Shown piece after piece: positions 1 to 40,000 of a stretch of DNA of 40,000 nucleotides. The DNA is taken from the NCBI RefSeq assembly GCF_001648895.1, contig NZ_LXUF01000001.1, forward strand, positions 1,059,726-1,099,725. Reading direction: 5' to 3'. The notes beneath the pieces are model-generated. The model was not told where the DNA came from. It saw only the letters and a list, made by a program, of their open reading frames with translations, and did not search any database. The number at the start of each line of letters is the position of its first letter. Position 1 is the first letter of the stretch. Source of the DNA: Methylovorus sp. MM2. GTDB taxonomy: Bacteria; Pseudomonadota; Gammaproteobacteria; Burkholderiales; Methylophilaceae. The position numbers and the translations under genes are program-made.

Positions 1-250
1 TATCGTAAAGCTGCACATCGAGGAGTGAAAAGTGTGGGTTTAATCCGTCCCAGCTCGCATCGATATTGCCTATCGTGACTTTTTGCCCGGCTGCAATACT
101 GGCTTCATGCGCGATTTGGTCTTTGTATTGATCGATGTTGGGCAGTATCAGGTAGCGTAGCGACAAGACCGAGATAGCGAGAACGATAATGATCGTCCAC
201 AAGGTGACTAATGTGGCACGATAGAACCAGAGGAGAGACTTTTTGACCAT
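1..250 (-). CDS. N-terminal part of a large YhdP/AsmA-like (DUF3971/TIGR02099-type) membrane protein; the gene runs off the left edge
   Basis: Absent from the ORF track because it has no stop codon in the window. The reverse strand from the ATG at 250..248 reads MVKKSLLWFYRATLVTLWTIIIVLAISVLSLRYLILPNIDQYKDQIAHEASIAAGQKVTIGNIDASWDGLNPHFSLLDVQLYD. This is one N-terminal TM helix followed by the IG.I...W.G..P...L.DV.L pattern I associate with YhdP-family N-termini. Confidence 0.5.
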   Translation of the reverse strand, partial: MVKKSLLWFYRATLVTLWTIIIVLAISVLSLRYLILPNIDQYKDQIAHEASIAAGQKVTIGNIDASWDGLNPHFSLLDVQLYD

Positions 251-489
251 ATTTTCTAATTGTTATGCCAAACGTTTTGGCATGATGGGCGAGAGGGTTC
301 GCCCTATATACATACACAGTTACATACACACCGGAGTATTTCATTACCTCACTGGTTGGTCAACGTTTAGAAGCAGAAAGTTCGTTAATTTAGCCTGCCA
401 AATGCTTTAGAATGTCAGTCGTTGTAAATATAGCAATTTTTCATGCGTGACCAGTCGATAATGTTGGTCATTGCATAGCAGAGGCAAGC

Positions 490-2391
490 TTGATCCAGTT
501 TAAAAATCTTACTTTGACGCGCGGTATAAAAGTGCTTGTCGAAGGCGCGTCATTCCAATTACATCCCGGACATAAAGTTGGCCTGACCGGTGCCAATGGC
601 GCGGGGAAATCGAGTCTTTTTTCCATGTTGCGTGGTGAGCTGCAACCTGAGATCGGTGATCTTGATATTCCATCACATTGGGTGATAGCGCATGTGGCGC
701 AAGAAACACCAGCATTGGCAGATGCGGCGATTGAATTCGTGCTGGATGGGGATAGCGAATTACGCAGTATCGAGCATGCATTAGTGCTTGCCGAGGCAGA
801 AAACAAGGGCGAAGTAGTCGCGGAGTTGCACGCGCGCTTGGGCGAGGTCGATGGATACTCTGCGAAGGCGAGGGCTGCCGCTTTGTTGTCTGGTTTGGGT
901 TTTACTCATACCGATATGACGAGACCTGTGTCTGATTTTTCCGGTGGATGGCGTGTCAGGCTTAATCTGGCGCGTGCATTGATGTGTCGCTCTGACCTAT
1001 TGCTTTTAGATGAGCCGACCAATCACTTGGATCTCGACGCGGTGATCTGGCTTGAAAGCTGGTTGAAAGATTATCGCGGAACATTACTTTTGATATCGCA
1101 TGACCGTGACTTTTTGGATGAAGTCATTAACCATATTGCGCATATTGAACAACAACGTTTAACTTTATATCGTGGTGGCTATAGCGATTTTGAGCGCCAA
1201 CGCGCAGAAAAACTGGCGCAGCAGCAATCGCTTTATGAGCGGCAACAGCGTGATGTGGCCCATCTGCAGAAATACATAGACCGCTTTCGTGCGCAGGCAA
1301 CGAAAGCCAGACAGGCGCAAAGTCGCATCAAAGCGCTGGAGCGGATGGAGCTGATTAGTGCTGCGCATGTAGATAGTCCGTTTGGATTTAGTTTTAAAGC
1401 ACCGCTCTCTGCCCCAGACCCACTATTGGTGCTAGATGATGTGGATGCTGGCTACGGTGACCAACCAGTATTAAAAGACATCGCCCTCACTATCCGCCCA
1501 GGGGAGCGGCTTGGATTACTTGGACGTAACGGTGCAGGCAAGTCTACATTGGTCAAATTGTTGGCAGACGAATTGAAACCGATGACCGGCAAGCGTGTGG
1601 AAGGTAAAGACCTGAAAATAGGATACTTTGCCCAACATCAGCTTGAACAGCTACGCCCAGAAGAATCACCTTTGCAACACATGCTGCGTCTTGACCCACA
1701 AACGCGCGAGCAGGAGCATCGCAATTATCTCGGTGGATTCGATTTCCGTGGCGATATGGTGACAAGTCCTTGTGCGCCATTCTCTGGGGGTGAAAAATCC
1801 CGTTTAGCGCTGGCATTGTTGATATGGACACGGCCGAATCTGTTACTGCTAGATGAGCCGACCAACCATTTAGACCTAGAAATGCGGCATGCGCTGACAT
1901 TGGCGTTACAGGAATACGAAGGCTGTGTAGTGCTGGTATCACACGATAGAGCCTTATTGCGAGCGAGTTGCGATAAATTCGTTCTGGTCGCAGATGGCGC
2001 AGCCAAGGTCTTTGATGGTGATCTTGATGATTACAGTAGCTGGCTTGCAGAGCAACGCAGTAAAGAAAAAACGCAGGAAACAACATCGAATCCGACAGTG
2101 CAAAAGAATGATCGCGCGCAAAATAAGGCAGACCGTCAGGCACGCCAAGCCGAACGCAGGCCGTTAGTGAAAGAGATTGAGCAGCTGGAGAGTAAGATGG
2201 CTATGCTGAACGATCAAAAGAGCCGGTGCGATGAACGTTTAGCCAGCCCTGAATTATACGAATCACAAGATAAGGCAGAGTTGCAGCAACTGCTAAAAAA
2301 ACAGGCCGAATTAGCACAAGCATTGGAGCAGGCCGAAGATAGCTGGTTGCATATTCAGGAGCAGTTGGAAGCATTGCCACTTATCAATTAA
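490..2391 (+). CDS. yheS: ABC-F family ATPase (two ABC domains, no TM domain), YheS-like
   Basis: 633 aa with a TTG start. Two Walker A motifs (GANGAGKSS, GRNGAGKST), two signature/Walker B regions (FSGGWRVRLNLA..LLLLDEPTNHLD and FSGGEKSRLALA..LLLLDEPTNHLD) and a coiled-coil C-terminus. It is collinear with E. coli YheS as I remember that sequence. Confidence 0.9.
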   Translation: MIQFKNLTLTRGIKVLVEGASFQLHPGHKVGLTGANGAGKSSLFSMLRGELQPEIGDLDIPSHWVIAHVAQETPALADAAIEFVLDGDSELRSIEHALVLAEAENKGEVVAELHARLGEVDGYSAKARAAALLSGLGFTHTDMTRPVSDFSGGWRVRLNLARALMCRSDLLLLDEPTNHLDLDAVIWLESWLKDYRGTLLLISHDRDFLDEVINHIAHIEQQRLTLYRGGYSDFERQRAEKLAQQQSLYERQQRDVAHLQKYIDRFRAQATKARQAQSRIKALERMELISAAHVDSPFGFSFKAPLSAPDPLLVLDDVDAGYGDQPVLKDIALTIRPGERLGLLGRNGAGKSTLVKLLADELKPMTGKRVEGKDLKIGYFAQHQLEQLRPEESPLQHMLRLDPQTREQEHRNYLGGFDFRGDMVTSPCAPFSGGEKSRLALALLIWTRPNLLLLDEPTNHLDLEMRHALTLALQEYEGCVVLVSHDRALLRASCDKFVLVADGAAKVFDGDLDDYSSWLAEQRSKEKTQETTSNPTVQKNDRAQNKADRQARQAERRPLVKEIEQLESKMAMLNDQKSRCDERLASPELYESQDKAELQQLLKKQAELAQALEQAEDSWLHIQEQLEALPLIN

Positions 2392-2437
2392 CTCGCCTCA
2401 ATTAATTATTGCCAATTCAAATATCGCTGGAAACCTT

Positions 2438-3001
2438 ATGGACATGACTTATTCGCAACGCCTTTCTTTTCTCTATGCGCTTAGCTTTAATGAGCTAAGG
2501 CAGTCGCAAGGAGATCAGCCAAATACTGATCTTGATGACTATGCGCCGCTCGATGCGGCTACCTACCTCGCTTGTTATATCACTTTCAAGGCGATCCAGC
2601 AGGCAGAGCGCTCACCAGCGGATGAACGTATAGAGAATTTTGACATGCTGAGTGTCTATCAGGCCTATGCGATGCTGGTATATACCTACCTGACCTTGCC
2701 TTTGGGTGAAGAGGGCATTGAGCCGGAATTCGATCAGGCGGCGATTACGATTGCCAAATCATTATTCTCTGCATTATCGAATGAAGAGTTAGTCGAGATC
2801 GTCGAATCTGGTAACCGTAAATATCAATTGATTGGCGATGCAGAGCAAGAGCATTGGATGGATTATCGCGAGGATCTGGATAAAACAGTCGTCGCATTTA
2901 TCGTGGCGGGGACGGATGAGAATGCACCATTCGACCAAGATGACATTATTCCGTTATTAGGTGCTTTACTGAGCATGTTGTGTGAGGCTTTTTCCAGCTA
3001 G
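2438..3001 (+). CDS. hypothetical acidic cytoplasmic protein
   Basis: 187-aa ORF that fills the gap between its neighbours. No motif I recognise. Confidence 0.5.
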   Translation: MDMTYSQRLSFLYALSFNELRQSQGDQPNTDLDDYAPLDAATYLACYITFKAIQQAERSPADERIENFDMLSVYQAYAMLVYTYLTLPLGEEGIEPEFDQAAITIAKSLFSALSNEELVEIVESGNRKYQLIGDAEQEHWMDYREDLDKTVVAFIVAGTDENAPFDQDDIIPLLGALLSMLCEAFSS

Positions 3002-3056
3002 CACAGGCTGGTCGAATCATTCGACGCAGTCTGTACATGCTAGCTTATCTTATAGC

Positions 3057-3656
3057 TTAAACTGACTCGGAGATGGTACTTAATGTCGTGCTGTTATCTC
3101 CATAAGCTGCAATCAATTTCTTAAGGATTTCCGCCAGATTGCTGGATGAAGCTTCGCTGGTATTGTTGCTTTCTTCCTGTTTATCCTTGTATGCGATTGC
3201 TTCCTCAGCATTCACTTTGCCATCCTTGTTCGTATCTGCCGCTTCAAAGTTCTCCGCCAGTGTGCTCATCAGGTCTGATAATTTTGAGTCGTCAGTGGTG
3301 GAGGCGATGCTACTCAATTCATCCTGTGTGTAACCTTCATCCTCTCCATCAGCCGGAGGTGGGGGAGGTGGTGGCATTGCACCTTGCATGCGCATACTAT
3401 CGTACTGGCTATTCAGTTGCCCTACCAAGCTCTCAAGGCCACTAGACATCTCATCTTCAGTGACTTTGCCGTCACTATCACTATCCAGCGTATTGAATAA
3501 CTCGCTGACATCTACATCGGTACCAGAGTCACTAAGACTATCAAGGGCGCTCTGTAGTGTTGTGGAATCGATATAGCCTTTATTTGACGTATCCAGTTTT
3601 GAGAATATCGAACTTGCAGTCTGGGAGATACTGCTTGAAGTGGCACTTATCATCAT
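3057..3656 (-). CDS. EF-hand calcium-binding domain protein with a central poly-proline linker
   Basis: Canonical 12-residue EF loops DSDSDGKVTEDE and DTNKDGKVNAEE, plus a degenerate loop DTSNKGYIDSTT. Contains a run of 9 prolines (MPPPPPPPPADGEDEG). Strong SD (taaggagt) immediately upstream of the ATG. No signal peptide is visible. Confidence 0.75.
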   Translation of the reverse strand: MMISATSSSISQTASSIFSKLDTSNKGYIDSTTLQSALDSLSDSGTDVDVSELFNTLDSDSDGKVTEDEMSSGLESLVGQLNSQYDSMRMQGAMPPPPPPPADGEDEGYTQDELSSIASTTDDSKLSDLMSTLAENFEAADTNKDGKVNAEEAIAYKDKQEESNNTSEASSSNLAEILKKLIAAYGDNSTTLSTISESV

Positions 3657-3737
3657 GACTCCTTACATTCGTTAAAGTTTAATTAAGTTACTTGATCTAT
3701 TATCGACACCCTATGAATGGAATTTCTACTACATGGT

Positions 3738-3762
3738 GTAAAGATGCGTAAAGCTATGTAAA
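3738..3762. promoter_or_regulatory. three GTAAA pentamers at 10-bp phasing (candidate CpxR-type operator) upstream of the EF-hand gene
   Basis: GTAAAgatgcGTAAAgctatGTAAA read directly at 3738-3742, 3748-3752 and 3758-3762, about 80-105 bp upstream of the EF-hand start (3656). Matches the published E. coli CpxR consensus GTAAA-N5-GTAAA. Confidence 0.4.
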
Positions 3763-3785
3763 GACGATTTATTGCCGGATAAAAT

Positions 3786-3825
3786 GGAAAAGCGCCATCA
3801 GTAAAGGTGCTGATGGCGCTTTTCC
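3786..3825 (-). terminator. rho-independent terminator after the CpxP/Spy-like gene
   Basis: Perfect 16-bp stem (ggaaaagcgccatcag / ctgatggcgcttttcc) with an 8-nt loop. It is followed on the minus strand by ATTTTAT and lies 40 bp downstream of the stop at 3865. Confidence 0.7.
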
Positions 3826-3864
3826 AAGAGACCAATATGTCGCTGGTTTGTCGATGACCTATGA

Positions 3865-4443
3865 TTAAGCTTTAATGAACTTGCCTGTATGGAGCGATGG
3901 CAGTTTAAAGTTAACCGGCCGGTCATTTTTACGTTGATCTGGACCATTGTGATCTGAACCATGGTGATCAGGTCGCTTGTCCTTAAGCTCCAGCGCTTTG
4001 CTACGCTGGTCAGGCGTTAATAAGCTGAATATCTTGTATTCGGTCACTGTGCGATTAAGCACAGCTTCTTTGGTTAACGCAGCAAGCTTATCAGCAAGCT
4101 GCTGTGCTTTTTTTTCATCAAAAGTAGCAGAGCGTGTTAATCCTGCAAGTTCATCCATGGCTTTGCGTTTCTGCTTTTCGTTGTCGCGCATGATGGGTAC
4201 CTGTGCATATACCATCGCGAATACCTTATCTTCTTGCGCTTCACTCAAGGCGATGTCTCTAAGGTAGGGAGGGAGCCTTGGTTTATCGTCAAACTGTGGG
4301 GGCATTGGGCGATGCTCATCGCAATGGGGCGGTGGATTGCCACCAAGCTCGCCGCGTGGGCCTGGTTCGGCTTGTGCTATCGCAGGCAAGACAAGTATCA
4401 GTTGGCTGATGATGAACAAGCTTTTGAGTGATGGTGTTTTCAT
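3865..4443 (-). CDS. periplasmic Spy/CpxP-family (LTXXQ motif) protein
   Basis: Signal peptide MKTPSLKSLFIISQLILVLPAIAQA. LTXXQ-type motifs (LLTPDQRSK, ALSEAQEDK) and a helical, charged body. Divergent from a CpxR/CpxA-like pair, as cpxP is in E. coli. Confidence 0.7.
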   Translation of the reverse strand: MKTPSLKSLFIISQLILVLPAIAQAEPGPRGELGGNPPPHCDEHRPMPPQFDDKPRLPPYLRDIALSEAQEDKVFAMVYAQVPIMRDNEKQKRKAMDELAGLTRSATFDEKKAQQLADKLAALTKEAVLNRTVTEYKIFSLLTPDQRSKALELKDKRPDHHGSDHNGPDQRKNDRPVNFKLPSLHTGKFIKA

Positions 4444-4554
4444 CTTGTATCCTTTACTGTTAAGGTGATTCTATTGTTAGTGTGATTCGTTATCACCTTC
4501 AGAGATGGCTCATCTGGCGGTTAAGCAAGCAACCCTATTTTGGTCTTTCCGCCT

Positions 4555-4590
4555 GTAAATTGCTGTTAAGGCAAAGTAAAGTTACGTAAA
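4555..4590. promoter_or_regulatory. tandem CpxR-type boxes in the divergent intergenic region
   Basis: GTAAAttgctGTTAA (4555-4569) followed by a perfect GTAAAgttacGTAAA (4576-4590). The site lies between the CpxP-like start (4443) and the response regulator start (4665). Confidence 0.5.
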
Positions 4591-4664
4591 TTCAGCACCA
4601 ATTAGTTGTAAGGGCAATATGAGAGTAGATATGATTCACTCATCGAAAATCCAGATGGTCCCCT

Positions 4665-5345
4665 ATGGCTAAAGTCTTATTAATTGATGATGATGTTGAG
4701 CTTGTCAGCTTGCTGAAAGAATACCTTGTGCGTGAAGGGTTTGAAGTAGACCTTGCTCATGATGGCGAGGCTGGTGCAACACTAGCACTCAGCGGTCAGT
4801 ATGCATTGATCGTGCTGGATGTGATGATGCCGAAATTGAATGGTATTGAAGTGCTACGCCGCATCCGTGCGCAAAGTAGCATTCCAGTATTGATGTTGAC
4901 TGCAAAAGGCGATGATGATCACCGCATTAGTGGTCTGGAGTTGGGTGCAGATGATTATGTGCCTAAACCATGCCAGCCACGTGAGCTTGTTGCACGTATC
5001 CGTGCGATATTGCGTCGACTTGCCCCTTCTGATGATGAGCCCGTGCAGATATCTGTGGGCGAGCTATCCATCTGGCCTGAGCGCCGGCTCGCTGAGTGGG
5101 CGGGCATTAATATGGAGCTAACCAGTACCGAGTACAACCTGCTTGAAGTGCTGGTGCGTCAGGCAGGACGTGTCGTCAGCAAAAATGACCTCTCAACGCT
5201 TGGTTTAGGTAGACCGCTGGCCCGGTTTGACCGCAGCATTGATGTTCACTTAAGTAGTATTCGCCAAAAGATCGCCGCATTAGCGGATGGCCATCAATGT
5301 ATCCAGACCGTCTATCGCATGGGTTACCAGTTGGTTAAAGAGTAA
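4665..5345 (+). CDS. OmpR/PhoB-family response regulator (CpxR-like)
   Basis: Receiver domain (LLIDDD.., LIVLDVMMPKLNG, LMLTAKG) plus a winged-helix C-terminus (LTSTEYNLLEVLVRQAGRVVSKNDL..VDVHLSSIRQKI..IQTVYRMGYQL). Confidence 0.9.
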   Translation: MAKVLLIDDDVELVSLLKEYLVREGFEVDLAHDGEAGATLALSGQYALIVLDVMMPKLNGIEVLRRIRAQSSIPVLMLTAKGDDDHRISGLELGADDYVPKPCQPRELVARIRAILRRLAPSDDEPVQISVGELSIWPERRLAEWAGINMELTSTEYNLLEVLVRQAGRVVSKNDLSTLGLGRPLARFDRSIDVHLSSIRQKIAALADGHQCIQTVYRMGYQLVKE

Positions 5346-5348
5346 TAT

Positions 5349-6779
5349 ATGGGTCGGTTGTTCTGGAAGTTCTTCTTCTTCTTTTCGTTTGCGCAGATCA
5401 CTTCGATCATTGCTGTTAGTTTTATATTCTGGTTGAACAGTCCCGTGCCGTCTGCACATAATGTTGCTATCGAAGACAGCCCGCCAGCGCGAATGATGGT
5501 CGATGCTGCTACCGAGACTTTAAGGTTTGGCGGTGAATCAGCGTTAAAAAGTCTCTTGACTCAATGGGCTAATGAACCTAGACCGCAGGTATATGCGGTT
5601 GATGCTACAGGTAAAGAAATACTCAAGCGTAGCGTGACGCCTACTGTACTTCACGCGCTTGGTGAAATTGAAGACCCACGCGCTGTGCAGAATGTAAAAA
5701 TTGATACAGGTGGTGAATATACTTTATTTGTTCCATCTAGAAATGCGGGTATCGCTGAGATGGATTCGCCACCTAGCGCTGAGACAGCCCCGCCTAATTT
5801 TAATAGTGCAGAAGTGCGTGGAGAACAGCCTCGTCCTAGGCATCGCATATTTCCATTTTTGCCTATGTATGTCGGCTTGGTGGCGAGTCTGATATTTGCA
5901 GGTCTACTAGCCTGGTATTTCTCGAAGCCGATCAAAATACTTCGCCGCGCATTTGAGCAGGCAGCAGGTGGCGACTTGAAAGCAACGGTAAGCACGGCAA
6001 TGGGTGCACGTCGAGATGAGCTTGCCGATCTTGGCCATGGCTTTGACCAGATGACGGCGCAACTGGATGCGCTGATATTGGGGCAGAAAAGATTGCTGCA
6101 CTACGTATCTCATGAGCTGAGATCGCCACTTGCAAGATTACAGGTGGCGATTGGTTTGGCTAAACAAACACCAGAAAAGCAAAGCCCTGAACATCTGGAA
6201 TCCACGCTTGATCGTATCGAGCTGGAGTCTATGCGGATGGATACGCTTTTAGGTGAGGTGTTGGAGCTCTCAAGGCTAGAATCGGGCGTGATGAGCCTGA
6301 AGAAAGAGCGCGTTTTACTGAATGACCTGCTGGCTACGGTGGTGGATGATGCCCGTTTTGAAGCGAATGCAAAACAGGTTGATATCGCCTATATAGAAGA
6401 TGCCCACTATGAGCTGGATGCGCAGCCAGACCTGCTTTACCGTGCGATTGAAAATGTGGTGCGTAATGCGATCAAATATAGCCCCCCTAACAGTCGTGTG
6501 GTGGTCGAGACGCTGGCGAATGAGCAACTTAACCAGCTTCAGCTGATCATCTCTGACCAAGGAATTGGTATTCCAGAGACTGAGTTAGCCGATATTTTCA
6601 AGCCGTTCTATCGGGCAAGCAGTTCAGATGCTAGTGTGACGGGGCATGGCATGGGGCTTGCAATTTCCAGGCATATTATTGAAATGCATGGCGGCGCTAT
6701 CTTGCTGAGCAACCGTGCAACAGGGGGGTTGCGGGTCAATATCTCATTAGGTTACGCGGCAAGGCATGCATTAAGCTAG
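5349..6779 (+). CDS. sensor histidine kinase (two TM helices, HAMP, HisKA, HATPase_c), CpxA-like
   Basis: H-box YVSHELRSPLARL, N-box VVRNAIKYSP, G-boxes DQGIGI and GHGMGLAI. Begins 4 bp after the response regulator stop. Confidence 0.85.
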   Translation: MGRLFWKFFFFFSFAQITSIIAVSFIFWLNSPVPSAHNVAIEDSPPARMMVDAATETLRFGGESALKSLLTQWANEPRPQVYAVDATGKEILKRSVTPTVLHALGEIEDPRAVQNVKIDTGGEYTLFVPSRNAGIAEMDSPPSAETAPPNFNSAEVRGEQPRPRHRIFPFLPMYVGLVASLIFAGLLAWYFSKPIKILRRAFEQAAGGDLKATVSTAMGARRDELADLGHGFDQMTAQLDALILGQKRLLHYVSHELRSPLARLQVAIGLAKQTPEKQSPEHLESTLDRIELESMRMDTLLGEVLELSRLESGVMSLKKERVLLNDLLATVVDDARFEANAKQVDIAYIEDAHYELDAQPDLLYRAIENVVRNAIKYSPPNSRVVVETLANEQLNQLQLIISDQGIGIPETELADIFKPFYRASSSDASVTGHGMGLAISRHIIEMHGGAILLSNRATGGLRVNISLGYAARHALS

Positions 6780-6780
6780 G

Positions 6781-7185
6781 CTAATCTGCAATCTCGCCAT
6801 CGATATATAACCACTGTTCATTTTGTTTGATGAATCTGCTGATTTCATGCAGTTTATGTGCTTTACCATTGAGTTTATAGCTAGCGATAAACTCTACGAT
6901 AGCCGTACTGCTATCCAATACTTCATGGCATTTTACTTTCAATCCGATCCATCGCGTGGTTTTCGCATCATTGGTTAAATCTAGTGAAGCAGGGCGCGTA
7001 TCCGCATGCCATGTACGTAAAAGATAGGCTTCCAGCCCTAATACATAGGCCGAATAACGTGAGCGCATCAATTGCTCTGCTGTTGTAGTGAGTTCATCTT
7101 CGTGCAAGGGCTTGCAGCATGCAGCGTAAGGCTTGCTACTTTCGCAATAGCAGGGGAGTTGAGCCGACTGTGGTTTCTTTTTCAT
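6781..7185 (-). CDS. YchJ-family (UPF0225, SEC-C-like motif) protein
   Basis: Cys cluster LPCYCESSKPYAACCKPLH followed by LMRSRYSAYV. I place the start at the internal ATG (7185, MKKKPQSAQLPCYC), which removes the overlap with the upstream ORF. The track's longer form starts at 7281. Confidence 0.7.
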   Translation of the reverse strand: MKKKPQSAQLPCYCESSKPYAACCKPLHEDELTTTAEQLMRSRYSAYVLGLEAYLLRTWHADTRPASLDLTNDAKTTRWIGLKVKCHEVLDSSTAIVEFIASYKLNGKAHKLHEISRFIKQNEQWLYIDGEIAD

Positions 7186-7234
7186 CGATTTGTGGATGTG
7201 ATGTAGCTTGACGATCATTTTACCAGCAAGTACT

Positions 7235-7747
7235 TCATGCCTGAGGTCTCGGTGGTGATTCTGTGATGATGGTTTGTACATGCTCCATCAATTCGCTGGC
7301 TAATAATCGCCCTGATTTTGATTCGCGCATCGCCATATGCCATTGAGACACGCATGCTTTGATCTCAATATGATTGGCCGCATCGAGTATATCTTTTTTG
7401 ATACTTCTGCCCATGATACCTAAGTGTTCATCAGCGCTGGAAGCCACGATGTGTTTGATGTTTTCCATCTGCGCATTATCAAGATGGATATCTGGTTCTG
7501 GCGGGAGTATTTGGGCGATGGGTTCTGCATGCGGTAAGACGATGTCTTCTGTGCGCTTGATATATCCAAGACTTTCCAGCGCTTGGGCAATAGAAGCCAC
7601 ATCAGATGTTTTCAGGTAGTTTTCCAGATGCTCAAGCGTGCGTTGACCATCGATCAATATCAAAACTTGCCGTTGCCTGGCATTTAAAGTGCGTTTGGCC
7701 GCAGATATCTCTGCGAGTCCCATATCTGATTTTTTGTAGATGACCAA
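7235..7747 (-). CDS. hypothetical protein
   Basis: 170-aa ORF with a TTG start at 7747. An ATG at 7723 (MGLAEISAAKR) is the more likely start. No recognisable motif. Confidence 0.45.
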   Translation of the reverse strand: MVIYKKSDMGLAEISAAKRTLNARQRQVLILIDGQRTLEHLENYLKTSDVASIAQALESLGYIKRTEDIVLPHAEPIAQILPPEPDIHLDNAQMENIKHIVASSADEHLGIMGRSIKKDILDAANHIEIKACVSQWHMAMRESKSGRLLASELMEHVQTIITESPPRPQA

Positions 7748-7867
7748 AGTGTATATTCATTTGAATAACGAATTGAATAGCACACTAATCTTGGATTGTT
7801 GCAGGAGTGTGCAAATCTCAGATTTTCGAGATCACATTTTATTTAAAGTATGTTTGATTACAGAGTA

Positions 7868-7903
7868 CGAGGGAAGTCGATATCAGGATAATGACTTCCC
7901 TCG
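7868..7903 (-). terminator. hairpin downstream of the aldo/keto reductase gene (possible terminator)
   Basis: Perfect 11-bp stem cgagggaagtc / gacttccctcg with a 14-nt loop, 18 bp after the stop at 7921. No clear U-tract follows, hence the low confidence. Confidence 0.3.
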
Positions 7904-7920
7904 GGGATAGAAAAAGCTAT

Positions 7921-8952
7921 TTACCAAGCGGTAGGTTTGGGATTACGTTCATTGAAATCCTTTTGATGCCAGTACGGATAGATAGGTGTCTTGTGGCTGG
8001 CTTTGTCAAGAATCGCAATCTGCTCCGTTGTAAGATTCCAGCCGATAGCGCCGAGATTCTGCTTAAGTTGCTCTTCATTACGTGCGCCTATCACGATATT
8101 TGAGACAGTCGGGCGTTGCAATAGCCAGTTCAAAGCCACTTGCGGAATCGTTTTACCGGTTTCTTTTGAAATCAGGTCTAAGGCATCTACCACGGTATAG
8201 AGATATTCATCATCGACAATCGGGCCACCCGGTGCACCGCCTGATTTAATGCGGCCATCAGGTAGCTCCTGATCACGACGGATCTTGCCTGTTAGGCGTC
8301 CCCATCCCAGCGGGCTCCACACCATTAAACCTACACCTTGATCGACACCTAGTGGCATTAACTCCCACTCATAATCGCGTCCGATCAGTGAATAATAGCC
8401 TTGATAGACCACATAGCGGGCAAGGCCGTATTTCTCTGAGGTGGCGAGAGATTTCATCAAGTGCCAGCCAGAAAAGTTTGAGGCACCGATATAACCAATC
8501 TTGCCGCTCGAAATGAGATCATCCAGCGCACGTAATGTTTCATCTACTGGCGTCAGCGCATCGAAGCCATGCATAAAATACAGGTCAATATAGTCTGTGC
8601 CTAAACGTTTTAAACTGGCTTCACAGGCGCGAATGATATGGTGACGTGAAGAGCCCTTGTCATTTGGGCTATCACCCATGGTAAAAGTACCTTTGGTGGA
8701 AATTAGGACTTTATCGCGTCGGCCTTTGATCGCTTGGCCTAAAATCTCTTCAGAGGCACCTCTGGAGTACACGTCAGCGGTATCAAAGAAATTAACACCT
8801 GAGTCTATGCAGAGATCCACCATACGGCTTGCCTCAGCAACGTCCGTCTCACCCCATTTTTTAAAGAACTCATTGGTGCCACCAAAAGTTGCAGTGCCAA
8901 AACTGAGTGCCGGTACTTTTAATCCAGAACGTCCAAGTTGCCTGTATTCCAT
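7921..8952 (-). CDS. aldo/keto reductase family oxidoreductase
   Basis: N-terminus MEYRQLGRSGLKVPALSFGTATFGG, ..FFDTADVYS.., ..LGTDYIDLYFMH.., ..IGASNFSGW... These match AKR signature positions along the full length. Confidence 0.9.
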   Translation of the reverse strand: MEYRQLGRSGLKVPALSFGTATFGGTNEFFKKWGETDVAEASRMVDLCIDSGVNFFDTADVYSRGASEEILGQAIKGRRDKVLISTKGTFTMGDSPNDKGSSRHHIIRACEASLKRLGTDYIDLYFMHGFDALTPVDETLRALDDLISSGKIGYIGASNFSGWHLMKSLATSEKYGLARYVVYQGYYSLIGRDYEWELMPLGVDQGVGLMVWSPLGWGRLTGKIRRDQELPDGRIKSGGAPGGPIVDDEYLYTVVDALDLISKETGKTIPQVALNWLLQRPTVSNIVIGARNEEQLKQNLGAIGWNLTTEQIAILDKASHKTPIYPYWHQKDFNERNPKPTAW

Positions 8953-9022
8953 ATGAGACTCTCCTTAAACTAGCGTTTGTTTGTGATATCACTCAATGCA
9001 AAAGAACGTTGTTGGATACCGA

Positions 9023-10597
9023 TTAAAAAATTTCGCGCGTTTCCAAAAACTGGATGTCTGGATAACGTTCTTGTGCCATTTGCAGGTTGACGCGATTAGG
9101 TGCGAGATAGACATACTCTTCATTACCGTCTATGGCGACATTAAAACCGTATTTGTCGGCAATTGCCCTCAAGTCTGCATCAGAACCGCGTAGCCAGCGA
9201 GCGGTTGAGCAATCATAACTTTCAAAGGCGACATCAACACCGTACTCATGCTCTAGTCGATGTGCTACCACATCAAATTGCAATGTACCGACTGCACCTA
9301 AAATCATGTCATTCGAGAGTAAGGGACGGAAAAGCTGCGATGCACCTTCTTCGGCTAATTGCTGCAAGCCTTTTTGTAACTGTTTCATCTTCAATGGATT
9401 TTTTAGACGCGCGCGACGGAAATGCTCTGGTGCAAAAGATGGAATACCAATGAATTTCAGGTCTTCGCCCTCGCTGAATGTATCACCTAACTTTACCGTA
9501 CCATGGTTAGGAATGCCGATAATGTCACCAGAATATGCCTCATCCGTGGTATTGCGGTCTTGTGCCATGAATGTGATGGCGTTATTTACGGCTAACATCT
9601 TGCCTGTGGCCACTTGCTTGATCTTCATGCCGCGTTCAAAACGGCCCGAACATACACGTAAAAAGGCGATACGGTCACGGTGTTTAGGGTCCATATTGGC
9701 TTGTATCTTGAATACAAAGCCTGAGAACTTACCTTCATCTGGTGTCACGCTTCTGCTCGCTGTATTACGCGCAAGTGGGGCAGGGGATAATTCCACAACG
9801 GCATCCAGCAAAGACTGCACGCCAAAGTTATTGATGGCAGAGCCAAAGAATACAGGTGTTTGCTTGCCTGAGAGGTACGCGTCTTTATCAAATGCATTTG
9901 AAGCCCCACGCACCAACTCTATATCGATGCGTAAGTCTTCAGCTTGGCTGCCGATTAATTCGTCCAAGCGTGGGTTATCGAGGCCTTTGATGGTTTCAGA
10001 AGTGCCTTTTTCTGCATGTGGATCAAAGAACGAGATGCTATCGTTGTAGAGGTGATATACCCCGCGAAAGCTTTTACCCATGCCGATAGGCCACGTCATC
10101 GGCGCACATTGCATACCGAGTGTGGATTCGATCTCATCTAATAATTCGATAGGTGCACGTGATTCACGATCAAGCTTATTGATAAAGGTCAGAATAGGCG
10201 TATCACGCATACGGCAAACGTTTAATAGTTTGATCGTTTGCGCCTCAACACCATTCACAGAGTCAATTACCATCACAGCAGAGTCGACAGCTGTTAATGT
10301 GCGATAGGTATCTTCAGAGAAGTCATCATGCCCCGGAGTATCCAACAGATTGATCATGTGATCGCGATAGGGGAACTGCATCACAGAGGATGTGACCGAG
10401 ATACCGCGTTGTTTTTCCAGCTCCATCCAGTCAGATGTCGCATGACGTGCTGCTTTACGTCCTCTCACTTCACCTGCTACCTGAATAGCACCCCCGAACC
10501 AGAGTAGTTTTTCTGTAAGGGTTGTTTTACCCGCATCGGGGTGAGAGATGATCGCAAACGTGCGGCGCCGTTTTATTTCCTGAATACTCATTGTCAT
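9023..10597 (-). CDS. prfC: peptide chain release factor 3 (translational GTPase)
   Basis: [66 protein letters not shown]. At 524 aa the length fits RF3. Confidence 0.95.
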
Positions 10598-10718
10598 TCA
10601 AATAGTCATTACGTTAAGCACGCTATTGTACCGCCAGATGGCTTAAACGGATGACTTAAATGCTTGCCCATGAACCTCGTTTATCTATCTCAATCTGGAT
10701 ATTTTAAGGCTTGTACGC

Positions 10719-11468
10719 CTACTCACGGCCTTCAAAAAACTGAATGATTTTGCGTACTTGCGCTTTGTGCTTGCTATCAAGCGATGGTTGCTGAATATAA
10801 TTCAGGTAAAAACGTAATCGCTGCATTCTGCTTAGATGATGTTTTGCAATCTTATCCAAACAGGCGATATCTTTGATGATGCGGTATTCAAGAAATTTCC
10901 CATACCAAAAATTGCCTGAAGGGCAGTCAATCAAGTAAAGATGGTTTTGCGCATCAACAAGCAGGTTACGCCATTTCAGGTCGTTGTGTGTAAAGCTCTG
11001 AGCATGCATTGTGCGCGTGATTTTTGCTAATTGCGCACTGATATTTCGTACCCAGCTTTTATCTTTCAGGCGCGCATCATTGGTTTGGGAAAGTATGGCC
11101 AGATCGGTCGTCTCAGGAATGCCCAGCGTGATCATGGCGCCTCGACGGCCGTGTGATAGATTTTTCCAAAAGGGCTGCGTTTCCATTCCCCATGCGACTA
11201 CTGTTGCGGTGGGGATTCCCCATTCGGAAAAACGTTGCAGATTGAGCGCTTCACCTTTGATGCGTGGGCGACCAAACCATTTTCTTAGGCCTTTTCCCGC
11301 TGCATAATAGCGCTTGATGTAGTACTGGGTACCATGATGTTGGACACGGATCACTTCCGAAATTCGGTCATGTGTCAGTGGTTCGCCTTGTAACTTGAAG
11401 ACGGCATCCAAGCTGCTGAATGTTTGCTTTAAATTTGGATAATTTGAATGAATGTGCCAAAAGGTCAT
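10719..11468 (-). CDS. lipopolysaccharide kinase (Kdo/WaaP/InaA) family protein
   Basis: Kinase-like catalytic loop FTHNDLKWRNLLV and DCPSG. Size and layout match the InaA-type LPS kinase family. Confidence 0.6.
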   Translation of the reverse strand: MTFWHIHSNYPNLKQTFSSLDAVFKLQGEPLTHDRISEVIRVQHHGTQYYIKRYYAAGKGLRKWFGRPRIKGEALNLQRFSEWGIPTATVVAWGMETQPFWKNLSHGRRGAMITLGIPETTDLAILSQTNDARLKDKSWVRNISAQLAKITRTMHAQSFTHNDLKWRNLLVDAQNHLYLIDCPSGNFWYGKFLEYRIIKDIACLDKIAKHHLSRMQRLRFYLNYIQQPSLDSKHKAQVRKIIQFFEGRE

Positions 11469-11492
11469 ACGTATTTTGTCAGGTCGTTATGC

Positions 11493-11531
11493 AAAAAAAT
11501 CAGAAGCAGACTTATACGCATGCTTCTGATT
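11493..11531 (-). terminator. rho-independent terminator after acs
   Basis: Minus strand reads aatcagaagca-(12-nt loop)-tgcttctgatt followed by TTTTTTT. It lies 16 bp downstream of the acs stop. Confidence 0.75.
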
Positions 11532-11546
11532 CAATCGGGTTTTATC

Positions 11547-13511
11547 TCAGGAAATGACCTGTTTCAGTTGTTCAAGCACCGCAGGATTATCCAGTGTGGA
11601 GATATCTGAAGTGATTTCTTCACCCTTGGCTAAAGAACGTAACAAGCGGCGCATGATCTTGCCTGAACGTGTTTTGGGAAGATTATCACCAAAACGGATT
11701 TCATCGGGCTTGGCGATCGGGCCGATCTCTTTACCTACCCATTCACGCAGCTCTGCAATGATCTTTTTTGCGGCTTCGCCTTCAGGGCGCTGACCTTTGA
11801 GCACGACATAGGCGACAATGGATTCACCTTTGATCTCATGCGGCTTGCCCACAATAGCGGCCTCCGCCACAAGCGGGTTGGAAACCAAGGCGGATTCGAT
11901 CTCCATCGTACCCAAGCGGTGGCCCGATACATTCAATACATCGTCGATACGACCCATGATCCAGAAATAACCATCATCATCCCGATGTGCAGAGTCGCCT
12001 GCAAGGTAATAGCCTTTTAGTTCCTCAGGGAAGTAAGACTTGATGAAGCGTTCTGGATTGTTCCAGATGGTGCGTATCATTGAAGGCCAAGGTTTTTTTA
12101 CGACGAGCAAACCGCCGCCTGTGCCATCGATATGGCTGCCATCTTCATGCACGATATCCATGATGATGCCGGGTAGGGGACGGGTGCATGAGCCAGGTTT
12201 CAGATCGATAGCGCCCGGGAGCGGGGCGATCAAGTGAGAGCCGGTTTCAGTTTGCCACCAGGTATCCACGATAGGGCAGCGCTCTTTGCCGACTGTCTTG
12301 TGGTACCACATCCATGCCTCAGGGTTGATAGGTTCACCCACTGTGCCAAGCAGGCGTAAGCTGGATAGATCATATTTGTTAGGTAGATCGCCCCCAAGTT
12401 TGATGAGGGAACGAATGGCAGTGGGTGCCGTGTAAAAAATACTGACTTTGTGTTTTTCGATGATCTGCCAGAAGCGGCTAGCATCTGGGTAAGTAGGGAT
12501 GCCCTCGAATACGACCTGAGTCGTGCCAACAGCCAGCGGGCCGTAAGTGACATAACTATGCCCCGTGATCCAGCCGACATCAGCCGTACACCAGAATATA
12601 TCGGTGGCTTTGTAATCGAATACCCATTTCATGCTCATGATGGCGCCAAGCAGATAGCCACCTGTTGAGTGTTGTACGCCTTTTGGCGTTCCAGTGGAGC
12701 CTGATGTGTATAGAATGAATAATGGGTGTTCTGCACTGACCCAAGTCGGTTCGCAATAGTCTGATGCTTCCGCTTCTAACTCATGCCACCAAAGGTCTGT
12801 GCCGCTAATCCAATTGACAACGCCATCGGTTCTTTTGAATACAATCACTTTTTGTACGGCATCACAGCCACCTAAGGCGAGTGCTTCATCCACAGCCGAT
12901 TTGAGTGCAACGGATTTTCCGCCGCGCACGCCTTCATTTGCCGTGATGACGAGCTTTGCACCGACATCGGTGATGCGCTCGTGCAAACTCTTGGCTGAAA
13001 ATCCGCCGAAAACGACCGAATGTATGGCGCCAATACGTGCACATGCTTGCATCGCAATGATGGCTTCTATGCCCATCGGCATATAGATGATGACGCGATC
13101 GCCAAGCGTAATGCCTTGTGTTTTTAATGCATTGGCAAAACGACATACGCGCTGGTGCAGTTGCTTGTATGTGATATGACTTGAGCTGCCATCATCCGCT
13201 TCGAAGATGAGCGCGGTTTTGTCGCCGCGTGAAGCGAGATGTCGATCAATACAGTTGTAAGATGCATTTAACTCACCGTCCTCAAACCAGCGAAAAAAAG
13301 GTGCTTCAGAGTCATCAAGTGTTTGGGTGAATGGCTTATGCCAAGCGATCTCTGTGGCGGCTAATTTGCCCCAAAAGCCTGCATAATCGCTTTCGGCTTC
13401 TGCACATAAGGCATTGTATGCATCCAATCCTGAAACGGTGGCGGCCTGTTTGAATGATTCTTGTGGCGCAAATATTCTGGTTTCGGTGAGAACCGATTCA
13501 ATCGACGACAT
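11547..13511 (-). CDS. acs: acetyl-CoA synthetase (AMP-forming)
   Basis: 654 aa. AMP-binding motif [11 protein letters not shown], ..WWQTETG.., ..[16 protein letters not shown].., and C-terminal [15 protein letters not shown]. Confidence 0.95.
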
Positions 13512-13689
13512 GCTATTTCTCCGACAACATATAGTTTTATTGATACTTAAAAACCAAAGATGATATCCGTATACTTGCTAGAACTATCTTTTGGCATAAG
13601 TATCTTTATGCGTGGCACGCTCTGTTTTTATTGCGTATGCTTGTTTTATTCAGCAGGACTAATCATAACATTAGCAACAACGATTTTAG

Positions 13690-16425
13690 ATGCTCACACT
13701 TACCCAAATTCTCGAAAATAATGATCTTTCTGATGCTACTGGCGCGCTAATCCGATATGCCGTGCTTTGTAGCCCGTTCGTCAAACGTCTGCTCGTGGCT
13801 GACGCTGATTTGCTGAATGAGCTTGTAGCGCAAATCAATCAACCTATTACCGAGCAAGAGATGCGCGATTGGCTAACGGCAAATGAGATAGCTGATGAAG
13901 TCATGCTCAAGAAAGTGCTGCGTAAGTTAAGGCAGCGGGTCATCTTGCGTGTGATATCGCGTGATTTAAATGGCTTGGCTGATTTGCAGGAAGTCGTGCA
14001 GACCATGACTAGCCTGGCGGAAGTGACGGTACAGTTCGCTTTGCAATGCATCACTCCATGGCTAGAGGCTATTTATGGGGAACCGATTGGCGAGACTGGC
14101 GAGAAACAGTCGCTGATCGTAGTCGGCATGGGCAAGTTAGGCGGGAAAGAGTTGAATGCTTCCTCAGATATCGACCTGATATTCGCCTTTGAAGAGGATG
14201 GCCAAACCAATGGTACAAAAAGTCTGAGCAATCATGAATTCTTTACGCGGCTTTCAAAAAAATTCATTGCAGCGATTGACGAGATCACGGCGGATGGGTT
14301 TGTCTTTCGCGTTGATATGCGCCTGCGGCCTTATGGCTCTGATGGACCTTTGGCATGCAGTTTTGCCATGCTTGAAGAGTATTACCAGAATCATGGGCGA
14401 GAGTGGGAGCGTTATGCCTGGATCAAAGGGCGTGTTATTGCCGGTGAAGAAAAGAATCTGGCAGCTTTATTAAGGCCCTTCGTCTTCCGTAAGTATCTCG
14501 ATTTCGGCGCATTTGCCTCCATGCGCGATCTAAAAGTACAGATACAACGCGATGTAAATCGTCGTGATATGCACGACAACATCAAGCTTGGCCGGGGCGG
14601 TATCCGCGAGATCGAGTTTATCGCGCAGGTTTTCCAATTGATCCGCGGTGGGCGAGATACGGGGCTGCAAGTACGGCCAACGCTAAAAGTGTTGCATCTG
14701 CTTGGCATCAAAGGGTTGTTGCCGCAAGAAACGGTAGATGAATTGACTGCGGCCTATATTTTCTTGCGTAATCTTGAGCACCGTTTGCAGTATGTCGATG
14801 ATATGCAGATTCAGGATCTACCCGTGAATGAGGAGGGGCGTGCCCGTATCGCTTTAGCAATGGGTTATGCCGATTGGCCTGCCATGCTTGTCGAGCTTGA
14901 GAAGCACAGAACGCAGGTGCAATTTCATTTCGATGAGGTATTCAACGACCCGCAAGCTAGCGAAACACCGCAGGATAAATCGCGCTTAAGTAAAACCAAG
15001 GATATCTGGCTGGGTGCGGTTGCCGAGCCTGATGCAATCGCCGGTTTGACGCATCTTGGCTACAGGAATGAGGTAGAAACCTTAAGGCGTTTGCGCAGCC
15101 TGCACGCCAGCCCAAGATATAAGGCATTGCCTGATCTAAGCCATCAGCGTTTTGATGTATTGATGTCGATGGTTATCGAGCTTGCCGCTCAGGAATCCAA
15201 CCCTGAAGATACCCTGATGCGAGTTTCTGACCTGATGGATAGCATCTGCCGTCGCGCTAGTTATCTGGCTTTGCTCGCTGAATATCCGGCAGCGTTGAGT
15301 ATGCTCATCAAGCTCGCGAGTGCGAGTCCTTGGCTGGCACAATATCTCACCCAGCACCCTATATTGCTGGATGAATTGCTTGATATGCATAGTCTATATG
15401 CCGTGCCAGATTTTGCGGCGATGCGTGTCGACTTGGCGCAGCGTTTGGCTGAGGTGGAGGGCGATGTCGAACGGCAGATGGATGTCATGCGTCATTTCAA
15501 GCATGCTGCGGTATTCCGTTTTGCCGCTCAAGATATCGCTGGCGAACTTCAATTGCAAACGCTGTCGGATTACCTGAGTGAATTAGCCAACCTGATATTG
15601 CAGGCAACGATGGATACGGTATGGCGTAATCTAAAAAATAAGCATCGTGAGCAACCGCAGTTCGCCGTGATCGGTTACGGCAAACTTGGCGGAAAAGAGT
15701 TGAGCTATGCATCCGATCTCGACATCATCTTTTTATATGATGACGAAGCAGCCGGTGCCGGTGAAGTTTATGCGCGCTTTGGTCAACGCATCAGTAATTG
15801 GTTAAATAGCCTAACTTCTGCCGGATTATTATATGAAACTGACTTGCAGCTAAGGCCAGATGGCGCCAGTGGCTTGCTTGTCAGTTCCGTGAAAGCTTTT
15901 CAGAGTTACCAGCAACATAAAGCTTGGGTATGGGAGCATCAGGCGTTGACGCGAGCAGGATTTAGCGCGGGTGACTCCAATATCGGAGAGGCTTTTGAGA
16001 AGATACGTCATCAAGTGCTGGTGCAAAAACGTGACCTGAAGACATTGCGCGCTGAAGTGGTAGAAATGCGGCAGAAGATGCGCGATGCGCATACATCCAA
16101 GCCCAGTTTATTCGATTTGAAGCAAGATGTCGGCGGCATCATCGATGTTGAATTCATCGTGCAATATCTCGTGCTCGCCTCTGCATCTGATTATGACGCA
16201 TTAACAGAAAACATCGGCAATATCCGATTATTGGAGCGGCTGGCATCGCTTGGTTTGGTAGATGCAGTAAAAGCTGAAGGTGCTGCAACCGCTTATCGAG
16301 AGTTCAGACGATTGCAGCACGTTAGCCATTTGCAGGGCAGGTATCAAGCGTATGTTGCCATTGAATCTGTTCAGCCTCATGTCGAGGCTGTTCGTGATCT
16401 ATGGCAAACTATATTCCGCGAATAA
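13690..16425 (+). CDS. glnE: bifunctional glutamine synthetase adenylyltransferase / adenylyl-removing enzyme
   Basis: 911 aa with duplicated nucleotidyltransferase cores (GMGKLGGKELNASSDIDLIF and GYGKLGGKELSYASDLDIIF), each followed by D.RLRP. Confidence 0.95.
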   Translation: MLTLTQILENNDLSDATGALIRYAVLCSPFVKRLLVADADLLNELVAQINQPITEQEMRDWLTANEIADEVMLKKVLRKLRQRVILRVISRDLNGLADLQEVVQTMTSLAEVTVQFALQCITPWLEAIYGEPIGETGEKQSLIVVGMGKLGGKELNASSDIDLIFAFEEDGQTNGTKSLSNHEFFTRLSKKFIAAIDEITADGFVFRVDMRLRPYGSDGPLACSFAMLEEYYQNHGREWERYAWIKGRVIAGEEKNLAALLRPFVFRKYLDFGAFASMRDLKVQIQRDVNRRDMHDNIKLGRGGIREIEFIAQVFQLIRGGRDTGLQVRPTLKVLHLLGIKGLLPQETVDELTAAYIFLRNLEHRLQYVDDMQIQDLPVNEEGRARIALAMGYADWPAMLVELEKHRTQVQFHFDEVFNDPQASETPQDKSRLSKTKDIWLGAVAEPDAIAGLTHLGYRNEVETLRRLRSLHASPRYKALPDLSHQRFDVLMSMVIELAAQESNPEDTLMRVSDLMDSICRRASYLALLAEYPAALSMLIKLASASPWLAQYLTQHPILLDELLDMHSLYAVPDFAAMRVDLAQRLAEVEGDVERQMDVMRHFKHAAVFRFAAQDIAGELQLQTLSDYLSELANLILQATMDTVWRNLKNKHREQPQFAVIGYGKLGGKELSYASDLDIIFLYDDEAAGAGEVYARFGQRISNWLNSLTSAGLLYETDLQLRPDGASGLLVSSVKAFQSYQQHKAWVWEHQALTRAGFSAGDSNIGEAFEKIRHQVLVQKRDLKTLRAEVVEMRQKMRDAHTSKPSLFDLKQDVGGIIDVEFIVQYLVLASASDYDALTENIGNIRLLERLASLGLVDAVKAEGAATAYREFRRLQHVSHLQGRYQAYVAIESVQPHVEAVRDLWQTIFRE

Positions 16426-16451
16426 CACTCGGGTAAGTGTAGTCCTGCTTG

Positions 16452-17780
16452 TTATTTTGCAGCCTCTTTTGTGGCCGATGTGACTTTCCAGATGGTATTG
16501 CCTACATCATCAGCCACCAGAAGTGCCCCGGCCTTATCGACTAATACACCTACCGGACGGCCTTGCGCTTCACCTTTGTTGTTCAGAAACCCTGTCAATA
16601 TATCTACGGGTTCACCAGAAGGCTTGCCGTTTGCGAATGGTACAAAGATCACTTTGTAACCGCTGCTCGGGTTTCTGTTCCATGAACCATGTTGTCCGAC
16701 GAACATACCATTATCGAACTGCACTGGTAGGCTGTTACCTTTGGCGCTAGTTAGCCCAAGCGAGGCAGTATGTGGGCCTAATGCGTAATCCGGCACGATC
16801 GCTTTTGCAACCAGTTCAGGTTTCTGGGGTTTGACGCGCACATCGACATTCTGGCCATAATAGCTATACGGCCAGCCGTAAAATCCGCCATCCTGCACGG
16901 ATGTGATGTAGTCCGGCACTAGGTCGCTGCCTATCTCATCACGTTCGTTTACGGTCACCCAGAGCTGCCCGCTTTCAGGCTCCCATGTCATGCCGTTAGG
17001 GTTACGTATGCCGGATGCAAAGATGCGGTGCTCACCGGTTTTGGCATTCACCTCCCAAATGGCGGCACGGCCTTCTTCTATATCCATGCCATTCTCACCG
17101 ACATTGCTGTTAGAGCCTACGGTCACATAGAGTTTGCTGCCATCTTGGCTGGCAATGATATTCTTTGTCCAGTGATGGTTAAGTGGCAGGCCGGGCAGGT
17201 CTGTTAGTTTGATTGGTTCGGCGGTGATTTCCGTTTGCCCTGTCTGGTAGCGGAATGTCACGACCGAATCTGCATTCGCCACATAGAACGTATCCCCGAT
17301 CAATGCCATGCCAAATGGGGAATGCAGGTTCTTGATGAAAACGGAGCGTGCATCCGCCACGCCGTCTCCATCGGTATCGCGTAATAATGTAATGCGATCA
17401 GCGCTTGGTACACCTGCACCCGCTTTGCTCATTAGTTTGCCAGCTATCCAACCTCTAAAGCTAAAGGTGCCACCACCAGTTTCTGGTTTGTTACTTTCAG
17501 CAACCAATACATCACCATTCGGTAATTGATAGAGCCAGCGTGGGTGGTCAAGGTCATTTGCAAACACCGCTACGGATGTGCCTGGTGCCGTCAAGGGTTT
17601 ATCTTCTCCATGCCAGCCTACAACGTTGGCTACATTGACTGTAGGAATGAGTGTCTCGTGTGGTTGAGGTAGTTCGGGTTTGGGTCCGATGCCTGCTGAA
17701 ACGGGTAGCTTGGCAACATCGCCACATGCACTAAGTGTCATGGCGAGTAATGCTGGCAAAATCAGGTGGTGGCTGCGCAT
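16452..17780 (-). CDS. PQQ-dependent sugar (sorbosone/glucose) dehydrogenase-like beta-propeller lipoprotein
   Basis: Lipobox LLAMTLSAC. Repeated propeller-like segments and motifs such as [23 protein letters not shown] and GGFYGWPY, typical of the soluble PQQ dehydrogenase family. Confidence 0.75.
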
Positions 17781-17883
17781 TAGTTTTACTCCTCGAATTG
17801 TTTGCAGCGATATTGCTGTGGCAATGATTGAGTAAATTAGTCAACATTCAGTAGTGACAGGTTCAATGAAATTTAACAATATC

Positions 17884-17923
17884 AATATCCAGCCTAATAT
17901 TGATCTAAATTAGGCTGGATATT
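17884..17923 (-). terminator. hairpin after the TerC-family gene (probable terminator)
   Basis: Perfect 15-bp inverted repeat aatatccagcctaat / attaggctggatatt with a 10-nt loop, 23 bp downstream of the stop at 17946. The trailing sequence is only moderately T-rich. Confidence 0.5.
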
Positions 17924-17945
17924 GAGTGTGACTAATGGGTAAAAA

Positions 17946-18683
17946 CTATGGCGTATTTTTGTGCAGCTTGGTTGACGTATGTTTCTTGCGCATGCGGATA
18001 TTGACCATCTCAACCAGTACCGAAAATGCCATTGCAAAATAGATATAACCCTTCGGCACATGTACATCCAACCCTTCGGCAATTAGCGTAAAGCCGACTA
18101 ACATGAGAAATGAAAGAGCCAATATCTTGATGGTGGGGTTGGCATCGACAAAGTCACCAATTGATTTTGCTGCCAGCAGCATCACGCCCACTGCAATGAT
18201 AATGGCAATCGCCATGATAGAAACATGATCGGCAAGCCCCACTGCAGTGATGACTGAGTCTAGTGAGAATACGATATCCAGCAACCCAATCTGTACCAAT
18301 ACCATGCCCATGGTGGTAGCAGCGGTGGGGGTTTCTGATTCCTCCGCACCTTCAAGACTATTGTGAATCTCATGGGTAGCTTTTGCCAGCAAGAATAAGC
18401 CGCCGCCGATCAGGATGATGTCTCGCCCTGAAATGCCCTGATTAAACACAGTAAACCAAGATTCAGTCAGCCCCATTACCCATGAAATAGAGAATAGTAA
18501 AGCTAAGCGTGCGAACATCGCCAACCCTAGTCCGGCTCTGCGTGCAAAGGCACGCTGCTTTTCTGGCAGGCGACCAACTAAGATCGAAATGAAAATGATG
18601 TTATCGATACCAAGCACAATCTCAAGTGCAGTTAATGTACCTAGTGCAATCCAAGCCTCAGGGCTTGCGAACCATTCAAACAT
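17946..18683 (-). CDS. TerC-family integral membrane protein
   Basis: 245 aa, multi-pass. N-terminus WIALGTLTALEIVLGIDNIIFISIL and second repeat LDIVFSLDSVITAVG (the duplicated TerC DN/DS motif). Confidence 0.85.
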   Translation of the reverse strand: MFEWFASPEAWIALGTLTALEIVLGIDNIIFISILVGRLPEKQRAFARRAGLGLAMFARLALLFSISWVMGLTESWFTVFNQGISGRDIILIGGGLFLLAKATHEIHNSLEGAEESETPTAATTMGMVLVQIGLLDIVFSLDSVITAVGLADHVSIMAIAIIIAVGVMLLAAKSIGDFVDANPTIKILALSFLMLVGFTLIAEGLDVHVPKGYIYFAMAFSVLVEMVNIRMRKKHTSTKLHKNTP

Positions 18684-18905
18684 CGTGTCTCCAATGAGGG
18701 TGATTTAAAAGAGGCTAATTTATTATAGGTTGGTGCGGAATAGGTGCTGTTTGGTTACTGCTAACGCATTCCTCCGCAAGCTGTATGGTAAACCTCTTTA
18801 GGAGAGGTTTCCAATCTCTTATGTATGTGTGCTTATTGCATCAACGGGTTTTATCTGCGCTTCCAATCAGTGGCTCACTTTTGCGTTGATCTGGGTCGCT
18901 CTCAC

Positions 18906-19008
18906 ATTAAACCGAGCTGCTTTAGCAGCGATTTGAATGTCGACACTCCTTGAGGTTGCAGCGGCCATCTCGGCGGGGAATATCCTTGCGGTCTGTGATG
19001 AGTTAGGC
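18906..19008 (-). repeat. degenerate terminal attC of cassette 13
   Basis: tgatgaGTTAGGC at 18995-19008 matches the conserved end of the other attCs. attaaaccgagctgctttagcagcgatttgaatg at 18906-18939 resembles the other half. The two halves are separated by about 55 bp of unrelated sequence, and the distal core (attaaac) is imperfect. Confidence 0.35.
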
Positions 19009-19015
19009 CGTAAAC

Positions 19016-19360
19016 CTATTGGTACCATTCCGGCTTCCTTGCTTTCTTGCAGAATTGCCGTGCCGCTAATTTGTTTTTTGGTTCAATCTCTAATTCCAGC
19101 GCATTTAGTTTTGCAAGAATGTTTTCTTGGTTCTTATATTTGTGTTTGAGTTTTGCTAGCTTTGCATCAGTTCCTGGGCATGCTTGGCAAATTGACCAGT
19201 TAATATCGGCTTGCCTTTCTTCATCATAACCATCCTCACCTCGCCAGTGATCGCATGATTCGCGCAGCTTTAAGAAGTTTGAGACATCCCTCGGTAATGC
19301 ATCGGCTGCTAAGGCAGAGACGCAAACAAAAAGCAGGGTAAATAAACAAAAAAATCTCAT
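19016..19360 (-). CDS. cassette 13 ORF: small secreted Cys-containing protein, unknown function
   Basis: I take the start at 19360 (MRFFCLFTLLFVCVSALAADA, a signal peptide). The track start at 19390 lies inside attC. 114 aa with several Cys (SCDHW, SICQACPG, FCKK). Confidence 0.6.
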   Translation of the reverse strand: MRFFCLFTLLFVCVSALAADALPRDVSNFLKLRESCDHWRGEDGYDEERQADINWSICQACPGTDAKLAKLKHKYKNQENILAKLNALELEIEPKNKLAARQFCKKARKPEWYQ

Positions 19361-19363
19361 ATG

Positions 19364-19426
19364 GCCTAACGTTTGAGTGAAGGGGCACAATACTTTAGCG
19401 CGTCCCGCTTGAATGATGGGTTAGGC
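19364..19426 (-). repeat. attC of cassette 12 (aberrant, 63 bp)
   Basis: gcctaac...gttaggc cores are present, but the central stem is disrupted (ggggcacaatactttagcgcg). Confidence 0.75.
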
Positions 19427-19795
19427 AACATAGCTAATTTGCTCCAAAGTAATATATTTTTCTTCACCAACACCGGTAACGATTAACTCGATTAATACAC
19501 TAATCTCTTCGTTTATAGCCGTGACACACTCTACCAATGCATAAAGACCTGTGTCGTTAGATTTGAAGTATTTAACTTGAATTGATGTTGATTTTCGACT
19601 TGATGATTTTTCAGCTTCTGAAAGGCACTCTTCAAAATCTTGTTGAATTGCTAAAACTACATCTCGCCCAAATGCGAGGGCGTATCCAAAACGTTCAGCG
19701 AGTAATGAGAAGTTCTTGTTAGCAACCAAAGCAACAACCTCCGCCCCAAAACCCGAAAGGGTATTTTCATCTGTTTGTGCGGACGAAATTCTCAT
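19421..19795 (-). CDS. cassette 12 ORF: small soluble protein, unknown function
   Basis: 124 aa with no hydrophobic segments. The stop TAA lies inside the attC core (GCCTAAC). The ATG is 3 nt after the upstream GTTAGGC core. Confidence 0.6.
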   Translation of the reverse strand: MRISSAQTDENTLSGFGAEVVALVANKNFSLLAERFGYALAFGRDVVLAIQQDFEECLSEAEKSSSRKSTSIQVKYFKSNDTGLYALVECVTAINEEISVLIELIVTGVGEEKYITLEQISYVA

Positions 19796-19798
19796 ATT

Positions 19799-19858
19799 GC
19801 CTAACGTTTGACATAAGGGGCGCGCTTTAGCGCGTCCCGCTTGATGGATGGGTTAGGA
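19799..19858 (-). repeat. attC of cassette 11 (60 bp)
   Basis: gcctaacgtttgacataaggggcgcgctttagcgcgtcccgcttgatggatgggttagga. Confidence 0.85.
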
Positions 19859-20116
19859 AGCATTAGAAAGAGAAGCTAACCCAGAGAGCAAAATACCAAG
19901 CAACAAAAGTATAAGAGCTACTTGTGATGCACGAAGCCAGCAGTTTTTAATTTCGACTTTTGGAACACCCTCGAAATAAGCATCTTTATTTTCGGTGATG
20001 CTTAGACCATAGAATGAAAATAGAGCTAAAACTAATGTGCCTGAAACTTGCAGAGCTGTGGCTAACAAAGTGATGCAAAACATATGGCTTTTCACAAACT
20101 CGAATAACCCGCACAT
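19853..20116 (-). CDS. cassette 11 ORF: 87-aa two-TM membrane protein, unknown function
   Basis: Two long hydrophobic stretches (FCITLLATALQVSGTLVLALFSFYGL and VALILLLLGILLSGLASL). The stop lies inside the attC core. Confidence 0.55.
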   Translation of the reverse strand: MCGLFEFVKSHMFCITLLATALQVSGTLVLALFSFYGLSITENKDAYFEGVPKVEIKNCWLRASQVALILLLLGILLSGLASLSNAS

Positions 20117-20123
20117 ATTGTGT

Positions 20124-20181
20124 TCCTAACGTTTGAATTAAGGGGCGCCGTTAGGCGTCCCGCTTGAATGATGGGTTAGGC
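20124..20181 (-). repeat. attC of cassette 10 (58-bp subtype)
   Basis: tcctaacgtttgaattaaggggcgccgttaggcgtcccgcttgaatgatgggttaggc. Confidence 0.85.
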
Positions 20182-20476
20182 TTATTTTTTTAGGTAGAGA
20201 AATTGCATAGAGTAATAAACCAATGGTTCCAATAAATTTAGCTATTAGAGGAGCTAGACCGAATAAAGGCGGATAACTGACAGTGCGAAAGTTTATTGCA
20301 AGTTGGAACATGATAAGCGGAGAAATAGTAGCTACTAAAGCTCCAAAGAAAAACATAGCGGTGGGTATGGTTCTTGAGCGCCAATAGAGAATGCCTGCGC
20401 CACATAAGAGAACATATTCCACAGTGTGACTTATGAGAAGCATTAAGTAGTTCATTATAGTTATCAAAATGATCAT
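20138..20476 (-). CDS. cassette 10 ORF: small multi-pass membrane protein; the C-terminal 13 aa are encoded by attC
   Basis: 112 aa and hydrophobic throughout. The frame skips the TAA in the attC core and ends ...LTHHSSGTPNGAP at a TAA near the distal core. Confidence 0.55.
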   Translation of the reverse strand: MIILITIMNYLMLLISHTVEYVLLCGAGILYWRSRTIPTAMFFFGALVATISPLIMFQLAINFRTVSYPPLFGLAPLIAKFIGTIGLLLYAISLPKKISLTHHSSGTPNGAP

Positions 20477-20486
20477 AATTTTTAAA

Positions 20487-20546
20487 GCCTAACGTTTGAG
20501 GTAAGAGGCGCGCGCAAGCGCGTTCTGCTTGACCGAGGGGTTAGCC
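20487..20546 (-). repeat. attC of cassette 9 (60 bp, divergent)
   Basis: gcctaacgtttgaggtaagaggcgcgcgcaagcgcgttctgcttgaccgaggggttagcc. Confidence 0.8.
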
Positions 20547-20552
20547 ATTTTT

Positions 20553-21047
20553 TTATTTAAAAAGTACATGCAGCTCATAACCTTTTCCCGTAGGCCAATT
20601 GTCTCGAGTAATTTCGATAGTTGATTTTCCAAGTTTAGCCTGGATTGGTTTGCCAGATTTAATTGCGGTAGAAATTGAAGAGGGCAATTTCTCTCCAGTA
20701 ATTTTCTTGCTCAAGACCTCTGATGAGTTGATAAGCTCGGAATAAGCAGAAGAAGTCTCTGATTTATTATTTATGTTTAATACTAATTTAGCTTGAGTAG
20801 CTAAACTACTTTCGCCTTCTACATAATATGCTAGGTTGTTTGCCATAGGAAAACCCGTACCAATTTCTTTATATCGACTACTGCAGCTAAATTGGTTTTC
20901 ATATAGATTTTTCCAGCCTCGTGTAGCAAGCCCCACCTCTTTTAAAAATGAGCACACTTTGATTGGAGAGGTTTCTACAAGAGCAGCATTTGCAGTGGCA
21001 ACCATGAATGAAGTTAGAGTGATTAGTAAGGTTATAAAACTACGCAT
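20553..21047 (-). CDS. cassette 9 ORF: secreted protein, unknown function
   Basis: 164 aa with signal peptide MRSFITLLITLTSFMVATANA. It is the only cassette with a clear SD (caggaa) ahead of the ATG. Confidence 0.65.
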   Translation of the reverse strand: MRSFITLLITLTSFMVATANAALVETSPIKVCSFLKEVGLATRGWKNLYENQFSCSSRYKEIGTGFPMANNLAYYVEGESSLATQAKLVLNINNKSETSSAYSELINSSEVLSKKITGEKLPSSISTAIKSGKPIQAKLGKSTIEITRDNWPTGKGYELHVLFK

Positions 21048-21062
21048 TGTGGTTCCTGAAAT

Positions 21063-21122
21063 GGCTAACGTTTGAATTAAGGGGCGCGCTTTAGCGCGTC
21101 CCGCTTGAATGATGGGTTAGGG
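21063..21122 (-). repeat. attC of cassette 8 (60 bp)
   Basis: ggctaacgtttgaattaaggggcgcgctttagcgcgtcccgcttgaatgatgggttaggg. Confidence 0.85.
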
Positions 21123-21131
21123 AACATAACC

Positions 21132-21461
21132 TTACCGCCACTCATGAATAGATGGAATTGGCCCGAAAGTTTTTGCCAGTACATAAAATGCGAGCAAGAA
21201 CAGGGCTGCCAAAAAGACTAGGCCTACAAAAAAGTAAAGCATATCAATTGCAAAATGTTTCGCGCTAAGTCGCACAGCACTTACAAACCCTTTTTGCTTT
21301 TTGACTTCTGATTCATAAGAGAGAGAATCAGTTTTTGGGAAACTAATTATATTTAATGAAAGCAAACGTAGAGCAAAGCGACCAATGTCACTCACCCATT
21401 CTAGAAGAACAAAATAGAGAGCTCGATCAATAGTTCGAGACTGCATTTTTCTCGTTTCCAT
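21132..21461 (-). CDS. cassette 8 ORF: small membrane protein, unknown function
   Basis: 109 aa. C-terminal hydrophobic helix MLYFFVGLVFLAALFLLAFYVLA and an earlier amphipathic/hydrophobic segment. Confidence 0.55.
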   Translation of the reverse strand: METRKMQSRTIDRALYFVLLEWVSDIGRFALRLLSLNIISFPKTDSLSYESEVKKQKGFVSAVRLSAKHFAIDMLYFFVGLVFLAALFLLAFYVLAKTFGPIPSIHEWR

Positions 21462-21471
21462 GCTTATTATT

Positions 21472-21531
21472 CCCTAACGTTTGAATTAAGGGGCTGGCTT
21501 TAGCCAGTCCCGCTTGAATGATGGGTTAGCC
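21472..21531 (-). repeat. attC of cassette 7 (60 bp)
   Basis: ccctaacgtttgaattaaggggctggctttagccagtcccgcttgaatgatgggttagcc. Confidence 0.85.
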
Positions 21532-22026
21532 AGCATGCCGAGCCTTGAGCAAAGCACGCAGACCAAGTATAGCCAAAGCAGCCAAGGCCGAGAATACACA
21601 AAACAGATGTAACTCTCTGAGCGGGACAAGCTGATAAAGGGCGTTTGTTTCACTGAACGGTGAAAGTGGGACGATATCAGAGTGCATGACACTATCTAGC
21701 ACGATATGAGAATAGCTACCTGCTGCTGCACCTAACCAAATGGGTATTGGCTTTAAGCTTTGCCAATGAAATAAATTAGGTAACTTTAAACGGGAGGCCA
21801 GCTTTAGGGAGAGCATGAAAATAAGGGCTGTAAGCACCATGATGATGGTAGCGCCAACATAGGTATGAAAGAACCGATGCAATGGATATTGGTGAGTAAC
21901 TATGAAATATAGCGGCTCAATATCAATGAGTATATTAGCTGAACAGAAAGCTAGGAAACTGACATGCTTCGGTGCAACCGCATGAAGTGCAGCGCCAGGG
22001 CCAAAATGAAAAGGGGTAAATGGCAT
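21526..22026 (-). CDS. cassette 7 ORF: multi-pass membrane protein, possibly a DUF4184-like membrane metal-dependent hydrolase
   Basis: I take the start at 22026 (MPFTPFHFGPGAALHAV...). The track start at 22056 lies in the neighbouring attC. His-rich conserved-looking positions (FHFGP, THQYPLHRFFHTY, SYSHIVLDSVMHSD) sit between TM helices. The family call is from memory only. Confidence 0.55.
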   Translation of the reverse strand: MPFTPFHFGPGAALHAVAPKHVSFLAFCSANILIDIEPLYFIVTHQYPLHRFFHTYVGATIIMVLTALIFMLSLKLASRLKLPNLFHWQSLKPIPIWLGAAAGSYSHIVLDSVMHSDIVPLSPFSETNALYQLVPLRELHLFCVFSALAALAILGLRALLKARHAG

Positions 22027-22040
22027 CGTTGGTTTTAGAG

Positions 22041-22100
22041 GGCTAACGTTTGACATAAGGGGCGCGCTTTAGCGCGTCCCGCTTGATGGAATGGTTAGAG
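22041..22100 (-). repeat. attC of cassette 6 (60 bp)
   Basis: ggctaacgtttgacataaggggcgcgctttagcgcgtcccgcttgatggaatggttagag. Confidence 0.85.
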
Positions 22101-22103
22101 GTT

Positions 22104-22610
22104 TTAAGCCGCATGATTTGTAAAAGGCTTGGTAATGAACTTGGCAATTGAATGAGCCCTAAATAAGAAGGCTAAAGCAATAATTAACTCTATCAATATA
22201 AAGCTGACATCTGCTTTGCCTTCGGCACCTAAAGTATCAAGGATTGAGGCAGAACCAGCTTTTAAGCTCGTTTGAAACAGGTACGATACTAAATCGGGTG
22301 CAGCATCGACGACTTTCCATAACCCTAGCATTGCAATGCCTACGGTTGCAACTTCATCTGGACGTGTATTGAGCCGATTTTCGAAGGTGGTTTTTGGTAC
22401 TAGTTTATGAGAGATAACCATCGGGAAAAACCAAGAAAGCACTGCAACTGATAAATATATAGTACCAATAACTAACGAGGCCGAGGCTTTGTCATCCATT
22501 CCATGGGACCACAATGCATTGGGCATTCCTGAAAGGTAAGGAATTGAAAATAAAGCCATCGTTATTGAAAACATACGTATAGCCAAACCGACGAATTGCT
22601 GCGGAGTCAT
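22104..22610 (-). CDS. cassette 6 ORF: multi-pass membrane protein, unknown function
   Basis: I take the start at 22610 (MTPQQFVGLAIRMF...). It is preceded by GTTAGAGGTGAAAAT, so the attC core plus flank forms a GAGGTGA SD. 168 aa with about 4 hydrophobic helices. Confidence 0.6.
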   Translation of the reverse strand: MTPQQFVGLAIRMFSITMALFSIPYLSGMPNALWSHGMDDKASASLVIGTIYLSVAVLSWFFPMVISHKLVPKTTFENRLNTRPDEVATVGIAMLGLWKVVDAAPDLVSYLFQTSLKAGSASILDTLGAEGKADVSFILIELIIALAFLFRAHSIAKFITKPFTNHAA

Positions 22611-22618
22611 ATTTTCAC

Positions 22619-22678
22619 CTCTAACGTTTGAATTAAGGGGCACGCTTTAGCGTGTCCTGCTTGAATGATGGGTTGGGG
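22619..22678 (-). repeat. attC of cassette 5 (60 bp)
   Basis: ctctaacgtttgaattaaggggcacgctttagcgtgtcctgcttgaatgatgggttgggg. Confidence 0.85.
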
Positions 22679-22732
22679 CGCTCATAGATTCTGGCTGAGT
22701 TTCGAGTTTGCAGTTGTTCTAAAGACGCGAAG

Positions 22733-23101
22733 CTACCGATGCTTCTTATGGCCAAAAGAAAACAACGCAACGAAACCTGAGAGCCAATAAGTGATTATGC
22801 TAAAGGCAAGCAACATTACACGAGACGGATCATTGCTTGCGTGGAATCCCCACTGGATTAAGAAGCCGACAAGAATCGATGTCCACGCGCAGCTAAGTGC
22901 AATAGAACGTTCAGATCCGCGAAGTACCGCAACGAACACTGTAAGAAGGGGGGCAGCCGATACGACGGCGAAGACCACTACCGCAGATAAAAAGCCGTGA
23001 CCACCTTCCGGCAGATTTGATGCCACAAGTATCTCTCCTGCCATAAGTACAAGCAAAAGTACCGCTGTGGTCTTGGTCAACACGTTCGTATCAGTAGACA
23101 T
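22733..23101 (-). CDS. cassette 5 ORF: four-TM membrane protein, unknown function
   Basis: 122 aa and almost entirely hydrophobic, with a basic C-terminus (GHKKHR). A 54-nt spacer separates the stop from attC. Confidence 0.55.
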   Translation of the reverse strand: MSTDTNVLTKTTAVLLLVLMAGEILVASNLPEGGHGFLSAVVVFAVVSAAPLLTVFVAVLRGSERSIALSCAWTSILVGFLIQWGFHASNDPSRVMLLAFSIITYWLSGFVALFSFGHKKHR

Positions 23102-23106
23102 GTGCG

Positions 23107-23166
23107 CCCCAACGTTTGAATTAAGGGGCGTGCTTTAGCACGTCCCGCTTGAATGATGGGTTAGAC
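23107..23166 (-). repeat. attC of cassette 4 (60 bp)
   Basis: ccccaacgtttgaattaaggggcgtgctttagcacgtcccgcttgaatgatgggttagac. Confidence 0.85.
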
Positions 23167-23175
23167 GACATAATT

Positions 23176-23520
23176 TTACAATGGTGGTGAAGGTGGAAAC
23201 CCACGATGTAGAAACCAATCGGCGGCGAAGAAAATAAGTGGCGCTACAATAATTGAGATGGTGCATGCAACAAAACGGAATAATTTAGTCTGTTTTTGAC
23301 CGCCACGGTAAAACAACCAGAAGAAAAACGTACTAAGCCATATAACAAGAGCCACATAAGGCAGTACACCACTTAAAACAACCCATTGCTCTGTATAGTT
23401 ACTAACACCACCACCAACATTAAGCCAATTGTACATAAAGGCGCTGTATGCACTGCAATACGCAGAGAGAGCTGCAGCAATGTTGGTATAAAATAACAAC
23501 TTAAATGCTCTATTCTTCAT
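23176..23520 (-). CDS. cassette 4 ORF: three/four-TM membrane protein, unknown function
   Basis: 114 aa with aromatic-rich hydrophobic helices (VALVIWLSTFFFWLFY, ISIIVAPLIFFAADWF). Confidence 0.55.
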   Translation of the reverse strand: MKNRAFKLLFYTNIAAALSAYCSAYSAFMYNWLNVGGGVSNYTEQWVVLSGVLPYVALVIWLSTFFFWLFYRGGQKQTKLFRFVACTISIIVAPLIFFAADWFLHRGFPPSPPL

Positions 23521-23524
23521 GGCG

Positions 23525-23582
23525 TTCTAACGTTTGAATTAAGGGGCGCCGCTAGGCGTCCCGCTTGAATGATGGGTTAGAG
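23525..23582 (-). repeat. attC of cassette 3 (58-bp subtype)
   Basis: ttctaacgtttgaattaaggggcgccgctaggcgtcccgcttgaatgatgggttagag. Confidence 0.85.
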
Positions 23583-23867
23583 CTCATGTTTAACTCTCCA
23601 CTCTTCAGTCCAGGAGTGAATTTTGACGTGATGCACTTGCTTCGAGTTATCAGTACGTTCACTTTTTAGCATGGAGGTAGTTAATTCATTGCTGCCCCAA
23701 TCTTGAGTAAAAAGATGATTATGGTCGCACACGCCTTTCTCAAGCTTTTGCAGCATATTGGAAAGGGACTTTTGTAAAAGCTCAATTCCCTCTTTATTTG
23801 CATGAATATTGACCGTATCACCTTCTGGTGATGTAACAAAACTTAAAAGAGGAGCAACTTTAGTCAT
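23577..23867 (-). CDS. cassette 3 ORF: 96-aa soluble protein, possibly immunity-protein-like (Imm32-type)
   Basis: No hydrophobic segment. The central CDHNHLFTQDWGSNEL reminds me of the H.HL..W motif of small Imm32-type immunity proteins. This is recollection only and is not verified. Confidence 0.5.
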   Translation of the reverse strand: MTKVAPLLSFVTSPEGDTVNIHANKEGIELLQKSLSNMLQKLEKGVCDHNHLFTQDWGSNELTTSMLKSERTDNSKQVHHVKIHSWTEEWRVKHEL

Positions 23868-23874
23868 TGGTGAG

Positions 23875-23932
23875 CTCTAACGTTTGAATTAAGGGGCGCC
23901 GTTAGGCGTCCCACTTGAATGATGGGTTAGGC
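23875..23932 (-). repeat. attC of cassette 2 (58-bp subtype)
   Basis: ctctaacgtttgaattaaggggcgccgttaggcgtcccacttgaatgatgggttaggc. Confidence 0.85.
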
Positions 23933-24329
23933 CATAACTTTGCTCAGCCATGTTTGCTGAATTTACGACGAGCCACCCAGCGTGCGCCCAAAGTGCGATA
24001 GAGATAAAAACCAAAATACCGCCAGAGAAAAATGCCGTAAAGAGCGACGCAAGATTTAAAGCGAGAACTGCGTTACCCAGACTAGGTTTGCTACTGGATG
24101 CTAGCTTGTAGGCAAGAACAGTTAGCAAGATGCCGGGGTATATGCCAAGAGTAAGTACGGTGAGAAGTAAGCCCATGCTGGGAGTTGGGAAGTTTGCTTT
24201 GTATAGTTTGCCAATTGAACCAGCTTTGAAAACCACCCAGATGGCACCATACAACCCTAAAGTAATACCATTGGCAAAGTAAAACTTTCCACGACTGTGG
24301 TTGATATTGCTGAGTAAACCATCGCTCAT
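23889..24329 (-). CDS. cassette 2 ORF: multi-pass membrane protein with repeated GxY-type helices (weakly DUF4234-like); the C-terminal tail is encoded by attC
   Basis: I take the start at 24329 (MSDGLLSN...). The track start at 24350 lies in the neighbouring attC. Contains GITLGLYGAIWV and LTLGIYPGILL. It ends with the same attC-encoded LTHHSSGTPNGAP as cassette 10. Confidence 0.55.
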   Translation of the reverse strand: MSDGLLSNINHSRGKFYFANGITLGLYGAIWVVFKAGSIGKLYKANFPTPSMGLLLTVLTLGIYPGILLTVLAYKLASSSKPSLGNAVLALNLASLFTAFFSGGILVFISIALWAHAGWLVVNSANMAEQSYGLTHHSSGTPNGAP

Positions 24330-24334
24330 TTTCT

Positions 24335-24394
24335 GCCTAACGTTTGACATAAGGGGCTTGCGATAGCAAGTCCCGCTTGATGGACGGGTTAGAG
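24335..24394 (-). repeat. attC of cassette 1 (60 bp)
   Basis: gcctaacgtttgacataaggggcttgcgatagcaagtcccgcttgatggacgggttagag. Confidence 0.85.
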
Positions 24395-24404
24395 CTCACG
24401 CCGT

Positions 24405-24818
24405 TTAGACCCATTTGGCAATTCCATAGACGATGGTTCCTATGCCAAAGGCAAGCTGCATACCAAAGAGAACACGGAACGCCACTGTATAGCGGATGAC
24501 GCCCGTGTGGCGCTTGGCGTCAAGCGCAAAGAGGCGGGAGTGCTGTGGAAATTGCTTTTCGTATTCCTTGAGCCCTGGTACGGCAAGCTTAAGAAGACTC
24601 TGGCTTCGTACATCGATTACAGCGAACACTACCGAGAGTACGACAACAAAGCCGCCGATGAGGGCGAATACGGCACCATGCGAAGACTTCTCTACGGCGG
24701 CAAATACGCCACCATTAGCGAACACCGAAAAGACAACGAAGAAGTTAAACGCTTTCAGTCGCTGCTCGGCGTTGAACGCAAAATGTTTCCAGAGATAATC
24801 GAATTCTTCGGTGTTCAT
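24405..24818 (-). CDS. cassette 1 ORF (attI-proximal): 137-aa membrane protein, unknown function
   Basis: N-terminal soluble segment MNTEEFDYLWKHFAFNAEQRLKAFNFF runs into hydrophobic helices (FVVFSVFANGGVFAAV, AVFALIGGFVVVLSVVFAVI, VLFGMQLAFGIGTIVYGIA). The ATG is 7 nt after the attI crossover core. Confidence 0.6.
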   Translation of the reverse strand: MNTEEFDYLWKHFAFNAEQRLKAFNFFVVFSVFANGGVFAAVEKSSHGAVFALIGGFVVVLSVVFAVIDVRSQSLLKLAVPGLKEYEKQFPQHSRLFALDAKRHTGVIRYTVAFRVLFGMQLAFGIGTIVYGIAKWV

Positions 24819-24843
24819 ATTTGGGCTCTAACGTAAAGTAGAC

Positions 24844-24872
24844 ATCCTATTTGACGCTTTATTTTGCGTCAA
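24844..24872 (-). promoter_or_regulatory. candidate cassette promoter (Pc-like) inside attI
   Basis: Minus strand reads TTGACG-(17 nt)-TAGGAT, with the -35 at 24872..24867 and the -10 at 24849..24844, firing toward the attI crossover and cassette 1. This is a sequence match only. The -35 lies within the inverted repeat. Confidence 0.35.
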
Positions 24873-24880
24873 ATAGTGAA

Positions 24881-24912
24881 TTGTCTTGTAATATTTAAAT
24901 GAAGAGTATAAT
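24881..24912 (+). promoter_or_regulatory. candidate intI promoter (Pint)
   Basis: Perfect TATAAT at 24907-24912, 46 nt upstream of the intI ATG. Only weak -35 options exist (ttgtct at 24881, ttgtaa at 24886). Confidence 0.4.
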
Positions 24913-24957
24913 GAAATCATGTGATTAAATATTTTTAGTACATCCTAAATTTAAAAT

Positions 24958-25947
24958 ATGAATACGTCAAATATAGAGCCGCCTAAGCTGTTAGAGCAAG
25001 TGCGTGGAAAAATCCGGCTTAAGCATTACAGCATACGCACTGAGCAAGCTTATGTTGATTGGATTAAACGATACATTTTGCATTTTGACAAGCGGCACCC
25101 AAAAGACTTGGGGGCGGCAGAAGTGGAGCAGTTTTTAACGCACTTGGCGGTGCATGGAAAAGTCGCGGCATCCACACAAAATCAGGCAAAAAGTGCGCTG
25201 CTATTCTTGTATAAAGAGATTTTAGCGCTTGAGCTGCCTTGGTTGGATGATGTGGAACGCGCAAAAACGCCCAAGCGCTTGCCCGTGGTGCTTAGCCAAG
25301 CTGAAGTCCAGCAAATACTCTCGCATTTGGAAGGCACGCATCACCTGATTGTAAGTTTGCTTTATGGCACAGGCATGCGGATTATGGAGGCGTTGCGTTT
25401 GCGCGTGAAAGACATTGATTTTGCCCGCAAAGAGATTTTGATACGTGATGGCAAGGGTTATAAAGACCGCATTACGATGTTGCCGCTAAGTTTGATCGCG
25501 CCGCTGCAAGCGCATATCAAGCGCGTAAAAACTGTGCATGAAAAAGATTTGAATGATGGCTATGGTGCGGTCTATATGCCGTTTGCGCTGAACAAAAAAT
25601 ATCCATATGCAGCACGGGATTGGTCTTGGCAATACATATTTCCTTCTGGCAAGTTATCGGTTGATCCGCGTGCTACAGAAGAAGCGCCTGAAAGCCGACG
25701 CCACCATATTCAAGATCAGGCGATTCAACGTGCAGTGCGGCAGGCAGTGATGGACGCAGGCTTAACCAAACCCGCCACGCCGCATACGTTTCGTCATAGT
25801 TTTGCTACGCATTTGCTCGAAAGCGGCTATGATATTCGCACTGTGCAAGAGTTACTTGGGCATAGTGATGTGGCAACCACCATGATTTATACGCATGTAT
25901 TGAATAAAGGTGGTCGCGGGGTTGCCAGCCCATTGGATAATCTATGA
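24958..25947 (+). CDS. intI: integron integrase (tyrosine recombinase, IntI family)
   Basis: 329 aa. Catalytic residues in context ([18 protein letters not shown]; [12 protein letters not shown]; [13 protein letters not shown]). Carries the IntI-specific insertion between patches ([29 protein letters not shown]....RRHH). The C-terminus [14 protein letters not shown] is typical of IntI proteins. Confidence 0.92.
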
Positions 25948-27668
25948 GTCTACGGTTCCGTTTAAACTTACTGATCACCTTGATCTTGCTGCTATTTATG
26001 CTGGCGGTGGGGTTTGTCGTCATCAAGGGCATGAAAAGTACTACGCAAGAGGGCGTCGAATCCGCAACGCGGGTAACGATACAGCTACTTGATACGGTGA
26101 TCCTGAGTTCTTACCAGAATCCCGAATGGGGATATACGCATGAAGTCATGCACCGTTTTCTTCAATCACTTGGGCATGTGCGTAGTAATGAAATCACTTT
26201 GTCCGATTTACATGGCAACTTGATCTATCGATCCCCATCATCCAAATATCGGGAAGAAGAAACTCCACCACAGTGGTTCATTCACTTGCTGGCACCGGAG
26301 CAGGAGGTTGTGATCAGGCGCATTCGCTTTGGTTTGCTTGAAGTGGCTTCTAACCCCGGTGGTGCGATACGCGAGGCTTGGAGCAGGTTTACTTCATTGC
26401 TATGGATAGGGGCAGGGTTCTTTCTGGTGCTAAACATCGCGGTTTATTGGATGCTTGGGCGCTGGCTAAGGCCTATTCAGCCGATGCTTGAGGCGATCAG
26501 CAAAGTCGAGCAGGGTGATCTGACGACACGATTGCCCGACTTCAAATTGCCTGAGTTCTCACGCATGGCGCGAAACTTCAATCTCATGGGCGAATCTTTA
26601 CAGGCGAGTACTGAAGAAAGCCGTCGGCTTGCATTGATCGTTAAGCAGACTGCCGATGCCATCATGATTCATGATCTAAATGGCAATATCTCTTTCTGGA
26701 ACCCCGCCGCACAAAGGATGTTTGGCTATGGCCCGGAAGATATCATTGGAAAATCGGCAGCATTGCTCATACCGCAGGGAGCGGAGGACGAGTTGGCGCA
26801 GAATCTTGCGGTGATTGCGGGCAAGCGCCCGGTAGAGCAGTATGATACGCAACGGGTAGCACGTGATGGAAAGCTTAAGGATGTCTCGCTTTCAGCTGCG
26901 CCATTGATCGACCCGCATACGGATGAAGTGATTGGCGAGATATGCAGCATGCGCGATATCACTGAGCGTAAACAGGCGGAAGAAACCGCGCAGCAGCTAG
27001 AAGAAAATCGCCAGTTAACGTATTTGATTCAACGGCATATCGAAGATGAGCGCCGTAGCCTTGCGCGTGAATTGCATGACGAGCTAAGCCAGTACGTTAC
27101 AGCAATCAAGACTTTTGCGGTGGGTATCGCCAATAAGACCAAGACGCAGATGCCCGATATCGAGGCCAATGCACAAACTATCGTGGCTGCAGCGAATCAT
27201 ATCTATGATGGGATGCATAATATAGTTCGCCAATTACGCCCCGGCGCGCTTGATAATCTTGGATTGTCCGAGACCTTGCGAGATAGCGTGAATAGTTGGC
27301 AGGCGCAAAATCCTAAAATCAAGTTCACCCTACAGCTGTCTGAGAATTTCGATACGTTGGGCGAGACGCTGAATATCAATTTGTATCGTATTGTGCAGGA
27401 GGCAGTGACGAATGCGATTCGCCATGCGGAGGCCAGCGAGATCGATATCGCCTTATCCAGAGTCGAAGACACTGTACTTCAGTTGACGATTAAGGATAAT
27501 GGCTTGGGCATGAATATCTGTAATGTGGATCAGACGCAGCATTTTGGATTACTAGGTATGCGCGAACGCACGCAAGCTTTGCAGGGTAGTTTTACCGTAG
27601 ATTCGATGTTGCAACAGGGGACTTTGATCAAAGTGCTGGTTCCTGAAATAATCAATTCCCTGAAATAA
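25944..27668 (+). CDS. sensor histidine kinase (two TM helices with a periplasmic domain, HAMP, PAS, HisKA_3, HATPase_c)
   Basis: N-terminal [21 protein letters not shown] and second [25 protein letters not shown] region ([23 protein letters not shown]), H-box [11 protein letters not shown], and HATPase motifs ([22 protein letters not shown]). The start ATG overlaps the intI stop (ATGA). Confidence 0.85.
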
Positions 27669-27700
27669 TTAGTTCAAAGTGATCAAATAGAAAGCATGCG

Positions 27701-28342
27701 ATGAGTGGTGTGATTAATGTGATGTTAGTAGATGACCATGCCGTGGTGCGTATGGGATTCAAGATGTTGCTCGAGTCTGCGCCTGACATCAAGGTGGTGG
27801 CCGAAGCTGAAAATGGCGAGCAAGGGGTGAAGATGTACATGGAGCATCACCCCGATGTGGTCGTGATGGATATCACCATGCCAGGAATCGGCGGTTTGGA
27901 GGCAATCGAACGCATCATGGCGAAAGATAGTCATGCGCGCCTGCTCGTACTTTCAGCGCATGAAGATTCCGTACACCCTAAACGCGTGTTGAATGCAGGG
28001 GCACTCGGCTATCTGACTAAGCGCAGTGCAGCTGAAGAGTTAATAAAAGCAATTCGTACTGTCGCAGGCAGAAAACGATATCTTGAGGCAAGCATTGCCC
28101 AGCAAATGGCGATTCAGCAACTCTCCGGTGAGACGAATCCGGTAGATGTGCTGTCTGATCGTGAGTTTGAGGTGTTTATGGCCTTGGCAAAAGGCAAGAC
28201 TACCAATGATATTGCTGAGACACTGAGTCTATCGCCGCGCACTGTGGGTACGCACTTGTATAACATCAAACAGAAACTCAATGCCAATAATTCTGCTGAG
28301 ATCGCACTTATTGCGATGCGGTCAGGCCTGATAGACCCTTAG
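27701..28342 (+). CDS. NarL/FixJ (LuxR C-terminal HTH) family response regulator, UvrY/GacA-like
   Basis: Receiver domain (VMLVDDHAVVRMG, VVVMDITMPGIGG) and LuxR HTH (LSDREFEVFMALAKGKTTNDIAETLSLSPRTVGTHLYNIKQKL). Confidence 0.9.
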   Translation: MSGVINVMLVDDHAVVRMGFKMLLESAPDIKVVAEAENGEQGVKMYMEHHPDVVVMDITMPGIGGLEAIERIMAKDSHARLLVLSAHEDSVHPKRVLNAGALGYLTKRSAAEELIKAIRTVAGRKRYLEASIAQQMAIQQLSGETNPVDVLSDREFEVFMALAKGKTTNDIAETLSLSPRTVGTHLYNIKQKLNANNSAEIALIAMRSGLIDP

Positions 28343-29007
28343 TTAGAGGCCAGATATCGTGCGATACTGATTTCGCCTGCGCCCGCAATTTCGACTACAG
28401 TATGTGAACCGCTACGTATCTTGCCGAAATCAGGCGGTATCAAAAAGATCACTTGCTTGTTGTTCTCACCGTTCAATGCGCCACTAGCCATTTGCCAGCG
28501 AGCCCATTCATTTTCCGGTGGTAAGCTTGTAGCGCCCATCAGGCGTGCTTTTTCAAGGATCGCCTGTTTCTCTTCTCCAAGTATCATGCCCCACACCTCA
28601 ACTTGTACAAGCTGATTTCCCTGGATTAACCCTGCGGGATAACTGTTTGCTGCGATATCCCGCGTTGGCCTGATCATTTTGATCGGTGGTTGCTCTGCTT
28701 CTGCTTTATTGGCAGCAGCATCTTCAATTGGCTGAACGGTTCTGAACCCAGAGGTGACAAATACTGCCCAATATTCATCCGGCACGGTATCTTTCAATTC
28801 CACATGCTGATAACGATTCTCTTCTGCCTGCTTTAACAGTCTTGCGTCATAGGCATCTGATATCTTCTGGTCAGCAACGTGTGAAATGATCGATGACGCG
28901 ACTTGCTGCGCGATGCTGCCACCCATACAGCCTGATAGCGGTACCATAGGCAATAAGACCCAATATTTTTTCAGATCCCAATATTTTTTCAGATCAAGTC
29001 TAGCCAT
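28339..29007 (-). CDS. lipoprotein of unknown function
   Basis: Lipobox LSGC after a basic N-region. The N-region contains an in-frame 18-bp tandem duplication (DLKKYW twice). Convergent with the response regulator gene and overlaps it by 4 bp. Confidence 0.6.
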   Translation of the reverse strand: MARLDLKKYWDLKKYWVLLPMVPLSGCMGGSIAQQVASSIISHVADQKISDAYDARLLKQAEENRYQHVELKDTVPDEYWAVFVTSGFRTVQPIEDAAANKAEAEQPPIKMIRPTRDIAANSYPAGLIQGNQLVQVEVWGMILGEEKQAILEKARLMGATSLPPENEWARWQMASGALNGENNKQVIFLIPPDFGKIRSGSHTVVEIAGAGEISIARYLASN

Positions 29008-29152
29008 GATGCGTAAACGGAAGGTTGCGTTATTAACGCGGGAAGGTAAGCGTATGCCTTCCCTAAGCCCTTGTCTACTAAAAGTAAATCTTTATGTAAG
29101 GGTGACAAAAATCGTCACAGAAATAACCACTTTACAATAGCCGCTTTTATGA

Positions 29153-30022
29153 TTAACGCGCAGCCGCTTTAACGCTGATGATGCCACTGATGATAATGAG
29201 GCCGATGGCTAACCAGCTATCGAAAGACAAAGTCTCACCCCATAGAACGATACCAAACAAGCTAGCTAGTACGACGGTGGTGTAGGCTAGGCTACCAACG
29301 ACCAGCGGATGCCCTGTGCGATATGCGCGCGTCAAGGCAAGTTGGGCGATAGTGGCTACCAATCCCAAGCTTAGAAGCAATAATGCATCTAAGCCATCAA
29401 TAGGCGTAAACCGATGTAGCAGCATCCATAAAGCCCCGCCTATCGTGCAGACTAGTGTGAAATAAAATACGGTGCGCCAGTCAGGCTCGCCTGCACGCCC
29501 AAGCTGCGCTACATGAATGTACACGATGCCTGCCAGAATGCCAGAGCACAGGCCTAGTGCCCCGGCGATCAGTTGATCAATATGTAATGTTGGTTTTAGC
29601 AGCAATGTTACGCCGATGAACCCCAGAATGATGGCCGCAAATAGTATCTTTTTTGGCCGTTGGTTTAAGAAGAACGGCGTCAAGCTGGCCATAAACAATG
29701 GCGATGTGTAATTGAGTGTCACGGCTGTAGCGAGTGGTAATTCGCTTATCGCGTAAAAGAATAACAATAGGGAGATAAAGCCTAATACTGCGCGCCACAT
29801 ATGCTTGCTGAGTAAAGGCGTTGCTAGCGGTAATCTGCGAATACGTGTCAGTGCGTAGATGAAGACCAGACCGAAGAGTGAGCGATAGAAAACCAGCTCA
29901 GCGGCACTGAATTTTTGCGCGCCTATCTTGACCAATACGCCCATGATGGCAAAAAAGAATGCTGCGACCAGCATCCATAAGCTACCGAGTTTTGCGTCTT
30001 TCAGTTTTGTGAGAATGCTCAC
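29153..30022 (-). CDS. EamA/DMT-family transporter
   Basis: 289 aa with about 10 hydrophobic helices in two halves, as expected for duplicated EamA domains. The GTG start overlaps the upstream Rieske gene stop (GTGA). Confidence 0.8.
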   Translation of the reverse strand: MSILTKLKDAKLGSLWMLVAAFFFAIMGVLVKIGAQKFSAAELVFYRSLFGLVFIYALTRIRRLPLATPLLSKHMWRAVLGFISLLLFFYAISELPLATAVTLNYTSPLFMASLTPFFLNQRPKKILFAAIILGFIGVTLLLKPTLHIDQLIAGALGLCSGILAGIVYIHVAQLGRAGEPDWRTVFYFTLVCTIGGALWMLLHRFTPIDGLDALLLLSLGLVATIAQLALTRAYRTGHPLVVGSLAYTTVVLASLFGIVLWGETLSFDSWLAIGLIIISGIISVKAAAR

Positions 30023-31125
30023 AGATGTGGTTCTAGCTGCTTACGCATCCAGATATGAAAATGTTCCAAGCCTGTTTCCATGGGGTGTTGATATGGGCCG
30101 CGCTCATCGACACCTAACGCGTACAACGCTTTACGGCCATCATGCATGCGCTGACAAATCTCTTTATCTTCAACCGCGGTTTCATTGTAAGCGGCTTGTT
30201 GTGCTTCAACAAATGCGCGTTCAAATAAAGCGATATCTTCAGGATAATAGAACTCAACCACATTCGTGCAAGCATCTGTACCACGGGGGATGATATGTGA
30301 AACAACCAATACGTTGGGATACCATTCAATCATCAAAAACGGGTAATACACCATCCAGATCGCGCCATGTTTGGGCGTTTTATTGTTGCCGTATTGCAAT
30401 ACCTGCTCTTGCCATTGCTGATAGATAGGTGAGCCCGATTTCCCTAGTGATTGATTAACACCAATGGTCTGCACGCTGTAGTTCTCGCCAAACTCCCATT
30501 CGAGTTGTTTACAGTCAACGAACTTGCCTAATCCTGGGTGGAAAGGGCCTACATGGTAGTCTTCCAGATAGACTTCGATAAATGTTTTCCAGTTGAAATC
30601 GTATTCCTCGACCATCACTTTATCCAGCATGTAGCCAGTAAAATCAAAATCCTGCTTACAACCAAGCTGGGCAAGTTCTTTTGATATATCGCGTGAGCTA
30701 TCGAATAGCAGGCCGTTCCAGTTTTTGAGGGTAGTCTTATTCAGATGCAGGCATGGGTTCTCTTCAAAATGTGGCGCACCCAGCAACTCGCCTTGCAGGT
30801 TATAAGTCCATCTATGCAAAGGGCATACGATATGCTTCGTTTGCCCGCGGCCATTCAACATGATGGCTTGCCTGTGACGGCAAACATTGCTGACCAAAGA
30901 GACTTGCTTGCCGTTATTTACAAGTGCTTTCGCTTGCTGCATCCAATCCAGTGTATGGTAATCACCCTGATTTGGTACCATGCGCTCATGACCAACGTAT
31001 TGCGGCGCATTGGCGAATAATACTTTTTGTTCTAAAGCGTAAATATTTGGGTCTGCGTACCACGAGACGGGGAGCTGCGGTAACGATGGTCTTTTCAGCG
31101 CGGTAACGGATGCCAATGAAATCAT
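30019..31125 (-). CDS. Rieske [2Fe-2S] non-haem-iron oxygenase, alpha-subunit-like
   Basis: Rieske motif CRHRQAIM...(17 aa)...CPLHRWTY, followed by a catalytic-domain-sized C-terminus containing E.YLEDYHVGPFH. Confidence 0.8.
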   Translation of the reverse strand: MISLASVTALKRPSLPQLPVSWYADPNIYALEQKVLFANAPQYVGHERMVPNQGDYHTLDWMQQAKALVNNGKQVSLVSNVCRHRQAIMLNGRGQTKHIVCPLHRWTYNLQGELLGAPHFEENPCLHLNKTTLKNWNGLLFDSSRDISKELAQLGCKQDFDFTGYMLDKVMVEEYDFNWKTFIEVYLEDYHVGPFHPGLGKFVDCKQLEWEFGENYSVQTIGVNQSLGKSGSPIYQQWQEQVLQYGNNKTPKHGAIWMVYYPFLMIEWYPNVLVVSHIIPRGTDACTNVVEFYYPEDIALFERAFVEAQQAAYNETAVEDKEICQRMHDGRKALYALGVDERGPYQHPMETGLEHFHIWMRKQLEPHL

Positions 31126-31250
31126 AAGAAGAAACTATTTAAGCGTGTGATCTACAGAGGGAATGGCTGATTCCAGTATTAAATCAGCATAGCCTTTAAA
31201 GCCAAATCGGCGTGAAGCTGGAATTTTGCCCTAACCGGATTTTTTTTCAA

Positions 31251-31269
31251 GCATATTTTATAATTATGC
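31251..31269. promoter_or_regulatory. AT-rich imperfect palindrome, possible ARG-box-like operator upstream of argD
   Basis: gcatattttataattatgc (GCATA-N9-TATGC) lies about 170 bp upstream of argD, in the divergent region shared with the Rieske gene. Its resemblance to ArgR operators (AT-rich 18-bp palindromes) is only qualitative. Confidence 0.25.
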
Positions 31270-31436
31270 GTATTTTGAAATAACCGTGCAGGCTTGTGTT
31301 GGCAGTGTTTCAAGCGGGTTTTTCCTTGCTAAATTCCTTGTTTTAAGATACCCTCCACACTCTTGATGCAAAACGATTTTTTAACTGTAGACGGTGGCAT
31401 TGGCCGCCGTTTCTGTTTTTAACTTTAGAGTAAAAA

Positions 31437-32618
31437 ATGTCGCAACATTTAATGAATACTTACGCTAGGCAACCAGTCACCTTTGTTAAAGGTGAGGGTG
31501 CGTGGTTATGGGATGCGCAAGGTAATAAGTACCTTGATGGTTTGGCTGGCGTTGCTGTCAACGGTTTGGGGCATGCGCACCCAAAACTGGTTAAGGCAAT
31601 TAGCGAACAGGCTGCAAGATTGATCCATGTGTCTAATCTGTATGAGATCGCGGAGCAATCTGCGCTTGCAGATAAGCTTTGTGCGATTGCCGGTATGGAC
31701 CGCGTGTTCTTTAGTAATTCCGGCTGCGAAGCCAATGAGGCCGCAATCAAGCTTGCGCGCCTGTATGGGCATCAAAAAGGGATAGAGAACCCTGAGATCA
31801 TCGTGATGGATAAGGCTTTTCATGGCCGTACTTTAGCTACGTTGTCAGCAACAGGTAACCGCAAGACGCAGGCAGGCTTTGAGCCTCTGGTTAGCGGTTT
31901 TGTGCGTGTGCCGTTTGATGATCTTCAAGCAGTTAAGCAAGTTGCTGCACATAACCCCAACGTGGTGGCGATTTTGGTCGAGCCCATACAAGGTGAGGGC
32001 GGCGTCAATATCCCTCAGGATGTAAAAGCATACCTAGAAGGCTTGCGCGATATATGTAATGAAAAAGGCTGGCTGCTGATGCTCGATGAAGTGCAGAGTG
32101 GCATTGGTCGCACTGGCGAGTGGTTCGCCTTTCAGCACACAAGTATCACACCGGACGTGATGACTTTGGCCAAGGGCTTGGGCTCAGGCGTGCCTATCGG
32201 CGCCTGTGTCGCGCTGGGTGCAGCAGCGGATGTATTTACTTATGGCAAGCATGGCTCTACCTTTGGTGGTAATCCATTGGCTACAGCGGCTGGTTTGGCT
32301 ACGCTGAATATCATCGAAGAAGAAGGTCTGCGTGCCCATGCCGATCAGCTAGGTGCGTGGATTAATCATGCGCTTAGTGGGCAACTTGCCGATGTGAACG
32401 GTGTTGTGAAGATACGTAATGCTGGCTTAATGGTCGGTATCGAACTTGACCGCCCATGTGCTGAGCTCGTCAAACAGGCCCTTGAGGCAAAGTTGCTGAT
32501 TAACGTCACTGCCGATAAAGTGGTGCGCTTATTACCGCCGCTTGTGCTGACGCAGGACGATGCCAAGCATCTAGTGGATACCCTTGTTGGGCTCATTAAG
32601 AAATTCTTGAGTCAATAA
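31437..32618 (+). CDS. argD: acetylornithine aminotransferase (class III PLP aminotransferase)
   Basis: 393 aa. SNSGCEANEAAIKLAR, LMLDEVQSGIGRTGEWFA and the PLP lysine context DVMTLAKGLGSG. Lies beside argF and argG. Confidence 0.85.
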   Translation: MSQHLMNTYARQPVTFVKGEGAWLWDAQGNKYLDGLAGVAVNGLGHAHPKLVKAISEQAARLIHVSNLYEIAEQSALADKLCAIAGMDRVFFSNSGCEANEAAIKLARLYGHQKGIENPEIIVMDKAFHGRTLATLSATGNRKTQAGFEPLVSGFVRVPFDDLQAVKQVAAHNPNVVAILVEPIQGEGGVNIPQDVKAYLEGLRDICNEKGWLLMLDEVQSGIGRTGEWFAFQHTSITPDVMTLAKGLGSGVPIGACVALGAAADVFTYGKHGSTFGGNPLATAAGLATLNIIEEEGLRAHADQLGAWINHALSGQLADVNGVVKIRNAGLMVGIELDRPCAELVKQALEAKLLINVTADKVVRLLPPLVLTQDDAKHLVDTLVGLIKKFLSQ

Positions 32619-32650
32619 TTCTGGCCTGTAATTAAATTTAGCTGAAAAAT

Positions 32651-33571
32651 ATGGCGATCAAACATTTTCTGCAATTTAAAGACTTGGCGCGAGATGAGCT
32701 CGAGCATGTGTTTGCGCGCGCGCTGTGGATCAAAAATCAGTTCAAGTCCTACCAGCAATACTGGCCTTTATCTGACCGCACATTGGTAATGATTTTTGAA
32801 AAAGCCAGTACGCGCACTCGCCTGTCGTTTGAAGCCGGTATACAGCAACTAGGTGGTTCGGCGATCTACCTGAATACCCGCGATTCGCAATTGGGGCGCG
32901 GCGAGCCGGTTGAAGATGCTGCACAAGTGATTTCCCGCATGAGCGATATCGTGATGATTCGTACATTCGAGCAGGAGATCATCGAGCGTTTTGCTGCTAA
33001 CTCGCGTGTGCCGGTAATCAATGGGCTAACTAACGAATATCATCCCTGCCAGATATTGGCGGATATTTTGACTTTTATCGAGCATCGTGGCCCGATTCAA
33101 GGGAAGACAGTTGCCTGGATAGGCGACTCTAATAACGTCTGTAATACATGGCTTCAGGCAGCAGAAGTGCTTGATTTTAATGTGCATGTATCCACCCCGC
33201 CGGGATATGAAGTTGAGCCTGAGCGTGCTGGTTTATACGGGCATGCGCATTATGAAGAGTTCGCTGATCCGATGGAAGCTGCGCGTGATGCCGATATGGT
33301 CACTACCGATGTTTGGACGTCGATGGGCTTTGAGGCTGAAAATGAAGAGCGCATGCGTGACTTTGCTGATTGGCAAGTCGATGCCGACATGATGCGTATC
33401 GCAAAACCAGATTCTCTATTCATGCATTGCCTGCCAGCCCACCGTGGTGAAGAGGTGGCTGCTGAAGTGATTGATGGCCCGCATTCCGTGGTGTGGGATG
33501 AAGCTGAAAATCGACTGCATGTGCAGAAAGCATTGATGGAGTATTTATTGTTGGGGTATGTTTCAGCCTAA
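32651..33571 (+). CDS. argF: ornithine carbamoyltransferase
   Basis: STRTRLSFE, the HPCQ motif (EYHPCQILADI) and HCLPAHRGEE. 306 aa. Confidence 0.9.
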   Translation: MAIKHFLQFKDLARDELEHVFARALWIKNQFKSYQQYWPLSDRTLVMIFEKASTRTRLSFEAGIQQLGGSAIYLNTRDSQLGRGEPVEDAAQVISRMSDIVMIRTFEQEIIERFAANSRVPVINGLTNEYHPCQILADILTFIEHRGPIQGKTVAWIGDSNNVCNTWLQAAEVLDFNVHVSTPPGYEVEPERAGLYGHAHYEEFADPMEAARDADMVTTDVWTSMGFEAENEERMRDFADWQVDADMMRIAKPDSLFMHCLPAHRGEEVAAEVIDGPHSVVWDEAENRLHVQKALMEYLLLGYVSA

Positions 33572-33582
33572 CAGGCAACCTT

Positions 33583-33888
33583 GTGATGGAATCTAAAGAG
33601 CTTTCAAATCACATCCTACCTGTAGCCTCTACGATGGTAGGTGTTTGTGTGACGGTTATTTCCGTTATTCAACTGGCGCCGGATAAAGCGATCTCAAGCT
33701 GGGCAGATAAATTGCTGGCGATAGACAGTCTGGCTTTTATGGCGAGTACGTTTTTATCGTACTGGTCTATTCGCCACAAGGACAAGCTATTAAACATCGA
33801 GCGCTATGCAGATCGGCTATTTTTGCTGGGTATGGTGATCATGGTATTTGTGAGTTTTCTAGTAGCTTTCGAGCTATTTGCAGATTAA
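33583..33888 (+). CDS. small three-TM membrane protein, unknown function
   Basis: 101 aa (GTG at 33583 or ATG at 33586) with three hydrophobic helices. Sits between argF and argG. Confidence 0.5.
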   Translation: MMESKELSNHILPVASTMVGVCVTVISVIQLAPDKAISSWADKLLAIDSLAFMASTFLSYWSIRHKDKLLNIERYADRLFLLGMVIMVFVSFLVAFELFAD

Positions 33889-33932
33889 GTTTGAGTGTTG
33901 ATAAAGATTAAGCGAAAAAGGGAATTGAAGTA

Positions 33933-35156
33933 ATGAGCGATGTAAAGAAAGTAGTACTGGCTTATTCGGGCGGATTAGATACTTCCGTCATCCTGAAATG
34001 GCTGCAAGACGTCTATCAATGTGAGGTCGTGACTTTTACCGCTGATATCGGTCAAGGTGAAGAGCTTGAGCCGGCGCGCGAAAAAGCCAAAAAATTTGGT
34101 GTAAAAGAGATTTACATTGATGACTTGCGTGAAGAGTTCGTGCGTGATTTCGTATTCCCGATGTTTCGCGCCAATACCGTTTACGAAGGTGAATACCTGC
34201 TAGGCACTTCTATCGCTCGCCCATTGATCGCAAAACGCTTGATCGAGATCGCAAGTGAAACCAATGCTGACGCTATCTCACATGGTGCTACTGGTAAAGG
34301 TAACGATCAAGTACGTTTCGAGCTGGGTGCTTATGCGCTTAACCCTAACATCCAGATCATCGCACCGTGGCGGGAGTGGGATCTGTTAAGCCGTGAAAAA
34401 TTATTGGGTTATGCCGAAAAAAATGGCATTCCTGTCGAGATGAAACATAAGCAAGGCGGTAGCCCATACAGTATGGATGCCAATCTGCTGCATATCTCTT
34501 ACGAGGGCCGCCATCTTGAGAATCCTGCTGCTGAAGCAGAGGAAGATATGTGGCGCTGGACAGTTTCGCCAGAAAAAGCGCCAGATGCAGCAGAGTATCT
34601 GGATATTGAATATGAACATGGCGATCCGGTTGCCTTGAATGGCAAGCGATTGCCTCCACATGCATTATTAGCTGAGCTGAATCGTCTAGGTGGCAAGCAT
34701 GGCATTGGCCGTCTTGATCTGGTCGAAAACCGTTATGTAGGCATGAAGTCCCGTGGTTGTTACGAGACACCGGGCGGCACTATTTTGTTGAGAGCACACC
34801 GTGCAATTGAGTCTATTACGTTGGATCGTGAAGTCGCGCATCTTAAAGATGACCTGATGCCGCGTTACGCTAGCATGATCTATAACGGTTACTGGTGGAG
34901 CCCCGAGCGTTTGACATTACAAACACTGATCGACCAGACACAACATACAGTGAATGGTTGGGTGCGCCTCAAACTGTATAAAGGCAATGTGATTGTCACA
35001 GGGCGCGATAGTAAAACCGATTCGCTGTTCGACCCAACGATCGCCACTTTTGAAGATGATAAAGGTGCATACGACCAAAAAGATGCAGGTGGATTCATCA
35101 AGCTCAATGCCCTACGTATGCGTATTGCGGCAAATTTGAGAAACAAGAACAAGTAG
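33933..35156 (+). CDS. argG: argininosuccinate synthase
   Basis: [11 protein letters not shown]-loop-like motif, [16 protein letters not shown] and [19 protein letters not shown]. 407 aa. Confidence 0.95.
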
Positions 35157-35186
35157 TCACCTAATATAGTTAGAGGAGAAGCTCAA

Positions 35187-35498
35187 ATGGCACAATTTGA
35201 TCATGTAAGCGTCAAGAAAAAAGCGAACATCTATTTCGATGGTAAGTGCGTGAGCCATACAGTGCTCTTCCCCAATGGCACGCGCTGCACTGTAGGCGTT
35301 ATCTTCCCGAGCACGTTGACTTTCAATACAGGCTCTCCTGAGTTGATGGAGATCAATACGGGTGTTTGCAAAGTACGTCTTAAAGGTGAAGATGCTTGGC
35401 ATACCTACAAGGAAGGTGAAAAATTCACAGTTCCGGGTAATTCCAGCTTTGATATTGAAACTGTTGAGACCTTAGATTACGTTTGTCATTTCGAGTAA
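35187..35498 (+). CDS. ppnP: pyrimidine/purine nucleoside phosphorylase PpnP (DUF1255, YaiE-like cupin)
   Basis: 103 aa. [12 protein letters not shown]..., ...[13 protein letters not shown]......GEDAW..Y..GE.F.VPGNSSF......T.DYVCHF is collinear with E. coli YaiE as I remember it. Confidence 0.75.
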
Positions 35499-35503
35499 AT
35501 CCT

Positions 35504-35998
35504 ATGCCTTCATTTGATATTAGTTCTGAAGTAGATATGGTTGCCCTTAAAAATGCGATCGATGTGGCGGCTCGCCAGATCACTAATCGCTACGACTTTA
35601 AAGGGTCAAGTGCCAATGTCGAGTTGAATGAGAAAGATAGCCTAATCACCTTATTTGGCGATTCTGATTTTCAGCTGGATCAGATCAAGGATATCCTGCT
35701 GCCAGCTATGGAAAAGAAAGAAGCCGATAGCGCAAAACGTTTGGACCATCAGGAAGTGCAAAAGGTATCTGGCAACAAGGTAAAACAGGTACTAAAGATT
35801 AAAGCTGGAATCGATGCCGAGTTGGCAAAGAAGTTAGTCAAACTGTTAAAAGATAGTGGTTTGAAAGTGCAGGCCAGCATTCAGGGTGATACGGTTCGCG
35901 TAACCGGCGCTAAGCGTGATGTGCTGCAAGATGCTATTGCAACAGCGAAGAAATCGATTACGGACTTCCCGTTGCAGTTCGGAAACTTTAGGGATTAG
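35504..35998 (+). CDS. yajQ: YajQ-family nucleotide (c-di-GMP)-binding protein
   Basis: Begins MPSFDISSEVDMVALKNAIDVAARQITNRYDFKGS, the typical YajQ N-terminus. The start is taken at the ATG at 35504, not the track start at 35483, which overlaps ppnP. Confidence 0.8.
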   Translation: MPSFDISSEVDMVALKNAIDVAARQITNRYDFKGSSANVELNEKDSLITLFGDSDFQLDQIKDILLPAMEKKEADSAKRLDHQEVQKVSGNKVKQVLKIKAGIDAELAKKLVKLLKDSGLKVQASIQGDTVRVTGAKRDVLQDAIATAKKSITDFPLQFGNFRD

Positions 35999-36058
35999 AT
36001 GCCTGCCTAAACAGGCAATCGCGGGTGCATGAGCATCACGCCATATTAGGTATTTGTA

Positions 36059-37468
36059 ATGAAAAAAACGCTTTACGATAAATTGTTTGATTCGCATGTG
36101 GTGCATGAAGAAAACGGCACCGCGTTGATTTATATCGACCGTCATTTGGTGCATGAAGTCACTAGCCCTCAGGCATTTGAGGGTTTGAAGCTTTCTGGCC
36201 GTAAACTCTGGCGCATCAACTCAATACTGGCAGTGCCTGATCATAATGTGCCAACGACAGATCGCAGCACCGGTATTCAAGGTATCACTGATCCGATCTC
36301 ACGCTTGCAGGTCGAGACCTTGGATAAAAACTGTGGCGATTTTGGCGTAACCGAATTCAAGATGGATGACGTACGTCAAGGTATCGTGCACGTGATCGGC
36401 CCTGAGCAAGGGGCGACTTTGCCTGGTATGACCGTTGTTTGCGGTGATTCCCATACGAGTACACACGGCGCATTCGCTGCTTTAGCGCATGGTATTGGCA
36501 CCTCTGAAGTCGAGCACGTGATGGCGACGCAGTGTTTGGTGCAGAAAAAATCCAAGGCGATGCAAATCAATGTCGAAGGCGAATTGGGCTTGGGCGTTAC
36601 GGCCAAAGATGTTGCGCTCGCAGTGATCGGTAAAATCGGTACAGCAGGTGGTACTGGTTATGCGATAGAGTTTGCAGGTTCAGCTATCCGTGGTTTGACT
36701 ATGGAAGGTCGTATGACGCTCTGTAATATGGCAATCGAAGCGGGTGCGCGTGCAGGCATGGTGGCGGCTGATGACACAACGATCGATTATATCAAGGGTC
36801 GTCCTTTCGCACCAAAACCTGATCAGTGGGATGCAGCAGTGAGTTATTGGCGTACGCTTCATAGTGATGATGGTGCCAAGTTTGATGCCGTTGTTAATAT
36901 CGATGCAGCAAGTATATTGCCACAGGTCACTTGGGGTACGTCGCCTGAGATGGTGATCGATATCAATGGCAGCGTGCCTGACCCTAAAGATGCCCATAGC
37001 GATGTGCAACGTCAGGACTGGGAGCGCGCATTGCAATATATGGGGTTAGAGGCCAATACGCCTGTCTCAGATATCATGATCGATAAAGTCTTTATCGGCT
37101 CCTGCACTAATTCGCGTATAGAAGATCTGCGAGCTGCGGCGCGCGTTGCACAGGGTAAGCATATCGCCTCCAATGTTAAGTTGGCTTTGGTTGTGCCGGG
37201 TTCTGGATTAGTGAAGGCGCAAGCAGAAAAAGAAGGCTTGGATAAGATATTCAAGGATGCTGGTTTCGAGTGGCGTGAGCCTGGGTGTTCTATGTGTCTT
37301 GCCATGAATGCAGACCGCCTTGAGCCGGGTGAGCGTTGTGCTTCAACATCCAACCGTAATTTTGAAGGCAGGCAAGGGCAGGGCGGTAGAACGCATCTTG
37401 TAAGTCCAGAAATGGCCGCTGCCGCTGCCGTTTCTGGCCATTTCGTTGATGTACGGCAGTTAATGTAA
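36059..37468 (+). CDS. leuC: 3-isopropylmalate dehydratase large subunit
   Basis: [45 protein letters not shown]-type motif, Fe-S Cys contexts ([15 protein letters not shown]). Confidence 0.95.
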
Positions 37469-37535
37469 ATGGTGGTTGAGGTAAATTAAGTTACATCGAT
37501 TAAATCTGCTGTATTTTAATAAAGGTATAGAGAAT

Positions 37536-37664
37536 ATGAATAAATTATTTATGATCGTGGCATTAGCAGCAGTGGTAATGTTAAGTGGATGCAATACTTG
37601 GCATGGCCTAGGCAAAGATGTAGAGAAGGTCGGCGAGAAGATTCAGAAATCGCCAAATAATTAA
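37536..37664 (+). CDS. entericidin A/B-family small lipoprotein (42 aa)
   Basis: Below the ORF-track size cutoff. Translation: MNKLFMIVALAAVVMLSGCNTWHGLGKDVEKVGEKIQKSPNN. Lipobox LSGC followed by the entericidin-like NT..G.G.D....G..I. The stop abuts the leuD ATG. Confidence 0.7.
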   Translation: MNKLFMIVALAAVVMLSGCNTWHGLGKDVEKVGEKIQKSPNN

Positions 37665-38303
37665 ATGAAGCCTTTTACTTTATTGGATGGCTTGGTCGTT
37701 CCGCTTGATCGTGCCAATGTCGATACGGATGCCATCATCCCGAAGCAGTTCCTGAAATCGATCAAACGATCTGGTTTTGGTCCGAATGCTTTCGATGAGT
37801 GGCGCTATCTCGACCATGGTGAGCCGGGCATGGATAATTCCAAACGCCAGATAAATCCGGATTTCGTCTTGAACAAGCCTCGTTATCAGGGCGGTTCCGT
37901 ATTGCTTGCACGTGAGAATTTCGGCTGTGGATCTAGCCGTGAGCATGCGCCTTGGGCGTTGGAAGATTATGGTTTTCGTTCGATTATCGCACCGAGCTTT
38001 GCTGACATTTTCTTCAATAATTGCTTCAAGAATGGCATGTTGCCTATCGTATTGCCAGCTGAGATCGTCGATGAACTATTTCAAGAGGTAGAAGCGCAAT
38101 CCGGTTACCAATTGGCTATCGATCTTGAGGCGCAGACTGTGATCACGCCAAGTGGTAAATCCTACCCTTTTGAAGTGGATGCTTTCCGTAAACATTGCTT
38201 ATTAAATGGCTTAGATGATATTGGCCTCACGATGCAGCAGCAAGATAAGATCAAAGCATTCGAGATCAAACATCAAGCATCACAGCCTTGGCTATTCAAT
38301 TAG
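37665..38303 (+). CDS. leuD: 3-isopropylmalate dehydratase small subunit
   Basis: [28 protein letters not shown] and [12 protein letters not shown]. 212 aa. Confidence 0.95.
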
Positions 38304-38354
38304 AGCAAGCTGATTTATAAACAGATCAAGAAATAATTCAGGAATTTTAAGGTT

Positions 38355-39410
38355 ATGAAAATTGCAGTATTACCCGGCGATGGTATCGGGCCAGAGATCG
38401 TTGCGCAGGCGGTAAAAGTACTTAATGCCTTAAATATAGATTTGCAGTTGCAAGAAGCCCACATTGGAGGCGCAGGTTACGATGCTGAAGGTGATCCGCT
38501 CCCCGCTTCAACGCTTAAACTAGCGCAGGAATCTGATGCGGTATTGCTTGGTGCGGTTGGCGGCTGGCAGTATGACACTTTGCCACGTGATATGCGTCCT
38601 GAGCGCGGTCTTTTGCGTATTCGTAAAGAACTAGGCCTGTTTGCTAATCTACGCCCAGCGCTTTTGTATGATGAATTGGCTAGCGCTTCTACCCTAAAGC
38701 CTGAAGTGGTTTCCGGTTTGGATATCATGATTGTACGCGAGCTTACGGGTGATATCTATTTTGGGCAGCCACGTGGCATCACAACATTAGCGAATGGTGA
38801 GCGCGAGGGTATCAATACGATGCGCTATACCGAGTCTGAGATTCGCCGTATCGGCCGTGTCGCATTCGATATTGCAATGAAGCGTAATAAGAAAGTCTGC
38901 TCAGTCGATAAAGCGAATGTGTTGGAGACAACAGAGCTTTGGCGTCAGGTGATGATCGAGCTATCAAAAGACTATCCTGAAGTCGAACTTAGCCACATGT
39001 ATGTCGATAATGCGGCAATGCAATTGGTGAGAGCGCCAAAGCAGTTCGATGTGATCGTGACAGGTAACATCTTCGGCGATATCCTCTCTGATGAGGCATC
39101 GATGCTGACAGGCTCTATCGGTATGCTACCTTCTGCGTCACTCGATCAGAATAATAAAGGCATGTATGAGCCTAGCCATGGTTCTGCCCCAGATATCGCT
39201 GGCAAAGATATTGCTAATCCATTAGCGACGATTCTTTCGGCGGTGATGATGTTGCGCTACACATTTAACGATGAAGCCAATGCGCAACGGATTGAGAACG
39301 CTGTTAAGAAAACATTGGCGCAAGGTTATCGTACAGGTGATATCTATACCGACGGTACGAAGAAAGTAAAATGTAGTGAAATGGGCGATGCAGTCGTTGC
39401 CGCTCTGTAA
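38355..39410 (+). CDS. leuB: 3-isopropylmalate dehydrogenase
   Basis: [47 protein letters not shown] and [26 protein letters not shown]. Confidence 0.95.
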
Positions 39411-39426
39411 TTTTGGAACATAAATC

Positions 39427-40000
39427 ATGTTAACTGTAGGTTTTATCGGATGGCGAGGAATGGTGGGATCTGTGCTTATCCAGCGTATGCTGGAAGAGCA
39501 GGATTTCGATCATATCGAACCCGTTTTCTTCACCACCTCGCAGCCGGGCGGCAAAGGCCCTGCGATTGGTAAAGATACACCGCCATTAAAAGATGCAAAA
39601 GATATCGCCGAGCTTAAGGCGATGGATGTCATCATCTCGTGTCAAGGGAGTGATTACACCGCTGAGATATTCCCACAGTTGCGCGCTGATGGTTGGCAAG
39701 GGCACTGGATAGATGCCGCAAACAAATTGCGCATGGAGAATGACGCAACCATCATTCTCGATCCTGTAAACCTCAATGTAATCCAAGATGCATTGGTGCA
39801 CGGTGGAAAGAACTGGATAGGCGGTAACTGTACTGTATCGCTCATGCTGATGGCGCTGAATGGCCTGTTCAAGGCTGATTTGGTGGAGTGGGCGAGTTCC
39901 ATGACCTACCAAGCTGCATCAGGTGCTGGTGCACAAAATATGCGTGAATTACTCAAGCAGATGGGTGAGGCACATCGTGTTGCCCAAAACTTATTATCTG
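39427..40000 (+). CDS. asd: aspartate-semialdehyde dehydrogenase (5' part; runs off the right edge)
   Basis: Not in the track because it has no stop codon. The ATG at 39427 gives [24 protein letters not shown]...[13 protein letters not shown]...[10 protein letters not shown], with the Asd active-site Cys context. Confidence 0.9.

Follow-up and report, generated by a model that had tools for sequence, protein, structure and literature searches.

An integron is a platform for gene capture, made up of an integrase, an insertion site and gene cassettes. Methylovorus sp. MM2 is a soil methylotroph of the Methylophilaceae, and the DNA at 18.9-25.9 kb of the window (the whole 40,000-nucleotide stretch analysed) raises the question of whether such a platform is present there in full and whether, as the original prediction held, it is a sedentary chromosomal integron with 13 cassettes. 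Very probably the locus is a complete chromosomal integron consisting of intI, attI, 12 intact cassettes and one fossil cassette. The integrase gene is found as follows.

24958-25947, plus strand: intI, integron integrase, intact, 329 aa (TIGR02249, 2A3V)

The open reading frame lies exactly where it had been predicted and contains the IntI-specific insertion. Its product matches the NCBIfam model TIGR02249 ("integron integrase") at full length and in one stretch (491.8 bits against a cutoff of 265, model positions 1-315 of 315); XerC/XerD models align in two separate stretches, both under cutoff. The full-length alignment to VchIntIA (PDB 2A3V, E=1.6e-89, residues 12-328) includes the RHRY motifs and runs through the IntI-specific segment. 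The integrase of Methylobacillus arboreus is 78% identical, and the one of Nitrosomonas eutropha about 65%. A TATAAT hexamer, read from the sequence at 24907-24912 on the plus strand, 45 nt 5' of the intI ATG, is a candidate Pint -10 element with no convincing -35 element. It is kept in the window and in loci L081, L082 and L001 and appears as TATAGT in L003; the promoter scan made no call there.

The region upstream of intI contains the following elements.

24826-24877, minus strand: attI region, from the conservation edge across strains and genera
24844-24872, minus strand: candidate Pc, TTGACG-17 nt-TAGGAT, from the promoter scan and conservation
24847-24876: perfect 11-bp inverted repeat CTATTTGACGC / GCGTCAAATAG with an 8-nt spacer, from fold and conservation
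24942-24970, minus strand: second promoter-like element, TTGACG-17-TAGGAT, over the intI start codon, from the promoter scan

The lone crossover core that had been reported, GTTAGAG at 24832-24826 on the minus strand, is present as CTCTAAC at 24826-24832 on the plus strand, and on its intI side comes the conserved block GTAAAGTAGACATCCTATTTGACGC-N8-GCGTCAAATAG. The attI site is upstream of intI at a distance of about 125 bp. When the window is aligned with L081, L003, L001 and L008, identity begins exactly at CTAAC|G; the sequence to the left is cassette-specific and that to the right is conserved in all of them. The TTGACG-N17-TAGGAT element beside attI is a candidate for the cassette promoter Pc, with a predicted transcription start a few nucleotides upstream of the attI crossover, reading into the cassettes. 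The promoter scan count is by itself unremarkable (3 versus 1.5 +/- 1.4 expected), and the call is based on the consensus match together with conservation of TTGAYG-N17-TAGGAT at the same position in L001, L003, L004, L008, L011, L012 and L081. The second element occurs only in the window, L081/L082 and L002. The inverted repeat overlaps the -35 element and spacer of the Pc candidate, folds with z-scores of -4.3 and -5.5, and is kept across genera, with a compensatory GATGG/CCATC change in L008. It may act as an operator or as a binding site for IntI; L004, which is without the downstream kinase, also has it.

Within the array, the pattern AACGTTTGA-N30-50-GGTTRG occurs 12 times, always on the plus strand, from 19368 to 24392 (0.00 expected from 100 shuffles), and neither the pattern nor the model search described below found attC repeats elsewhere in the 40-kb window. 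After core-to-core trimming the repeats have the predicted lengths of 58-63 nt. As single-stranded DNA, the plus strand folds into an R box (CTAAC/GTTAG), a spacer, an L box and an apical stem, with bulged T, G and G in the 3' arm. Pairing is found in 96.8% of cells, compared with 36-46% when partners are slid, and compensatory changes are seen at six pairs (18 cells), a covariation score reached by 0 of 500 shuffles. The weakest stem is that of attC12 (63 nt), whose fold is no better than that of shuffled sequence. The covariance model R1 yields 12 matches in the window (65.6-88.4 bits, next best 15.6), scores that are circular because R1 was built from the window's own 12 MM2 attC sites and is independent only elsewhere. 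In independent loci totalling 1.03 Mb, R1 has 135 matches on the intI strand, of which 134 lie upstream of intI; the matches are spread over 41 independent loci fetched by intI and the sister strain L081. The three variable bases 5' of TAAC are complementary to the bases after GTTAG in the same cassette's attC (the next one away from attI) at 35 of 39 positions, counted by hand, with the covarying CCAAC/GTTGG pair of cassette 5 included; the control comparison within the same attC gives 12 of 36. This cassette-wise R''/R' complementarity is a footprint of the G|TT crossover.

The 12 crossover-to-crossover spacings, given below as cassette sizes, were all reproduced exactly from the coordinates, and each interval holds one main minus-strand ORF (87-179 aa), again as predicted. 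The array is AT-rich, as had been judged by eye, with a GC content of 39-45% versus 47-51% in the flanks. Bit scores of attC sites in the list are the circular R1 values.

24341-24831, minus strand: cassette 1, 491 bp; ORF 24405-24818, 137 aa, membrane protein with a weak 8xMP match (PF24838, 25.8 bits, under cutoff); attC1 24335-24394, 80.6 bits
23881-24340, minus strand: cassette 2, 460 bp; ORF 23889-24350, more likely starting at an internal Met, membrane protein with a C-terminal tail LTHHSSGTPNGAP encoded by attC2 and a weak DUF4234 match; attC2 23875-23932, 76.9 bits
23531-23880, minus strand: cassette 3, 350 bp; ORF 23577-23867, 96 aa, Imm32 immunity-protein family (PF15566, 30.4 bits versus a cutoff of 27), named "Imm32 family immunity protein" by NCBI; attC3 23525-23582, 77.8 bits
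23113-23530, minus strand: cassette 4, 418 bp; ORF 23176-23520, 114 aa, hydrophobic, no family, singleton cluster; attC4 23107-23166, 84.2 bits, with the variant R' CCAAC
22625-23112, minus strand: cassette 5, 488 bp; ORF 22733-23101, 122 aa, hydrophobic; attC5 22619-22678, 81.4 bits, whose R'' GTTGG matches the variant CCAAC at the 5' end of cassette 5 (10-nt complementarity, GTTGGGGCGC)
22047-22624, minus strand: cassette 6, 578 bp; ORF 22104-22643, membrane protein, probable start MTPQQ, Pfam search without match; attC6 22041-22100, 82.8 bits
21478-22046, minus strand: cassette 7, 569 bp; ORF 21526-22056, YdjM-like membrane protein (sub-threshold, PF04307 22.8 versus a cutoff of 29); attC7 21472-21531, 84.6 bits
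21069-21477, minus strand: cassette 8, 409 bp; ORF 21132-21461, 109 aa, singleton cluster; attC8 21063-21122, 88.4 bits
20493-21068, minus strand: cassette 9, 576 bp; ORF 20553-21047, 164 aa, signal-peptide-like N-terminus, weak DUF6030 match; attC9 20487-20546, 76.2 bits
20130-20492, minus strand: cassette 10, 363 bp; ORF 20138-20476, 112 aa, membrane protein with the attC-encoded tail LTHHSSGTPNGAP; attC10 20124-20181, 79.9 bits
19805-20129, minus strand: cassette 11, 325 bp; ORF 19853-20116, 87 aa; attC11 19799-19858, 88.3 bits
19370-19804, minus strand: cassette 12, 435 bp; ORF 19421-19795, 124 aa, soluble, no family; attC12 19364-19426, 65.6 bits
18930-19369, minus strand: cassette 13, the terminal fossil; ORF 19016-19363, 115 aa, signal peptide

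Only 12 of the 13 cassettes predicted are complete. The distal one is bounded by a degenerate attC remnant, and the element is therefore described as 12 complete cassettes and one fossil terminal cassette. The remnant, at about 18930-19012, keeps the R'' core GTTAGGCC, which complements the cassette's own 5' end, and has lost the R' CTAAC core; no attC fold was found in it, and the R1 search gave no match. Four sequences, those of the window, L081, L085 and L086, conserve both the cassette and its remnant, and the protein is 93% identical to its counterpart in the sister strain L081. Of the limits first drawn for the element, 18906-25947, the intI end is correct; at the distal end the boundary cannot be fixed to the base.

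Comparison between strains shows that the locus, in the order TerC, array, intI, kinase and regulator, is kept and that only the terminal cassette is common. In GCA_041287775.1 the layout is the same, with TerC and the regulator 100% and IntI 98% identical to those of MM2. Its array has 11 attC sites and a remnant, and all of its cassettes differ from those of MM2 except the terminal one (93% identity). In a third, metagenomic variant, a BrnT/CopG cassette adjoins the terminal cassette; sister-strain cassettes include Imm27 and BrnT/CopG. Flank proteins that are 98-100% identical beside total cassette replacement imply recent turnover. Individual MM2 cassettes recur elsewhere: a 99% identical copy of cassette 1 lies between two attC sites in array L091, and 96% identical copies of cassette 7 with attC on their flanks are found in L087-L090, with cassette 7 also present in Methylotenera sp. 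1P/1. These copies have the same attC type, other loci and other neighbours. Judged from the sequences, the best explanation is a platform fixed in the chromosome whose cassette content turns over quickly between strains, and cassettes that come from a pool common to other Methylophilaceae arrays.

Since a sister strain has the same platform with other cassettes, and cassettes recur elsewhere, the reading of a sedentary, strain-variable integron is supported for this small array of 12 attC sites. None of the three outcomes named beforehand as refuting the prediction was obtained, with R1 serving as the attC model. The label "sedentary", claimed from the start, is drawn only from finding the element at one shared locus in three or four conspecific sequences, because 12 sites fall under the size criterion of >19 attC sites (Cury et al. 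2016, PMC4889954). Strain variability and cassette sharing are shown together with the parts, their architecture and their conservation. We found no earlier description for Methylophilaceae of such a strain-to-strain comparison or of a fixed terminal cassette.

In this explanation, intI is read rightwards, and 12 promoterless cassettes (325-578 bp), each with one small ORF and one attC of roughly 60 nt, run leftwards from attI, followed by the 13th with its decayed attC. From the established integron model we infer that IntI binds the folded attC bottom strand, which is the window's plus strand, where it would recognize the R and L boxes, the unpaired spacer and the bulged bases and cleave the AAC core between its second A and the C. 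Excision would proceed by attC x attC recombination and reinsertion by attC x attI at 24831|24832, and the candidate Pc at 24872-24844 would express the attI-proximal cassettes. Present-day integrase activity, promoter function and regulation we infer in the same way.

An integron whose parts are real but whose IntI is no longer active or expressed is an unlikely alternative; strain differences would then be old or the result of whole-array homologous recombination via the flanks. No LexA box (CTGT-N8-ACAG, at most one mismatch) was found in 24833-24957 upstream of intI, and in the soil/freshwater integrons, a clade in which loss of the box is the norm, escape from LexA control is reported to correlate with an inactivated integrase (Cambray et al. 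2011, PMC3108266). Moreover, neither a Shine-Dalgarno sequence nor a -35 element is obvious for intI, the terminal cassette has already become a fossil, and the identical TerC and intI flanks offer a mechanistically possible route for a whole-array swap. Against this, IntI is full-length with all motifs and 98% conserved between strains, cores and pairing are near-perfect in all 12 attC sites, and the R''/R' complementarity is intact at 35 of 39 positions. The recent turnover implied by the flanks also argues against this reading, as does the recurrence in other arrays of single cassettes, not blocks, with different neighbours.

The genes flanking the integron are as follows.

25944-27668, plus strand: sensor histidine kinase (LapD_MoxY_N, HAMP, PAS, HisKA_3 and HATPase_c domains)
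27701-28342, plus strand: NarL/UvrY-type response regulator, 100% identical in L081, L082 and L083
17946-18683, minus strand: TerC-family membrane protein (PF03741), the distal chromosomal boundary

The kinase ATG overlaps the intI stop codon by 4 nt (ctATGAgt). The same overlap is found in L003 (kinase 73% identical) and L008, an arrangement kept across genera; in L001, intI and a kinase without a PAS domain are adjacent with a 36-nt gap. TerC is 100% identical in L084, L085 and L086, and across the leader region 18684-18880 conservation is about 99%. Within Methylophilaceae linkage of the kinase to intI was observed only in L001, L003 and L008, so the flanks are not universally conserved at family level, and intI neighbourhoods differ between lineages. 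The MM2 integron has housekeeping genes as neighbours. In line with the prediction, no transposase, relaxase or other mobility gene was found in the surveyed flanks, which reach about 18 kb on the TerC side and 12 kb past intI and were covered by Pfam scans at 1-8 kb of the window and by precomputed Pfam annotation of flanking genes.

These flanks bear on whether a mobile integron or recent island, borne by a transposon, plasmid or ICE, sits in the chromosome. The AT-richness of the array relative to its flanks and the varying intI neighbourhoods would fit, and many chromosomally located integrons class as mobile (Cury et al. 2016, PMC4889954). We consider this very improbable, however, given the lack of mobility genes in the surveyed flanks, the identical insertion locus in three conspecific sequence sets, and the intI-kinase overlap kept in M. 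arboreus and another member of the Methylophilaceae. In addition, the class-1-type equivalog NF011946 scores IntI at 385.5, under its cutoff of 435, the closest IntI relatives track host taxonomy, the attC sites are homogeneous, and a Pfam search found no resistance genes among the MM2 cassettes. Generic intergenic repeats (REP/BIME-like palindromes or terminators) beside a tyrosine recombinase by coincidence are scarcely credible: bacteria often have short GC-rich palindromes between convergent or tandem genes, and by itself the apical stem looks like a terminator hairpin, but these repeats share one orientation, are confined to the array within the window, combine RYYYAAC/GTTRRRY cores and cassette-wise complementarity with asymmetric bulges on one arm, and have R1 counterparts almost exclusively upstream of intI genes at 41 other loci.

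The MM2 integron cleanly exemplifies a well-known kind of element and is not a new system. Closest are the chromosomal integron described for Methylobacillus flagellatus KT (Nemergut et al. 2008, PMC2426708) and the soil/freshwater betaproteobacterial ones, such as that of Nitrosomonas europaea (cited in PMC3108266), which belong to the same family or order and in which a chromosomal intI likewise points away from an array of short to medium length whose cassettes are mostly hypothetical; host species and cassette set differ. The KT locus was absent from the best 80 loci of a single genome scan.

The Vibrio cholerae superintegron is a chromosomal platform of the sedentary type too; its attC sites are homogeneous and specific to the lineage, and most of its cassettes are of unknown function. 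Its pool includes toxin-antitoxin and immunity cassettes, as do MM2 (Imm32) and its sister strains (Imm27, BrnT/CopG). The proposed resemblance to a VCR array extends to attC homogeneity (mean column identity of 84% among MM2 sites) but not to size: MM2 has 12-13 cassettes versus about 180, and attC sites of 58-63 nt versus VCRs of about 120 nt. MM2 also differs in having no LexA box upstream of intI. In all Vibrio SCIs the attC bottom strands are on the leading-strand template, whereas in MM2 the GC skew, the sole basis for this assignment, suggests the lagging-strand template.

With class 1 mobile resistance integrons MM2 shares intI, attI, a Pc-type promoter, attC-bounded cassettes and the crossover core G|TTRRRY. 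Unlike them, it is off any transposon or plasmid, carries no resistance cassettes, has homogeneous rather than heterogeneous attC sites, an integrase under the cutoff of the IntI1-type equivalog model, and its Pc candidate in attI instead of inside intI. Finally, arrays with the MM2 attC family in related genomes, even those with cassettes 1 and 7, resemble CALINs (PMC4889954) in having no intI within 10 kb; MM2 has an intact adjacent intI and attI and is therefore a complete integron, not a CALIN.

By the definition of Cury et al. [quoted passage not shown] Judged on its sequence, the element of Methylovorus sp. MM2 qualifies as such, with an IntI that carries the specific additional domain, structured attC sites, an attI at the junction of conserved and variable sequence, and discrete mobile cassettes. 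Cassettes are numbered 1 to 12 from attI leftwards, cassette 13 being the terminal, distal one, and the principal features are arranged as follows.

17946-18683, minus strand: TerC-family gene
18998-19012 (approximate): GTGATGAGTTAGGCC, the next element after the terminal ORF
19016-19363, minus strand: ORF of the terminal cassette, beyond attC12
19368-24392, plus strand: twelve attC sites
24872-24844, cassette (minus) strand: candidate cassette promoter Pc, TTGACG-17 nt-TAGGAT
24847-24876: perfect 11-bp palindrome CTATTTGACGC-N8-GCGTCAAATAG, inside attI and overlapping the -35 element of the candidate Pc
24942-24970, minus strand: second TTGACG-17-TAGGAT, which overlaps the intI start codon at a distance of 98 bp from the first copy
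24958-25947, plus strand: intI
25944-25947: 4-nt overlap of the intI stop codon and the kinase ATG (ctATGAgt)
25944-27668, plus strand: sensor kinase, LapD_MoxY_N-HAMP-PAS-HisKA_3
27701-28342, plus strand: NarL/UvrY-type response regulator, following the kinase

The intI gene is found where the original prediction placed it, as a 329-aa ORF that includes the IntI-specific peptide quoted there. The NCBIfam model TIGR02249 ('integron integrase') matches the protein with 491.8 bits against a cutoff of 265, in a single stretch that spans model positions 1-315 of 315. The XerC and XerD models match in two separated stretches only, both far below their cutoffs, as expected if IntI holds an insertion relative to Xer. 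NF011946, the equivalog model for the IntI1 type, scores 385.5, below its cutoff of 435. The top match among solved structures is VchIntIA (2A3V; E = 1.6e-89, residues 12-328), and the alignment is unbroken across the IntI-specific segment and the catalytic motifs. The protein thus belongs to the IntI subfamily with the IntI-specific additional domain of complete integrons, and the gene is intact. An exact look-up of the IntI protein returned no record, though the cassette proteins had records; presumably, the deposited annotation uses another intI start codon or lacks the gene. Among the best 80 IntI loci, the nearest relatives track host taxonomy. MM2 itself is a grassland-soil isolate with a genome of 2.42 Mb and 46% GC, and its genome announcement leaves the integron unmentioned (PMC6256518). 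At this GC content, and with an IntI most like those of Methylotenera and Methylophilales MAGs (80-82% identity), the genus label Methylovorus may misplace the strain within Methylophilaceae.

The twelve predicted repeats are all present. The pattern AACGTTTGA-N30-50-GGTTRG occurs 12 times, always on the plus strand, against 0.00 expected from 100 dinucleotide-preserving shuffles. The repeats measure 58-63 nt from core to core, and the spacings of 491, 460, 350, 418, 488, 578, 569, 409, 576, 363, 325 and 435, recomputed from the coordinates, agree exactly with those given originally. With the cassette ORFs on the minus strand, the bottom, recombinogenic strand is the plus one. As folded single-stranded DNA it consists of an R box (CTAAC/GTTAG) and an L box with an unpaired spacer between them, then a GC-rich apical stem and a 4-nt loop; a T and two Gs bulge out, all from the 3' arm. 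In the 12-site alignment these bulged bases (T40, G44 and G48) are invariant or nearly so, and 96.8% of cells pair, as opposed to 36-46% when the partners are slid by 1-3 columns. Compensatory changes affect six pairs (18 cells), and the covariation score was reached by 0 of 500 shuffles. The repeats therefore display the R'' (RYYYAAC) and R' (GTTRRRY) cores, L boxes, spacer, extrahelical bases and variable terminal stem of attC sites, the same architecture of UCS, EHBs and VTS that has been defined for attC bottom strands (PMC8946536). They are homogeneous, with a mean column identity of 84% and 31 invariant columns out of 63. Rfam 15 gave 0 matches in the window at the gathering threshold, and the repeats correspond to no described RNA family.

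A covariance model (R1) was built from the 12 trimmed sites, so that its scores within the window are circular; with filters off, it returns exactly these sites at 65.6-88.4 bits, the next best score being 15.6 bits. The model was also run on 83 other loci (1.03 Mb), including 80 chosen solely because they encode an IntI relative, and it found 137 matches at E <= 0.01. In the loci that can be oriented by intI, namely the best 80 IntI-fetched ones and the sister-strain locus L081, all 135 matches share the strand of intI, and all but one (134) lie upstream of it. Matches occur in 41 of these best 80 loci as well as in L081, in hosts that range from Methylophilaceae to Gallionella, Nitrosomonas and Comamonadaceae. 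The window repeats thus share sequence and structure with the attC sites of many independent integrons. The sole match downstream of intI (L056, 3849-3908, 28.5 bits) is likely spurious, or else a stray site. In Lampropedia puyangensis (L067, IntI 61% identical), matches recur every ~245 bp in two runs of three (7749-8292 and 9145-9688), which implies unusually short or tandemly duplicated cassettes.

As anticipated, each interval holds a single main minus-strand ORF (87-179 aa), and the array is more AT-rich than its flanks, with a GC content of 39-45% versus 47-51%. Exact look-ups identify the cassette proteins as A7981_05050 to A7981_05105, nearly all deposited as 'hypothetical protein'. 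They comprise about a dozen proteins of unknown function, mostly small and either membrane-bound or secreted, and one Imm32 immunity protein. Most form singleton clusters among ~15 billion proteins, the two exceptions being the products of cassettes 1 and 7. The PADLOC anti-phage models yielded nothing beyond a 14.9-bit noise match.

In the layout of such arrays, what precedes the AAC core of an attC on its 5' side is already part of the next cassette. By hand count, the variable triplet ahead of TAAC in attC(k-1) and the triplet behind GTTAG in attC(k) are complementary at 35 of 39 positions, compared with 12 of 36 for the two ends of one and the same attC. A rare CCAAC at the start of cassette 5 is paired by GTTGG in that cassette's own attC. 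Such complementarity within cassettes is the footprint to be expected of units that circularise and integrate via a G|TT crossover. Furthermore, other assemblies contain copies of cassettes 1 and 7 (99% and 96% identical, respectively), each between attC sites of the same family (R1, 50-87 bits), at other chromosomal loci with other neighboring cassettes and with no intI within 10 kb. Because of the complementarity, these copies between attC sites elsewhere, and the unlike arrays of near-identical strains, the cassettes can be regarded as discrete mobile units, each composed of an ORF and its own attC with a G|TT crossover.

Such arrays lacking intI, of the same attC family and with the copies of cassettes 1 and 7, are found in related genomes and metagenomes (L091, 9934-12722; L087, 9927-11991; also L088-L090, L093 and L094) and resemble the CALINs of Cury et al. 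(2016). The L091 array has a YchJ-like gene on one side and an OmpR-type kinase-regulator pair on the other. In the window, members of these families adjoin each other directly at 6779/6781, which by gene family is likely the empty counterpart of the L091 array site.

Several cassette ORFs have no stop codon of their own and run into the attC, acquiring identical attC-encoded C-terminal tails. The tail LTHHSSGTPNGAP occurs in cassettes 2 and 10 (23889-23930 and 20138-20180), and a tail in another frame, NPSFKRD..., is seen in cassettes c3, c6 and c9 of L081. The attC variant GTTTGACATAAGG, present in attC1, attC6 and attC11 (24342-24350, 22048-22056 and 19806-19814), puts a top-strand ATG 8 nt before the crossover. 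The ORFs of cassettes 2 and 7 are in frame with this codon, which accounts for the 'MSNV...' N-terminal extensions in their calls; the cassette 7 copy in other genomes starts at an internal Met.

The array was expected to vary between strains, and it does. The sister strain GCA_041287775.1, found via the flanking genes, encodes an identical TerC protein (100%), an identical response regulator (100%) and an IntI with 98% identity, and it shares the order TerC, array, intI-kinase-regulator. Its array contains 11 R1-scoring attC sites and a remnant. When the 13 window cassette proteins were compared by BLASTP with the sister strain's 12, only the terminal pair matched genuinely (93%), the rest being noise. 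In the variant from metagenome JGI 3300023211, a BrnT/CopG toxin-antitoxin cassette stands beside the same terminal cassette. There is thus no identical block conserved unchanged; the cassettes differ, the terminal one excepted. The platform is fixed and its content is replaced. An integron occupies this locus in every conspecific-level sequence found (MM2, GCA_041287775.1, Logan SRR9694538 and JGI 3300023211), which amounts to only 3-4 sequences, all recovered via the flanking genes.

Thirteen cassettes had been predicted. Twelve are complete, and the thirteenth is a fossil, with an attC that lacks both the fold and an R1 match. Within GTGATGAGTTAGGCC, the segment GTTAGGCC is complementary to the 5' end of the terminal cassette, indicating that an R''/L'' half-site survives. 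To the left of this half-site there is no R' CTAAC core. A full working 13th attC is ruled out by the missing fold and R1 match, and the core originally proposed at 18906 (CATTAAAC) falls in a strain-variable stretch, likewise with no attC fold and no R1 match. The distal edge of the element is not placeable to the base. Across four sequences (the window, L081 and the conspecific-level L085 and L086), the terminal cassette, the remnant and the stretch to TerC have a mean column identity of 93%. The attC remnant of the window (18890-18945) shows clusters of substitutions and an insertion of 13 nt peculiar to it, CGAGCTGCTTTAG, which is consistent with relaxed constraint on this remnant. Between strains that share TerC and regulator at 100% identity, the terminal protein has only 93%.

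The leader and intergenic region of TerC (18684-18880) shows ~99% conservation across the four strains. TerC itself has a weak resemblance to the 'R_switched' YkoY/YjbE families, which are associated with riboswitches. In the TerC leader, neither yybP-ykoY nor any other Rfam family reaches threshold, and a search for the TerC motif in other loci found none. An undescribed leader element upstream of TerC is possible.

On the other side of the array, the predicted lone core is present as CTCTAAC at 24826-24832 (GTTAGAG on the minus strand). The attI-intI spacer was aligned for the window, L081 and L082 (both at sister-strain level), Methylobacillus arboreus L003, Methylotenera L001 and L008, another member of the Methylophilaceae. 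Similarity starts exactly at CTAAC|G and extends through GTAAAGTAG.CATCCTATTTGACGC-N8-GCGTCAAATAG, which places the attI junction at 24832|24833. By sequence conservation, then, attI lies beside intI at the junction of the conserved platform with the first cassette. TTGAYG-N17-TAGGAT is found at the equivalent place in L001, L003, L004, L008, L011, L012 and L081, that is, in at least 8 loci including the window. On the basis of consensus and conservation, the TTGACG-17-TAGGAT copy in attI is a candidate Pc, from which transcription is predicted to begin near 24837 on the minus strand, a few nucleotides short of the crossover. The second copy, limited to the species of the window and L002, could be another cassette-directed promoter or an antisense promoter to intI.

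The palindrome in attI has fold z-scores of -4.3 and -5.5 and is kept across genera, in L008 by compensatory substitution (GATGG/CCATC). The palindrome may bind IntI, act as an operator or form a hairpin. Downstream, the 4-nt overlap of intI with the kinase gene and the gene order recur in L003 (10987-10990; kinase 73% identical) and L008 (1303-1306), and the sister strains keep the overlap as well. In L001, from a Methylotenera MAG, the kinase-regulator pair follows after a 36-nt gap and the kinase has no PAS domain; other Methylophilaceae integrons (L002, L004 and L006) have other genes downstream of intI. This linkage suggests that intI, kinase and regulator are co-transcribed. A bolder reading makes intI the first gene of a conserved operon, its expression co-regulated with or controlled by the kinase and the NarL-type regulator, with the palindrome as operator. 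If true, the two-component signal would be the 'alternative transcription factor' called for by Cambray et al. (2011), replacing SOS control. We consider this scheme very unlikely. Nothing was found to tie the kinase and regulator to integron control, and the conserved attI and Pint elements are also present in integrons that lack the pair. The palindrome as an operator specific to the downstream two-component system was rejected as unsupported, since palindrome and TTGAYG-N17-TAGGAT both occur in the kinase-less L004, L011 and L012 and are decayed in L006. A LexA box of the E. coli type (CTGT-N8-ACAG, <=1 mismatch) is absent from 24833-24957, between attI and intI, leaving intI with no mark of SOS (LexA) control. 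In this respect the gene agrees with soil and freshwater chromosomal integrons, where loss of LexA control is the norm (Cambray et al. 2011, PMC3108266).

Neither the IntI class nor a plasmid or transposon location assigns the element to the mobile classes 1-5. It is not a class 1-5 integron, given the NF011946 score below cutoff, the lack of mobility genes and the origin of the sequence in a 1.6-Mb chromosomal contig. The flanks consist of housekeeping genes, in line with the original prediction. Its classification as sedentary holds in part. Sedentary integrons are present in 100% of the genomes of a species and have >19 attC sites (Cury et al. 2016); here there are 12 scoring sites and one remnant (11 and a remnant in the sister strain). 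The label 'sedentary chromosomal integron' fits except for size, the 100% frequency resting on very few genomes, because of the genomic context, the fixed locus in the available conspecifics, the homogeneous attC sites and IntI relatives that track host taxonomy.

Integrons of this kind are routinely detected by existing software. The original finding is correct and well described, but ordinary, and a chromosomal integron had already been characterised in the Methylophilaceae, in Methylobacillus flagellatus KT in 2008 (PMC2426708). The MM2 integron changes no concept and adds about a dozen cassettes of unknown function and one encoding Imm32. What goes beyond routine annotation is the near-total replacement of cassettes between near-identical strains, the fossil terminal cassette, the cassettes held in common with integrase-less arrays, the conserved attI/Pc palindrome and the overlap of intI with the kinase gene. 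Its main value is that of a well-resolved specimen, a small intact integron from a soil betaproteobacterium, with near-isogenic variants (flanks 98-100% identical) already public. As a natural system it is well suited to the questions of how fast cassettes turn over outside Vibrio and how intI is controlled independently of LexA, and to that of the link proposed by Loot et al. (2017) between the orientation of an array relative to replication, its size and the dynamics of excision.

With regard to orientation, the GC skew of the window is ~+0.12 over plus-strand genes and ~0 to +0.01 over minus-strand genes. This suggests that the plus strand is the leading strand, which would put the attC bottom strands on the lagging-strand template, a 40-kb window being too short to settle the matter. 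Bottom strands on the lagging template were reported for 5 of 30 sedentary chromosomal integrons (SCIs), these five having small arrays with a median of 15 cassettes and no more than 22, and this orientation has been linked to easier folding and excision (Loot et al. 2017, PMC5371416). With 12-13 cassettes and fast turnover, the MM2 array would fit this class of small lagging-template SCIs.

Follow-up and report, generated by a model that had tools for sequence, protein, structure and literature searches.

What do the small proteins encoded by the cassettes of the Methylovorus sp. MM2 integron do, and does the abundance of membrane proteins among them point to phage defence? The host is a methylotroph of the family Methylophilaceae and not a Vibrio. 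In the window, the stretch of 40,000 nucleotides that we analysed, the locus is a sedentary chromosomal integron with its cassette array: the integrase gene intI, which also matches the Pfam families Phage_integrase and Phage_int_SAM_4, stands next to 13 minus-strand cassettes (C1 to C13) that lie between attI and a decayed attC remnant and cover about 5.8 kb (Table 1). This identity is supported by the one register shared by the 12 attC hairpins, together with attI. The 12 attC sites found through repeat families and a hairpin detector are near-identical, 58-63 nt long and of a single homogeneous type; attC 4 was missed by the detector because its R'' and R' boxes are complementary at only 4 of 7 positions, and no matching R' was seen in the sequence read after the decayed terminal site. 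Each cassette carries one long ORF, which occupies 75-96% of its length and begins 5-20 nt past the GTT box. All 13 are read away from intI and, with the best-supported starts, encode 87-168 aa, so that the size range and the shared orientation given in the initial annotation are borne out. The 13 cassettes are independent units, each consisting of an ORF and an attC, and represent 13 unrelated families.

Table 1. Integron features, in window coordinates; aa, amino acids; TM, transmembrane.
Feature	Position	Strand	Evidence or remark
intI integron integrase, 329 aa	24958..25947	+	TIGR02249, 491.8 bits (cut-off 265)
Candidate Pc, TTGACG-17-TAGGAT	24844..24872	-	Predicted by consensus scan, 9/12 matches; directed into array
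attI recombination box, GTTAGAG	24826..24832	-	Sequence read; 8 nt upstream of C1 start codon
C1 ORF, 137 aa	24405..24818	-	3 TM segments; 8xMP-like, below cut-off
attC 1, 60 nt	24335..24394	-	Repeat family D1; hairpin detector
C2 ORF, 146 aa	23889..24329	-	3-4 TM segments; weak DUF4234 match
attC 2, 58-nt variant	23875..23932	-	Repeat family D4; hairpin detector
C3 ORF, 96 aa	23577..23867	-	Soluble; Imm32 family immunity protein
attC 3, 58-nt variant	23525..23582	-	Repeat search; hairpin detector
C4 ORF, 114 aa	23176..23520	-	2-3 TM segments; unnamed family
attC 4, 60 nt, R' = GTTGGGG	23107..23166	-	Repeat families D1 and D3
C5 ORF, 122 aa	22733..23101	-	3-4 TM segments; unnamed family
attC 5	22619..22678	-	Repeat search; hairpin detector
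C6 ORF, 168 aa	22104..22610	-	Four long helices; large unnamed family recurring in integrons
attC 6	22041..22100	-	Repeat search; hairpin detector
C7 ORF, 166 aa	21526..22026	-	True start MPFTPFHFGPG; 3-4 TM segments
attC 7	21472..21531	-	Repeat search; hairpin detector
C8 ORF, 109 aa	21132..21461	-	One clear C-terminal TM segment; unnamed family
attC 8	21063..21122	-	Repeat search; hairpin detector
C9 ORF, 164 aa	20553..21047	-	Signal peptide; stand-alone DUF6030-like domain
attC 9	20487..20546	-	Repeat search; hairpin detector
C10 ORF, 112 aa	20138..20476	-	3 TM segments; unnamed family
attC 10, 58-nt variant	20124..20181	-	Repeat search; hairpin detector
C11 ORF, 87 aa	19853..20116	-	2 TM segments; unnamed family
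attC 11	19799..19858	-	Repeat search; hairpin detector
C12 ORF, 124 aa	19421..19795	-	Acidic, soluble; large unnamed family
attC 12, 63 nt, diverged loop	19364..19426	-	Repeat search; hairpin detector
C13 ORF, 114 aa from ATG	19016..19360	-	Signal peptide; unnamed family
Decayed terminal attC, R''/L'' half alone (GCCTAACTCATCA...)	18990..19008	-	Sequence read

Under the standard integron model, the cassettes are presumed to be promoterless and the candidate promoter at the attI/intI junction would transcribe the array, with expression dropping with distance. IntI would cut cassettes out and reinsert them at attI, so that the attI-proximal C1 is probably both the newest and the best expressed. 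The C1 cassette recurs in another array (L098) with 99.4% nucleotide identity and exact cassette limits, at an internal position and among different neighbours; the identity begins at position 24834, adjoining the attI box. This recurrence is, to all appearances, cassette mobility. C6 is also found as a cassette in a Methylotenera MAG (L091), whose attC sites are of the same 58-nt type, and in an array of Ramlibacter (L093), and a homologue of C12 is flanked by attC sites, i.e. is a cassette, in L087.

Since short hydrophobic ORFs can arise when a T-rich strand of low-GC DNA is translated, the membrane proteins might be spurious. Cassette GC content is 0.37-0.50 compared to about 0.48 in the flanks, the coding strand is T-rich, several ORFs lack a canonical Shine-Dalgarno sequence, and for eight of them the 90%-identity cluster has no member outside the MM2 genome. 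However, every cassette ORF has full-length homologues (30-83% identity), all 13 are annotated by NCBI, and the C1 cassette is kept as a unit in L098. The dN/dS of C6 relative to its Methylotenera copy is 0.26, and its AlphaFold2 model is a confident four-helix structure (pLDDT 93.9). These observations effectively refute the idea of spurious ORFs, to which we give next to no credence.

Membrane segments and signal peptides were called with a Kyte-Doolittle scan, a crude hydropathy rule rather than a trained predictor, which found at least two TM-like segments in C1, C2, C4, C5, C6, C7, C10 and C11 and a single clear one in C8 (residues 77-95). Thus eight of the nine proteins initially annotated as multi-pass fit that description, and for C8 it is uncertain. 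The same scan reproduced the earlier classes of the other four, with N-terminal signal peptides in C9 and C13 (ANA-A and ALA-A) and soluble products for C3 and C12. The nine membrane ORFs are mutually unrelated. The view that small membrane proteins dominate the cargo is upheld. In 29 related integron arrays, the same rule yields 43 membrane ORFs out of 155 (28%) versus 9 out of 13 here (69%; binomial P=0.0022, Fisher P=0.0036); membrane genes account for 7 of 31 in the flanking chromosome. The arrays vary widely in their membrane share, and one other (L049, 10/12) is at least as rich. About one third of cassettes have been described as encoding signal-peptide or TM proteins (PMC10963911). The excess seen here is not explained by 'ordinary cargo' and may reflect strain-specific selection.

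The initial annotation had assigned none of the ORFs to a characterised family, which still describes eight of them but neither C3 nor C7, and C1, C2 and C9 have Pfam links that fall below the curated cut-offs. C3 scores above the Pfam gathering threshold for Imm32 (PF15566, 30.4 bits, cut-off 27, E=3.6e-7) and is named 'Imm32 family immunity protein' by NCBI; it thus does belong to a biological-conflict family, one of inter-bacterial toxin immunity rather than phage defence. The function of Imm32, as an immunity protein of polymorphic toxin systems, is itself a computational prediction. C7 matches PF04307 (E=7e-5) and is below the cut-offs of both the YdjM/YbcI (DUF457) and DUF4184 profiles, while its homologues (51-60% identical) carry PF04307/PF13803, one of them (P0038) reaching 41.7 bits for DUF4184 (cut-off 25). 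Their alignment reveals nine invariant His, Asp or Glu residues (H7, D35, E37, H50, H54, H107, D111, H115 and D117), and C7 is a putative membrane metal-dependent hydrolase of the YdjM/DUF4184 type. In E. coli, ydjM is LexA-regulated.

Among the sub-threshold links, C1 matches the 8xMP family (PF24838) with 25.8 bits (E=1e-5, cut-off 30) and its 60% identical homologue P0041 with 27.6 bits (E=3e-6) over profile positions 7-133 of 136; a literature search turned up no paper describing this family. C2, which would be 153 aa long if started at an upstream ATG inside attC 1, matches DUF4234 (PF14018, E=2e-4, 21.9 bits, cut-off 25.3). Its final 13 aa are encoded by attC 2, with the stop codon 44 nt into the site, and this tail is common to C10, whose last 13 residues are encoded by attC 10. 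C9 is under the cut-off for DUF6030 (PF19495, E=5e-4), which its relatives P0034 and P0035 exceed; homologues labelled 'hypothetical protein' also occur on Pseudomonas megaplasmids. As initially annotated, no resistance or toxin-antitoxin family was matched in profile searches of the 13 ORFs, and none of the cassettes could be placed in a housekeeping family.

The eight ORFs without a named family (C4, C5, C6, C8, C10, C11, C12 and C13) had no match in Pfam, NCBIfam, PHROG, PADLOC or the PDB, and a Pfam search of 142 sequences (141 of their homologues and C4 itself) was also negative. An exhaustive phmmer search with a concatenated query gave 1125 matches at E<=1e-3, with homologues for all eight, which are therefore real genes. 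C6 has 170 or more clusters of homologues, every one labelled 'hypothetical' and lacking a Pfam domain, and its model has no fold match in the PDB. C12 has at least 65 clusters, and its AlphaFold2 model (pLDDT 94.6) comprises three helices and then a sheet of four strands, with no significant match among PDB and viral folds (best E=0.37). C13 has 20 clusters, whose alignment keeps residues C36, C61 and a C-terminal Cys. Of the others, C4 and C5 have four clusters each (39-47% and 43-53% identity), C8 and C11 three each (42-71% and 46-54%), and C10 a single one (60%).

We infer that the cargo consists of heterogeneous envelope-facing accessory proteins, and the array is probably integron 'dark matter' of the ordinary kind in which membrane proteins are more frequent than average, of which a minority perhaps confers phage resistance. 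The nine membrane ORFs would be inner-membrane proteins, including the putative hydrolase C7, the 8xMP-like C1 and the four-helix C6; C9 and C13 would be periplasmic or secreted; C3 would be a cytosolic, orphan member of Imm32 that gives immunity to polymorphic toxins; and C12, a compact alpha/beta protein predicted to be cytosolic, may act in a similar immunity role. It is conceivable, if rather doubtful, that the soluble cassettes, perhaps together with some of those for membrane proteins, serve as orphan immunity genes that guard against polymorphic toxins (T6SS, CDI etc.) from rival bacteria, making the array in part a 'poly-immunity' store. The Imm32 score of C3 and the lack of a cognate toxin, as expected of orphan immunity genes, agree with this, as does the position of a C12 homologue directly upstream of a gene for Rap1a, a T6SS immunity protein, in L085. 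The small, acidic C12 also bears a weak resemblance to NTF2/cystatin-like folds such as that of the T6SS immunity protein Tai3 (TM<=0.46, non-significant). However, the family-level link concerns C3 alone, the Rap1a context is a single short contig, the fold matches of C12 are all non-significant, the contexts of its other homologues are uninformative, and nine membrane proteins would be left unexplained.

The initial annotation had proposed that the membrane cassettes are a plausible reservoir of undescribed defence, exclusion or envelope-modifying functions. That they chiefly make up a collection of single-gene anti-phage systems, acting at the inner membrane as abortive-infection pore formers or as injection or exclusion blockers, seems to us improbable. 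In its favour, 18% of the V. cholerae SCI cassettes without known function are anti-phage, including the TM-only Brigantia (10.1101/2024.07.02.601686); anti-phage activity was reported for about one third of mobile-integron gcus, TM helices are present in about a third of the defence cassettes found among them (BRiCs), and Deva, a predicted octameric pore, blocks T7 injection (10.1101/2024.07.02.601719); and a small TM cassette protein confers T4 resistance (10.64898/2026.03.17.712381). C1, in what is presumably the best-expressed position, resembles a family labelled as an octameric membrane protein by Pfam. On the other hand, the PADLOC search for defence families gave the proposal no support, with nothing better than E=0.005, i.e. 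noise level; PHROGs matched no cassette, no relative of any was present in the 50,697 phage genomes of INPHARED, and IMG/VR contained no member of the C6 or C12 families. Homologues mostly reside in other integron arrays or ordinary chromosome rather than in defence islands, with a TIR gene nearby in one context only (L100), and C7 resembles an enzyme rather than a pore. Published base rates also predict a minority of cassettes, not a majority; on these rates, about 2-4 of the 13 may confer phage resistance. The base rate is the sole argument for defence; it is a prior and not evidence on these genes, and nothing found here shows the cassettes to be phage-defence genes.

The array of accessory envelope proteins that we favour can be set against several known systems. 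C1 and P0041 align to most of the 136-position 8xMP profile ('octameric membrane protein family') and share the N-terminal helix followed by TM segments, but both are under its gathering threshold. C7 and its homologues are multi-pass, with conserved His/Asp/Glu positions, as in the YdjM/YbcI and DUF4184 families, from which C7 differs in its lower scores and in being cassette-borne. Like Imm32 proteins, C3 is small and soluble and matches profile positions 1-45 of 54, but it is a lone integron cassette with no adjacent toxin gene and not part of a toxin-immunity operon. C1, C2, C4, C5, C6, C8, C10 and C11 resemble Deva and Brigantia in being single small cassette-borne TM ORFs with no recognisable domain; Deva (brcWGS21), the one integron defence protein in the literature that is membrane-only and predicted to be an octamer, has no sequence similarity to any cassette here and no Pfam 8xMP match, and both systems have a published anti-phage phenotype. 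Compared to sedentary chromosomal integrons such as the V. cholerae superintegron and those of soil and freshwater betaproteobacteria, the MM2 array is small, has no toxin-antitoxin cassette, exceeds the membrane share of about 28% in the 29 related arrays and belongs to a Methylophilaceae methylotroph. It shares with them an intI with the integron-specific signature, an attI, co-oriented short single-ORF cassettes, one homogeneous lineage-typical attC type, a cargo mostly without known function and the presence of the same cassette in different arrays.

Our analysis showed the array to be a genuine sedentary chromosomal integron of an ordinary kind, whose cargo is real, for the most part unnamed, and contains an unusually large share of small inner-membrane proteins. 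It lies on the chromosome of Methylovorus sp. MM2, to whose OAM528xx/OAM53349 or WP_ accessions all 13 cassette proteins are identical, and it adjoins the gene of an integron-type tyrosine recombinase, intI (491.8 bits on TIGR02249, whose cut-off is 265). Directly upstream of intI and reading the opposite way is attI (GTTAGAG), followed by 13 cassettes, whose ORFs are called C1 to C13 counting from attI; they are spaced by 12 attC (58-63 nt), all members of a single tight repeat family. The attC are imperfect palindromes bounding each ORF; they carry an R'' (..YAAC) and an R' (GTTR..) box and form 15-19 terminal pairs (-20 to -29 kcal/mol). Each cassette has one long array-oriented ORF, which starts 5-20 nt past the GTT box and fills 75-96% of the cassette length. 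The coordinates, cassette count, co-orientation and range of ORF lengths (87-168 aa when the best-supported starts are used) of the initial annotation are thus all correct. After C13 there is a half attC, with the R''/L'' arm present and the R' arm gone, about 300 nt short of a TerC-family gene; this has the appearance of a fixed array end that has decayed. A candidate Pc promoter on the attI side (TTGACG-17-TAGGAT) matches the consensus; the copy of this motif just upstream of attI stands within a short inverted repeat (tttgacgc...gcgtcaaa), and a second copy 98 nt away overlaps the intI start codon. An Rfam search of the whole window gave no match. Most cassettes are poorer in GC (0.37-0.42; GC3 0.28-0.41) than the chromosome on either side (about 0.47-0.50); C1 and C5 have the same GC content as the host (0.49-0.50).

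Coordinates of features in the window and in the loci fetched from other genomes
Feature	Sequence	Position	Strand
intI	window	24958-25947	+
second TTGACG-17-TAGGAT copy	window	24942-24970	-
Pc candidate	window	24872-24844	-
attI	window	24832-24826
cassette ORFs, C13 to C1	window	19016-24818	-
Cassette 1, GTT box to attC end	window	24834-24337	-
C2 tail within attC variant	window	23889-23932	-
C7 start	window	22026	-
C10 tail within attC variant	window	20138-20181	-
half attC after C13	window	about 19008-18990
TerC-family gene	window	17946-18683
133-aa ORF, same tail	L098	8887-8925
attC-type array and Mu-like phage genes	L091 (JAURYE010000020.1)	1-7368
C6 homologue and following genes	L081	4001-8348
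C12 and C7 homologues	L100	7001-9215

Every one of the 13 cassettes is a real, conserved gene. An exhaustive phmmer search with C4, C5, C6, C8, C10, C11, C12 and C13 concatenated found 1125 proteins at E<=1e-3; several searches took concatenated cassette proteins as a single query in this way, and their matches were re-assigned to cassettes by BLAST, which gave 49 homologues for C6, 65 for C12, 20 for C13 and 1-4 each for C4, C5, C8, C10 and C11. Counts from the word-indexed search, which left out the window's own clusters, are counts of relatives below about 90% identity. The relatives of C1, C7 and C9 are 34-60% identical to them, and C6, compared with a copy of 83% identity from a Methylotenera metagenome-assembled genome (MAG), has a dN/dS of 0.26. 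These homologues, the dN/dS value and the structure models described below rule out the view that the ORFs are spurious. Phage origin was rejected after tblastn of all 13 proteins against 50,697 phage genomes and searches of IMG/VR with the C6 and C12 profiles, neither of which gave a single match. Carriage by plasmids or mobile integrons was likewise rejected: the only related genes on plasmids are C9-like genes and single C6- and C7-like genes, all of them annotated 'hypothetical protein' and located outside integrons. Direct evidence that cassette 1 is a discrete mobile cassette comes from its recurrence at 99.4% nucleotide identity in another array (L098), which lies on a metagenomic contig of 1.75 Mb, since this copy spans the exact cassette limits and is flanked by unrelated cassettes. 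The C6 cassette is common to the window and to the Methylotenera locus L091, with the same attC type in both, which fits cassettes that behave as discrete mobile units.

The initial annotation's description of the array was largely right, but its label 'entirely unrecognisable' for the cargo is too strong: eight cassettes remain unnamed, while one has a firm family, one a probable family and three a weak family link. The firm case is C3, which matches Imm32 (PF15566) at 30.4 bits against a gathering threshold of 27 (E=3.6e-7), in agreement with its NCBI name. An Imm32 protein would be expected to neutralise a cognate polymorphic toxin, as a rule encoded beside it; Pfam scans of the neighbouring cassettes revealed no toxin-like ORF. 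C7, whose true start (see table) was chosen because its homologues begin MPFTPFHFGPG, reaches 22.8 bits on YdjM (PF04307; threshold 29) and is 51-60% identical to YdjM- and DUF4184-carrying proteins; among these, P0038 (54% identical to C7) passes DUF4184 (41.7 versus 25) and nearly passes YdjM (28.7 versus 29). C7 is a multi-pass protein (3-4 TM segments) with metal-ligand-type residues invariant in six sequences (H7, D35, E37, H50, H54, H107, D111, H115 and D117), and this His/Asp/Glu set fits the annotation of the YdjM/DUF4184 group as 'membrane-bound metal-dependent hydrolase'. C1 spans most of the 8xMP profile (PF24838) at a sub-threshold 25.8 bits (cut-off 30), as does its relative P0041 (60% identical; 27.6 bits); the cluster members P0003 and P0004 score 25.8 and 25.3 bits. 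Our literature search found no paper on 8xMP. P0041 (290 aa, from an ENA metagenome) joins a GNAT acetyltransferase to the C1-like protein, probably because the gene call reads through an attC that separates two adjacent cassettes rather than by true fusion. The signal-peptide protein C9 appears from profile matches to correspond to part of DUF6030, scoring 20.2 bits (cut-off 26.7) over profile positions 86-214 of 254, and its longer relatives P0034 and P0035 lie above the cut-off. The match of C2 to DUF4234 is weak (21.9 bits versus 25.3). To our knowledge, none of the families of C3, C7, C1, C9 and C2 has an experimentally established function. The initial annotation's statement that the array has no resistance-like gene and no obvious toxin-antitoxin pair agrees with Pfam and NCBIfam, which give no such match for any of the 13 proteins.

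The eight remaining ORFs, C4, C5, C6, C8, C10, C11, C12 and C13, have no match in any of Pfam, NCBIfam, PHROGs and PADLOC, and Pfam searches with each of 142 sequences alone (C4 and 141 homologues of the eight) also gave zero matches. The most useful concrete products of this work are the C6 and C12 families, which are large, confidently folded, without a Pfam family and recurrent in integrons. In the AlphaFold2 models built from their alignments, C6 (pLDDT 93.9) consists of four long helices, and C12 (pLDDT 94.6) of three helices and, after them, an antiparallel sheet of four strands. No PDB fold matches either model at E<=0.001, and C12 has no match in a viral structure set; its closest fold likeness, which is non-significant, is to NTF2/cystatin-like folds (TM<=0.46). 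Sequence searches of the PDB gave no match for the C6, C12 and C13 family profiles and nothing significant in sequence or profile searches for C1, C6, C12 and C13.

A profile search collected at least 170 clusters of the C6 family, all 'hypothetical' and without Pfam domains. The family occurs in at least three different integrons, the window included: it is a cassette between attC of the same 58-nt type in L091, and again in a Ramlibacter array adjoining intI (L093/L094). In L091, where the C6 cassette (83% amino acid identity) is followed by a DUF6869 cassette, the array abuts the Mu-like phage genes Portal_Mu, Phage_Mu_F and Phage_tail_S. The family is also found at non-integron chromosomal sites, such as L081 and L082-L084, where the C6 homologue, lying in L081 downstream of a LysR regulator, lies 16 nt ahead of a 105-aa gene, with a 947-aa gene lacking any Pfam match next in line; this locus could represent an operon not yet characterised. 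The idea of a conserved C6-C7 pair was rejected, since in both L088 and L081 the C6 homologue is followed by a gene unrelated to C7. Members of the C12 family were found as a cassette in L087, beside a Rap1a T6SS-immunity gene in L085 and, in L100, in the vicinity of genes for a TIR protein, a transposase and a C7-like protein. On this last, unrelated 32-kb contig, the C12 (52%) and C7 (39%) homologues are 1.2 kb apart, gene end to start, with a LysR gene between them and the TIR-domain gene and transposase just upstream; the pairing may be a coincidence or reflect a common accessory-gene pool. A relative of C13 is located after an AHSA1-family gene.

The initial annotation had divided the cargo into nine multi-pass membrane proteins, two proteins with signal peptides and two soluble ones, and these classes were reproduced by a Kyte-Doolittle scan (19 residues, threshold 1.6), a crude rule, save for C8, whose 'multi-pass' label is uncertain. 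At least two TM-like segments were called in each of C1, C2, C4, C5, C6, C7, C10 and C11, and none in C3 and C12; C8 has a single strong segment (residues 77-95) and an N-terminal hydrophobic stretch under the threshold, while in C9 and C13 the sole segment is N-terminal and signal-like, ending ANA|A and ALA|A. No relationship links the nine membrane ORFs to one another; their one likeness is a 13-residue C-terminal tail, LTHHSSGTPNGAP, in C2 and C10, which they have in common because both ORFs extend 44 nt into a 58-nt attC variant. The same tail occurs on a third unrelated cassette protein, the 133-aa ORF of L098, and in all three the stop codon comes only after ~44 nt of the variant.

For comparison, we took 80 loci around related integrases, used a simple detector of attC hairpins (11/12 sites found in the window) to delimit their arrays, and applied the same TM rule to the longest ORF of each cassette. 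This gave 29 related arrays with 155 ORF-bearing cassettes, of which 43 (28%) were membrane, 12 signal peptide only and 100 soluble, as against 9, 2 and 2 of the 13 in the window. On the assumption of independent cassettes, and with this crude rule, the difference in membrane share (9/13 versus 43/155) has a binomial P of 0.0022 and a Fisher P of 0.0036. By the same rule 7/31 flanking chromosomal genes in the window are membrane, and about a third of cassettes have been reported to encode a signal peptide or TM domain (PMC10963911). The membrane excess is therefore real but moderate, with a wide spread among arrays: the closest relatives have 2/9 (L003), 0/8 (L006) and 1/7 (L007). In an uncultured betaproteobacterium (L049, contig_10763; 10 kb upstream of intI), 10/12 cassette ORFs were called membrane, a count that may be inflated by high GC content, and membrane-rich arrays are therefore not unique to the MM2 genome.

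The best reading of these observations is that the cargo consists of heterogeneous envelope-facing accessory genes, including one orphan toxin-immunity gene. The initial annotation had also seen in it a plausible reservoir of undescribed defence functions, and this interpretation is neither refuted nor supported by our data. A check against PADLOC-DB v2 found no significant match to a defence model, the best being C9 (E=0.005) and C3 (E=0.012), both to models named PDC-S05 at 14-15 bits. Support for defence remains a prior from published base rates, one study having reported anti-phage activity for 18% of V. cholerae cassettes of unknown function (10.1101/2024.07.02.601686) and another for roughly one third of the gcus of mobile integrons (10.1101/2024.07.02.601719), with some of the active proteins in these two screens being TM-only. 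At such rates, perhaps two to four phage-resistance genes would be present in the array. The strongest candidates for a membrane-acting defence would be C1, an 8xMP-like protein next to attI, and the family of the four-helix protein C6. We think it unlikely that at least one family-less membrane cassette is a new single-gene membrane phage-exclusion or abortive-infection system, spread by integrons among freshwater and soil Betaproteobacteria, or, as a related possibility, that C12 founds a new immunity-protein family with a fold absent from the PDB.

An especially attractive lead was that 8xMP, which Pfam describes as 'octameric membrane protein', might be the family of Deva (gcuWGS21), a TM-only integron cassette protein predicted to form an octameric pore and shown to impede T7 injection (10.1101/2024.07.02.601719). 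A link between Deva and C1 or 8xMP was rejected, as the gcuWGS21 sequence from the preprint supplement resembles no cassette of the array and its frame-stitched translation matches nothing in Pfam, 8xMP included; both are soft negatives, the text being OCR-derived and carrying frameshifts. Since the cassettes are real conserved genes, and C6 and C12 are large, modelled families without a Pfam or solved relative, the array is a sensible and cheap target for a cloning screen and for family definition. It overturns nothing, the high fraction of unknown, membrane and secreted proteins among cassettes being already documented and other arrays being at least equally membrane-rich. Integron cassettes rank among the largest reservoirs of functionally uncharacterised genes, part of which proved anti-phage in recent screens, and to this reservoir the array adds 13 compact, well-delimited cassettes from a non-Vibrio, non-clinical host.
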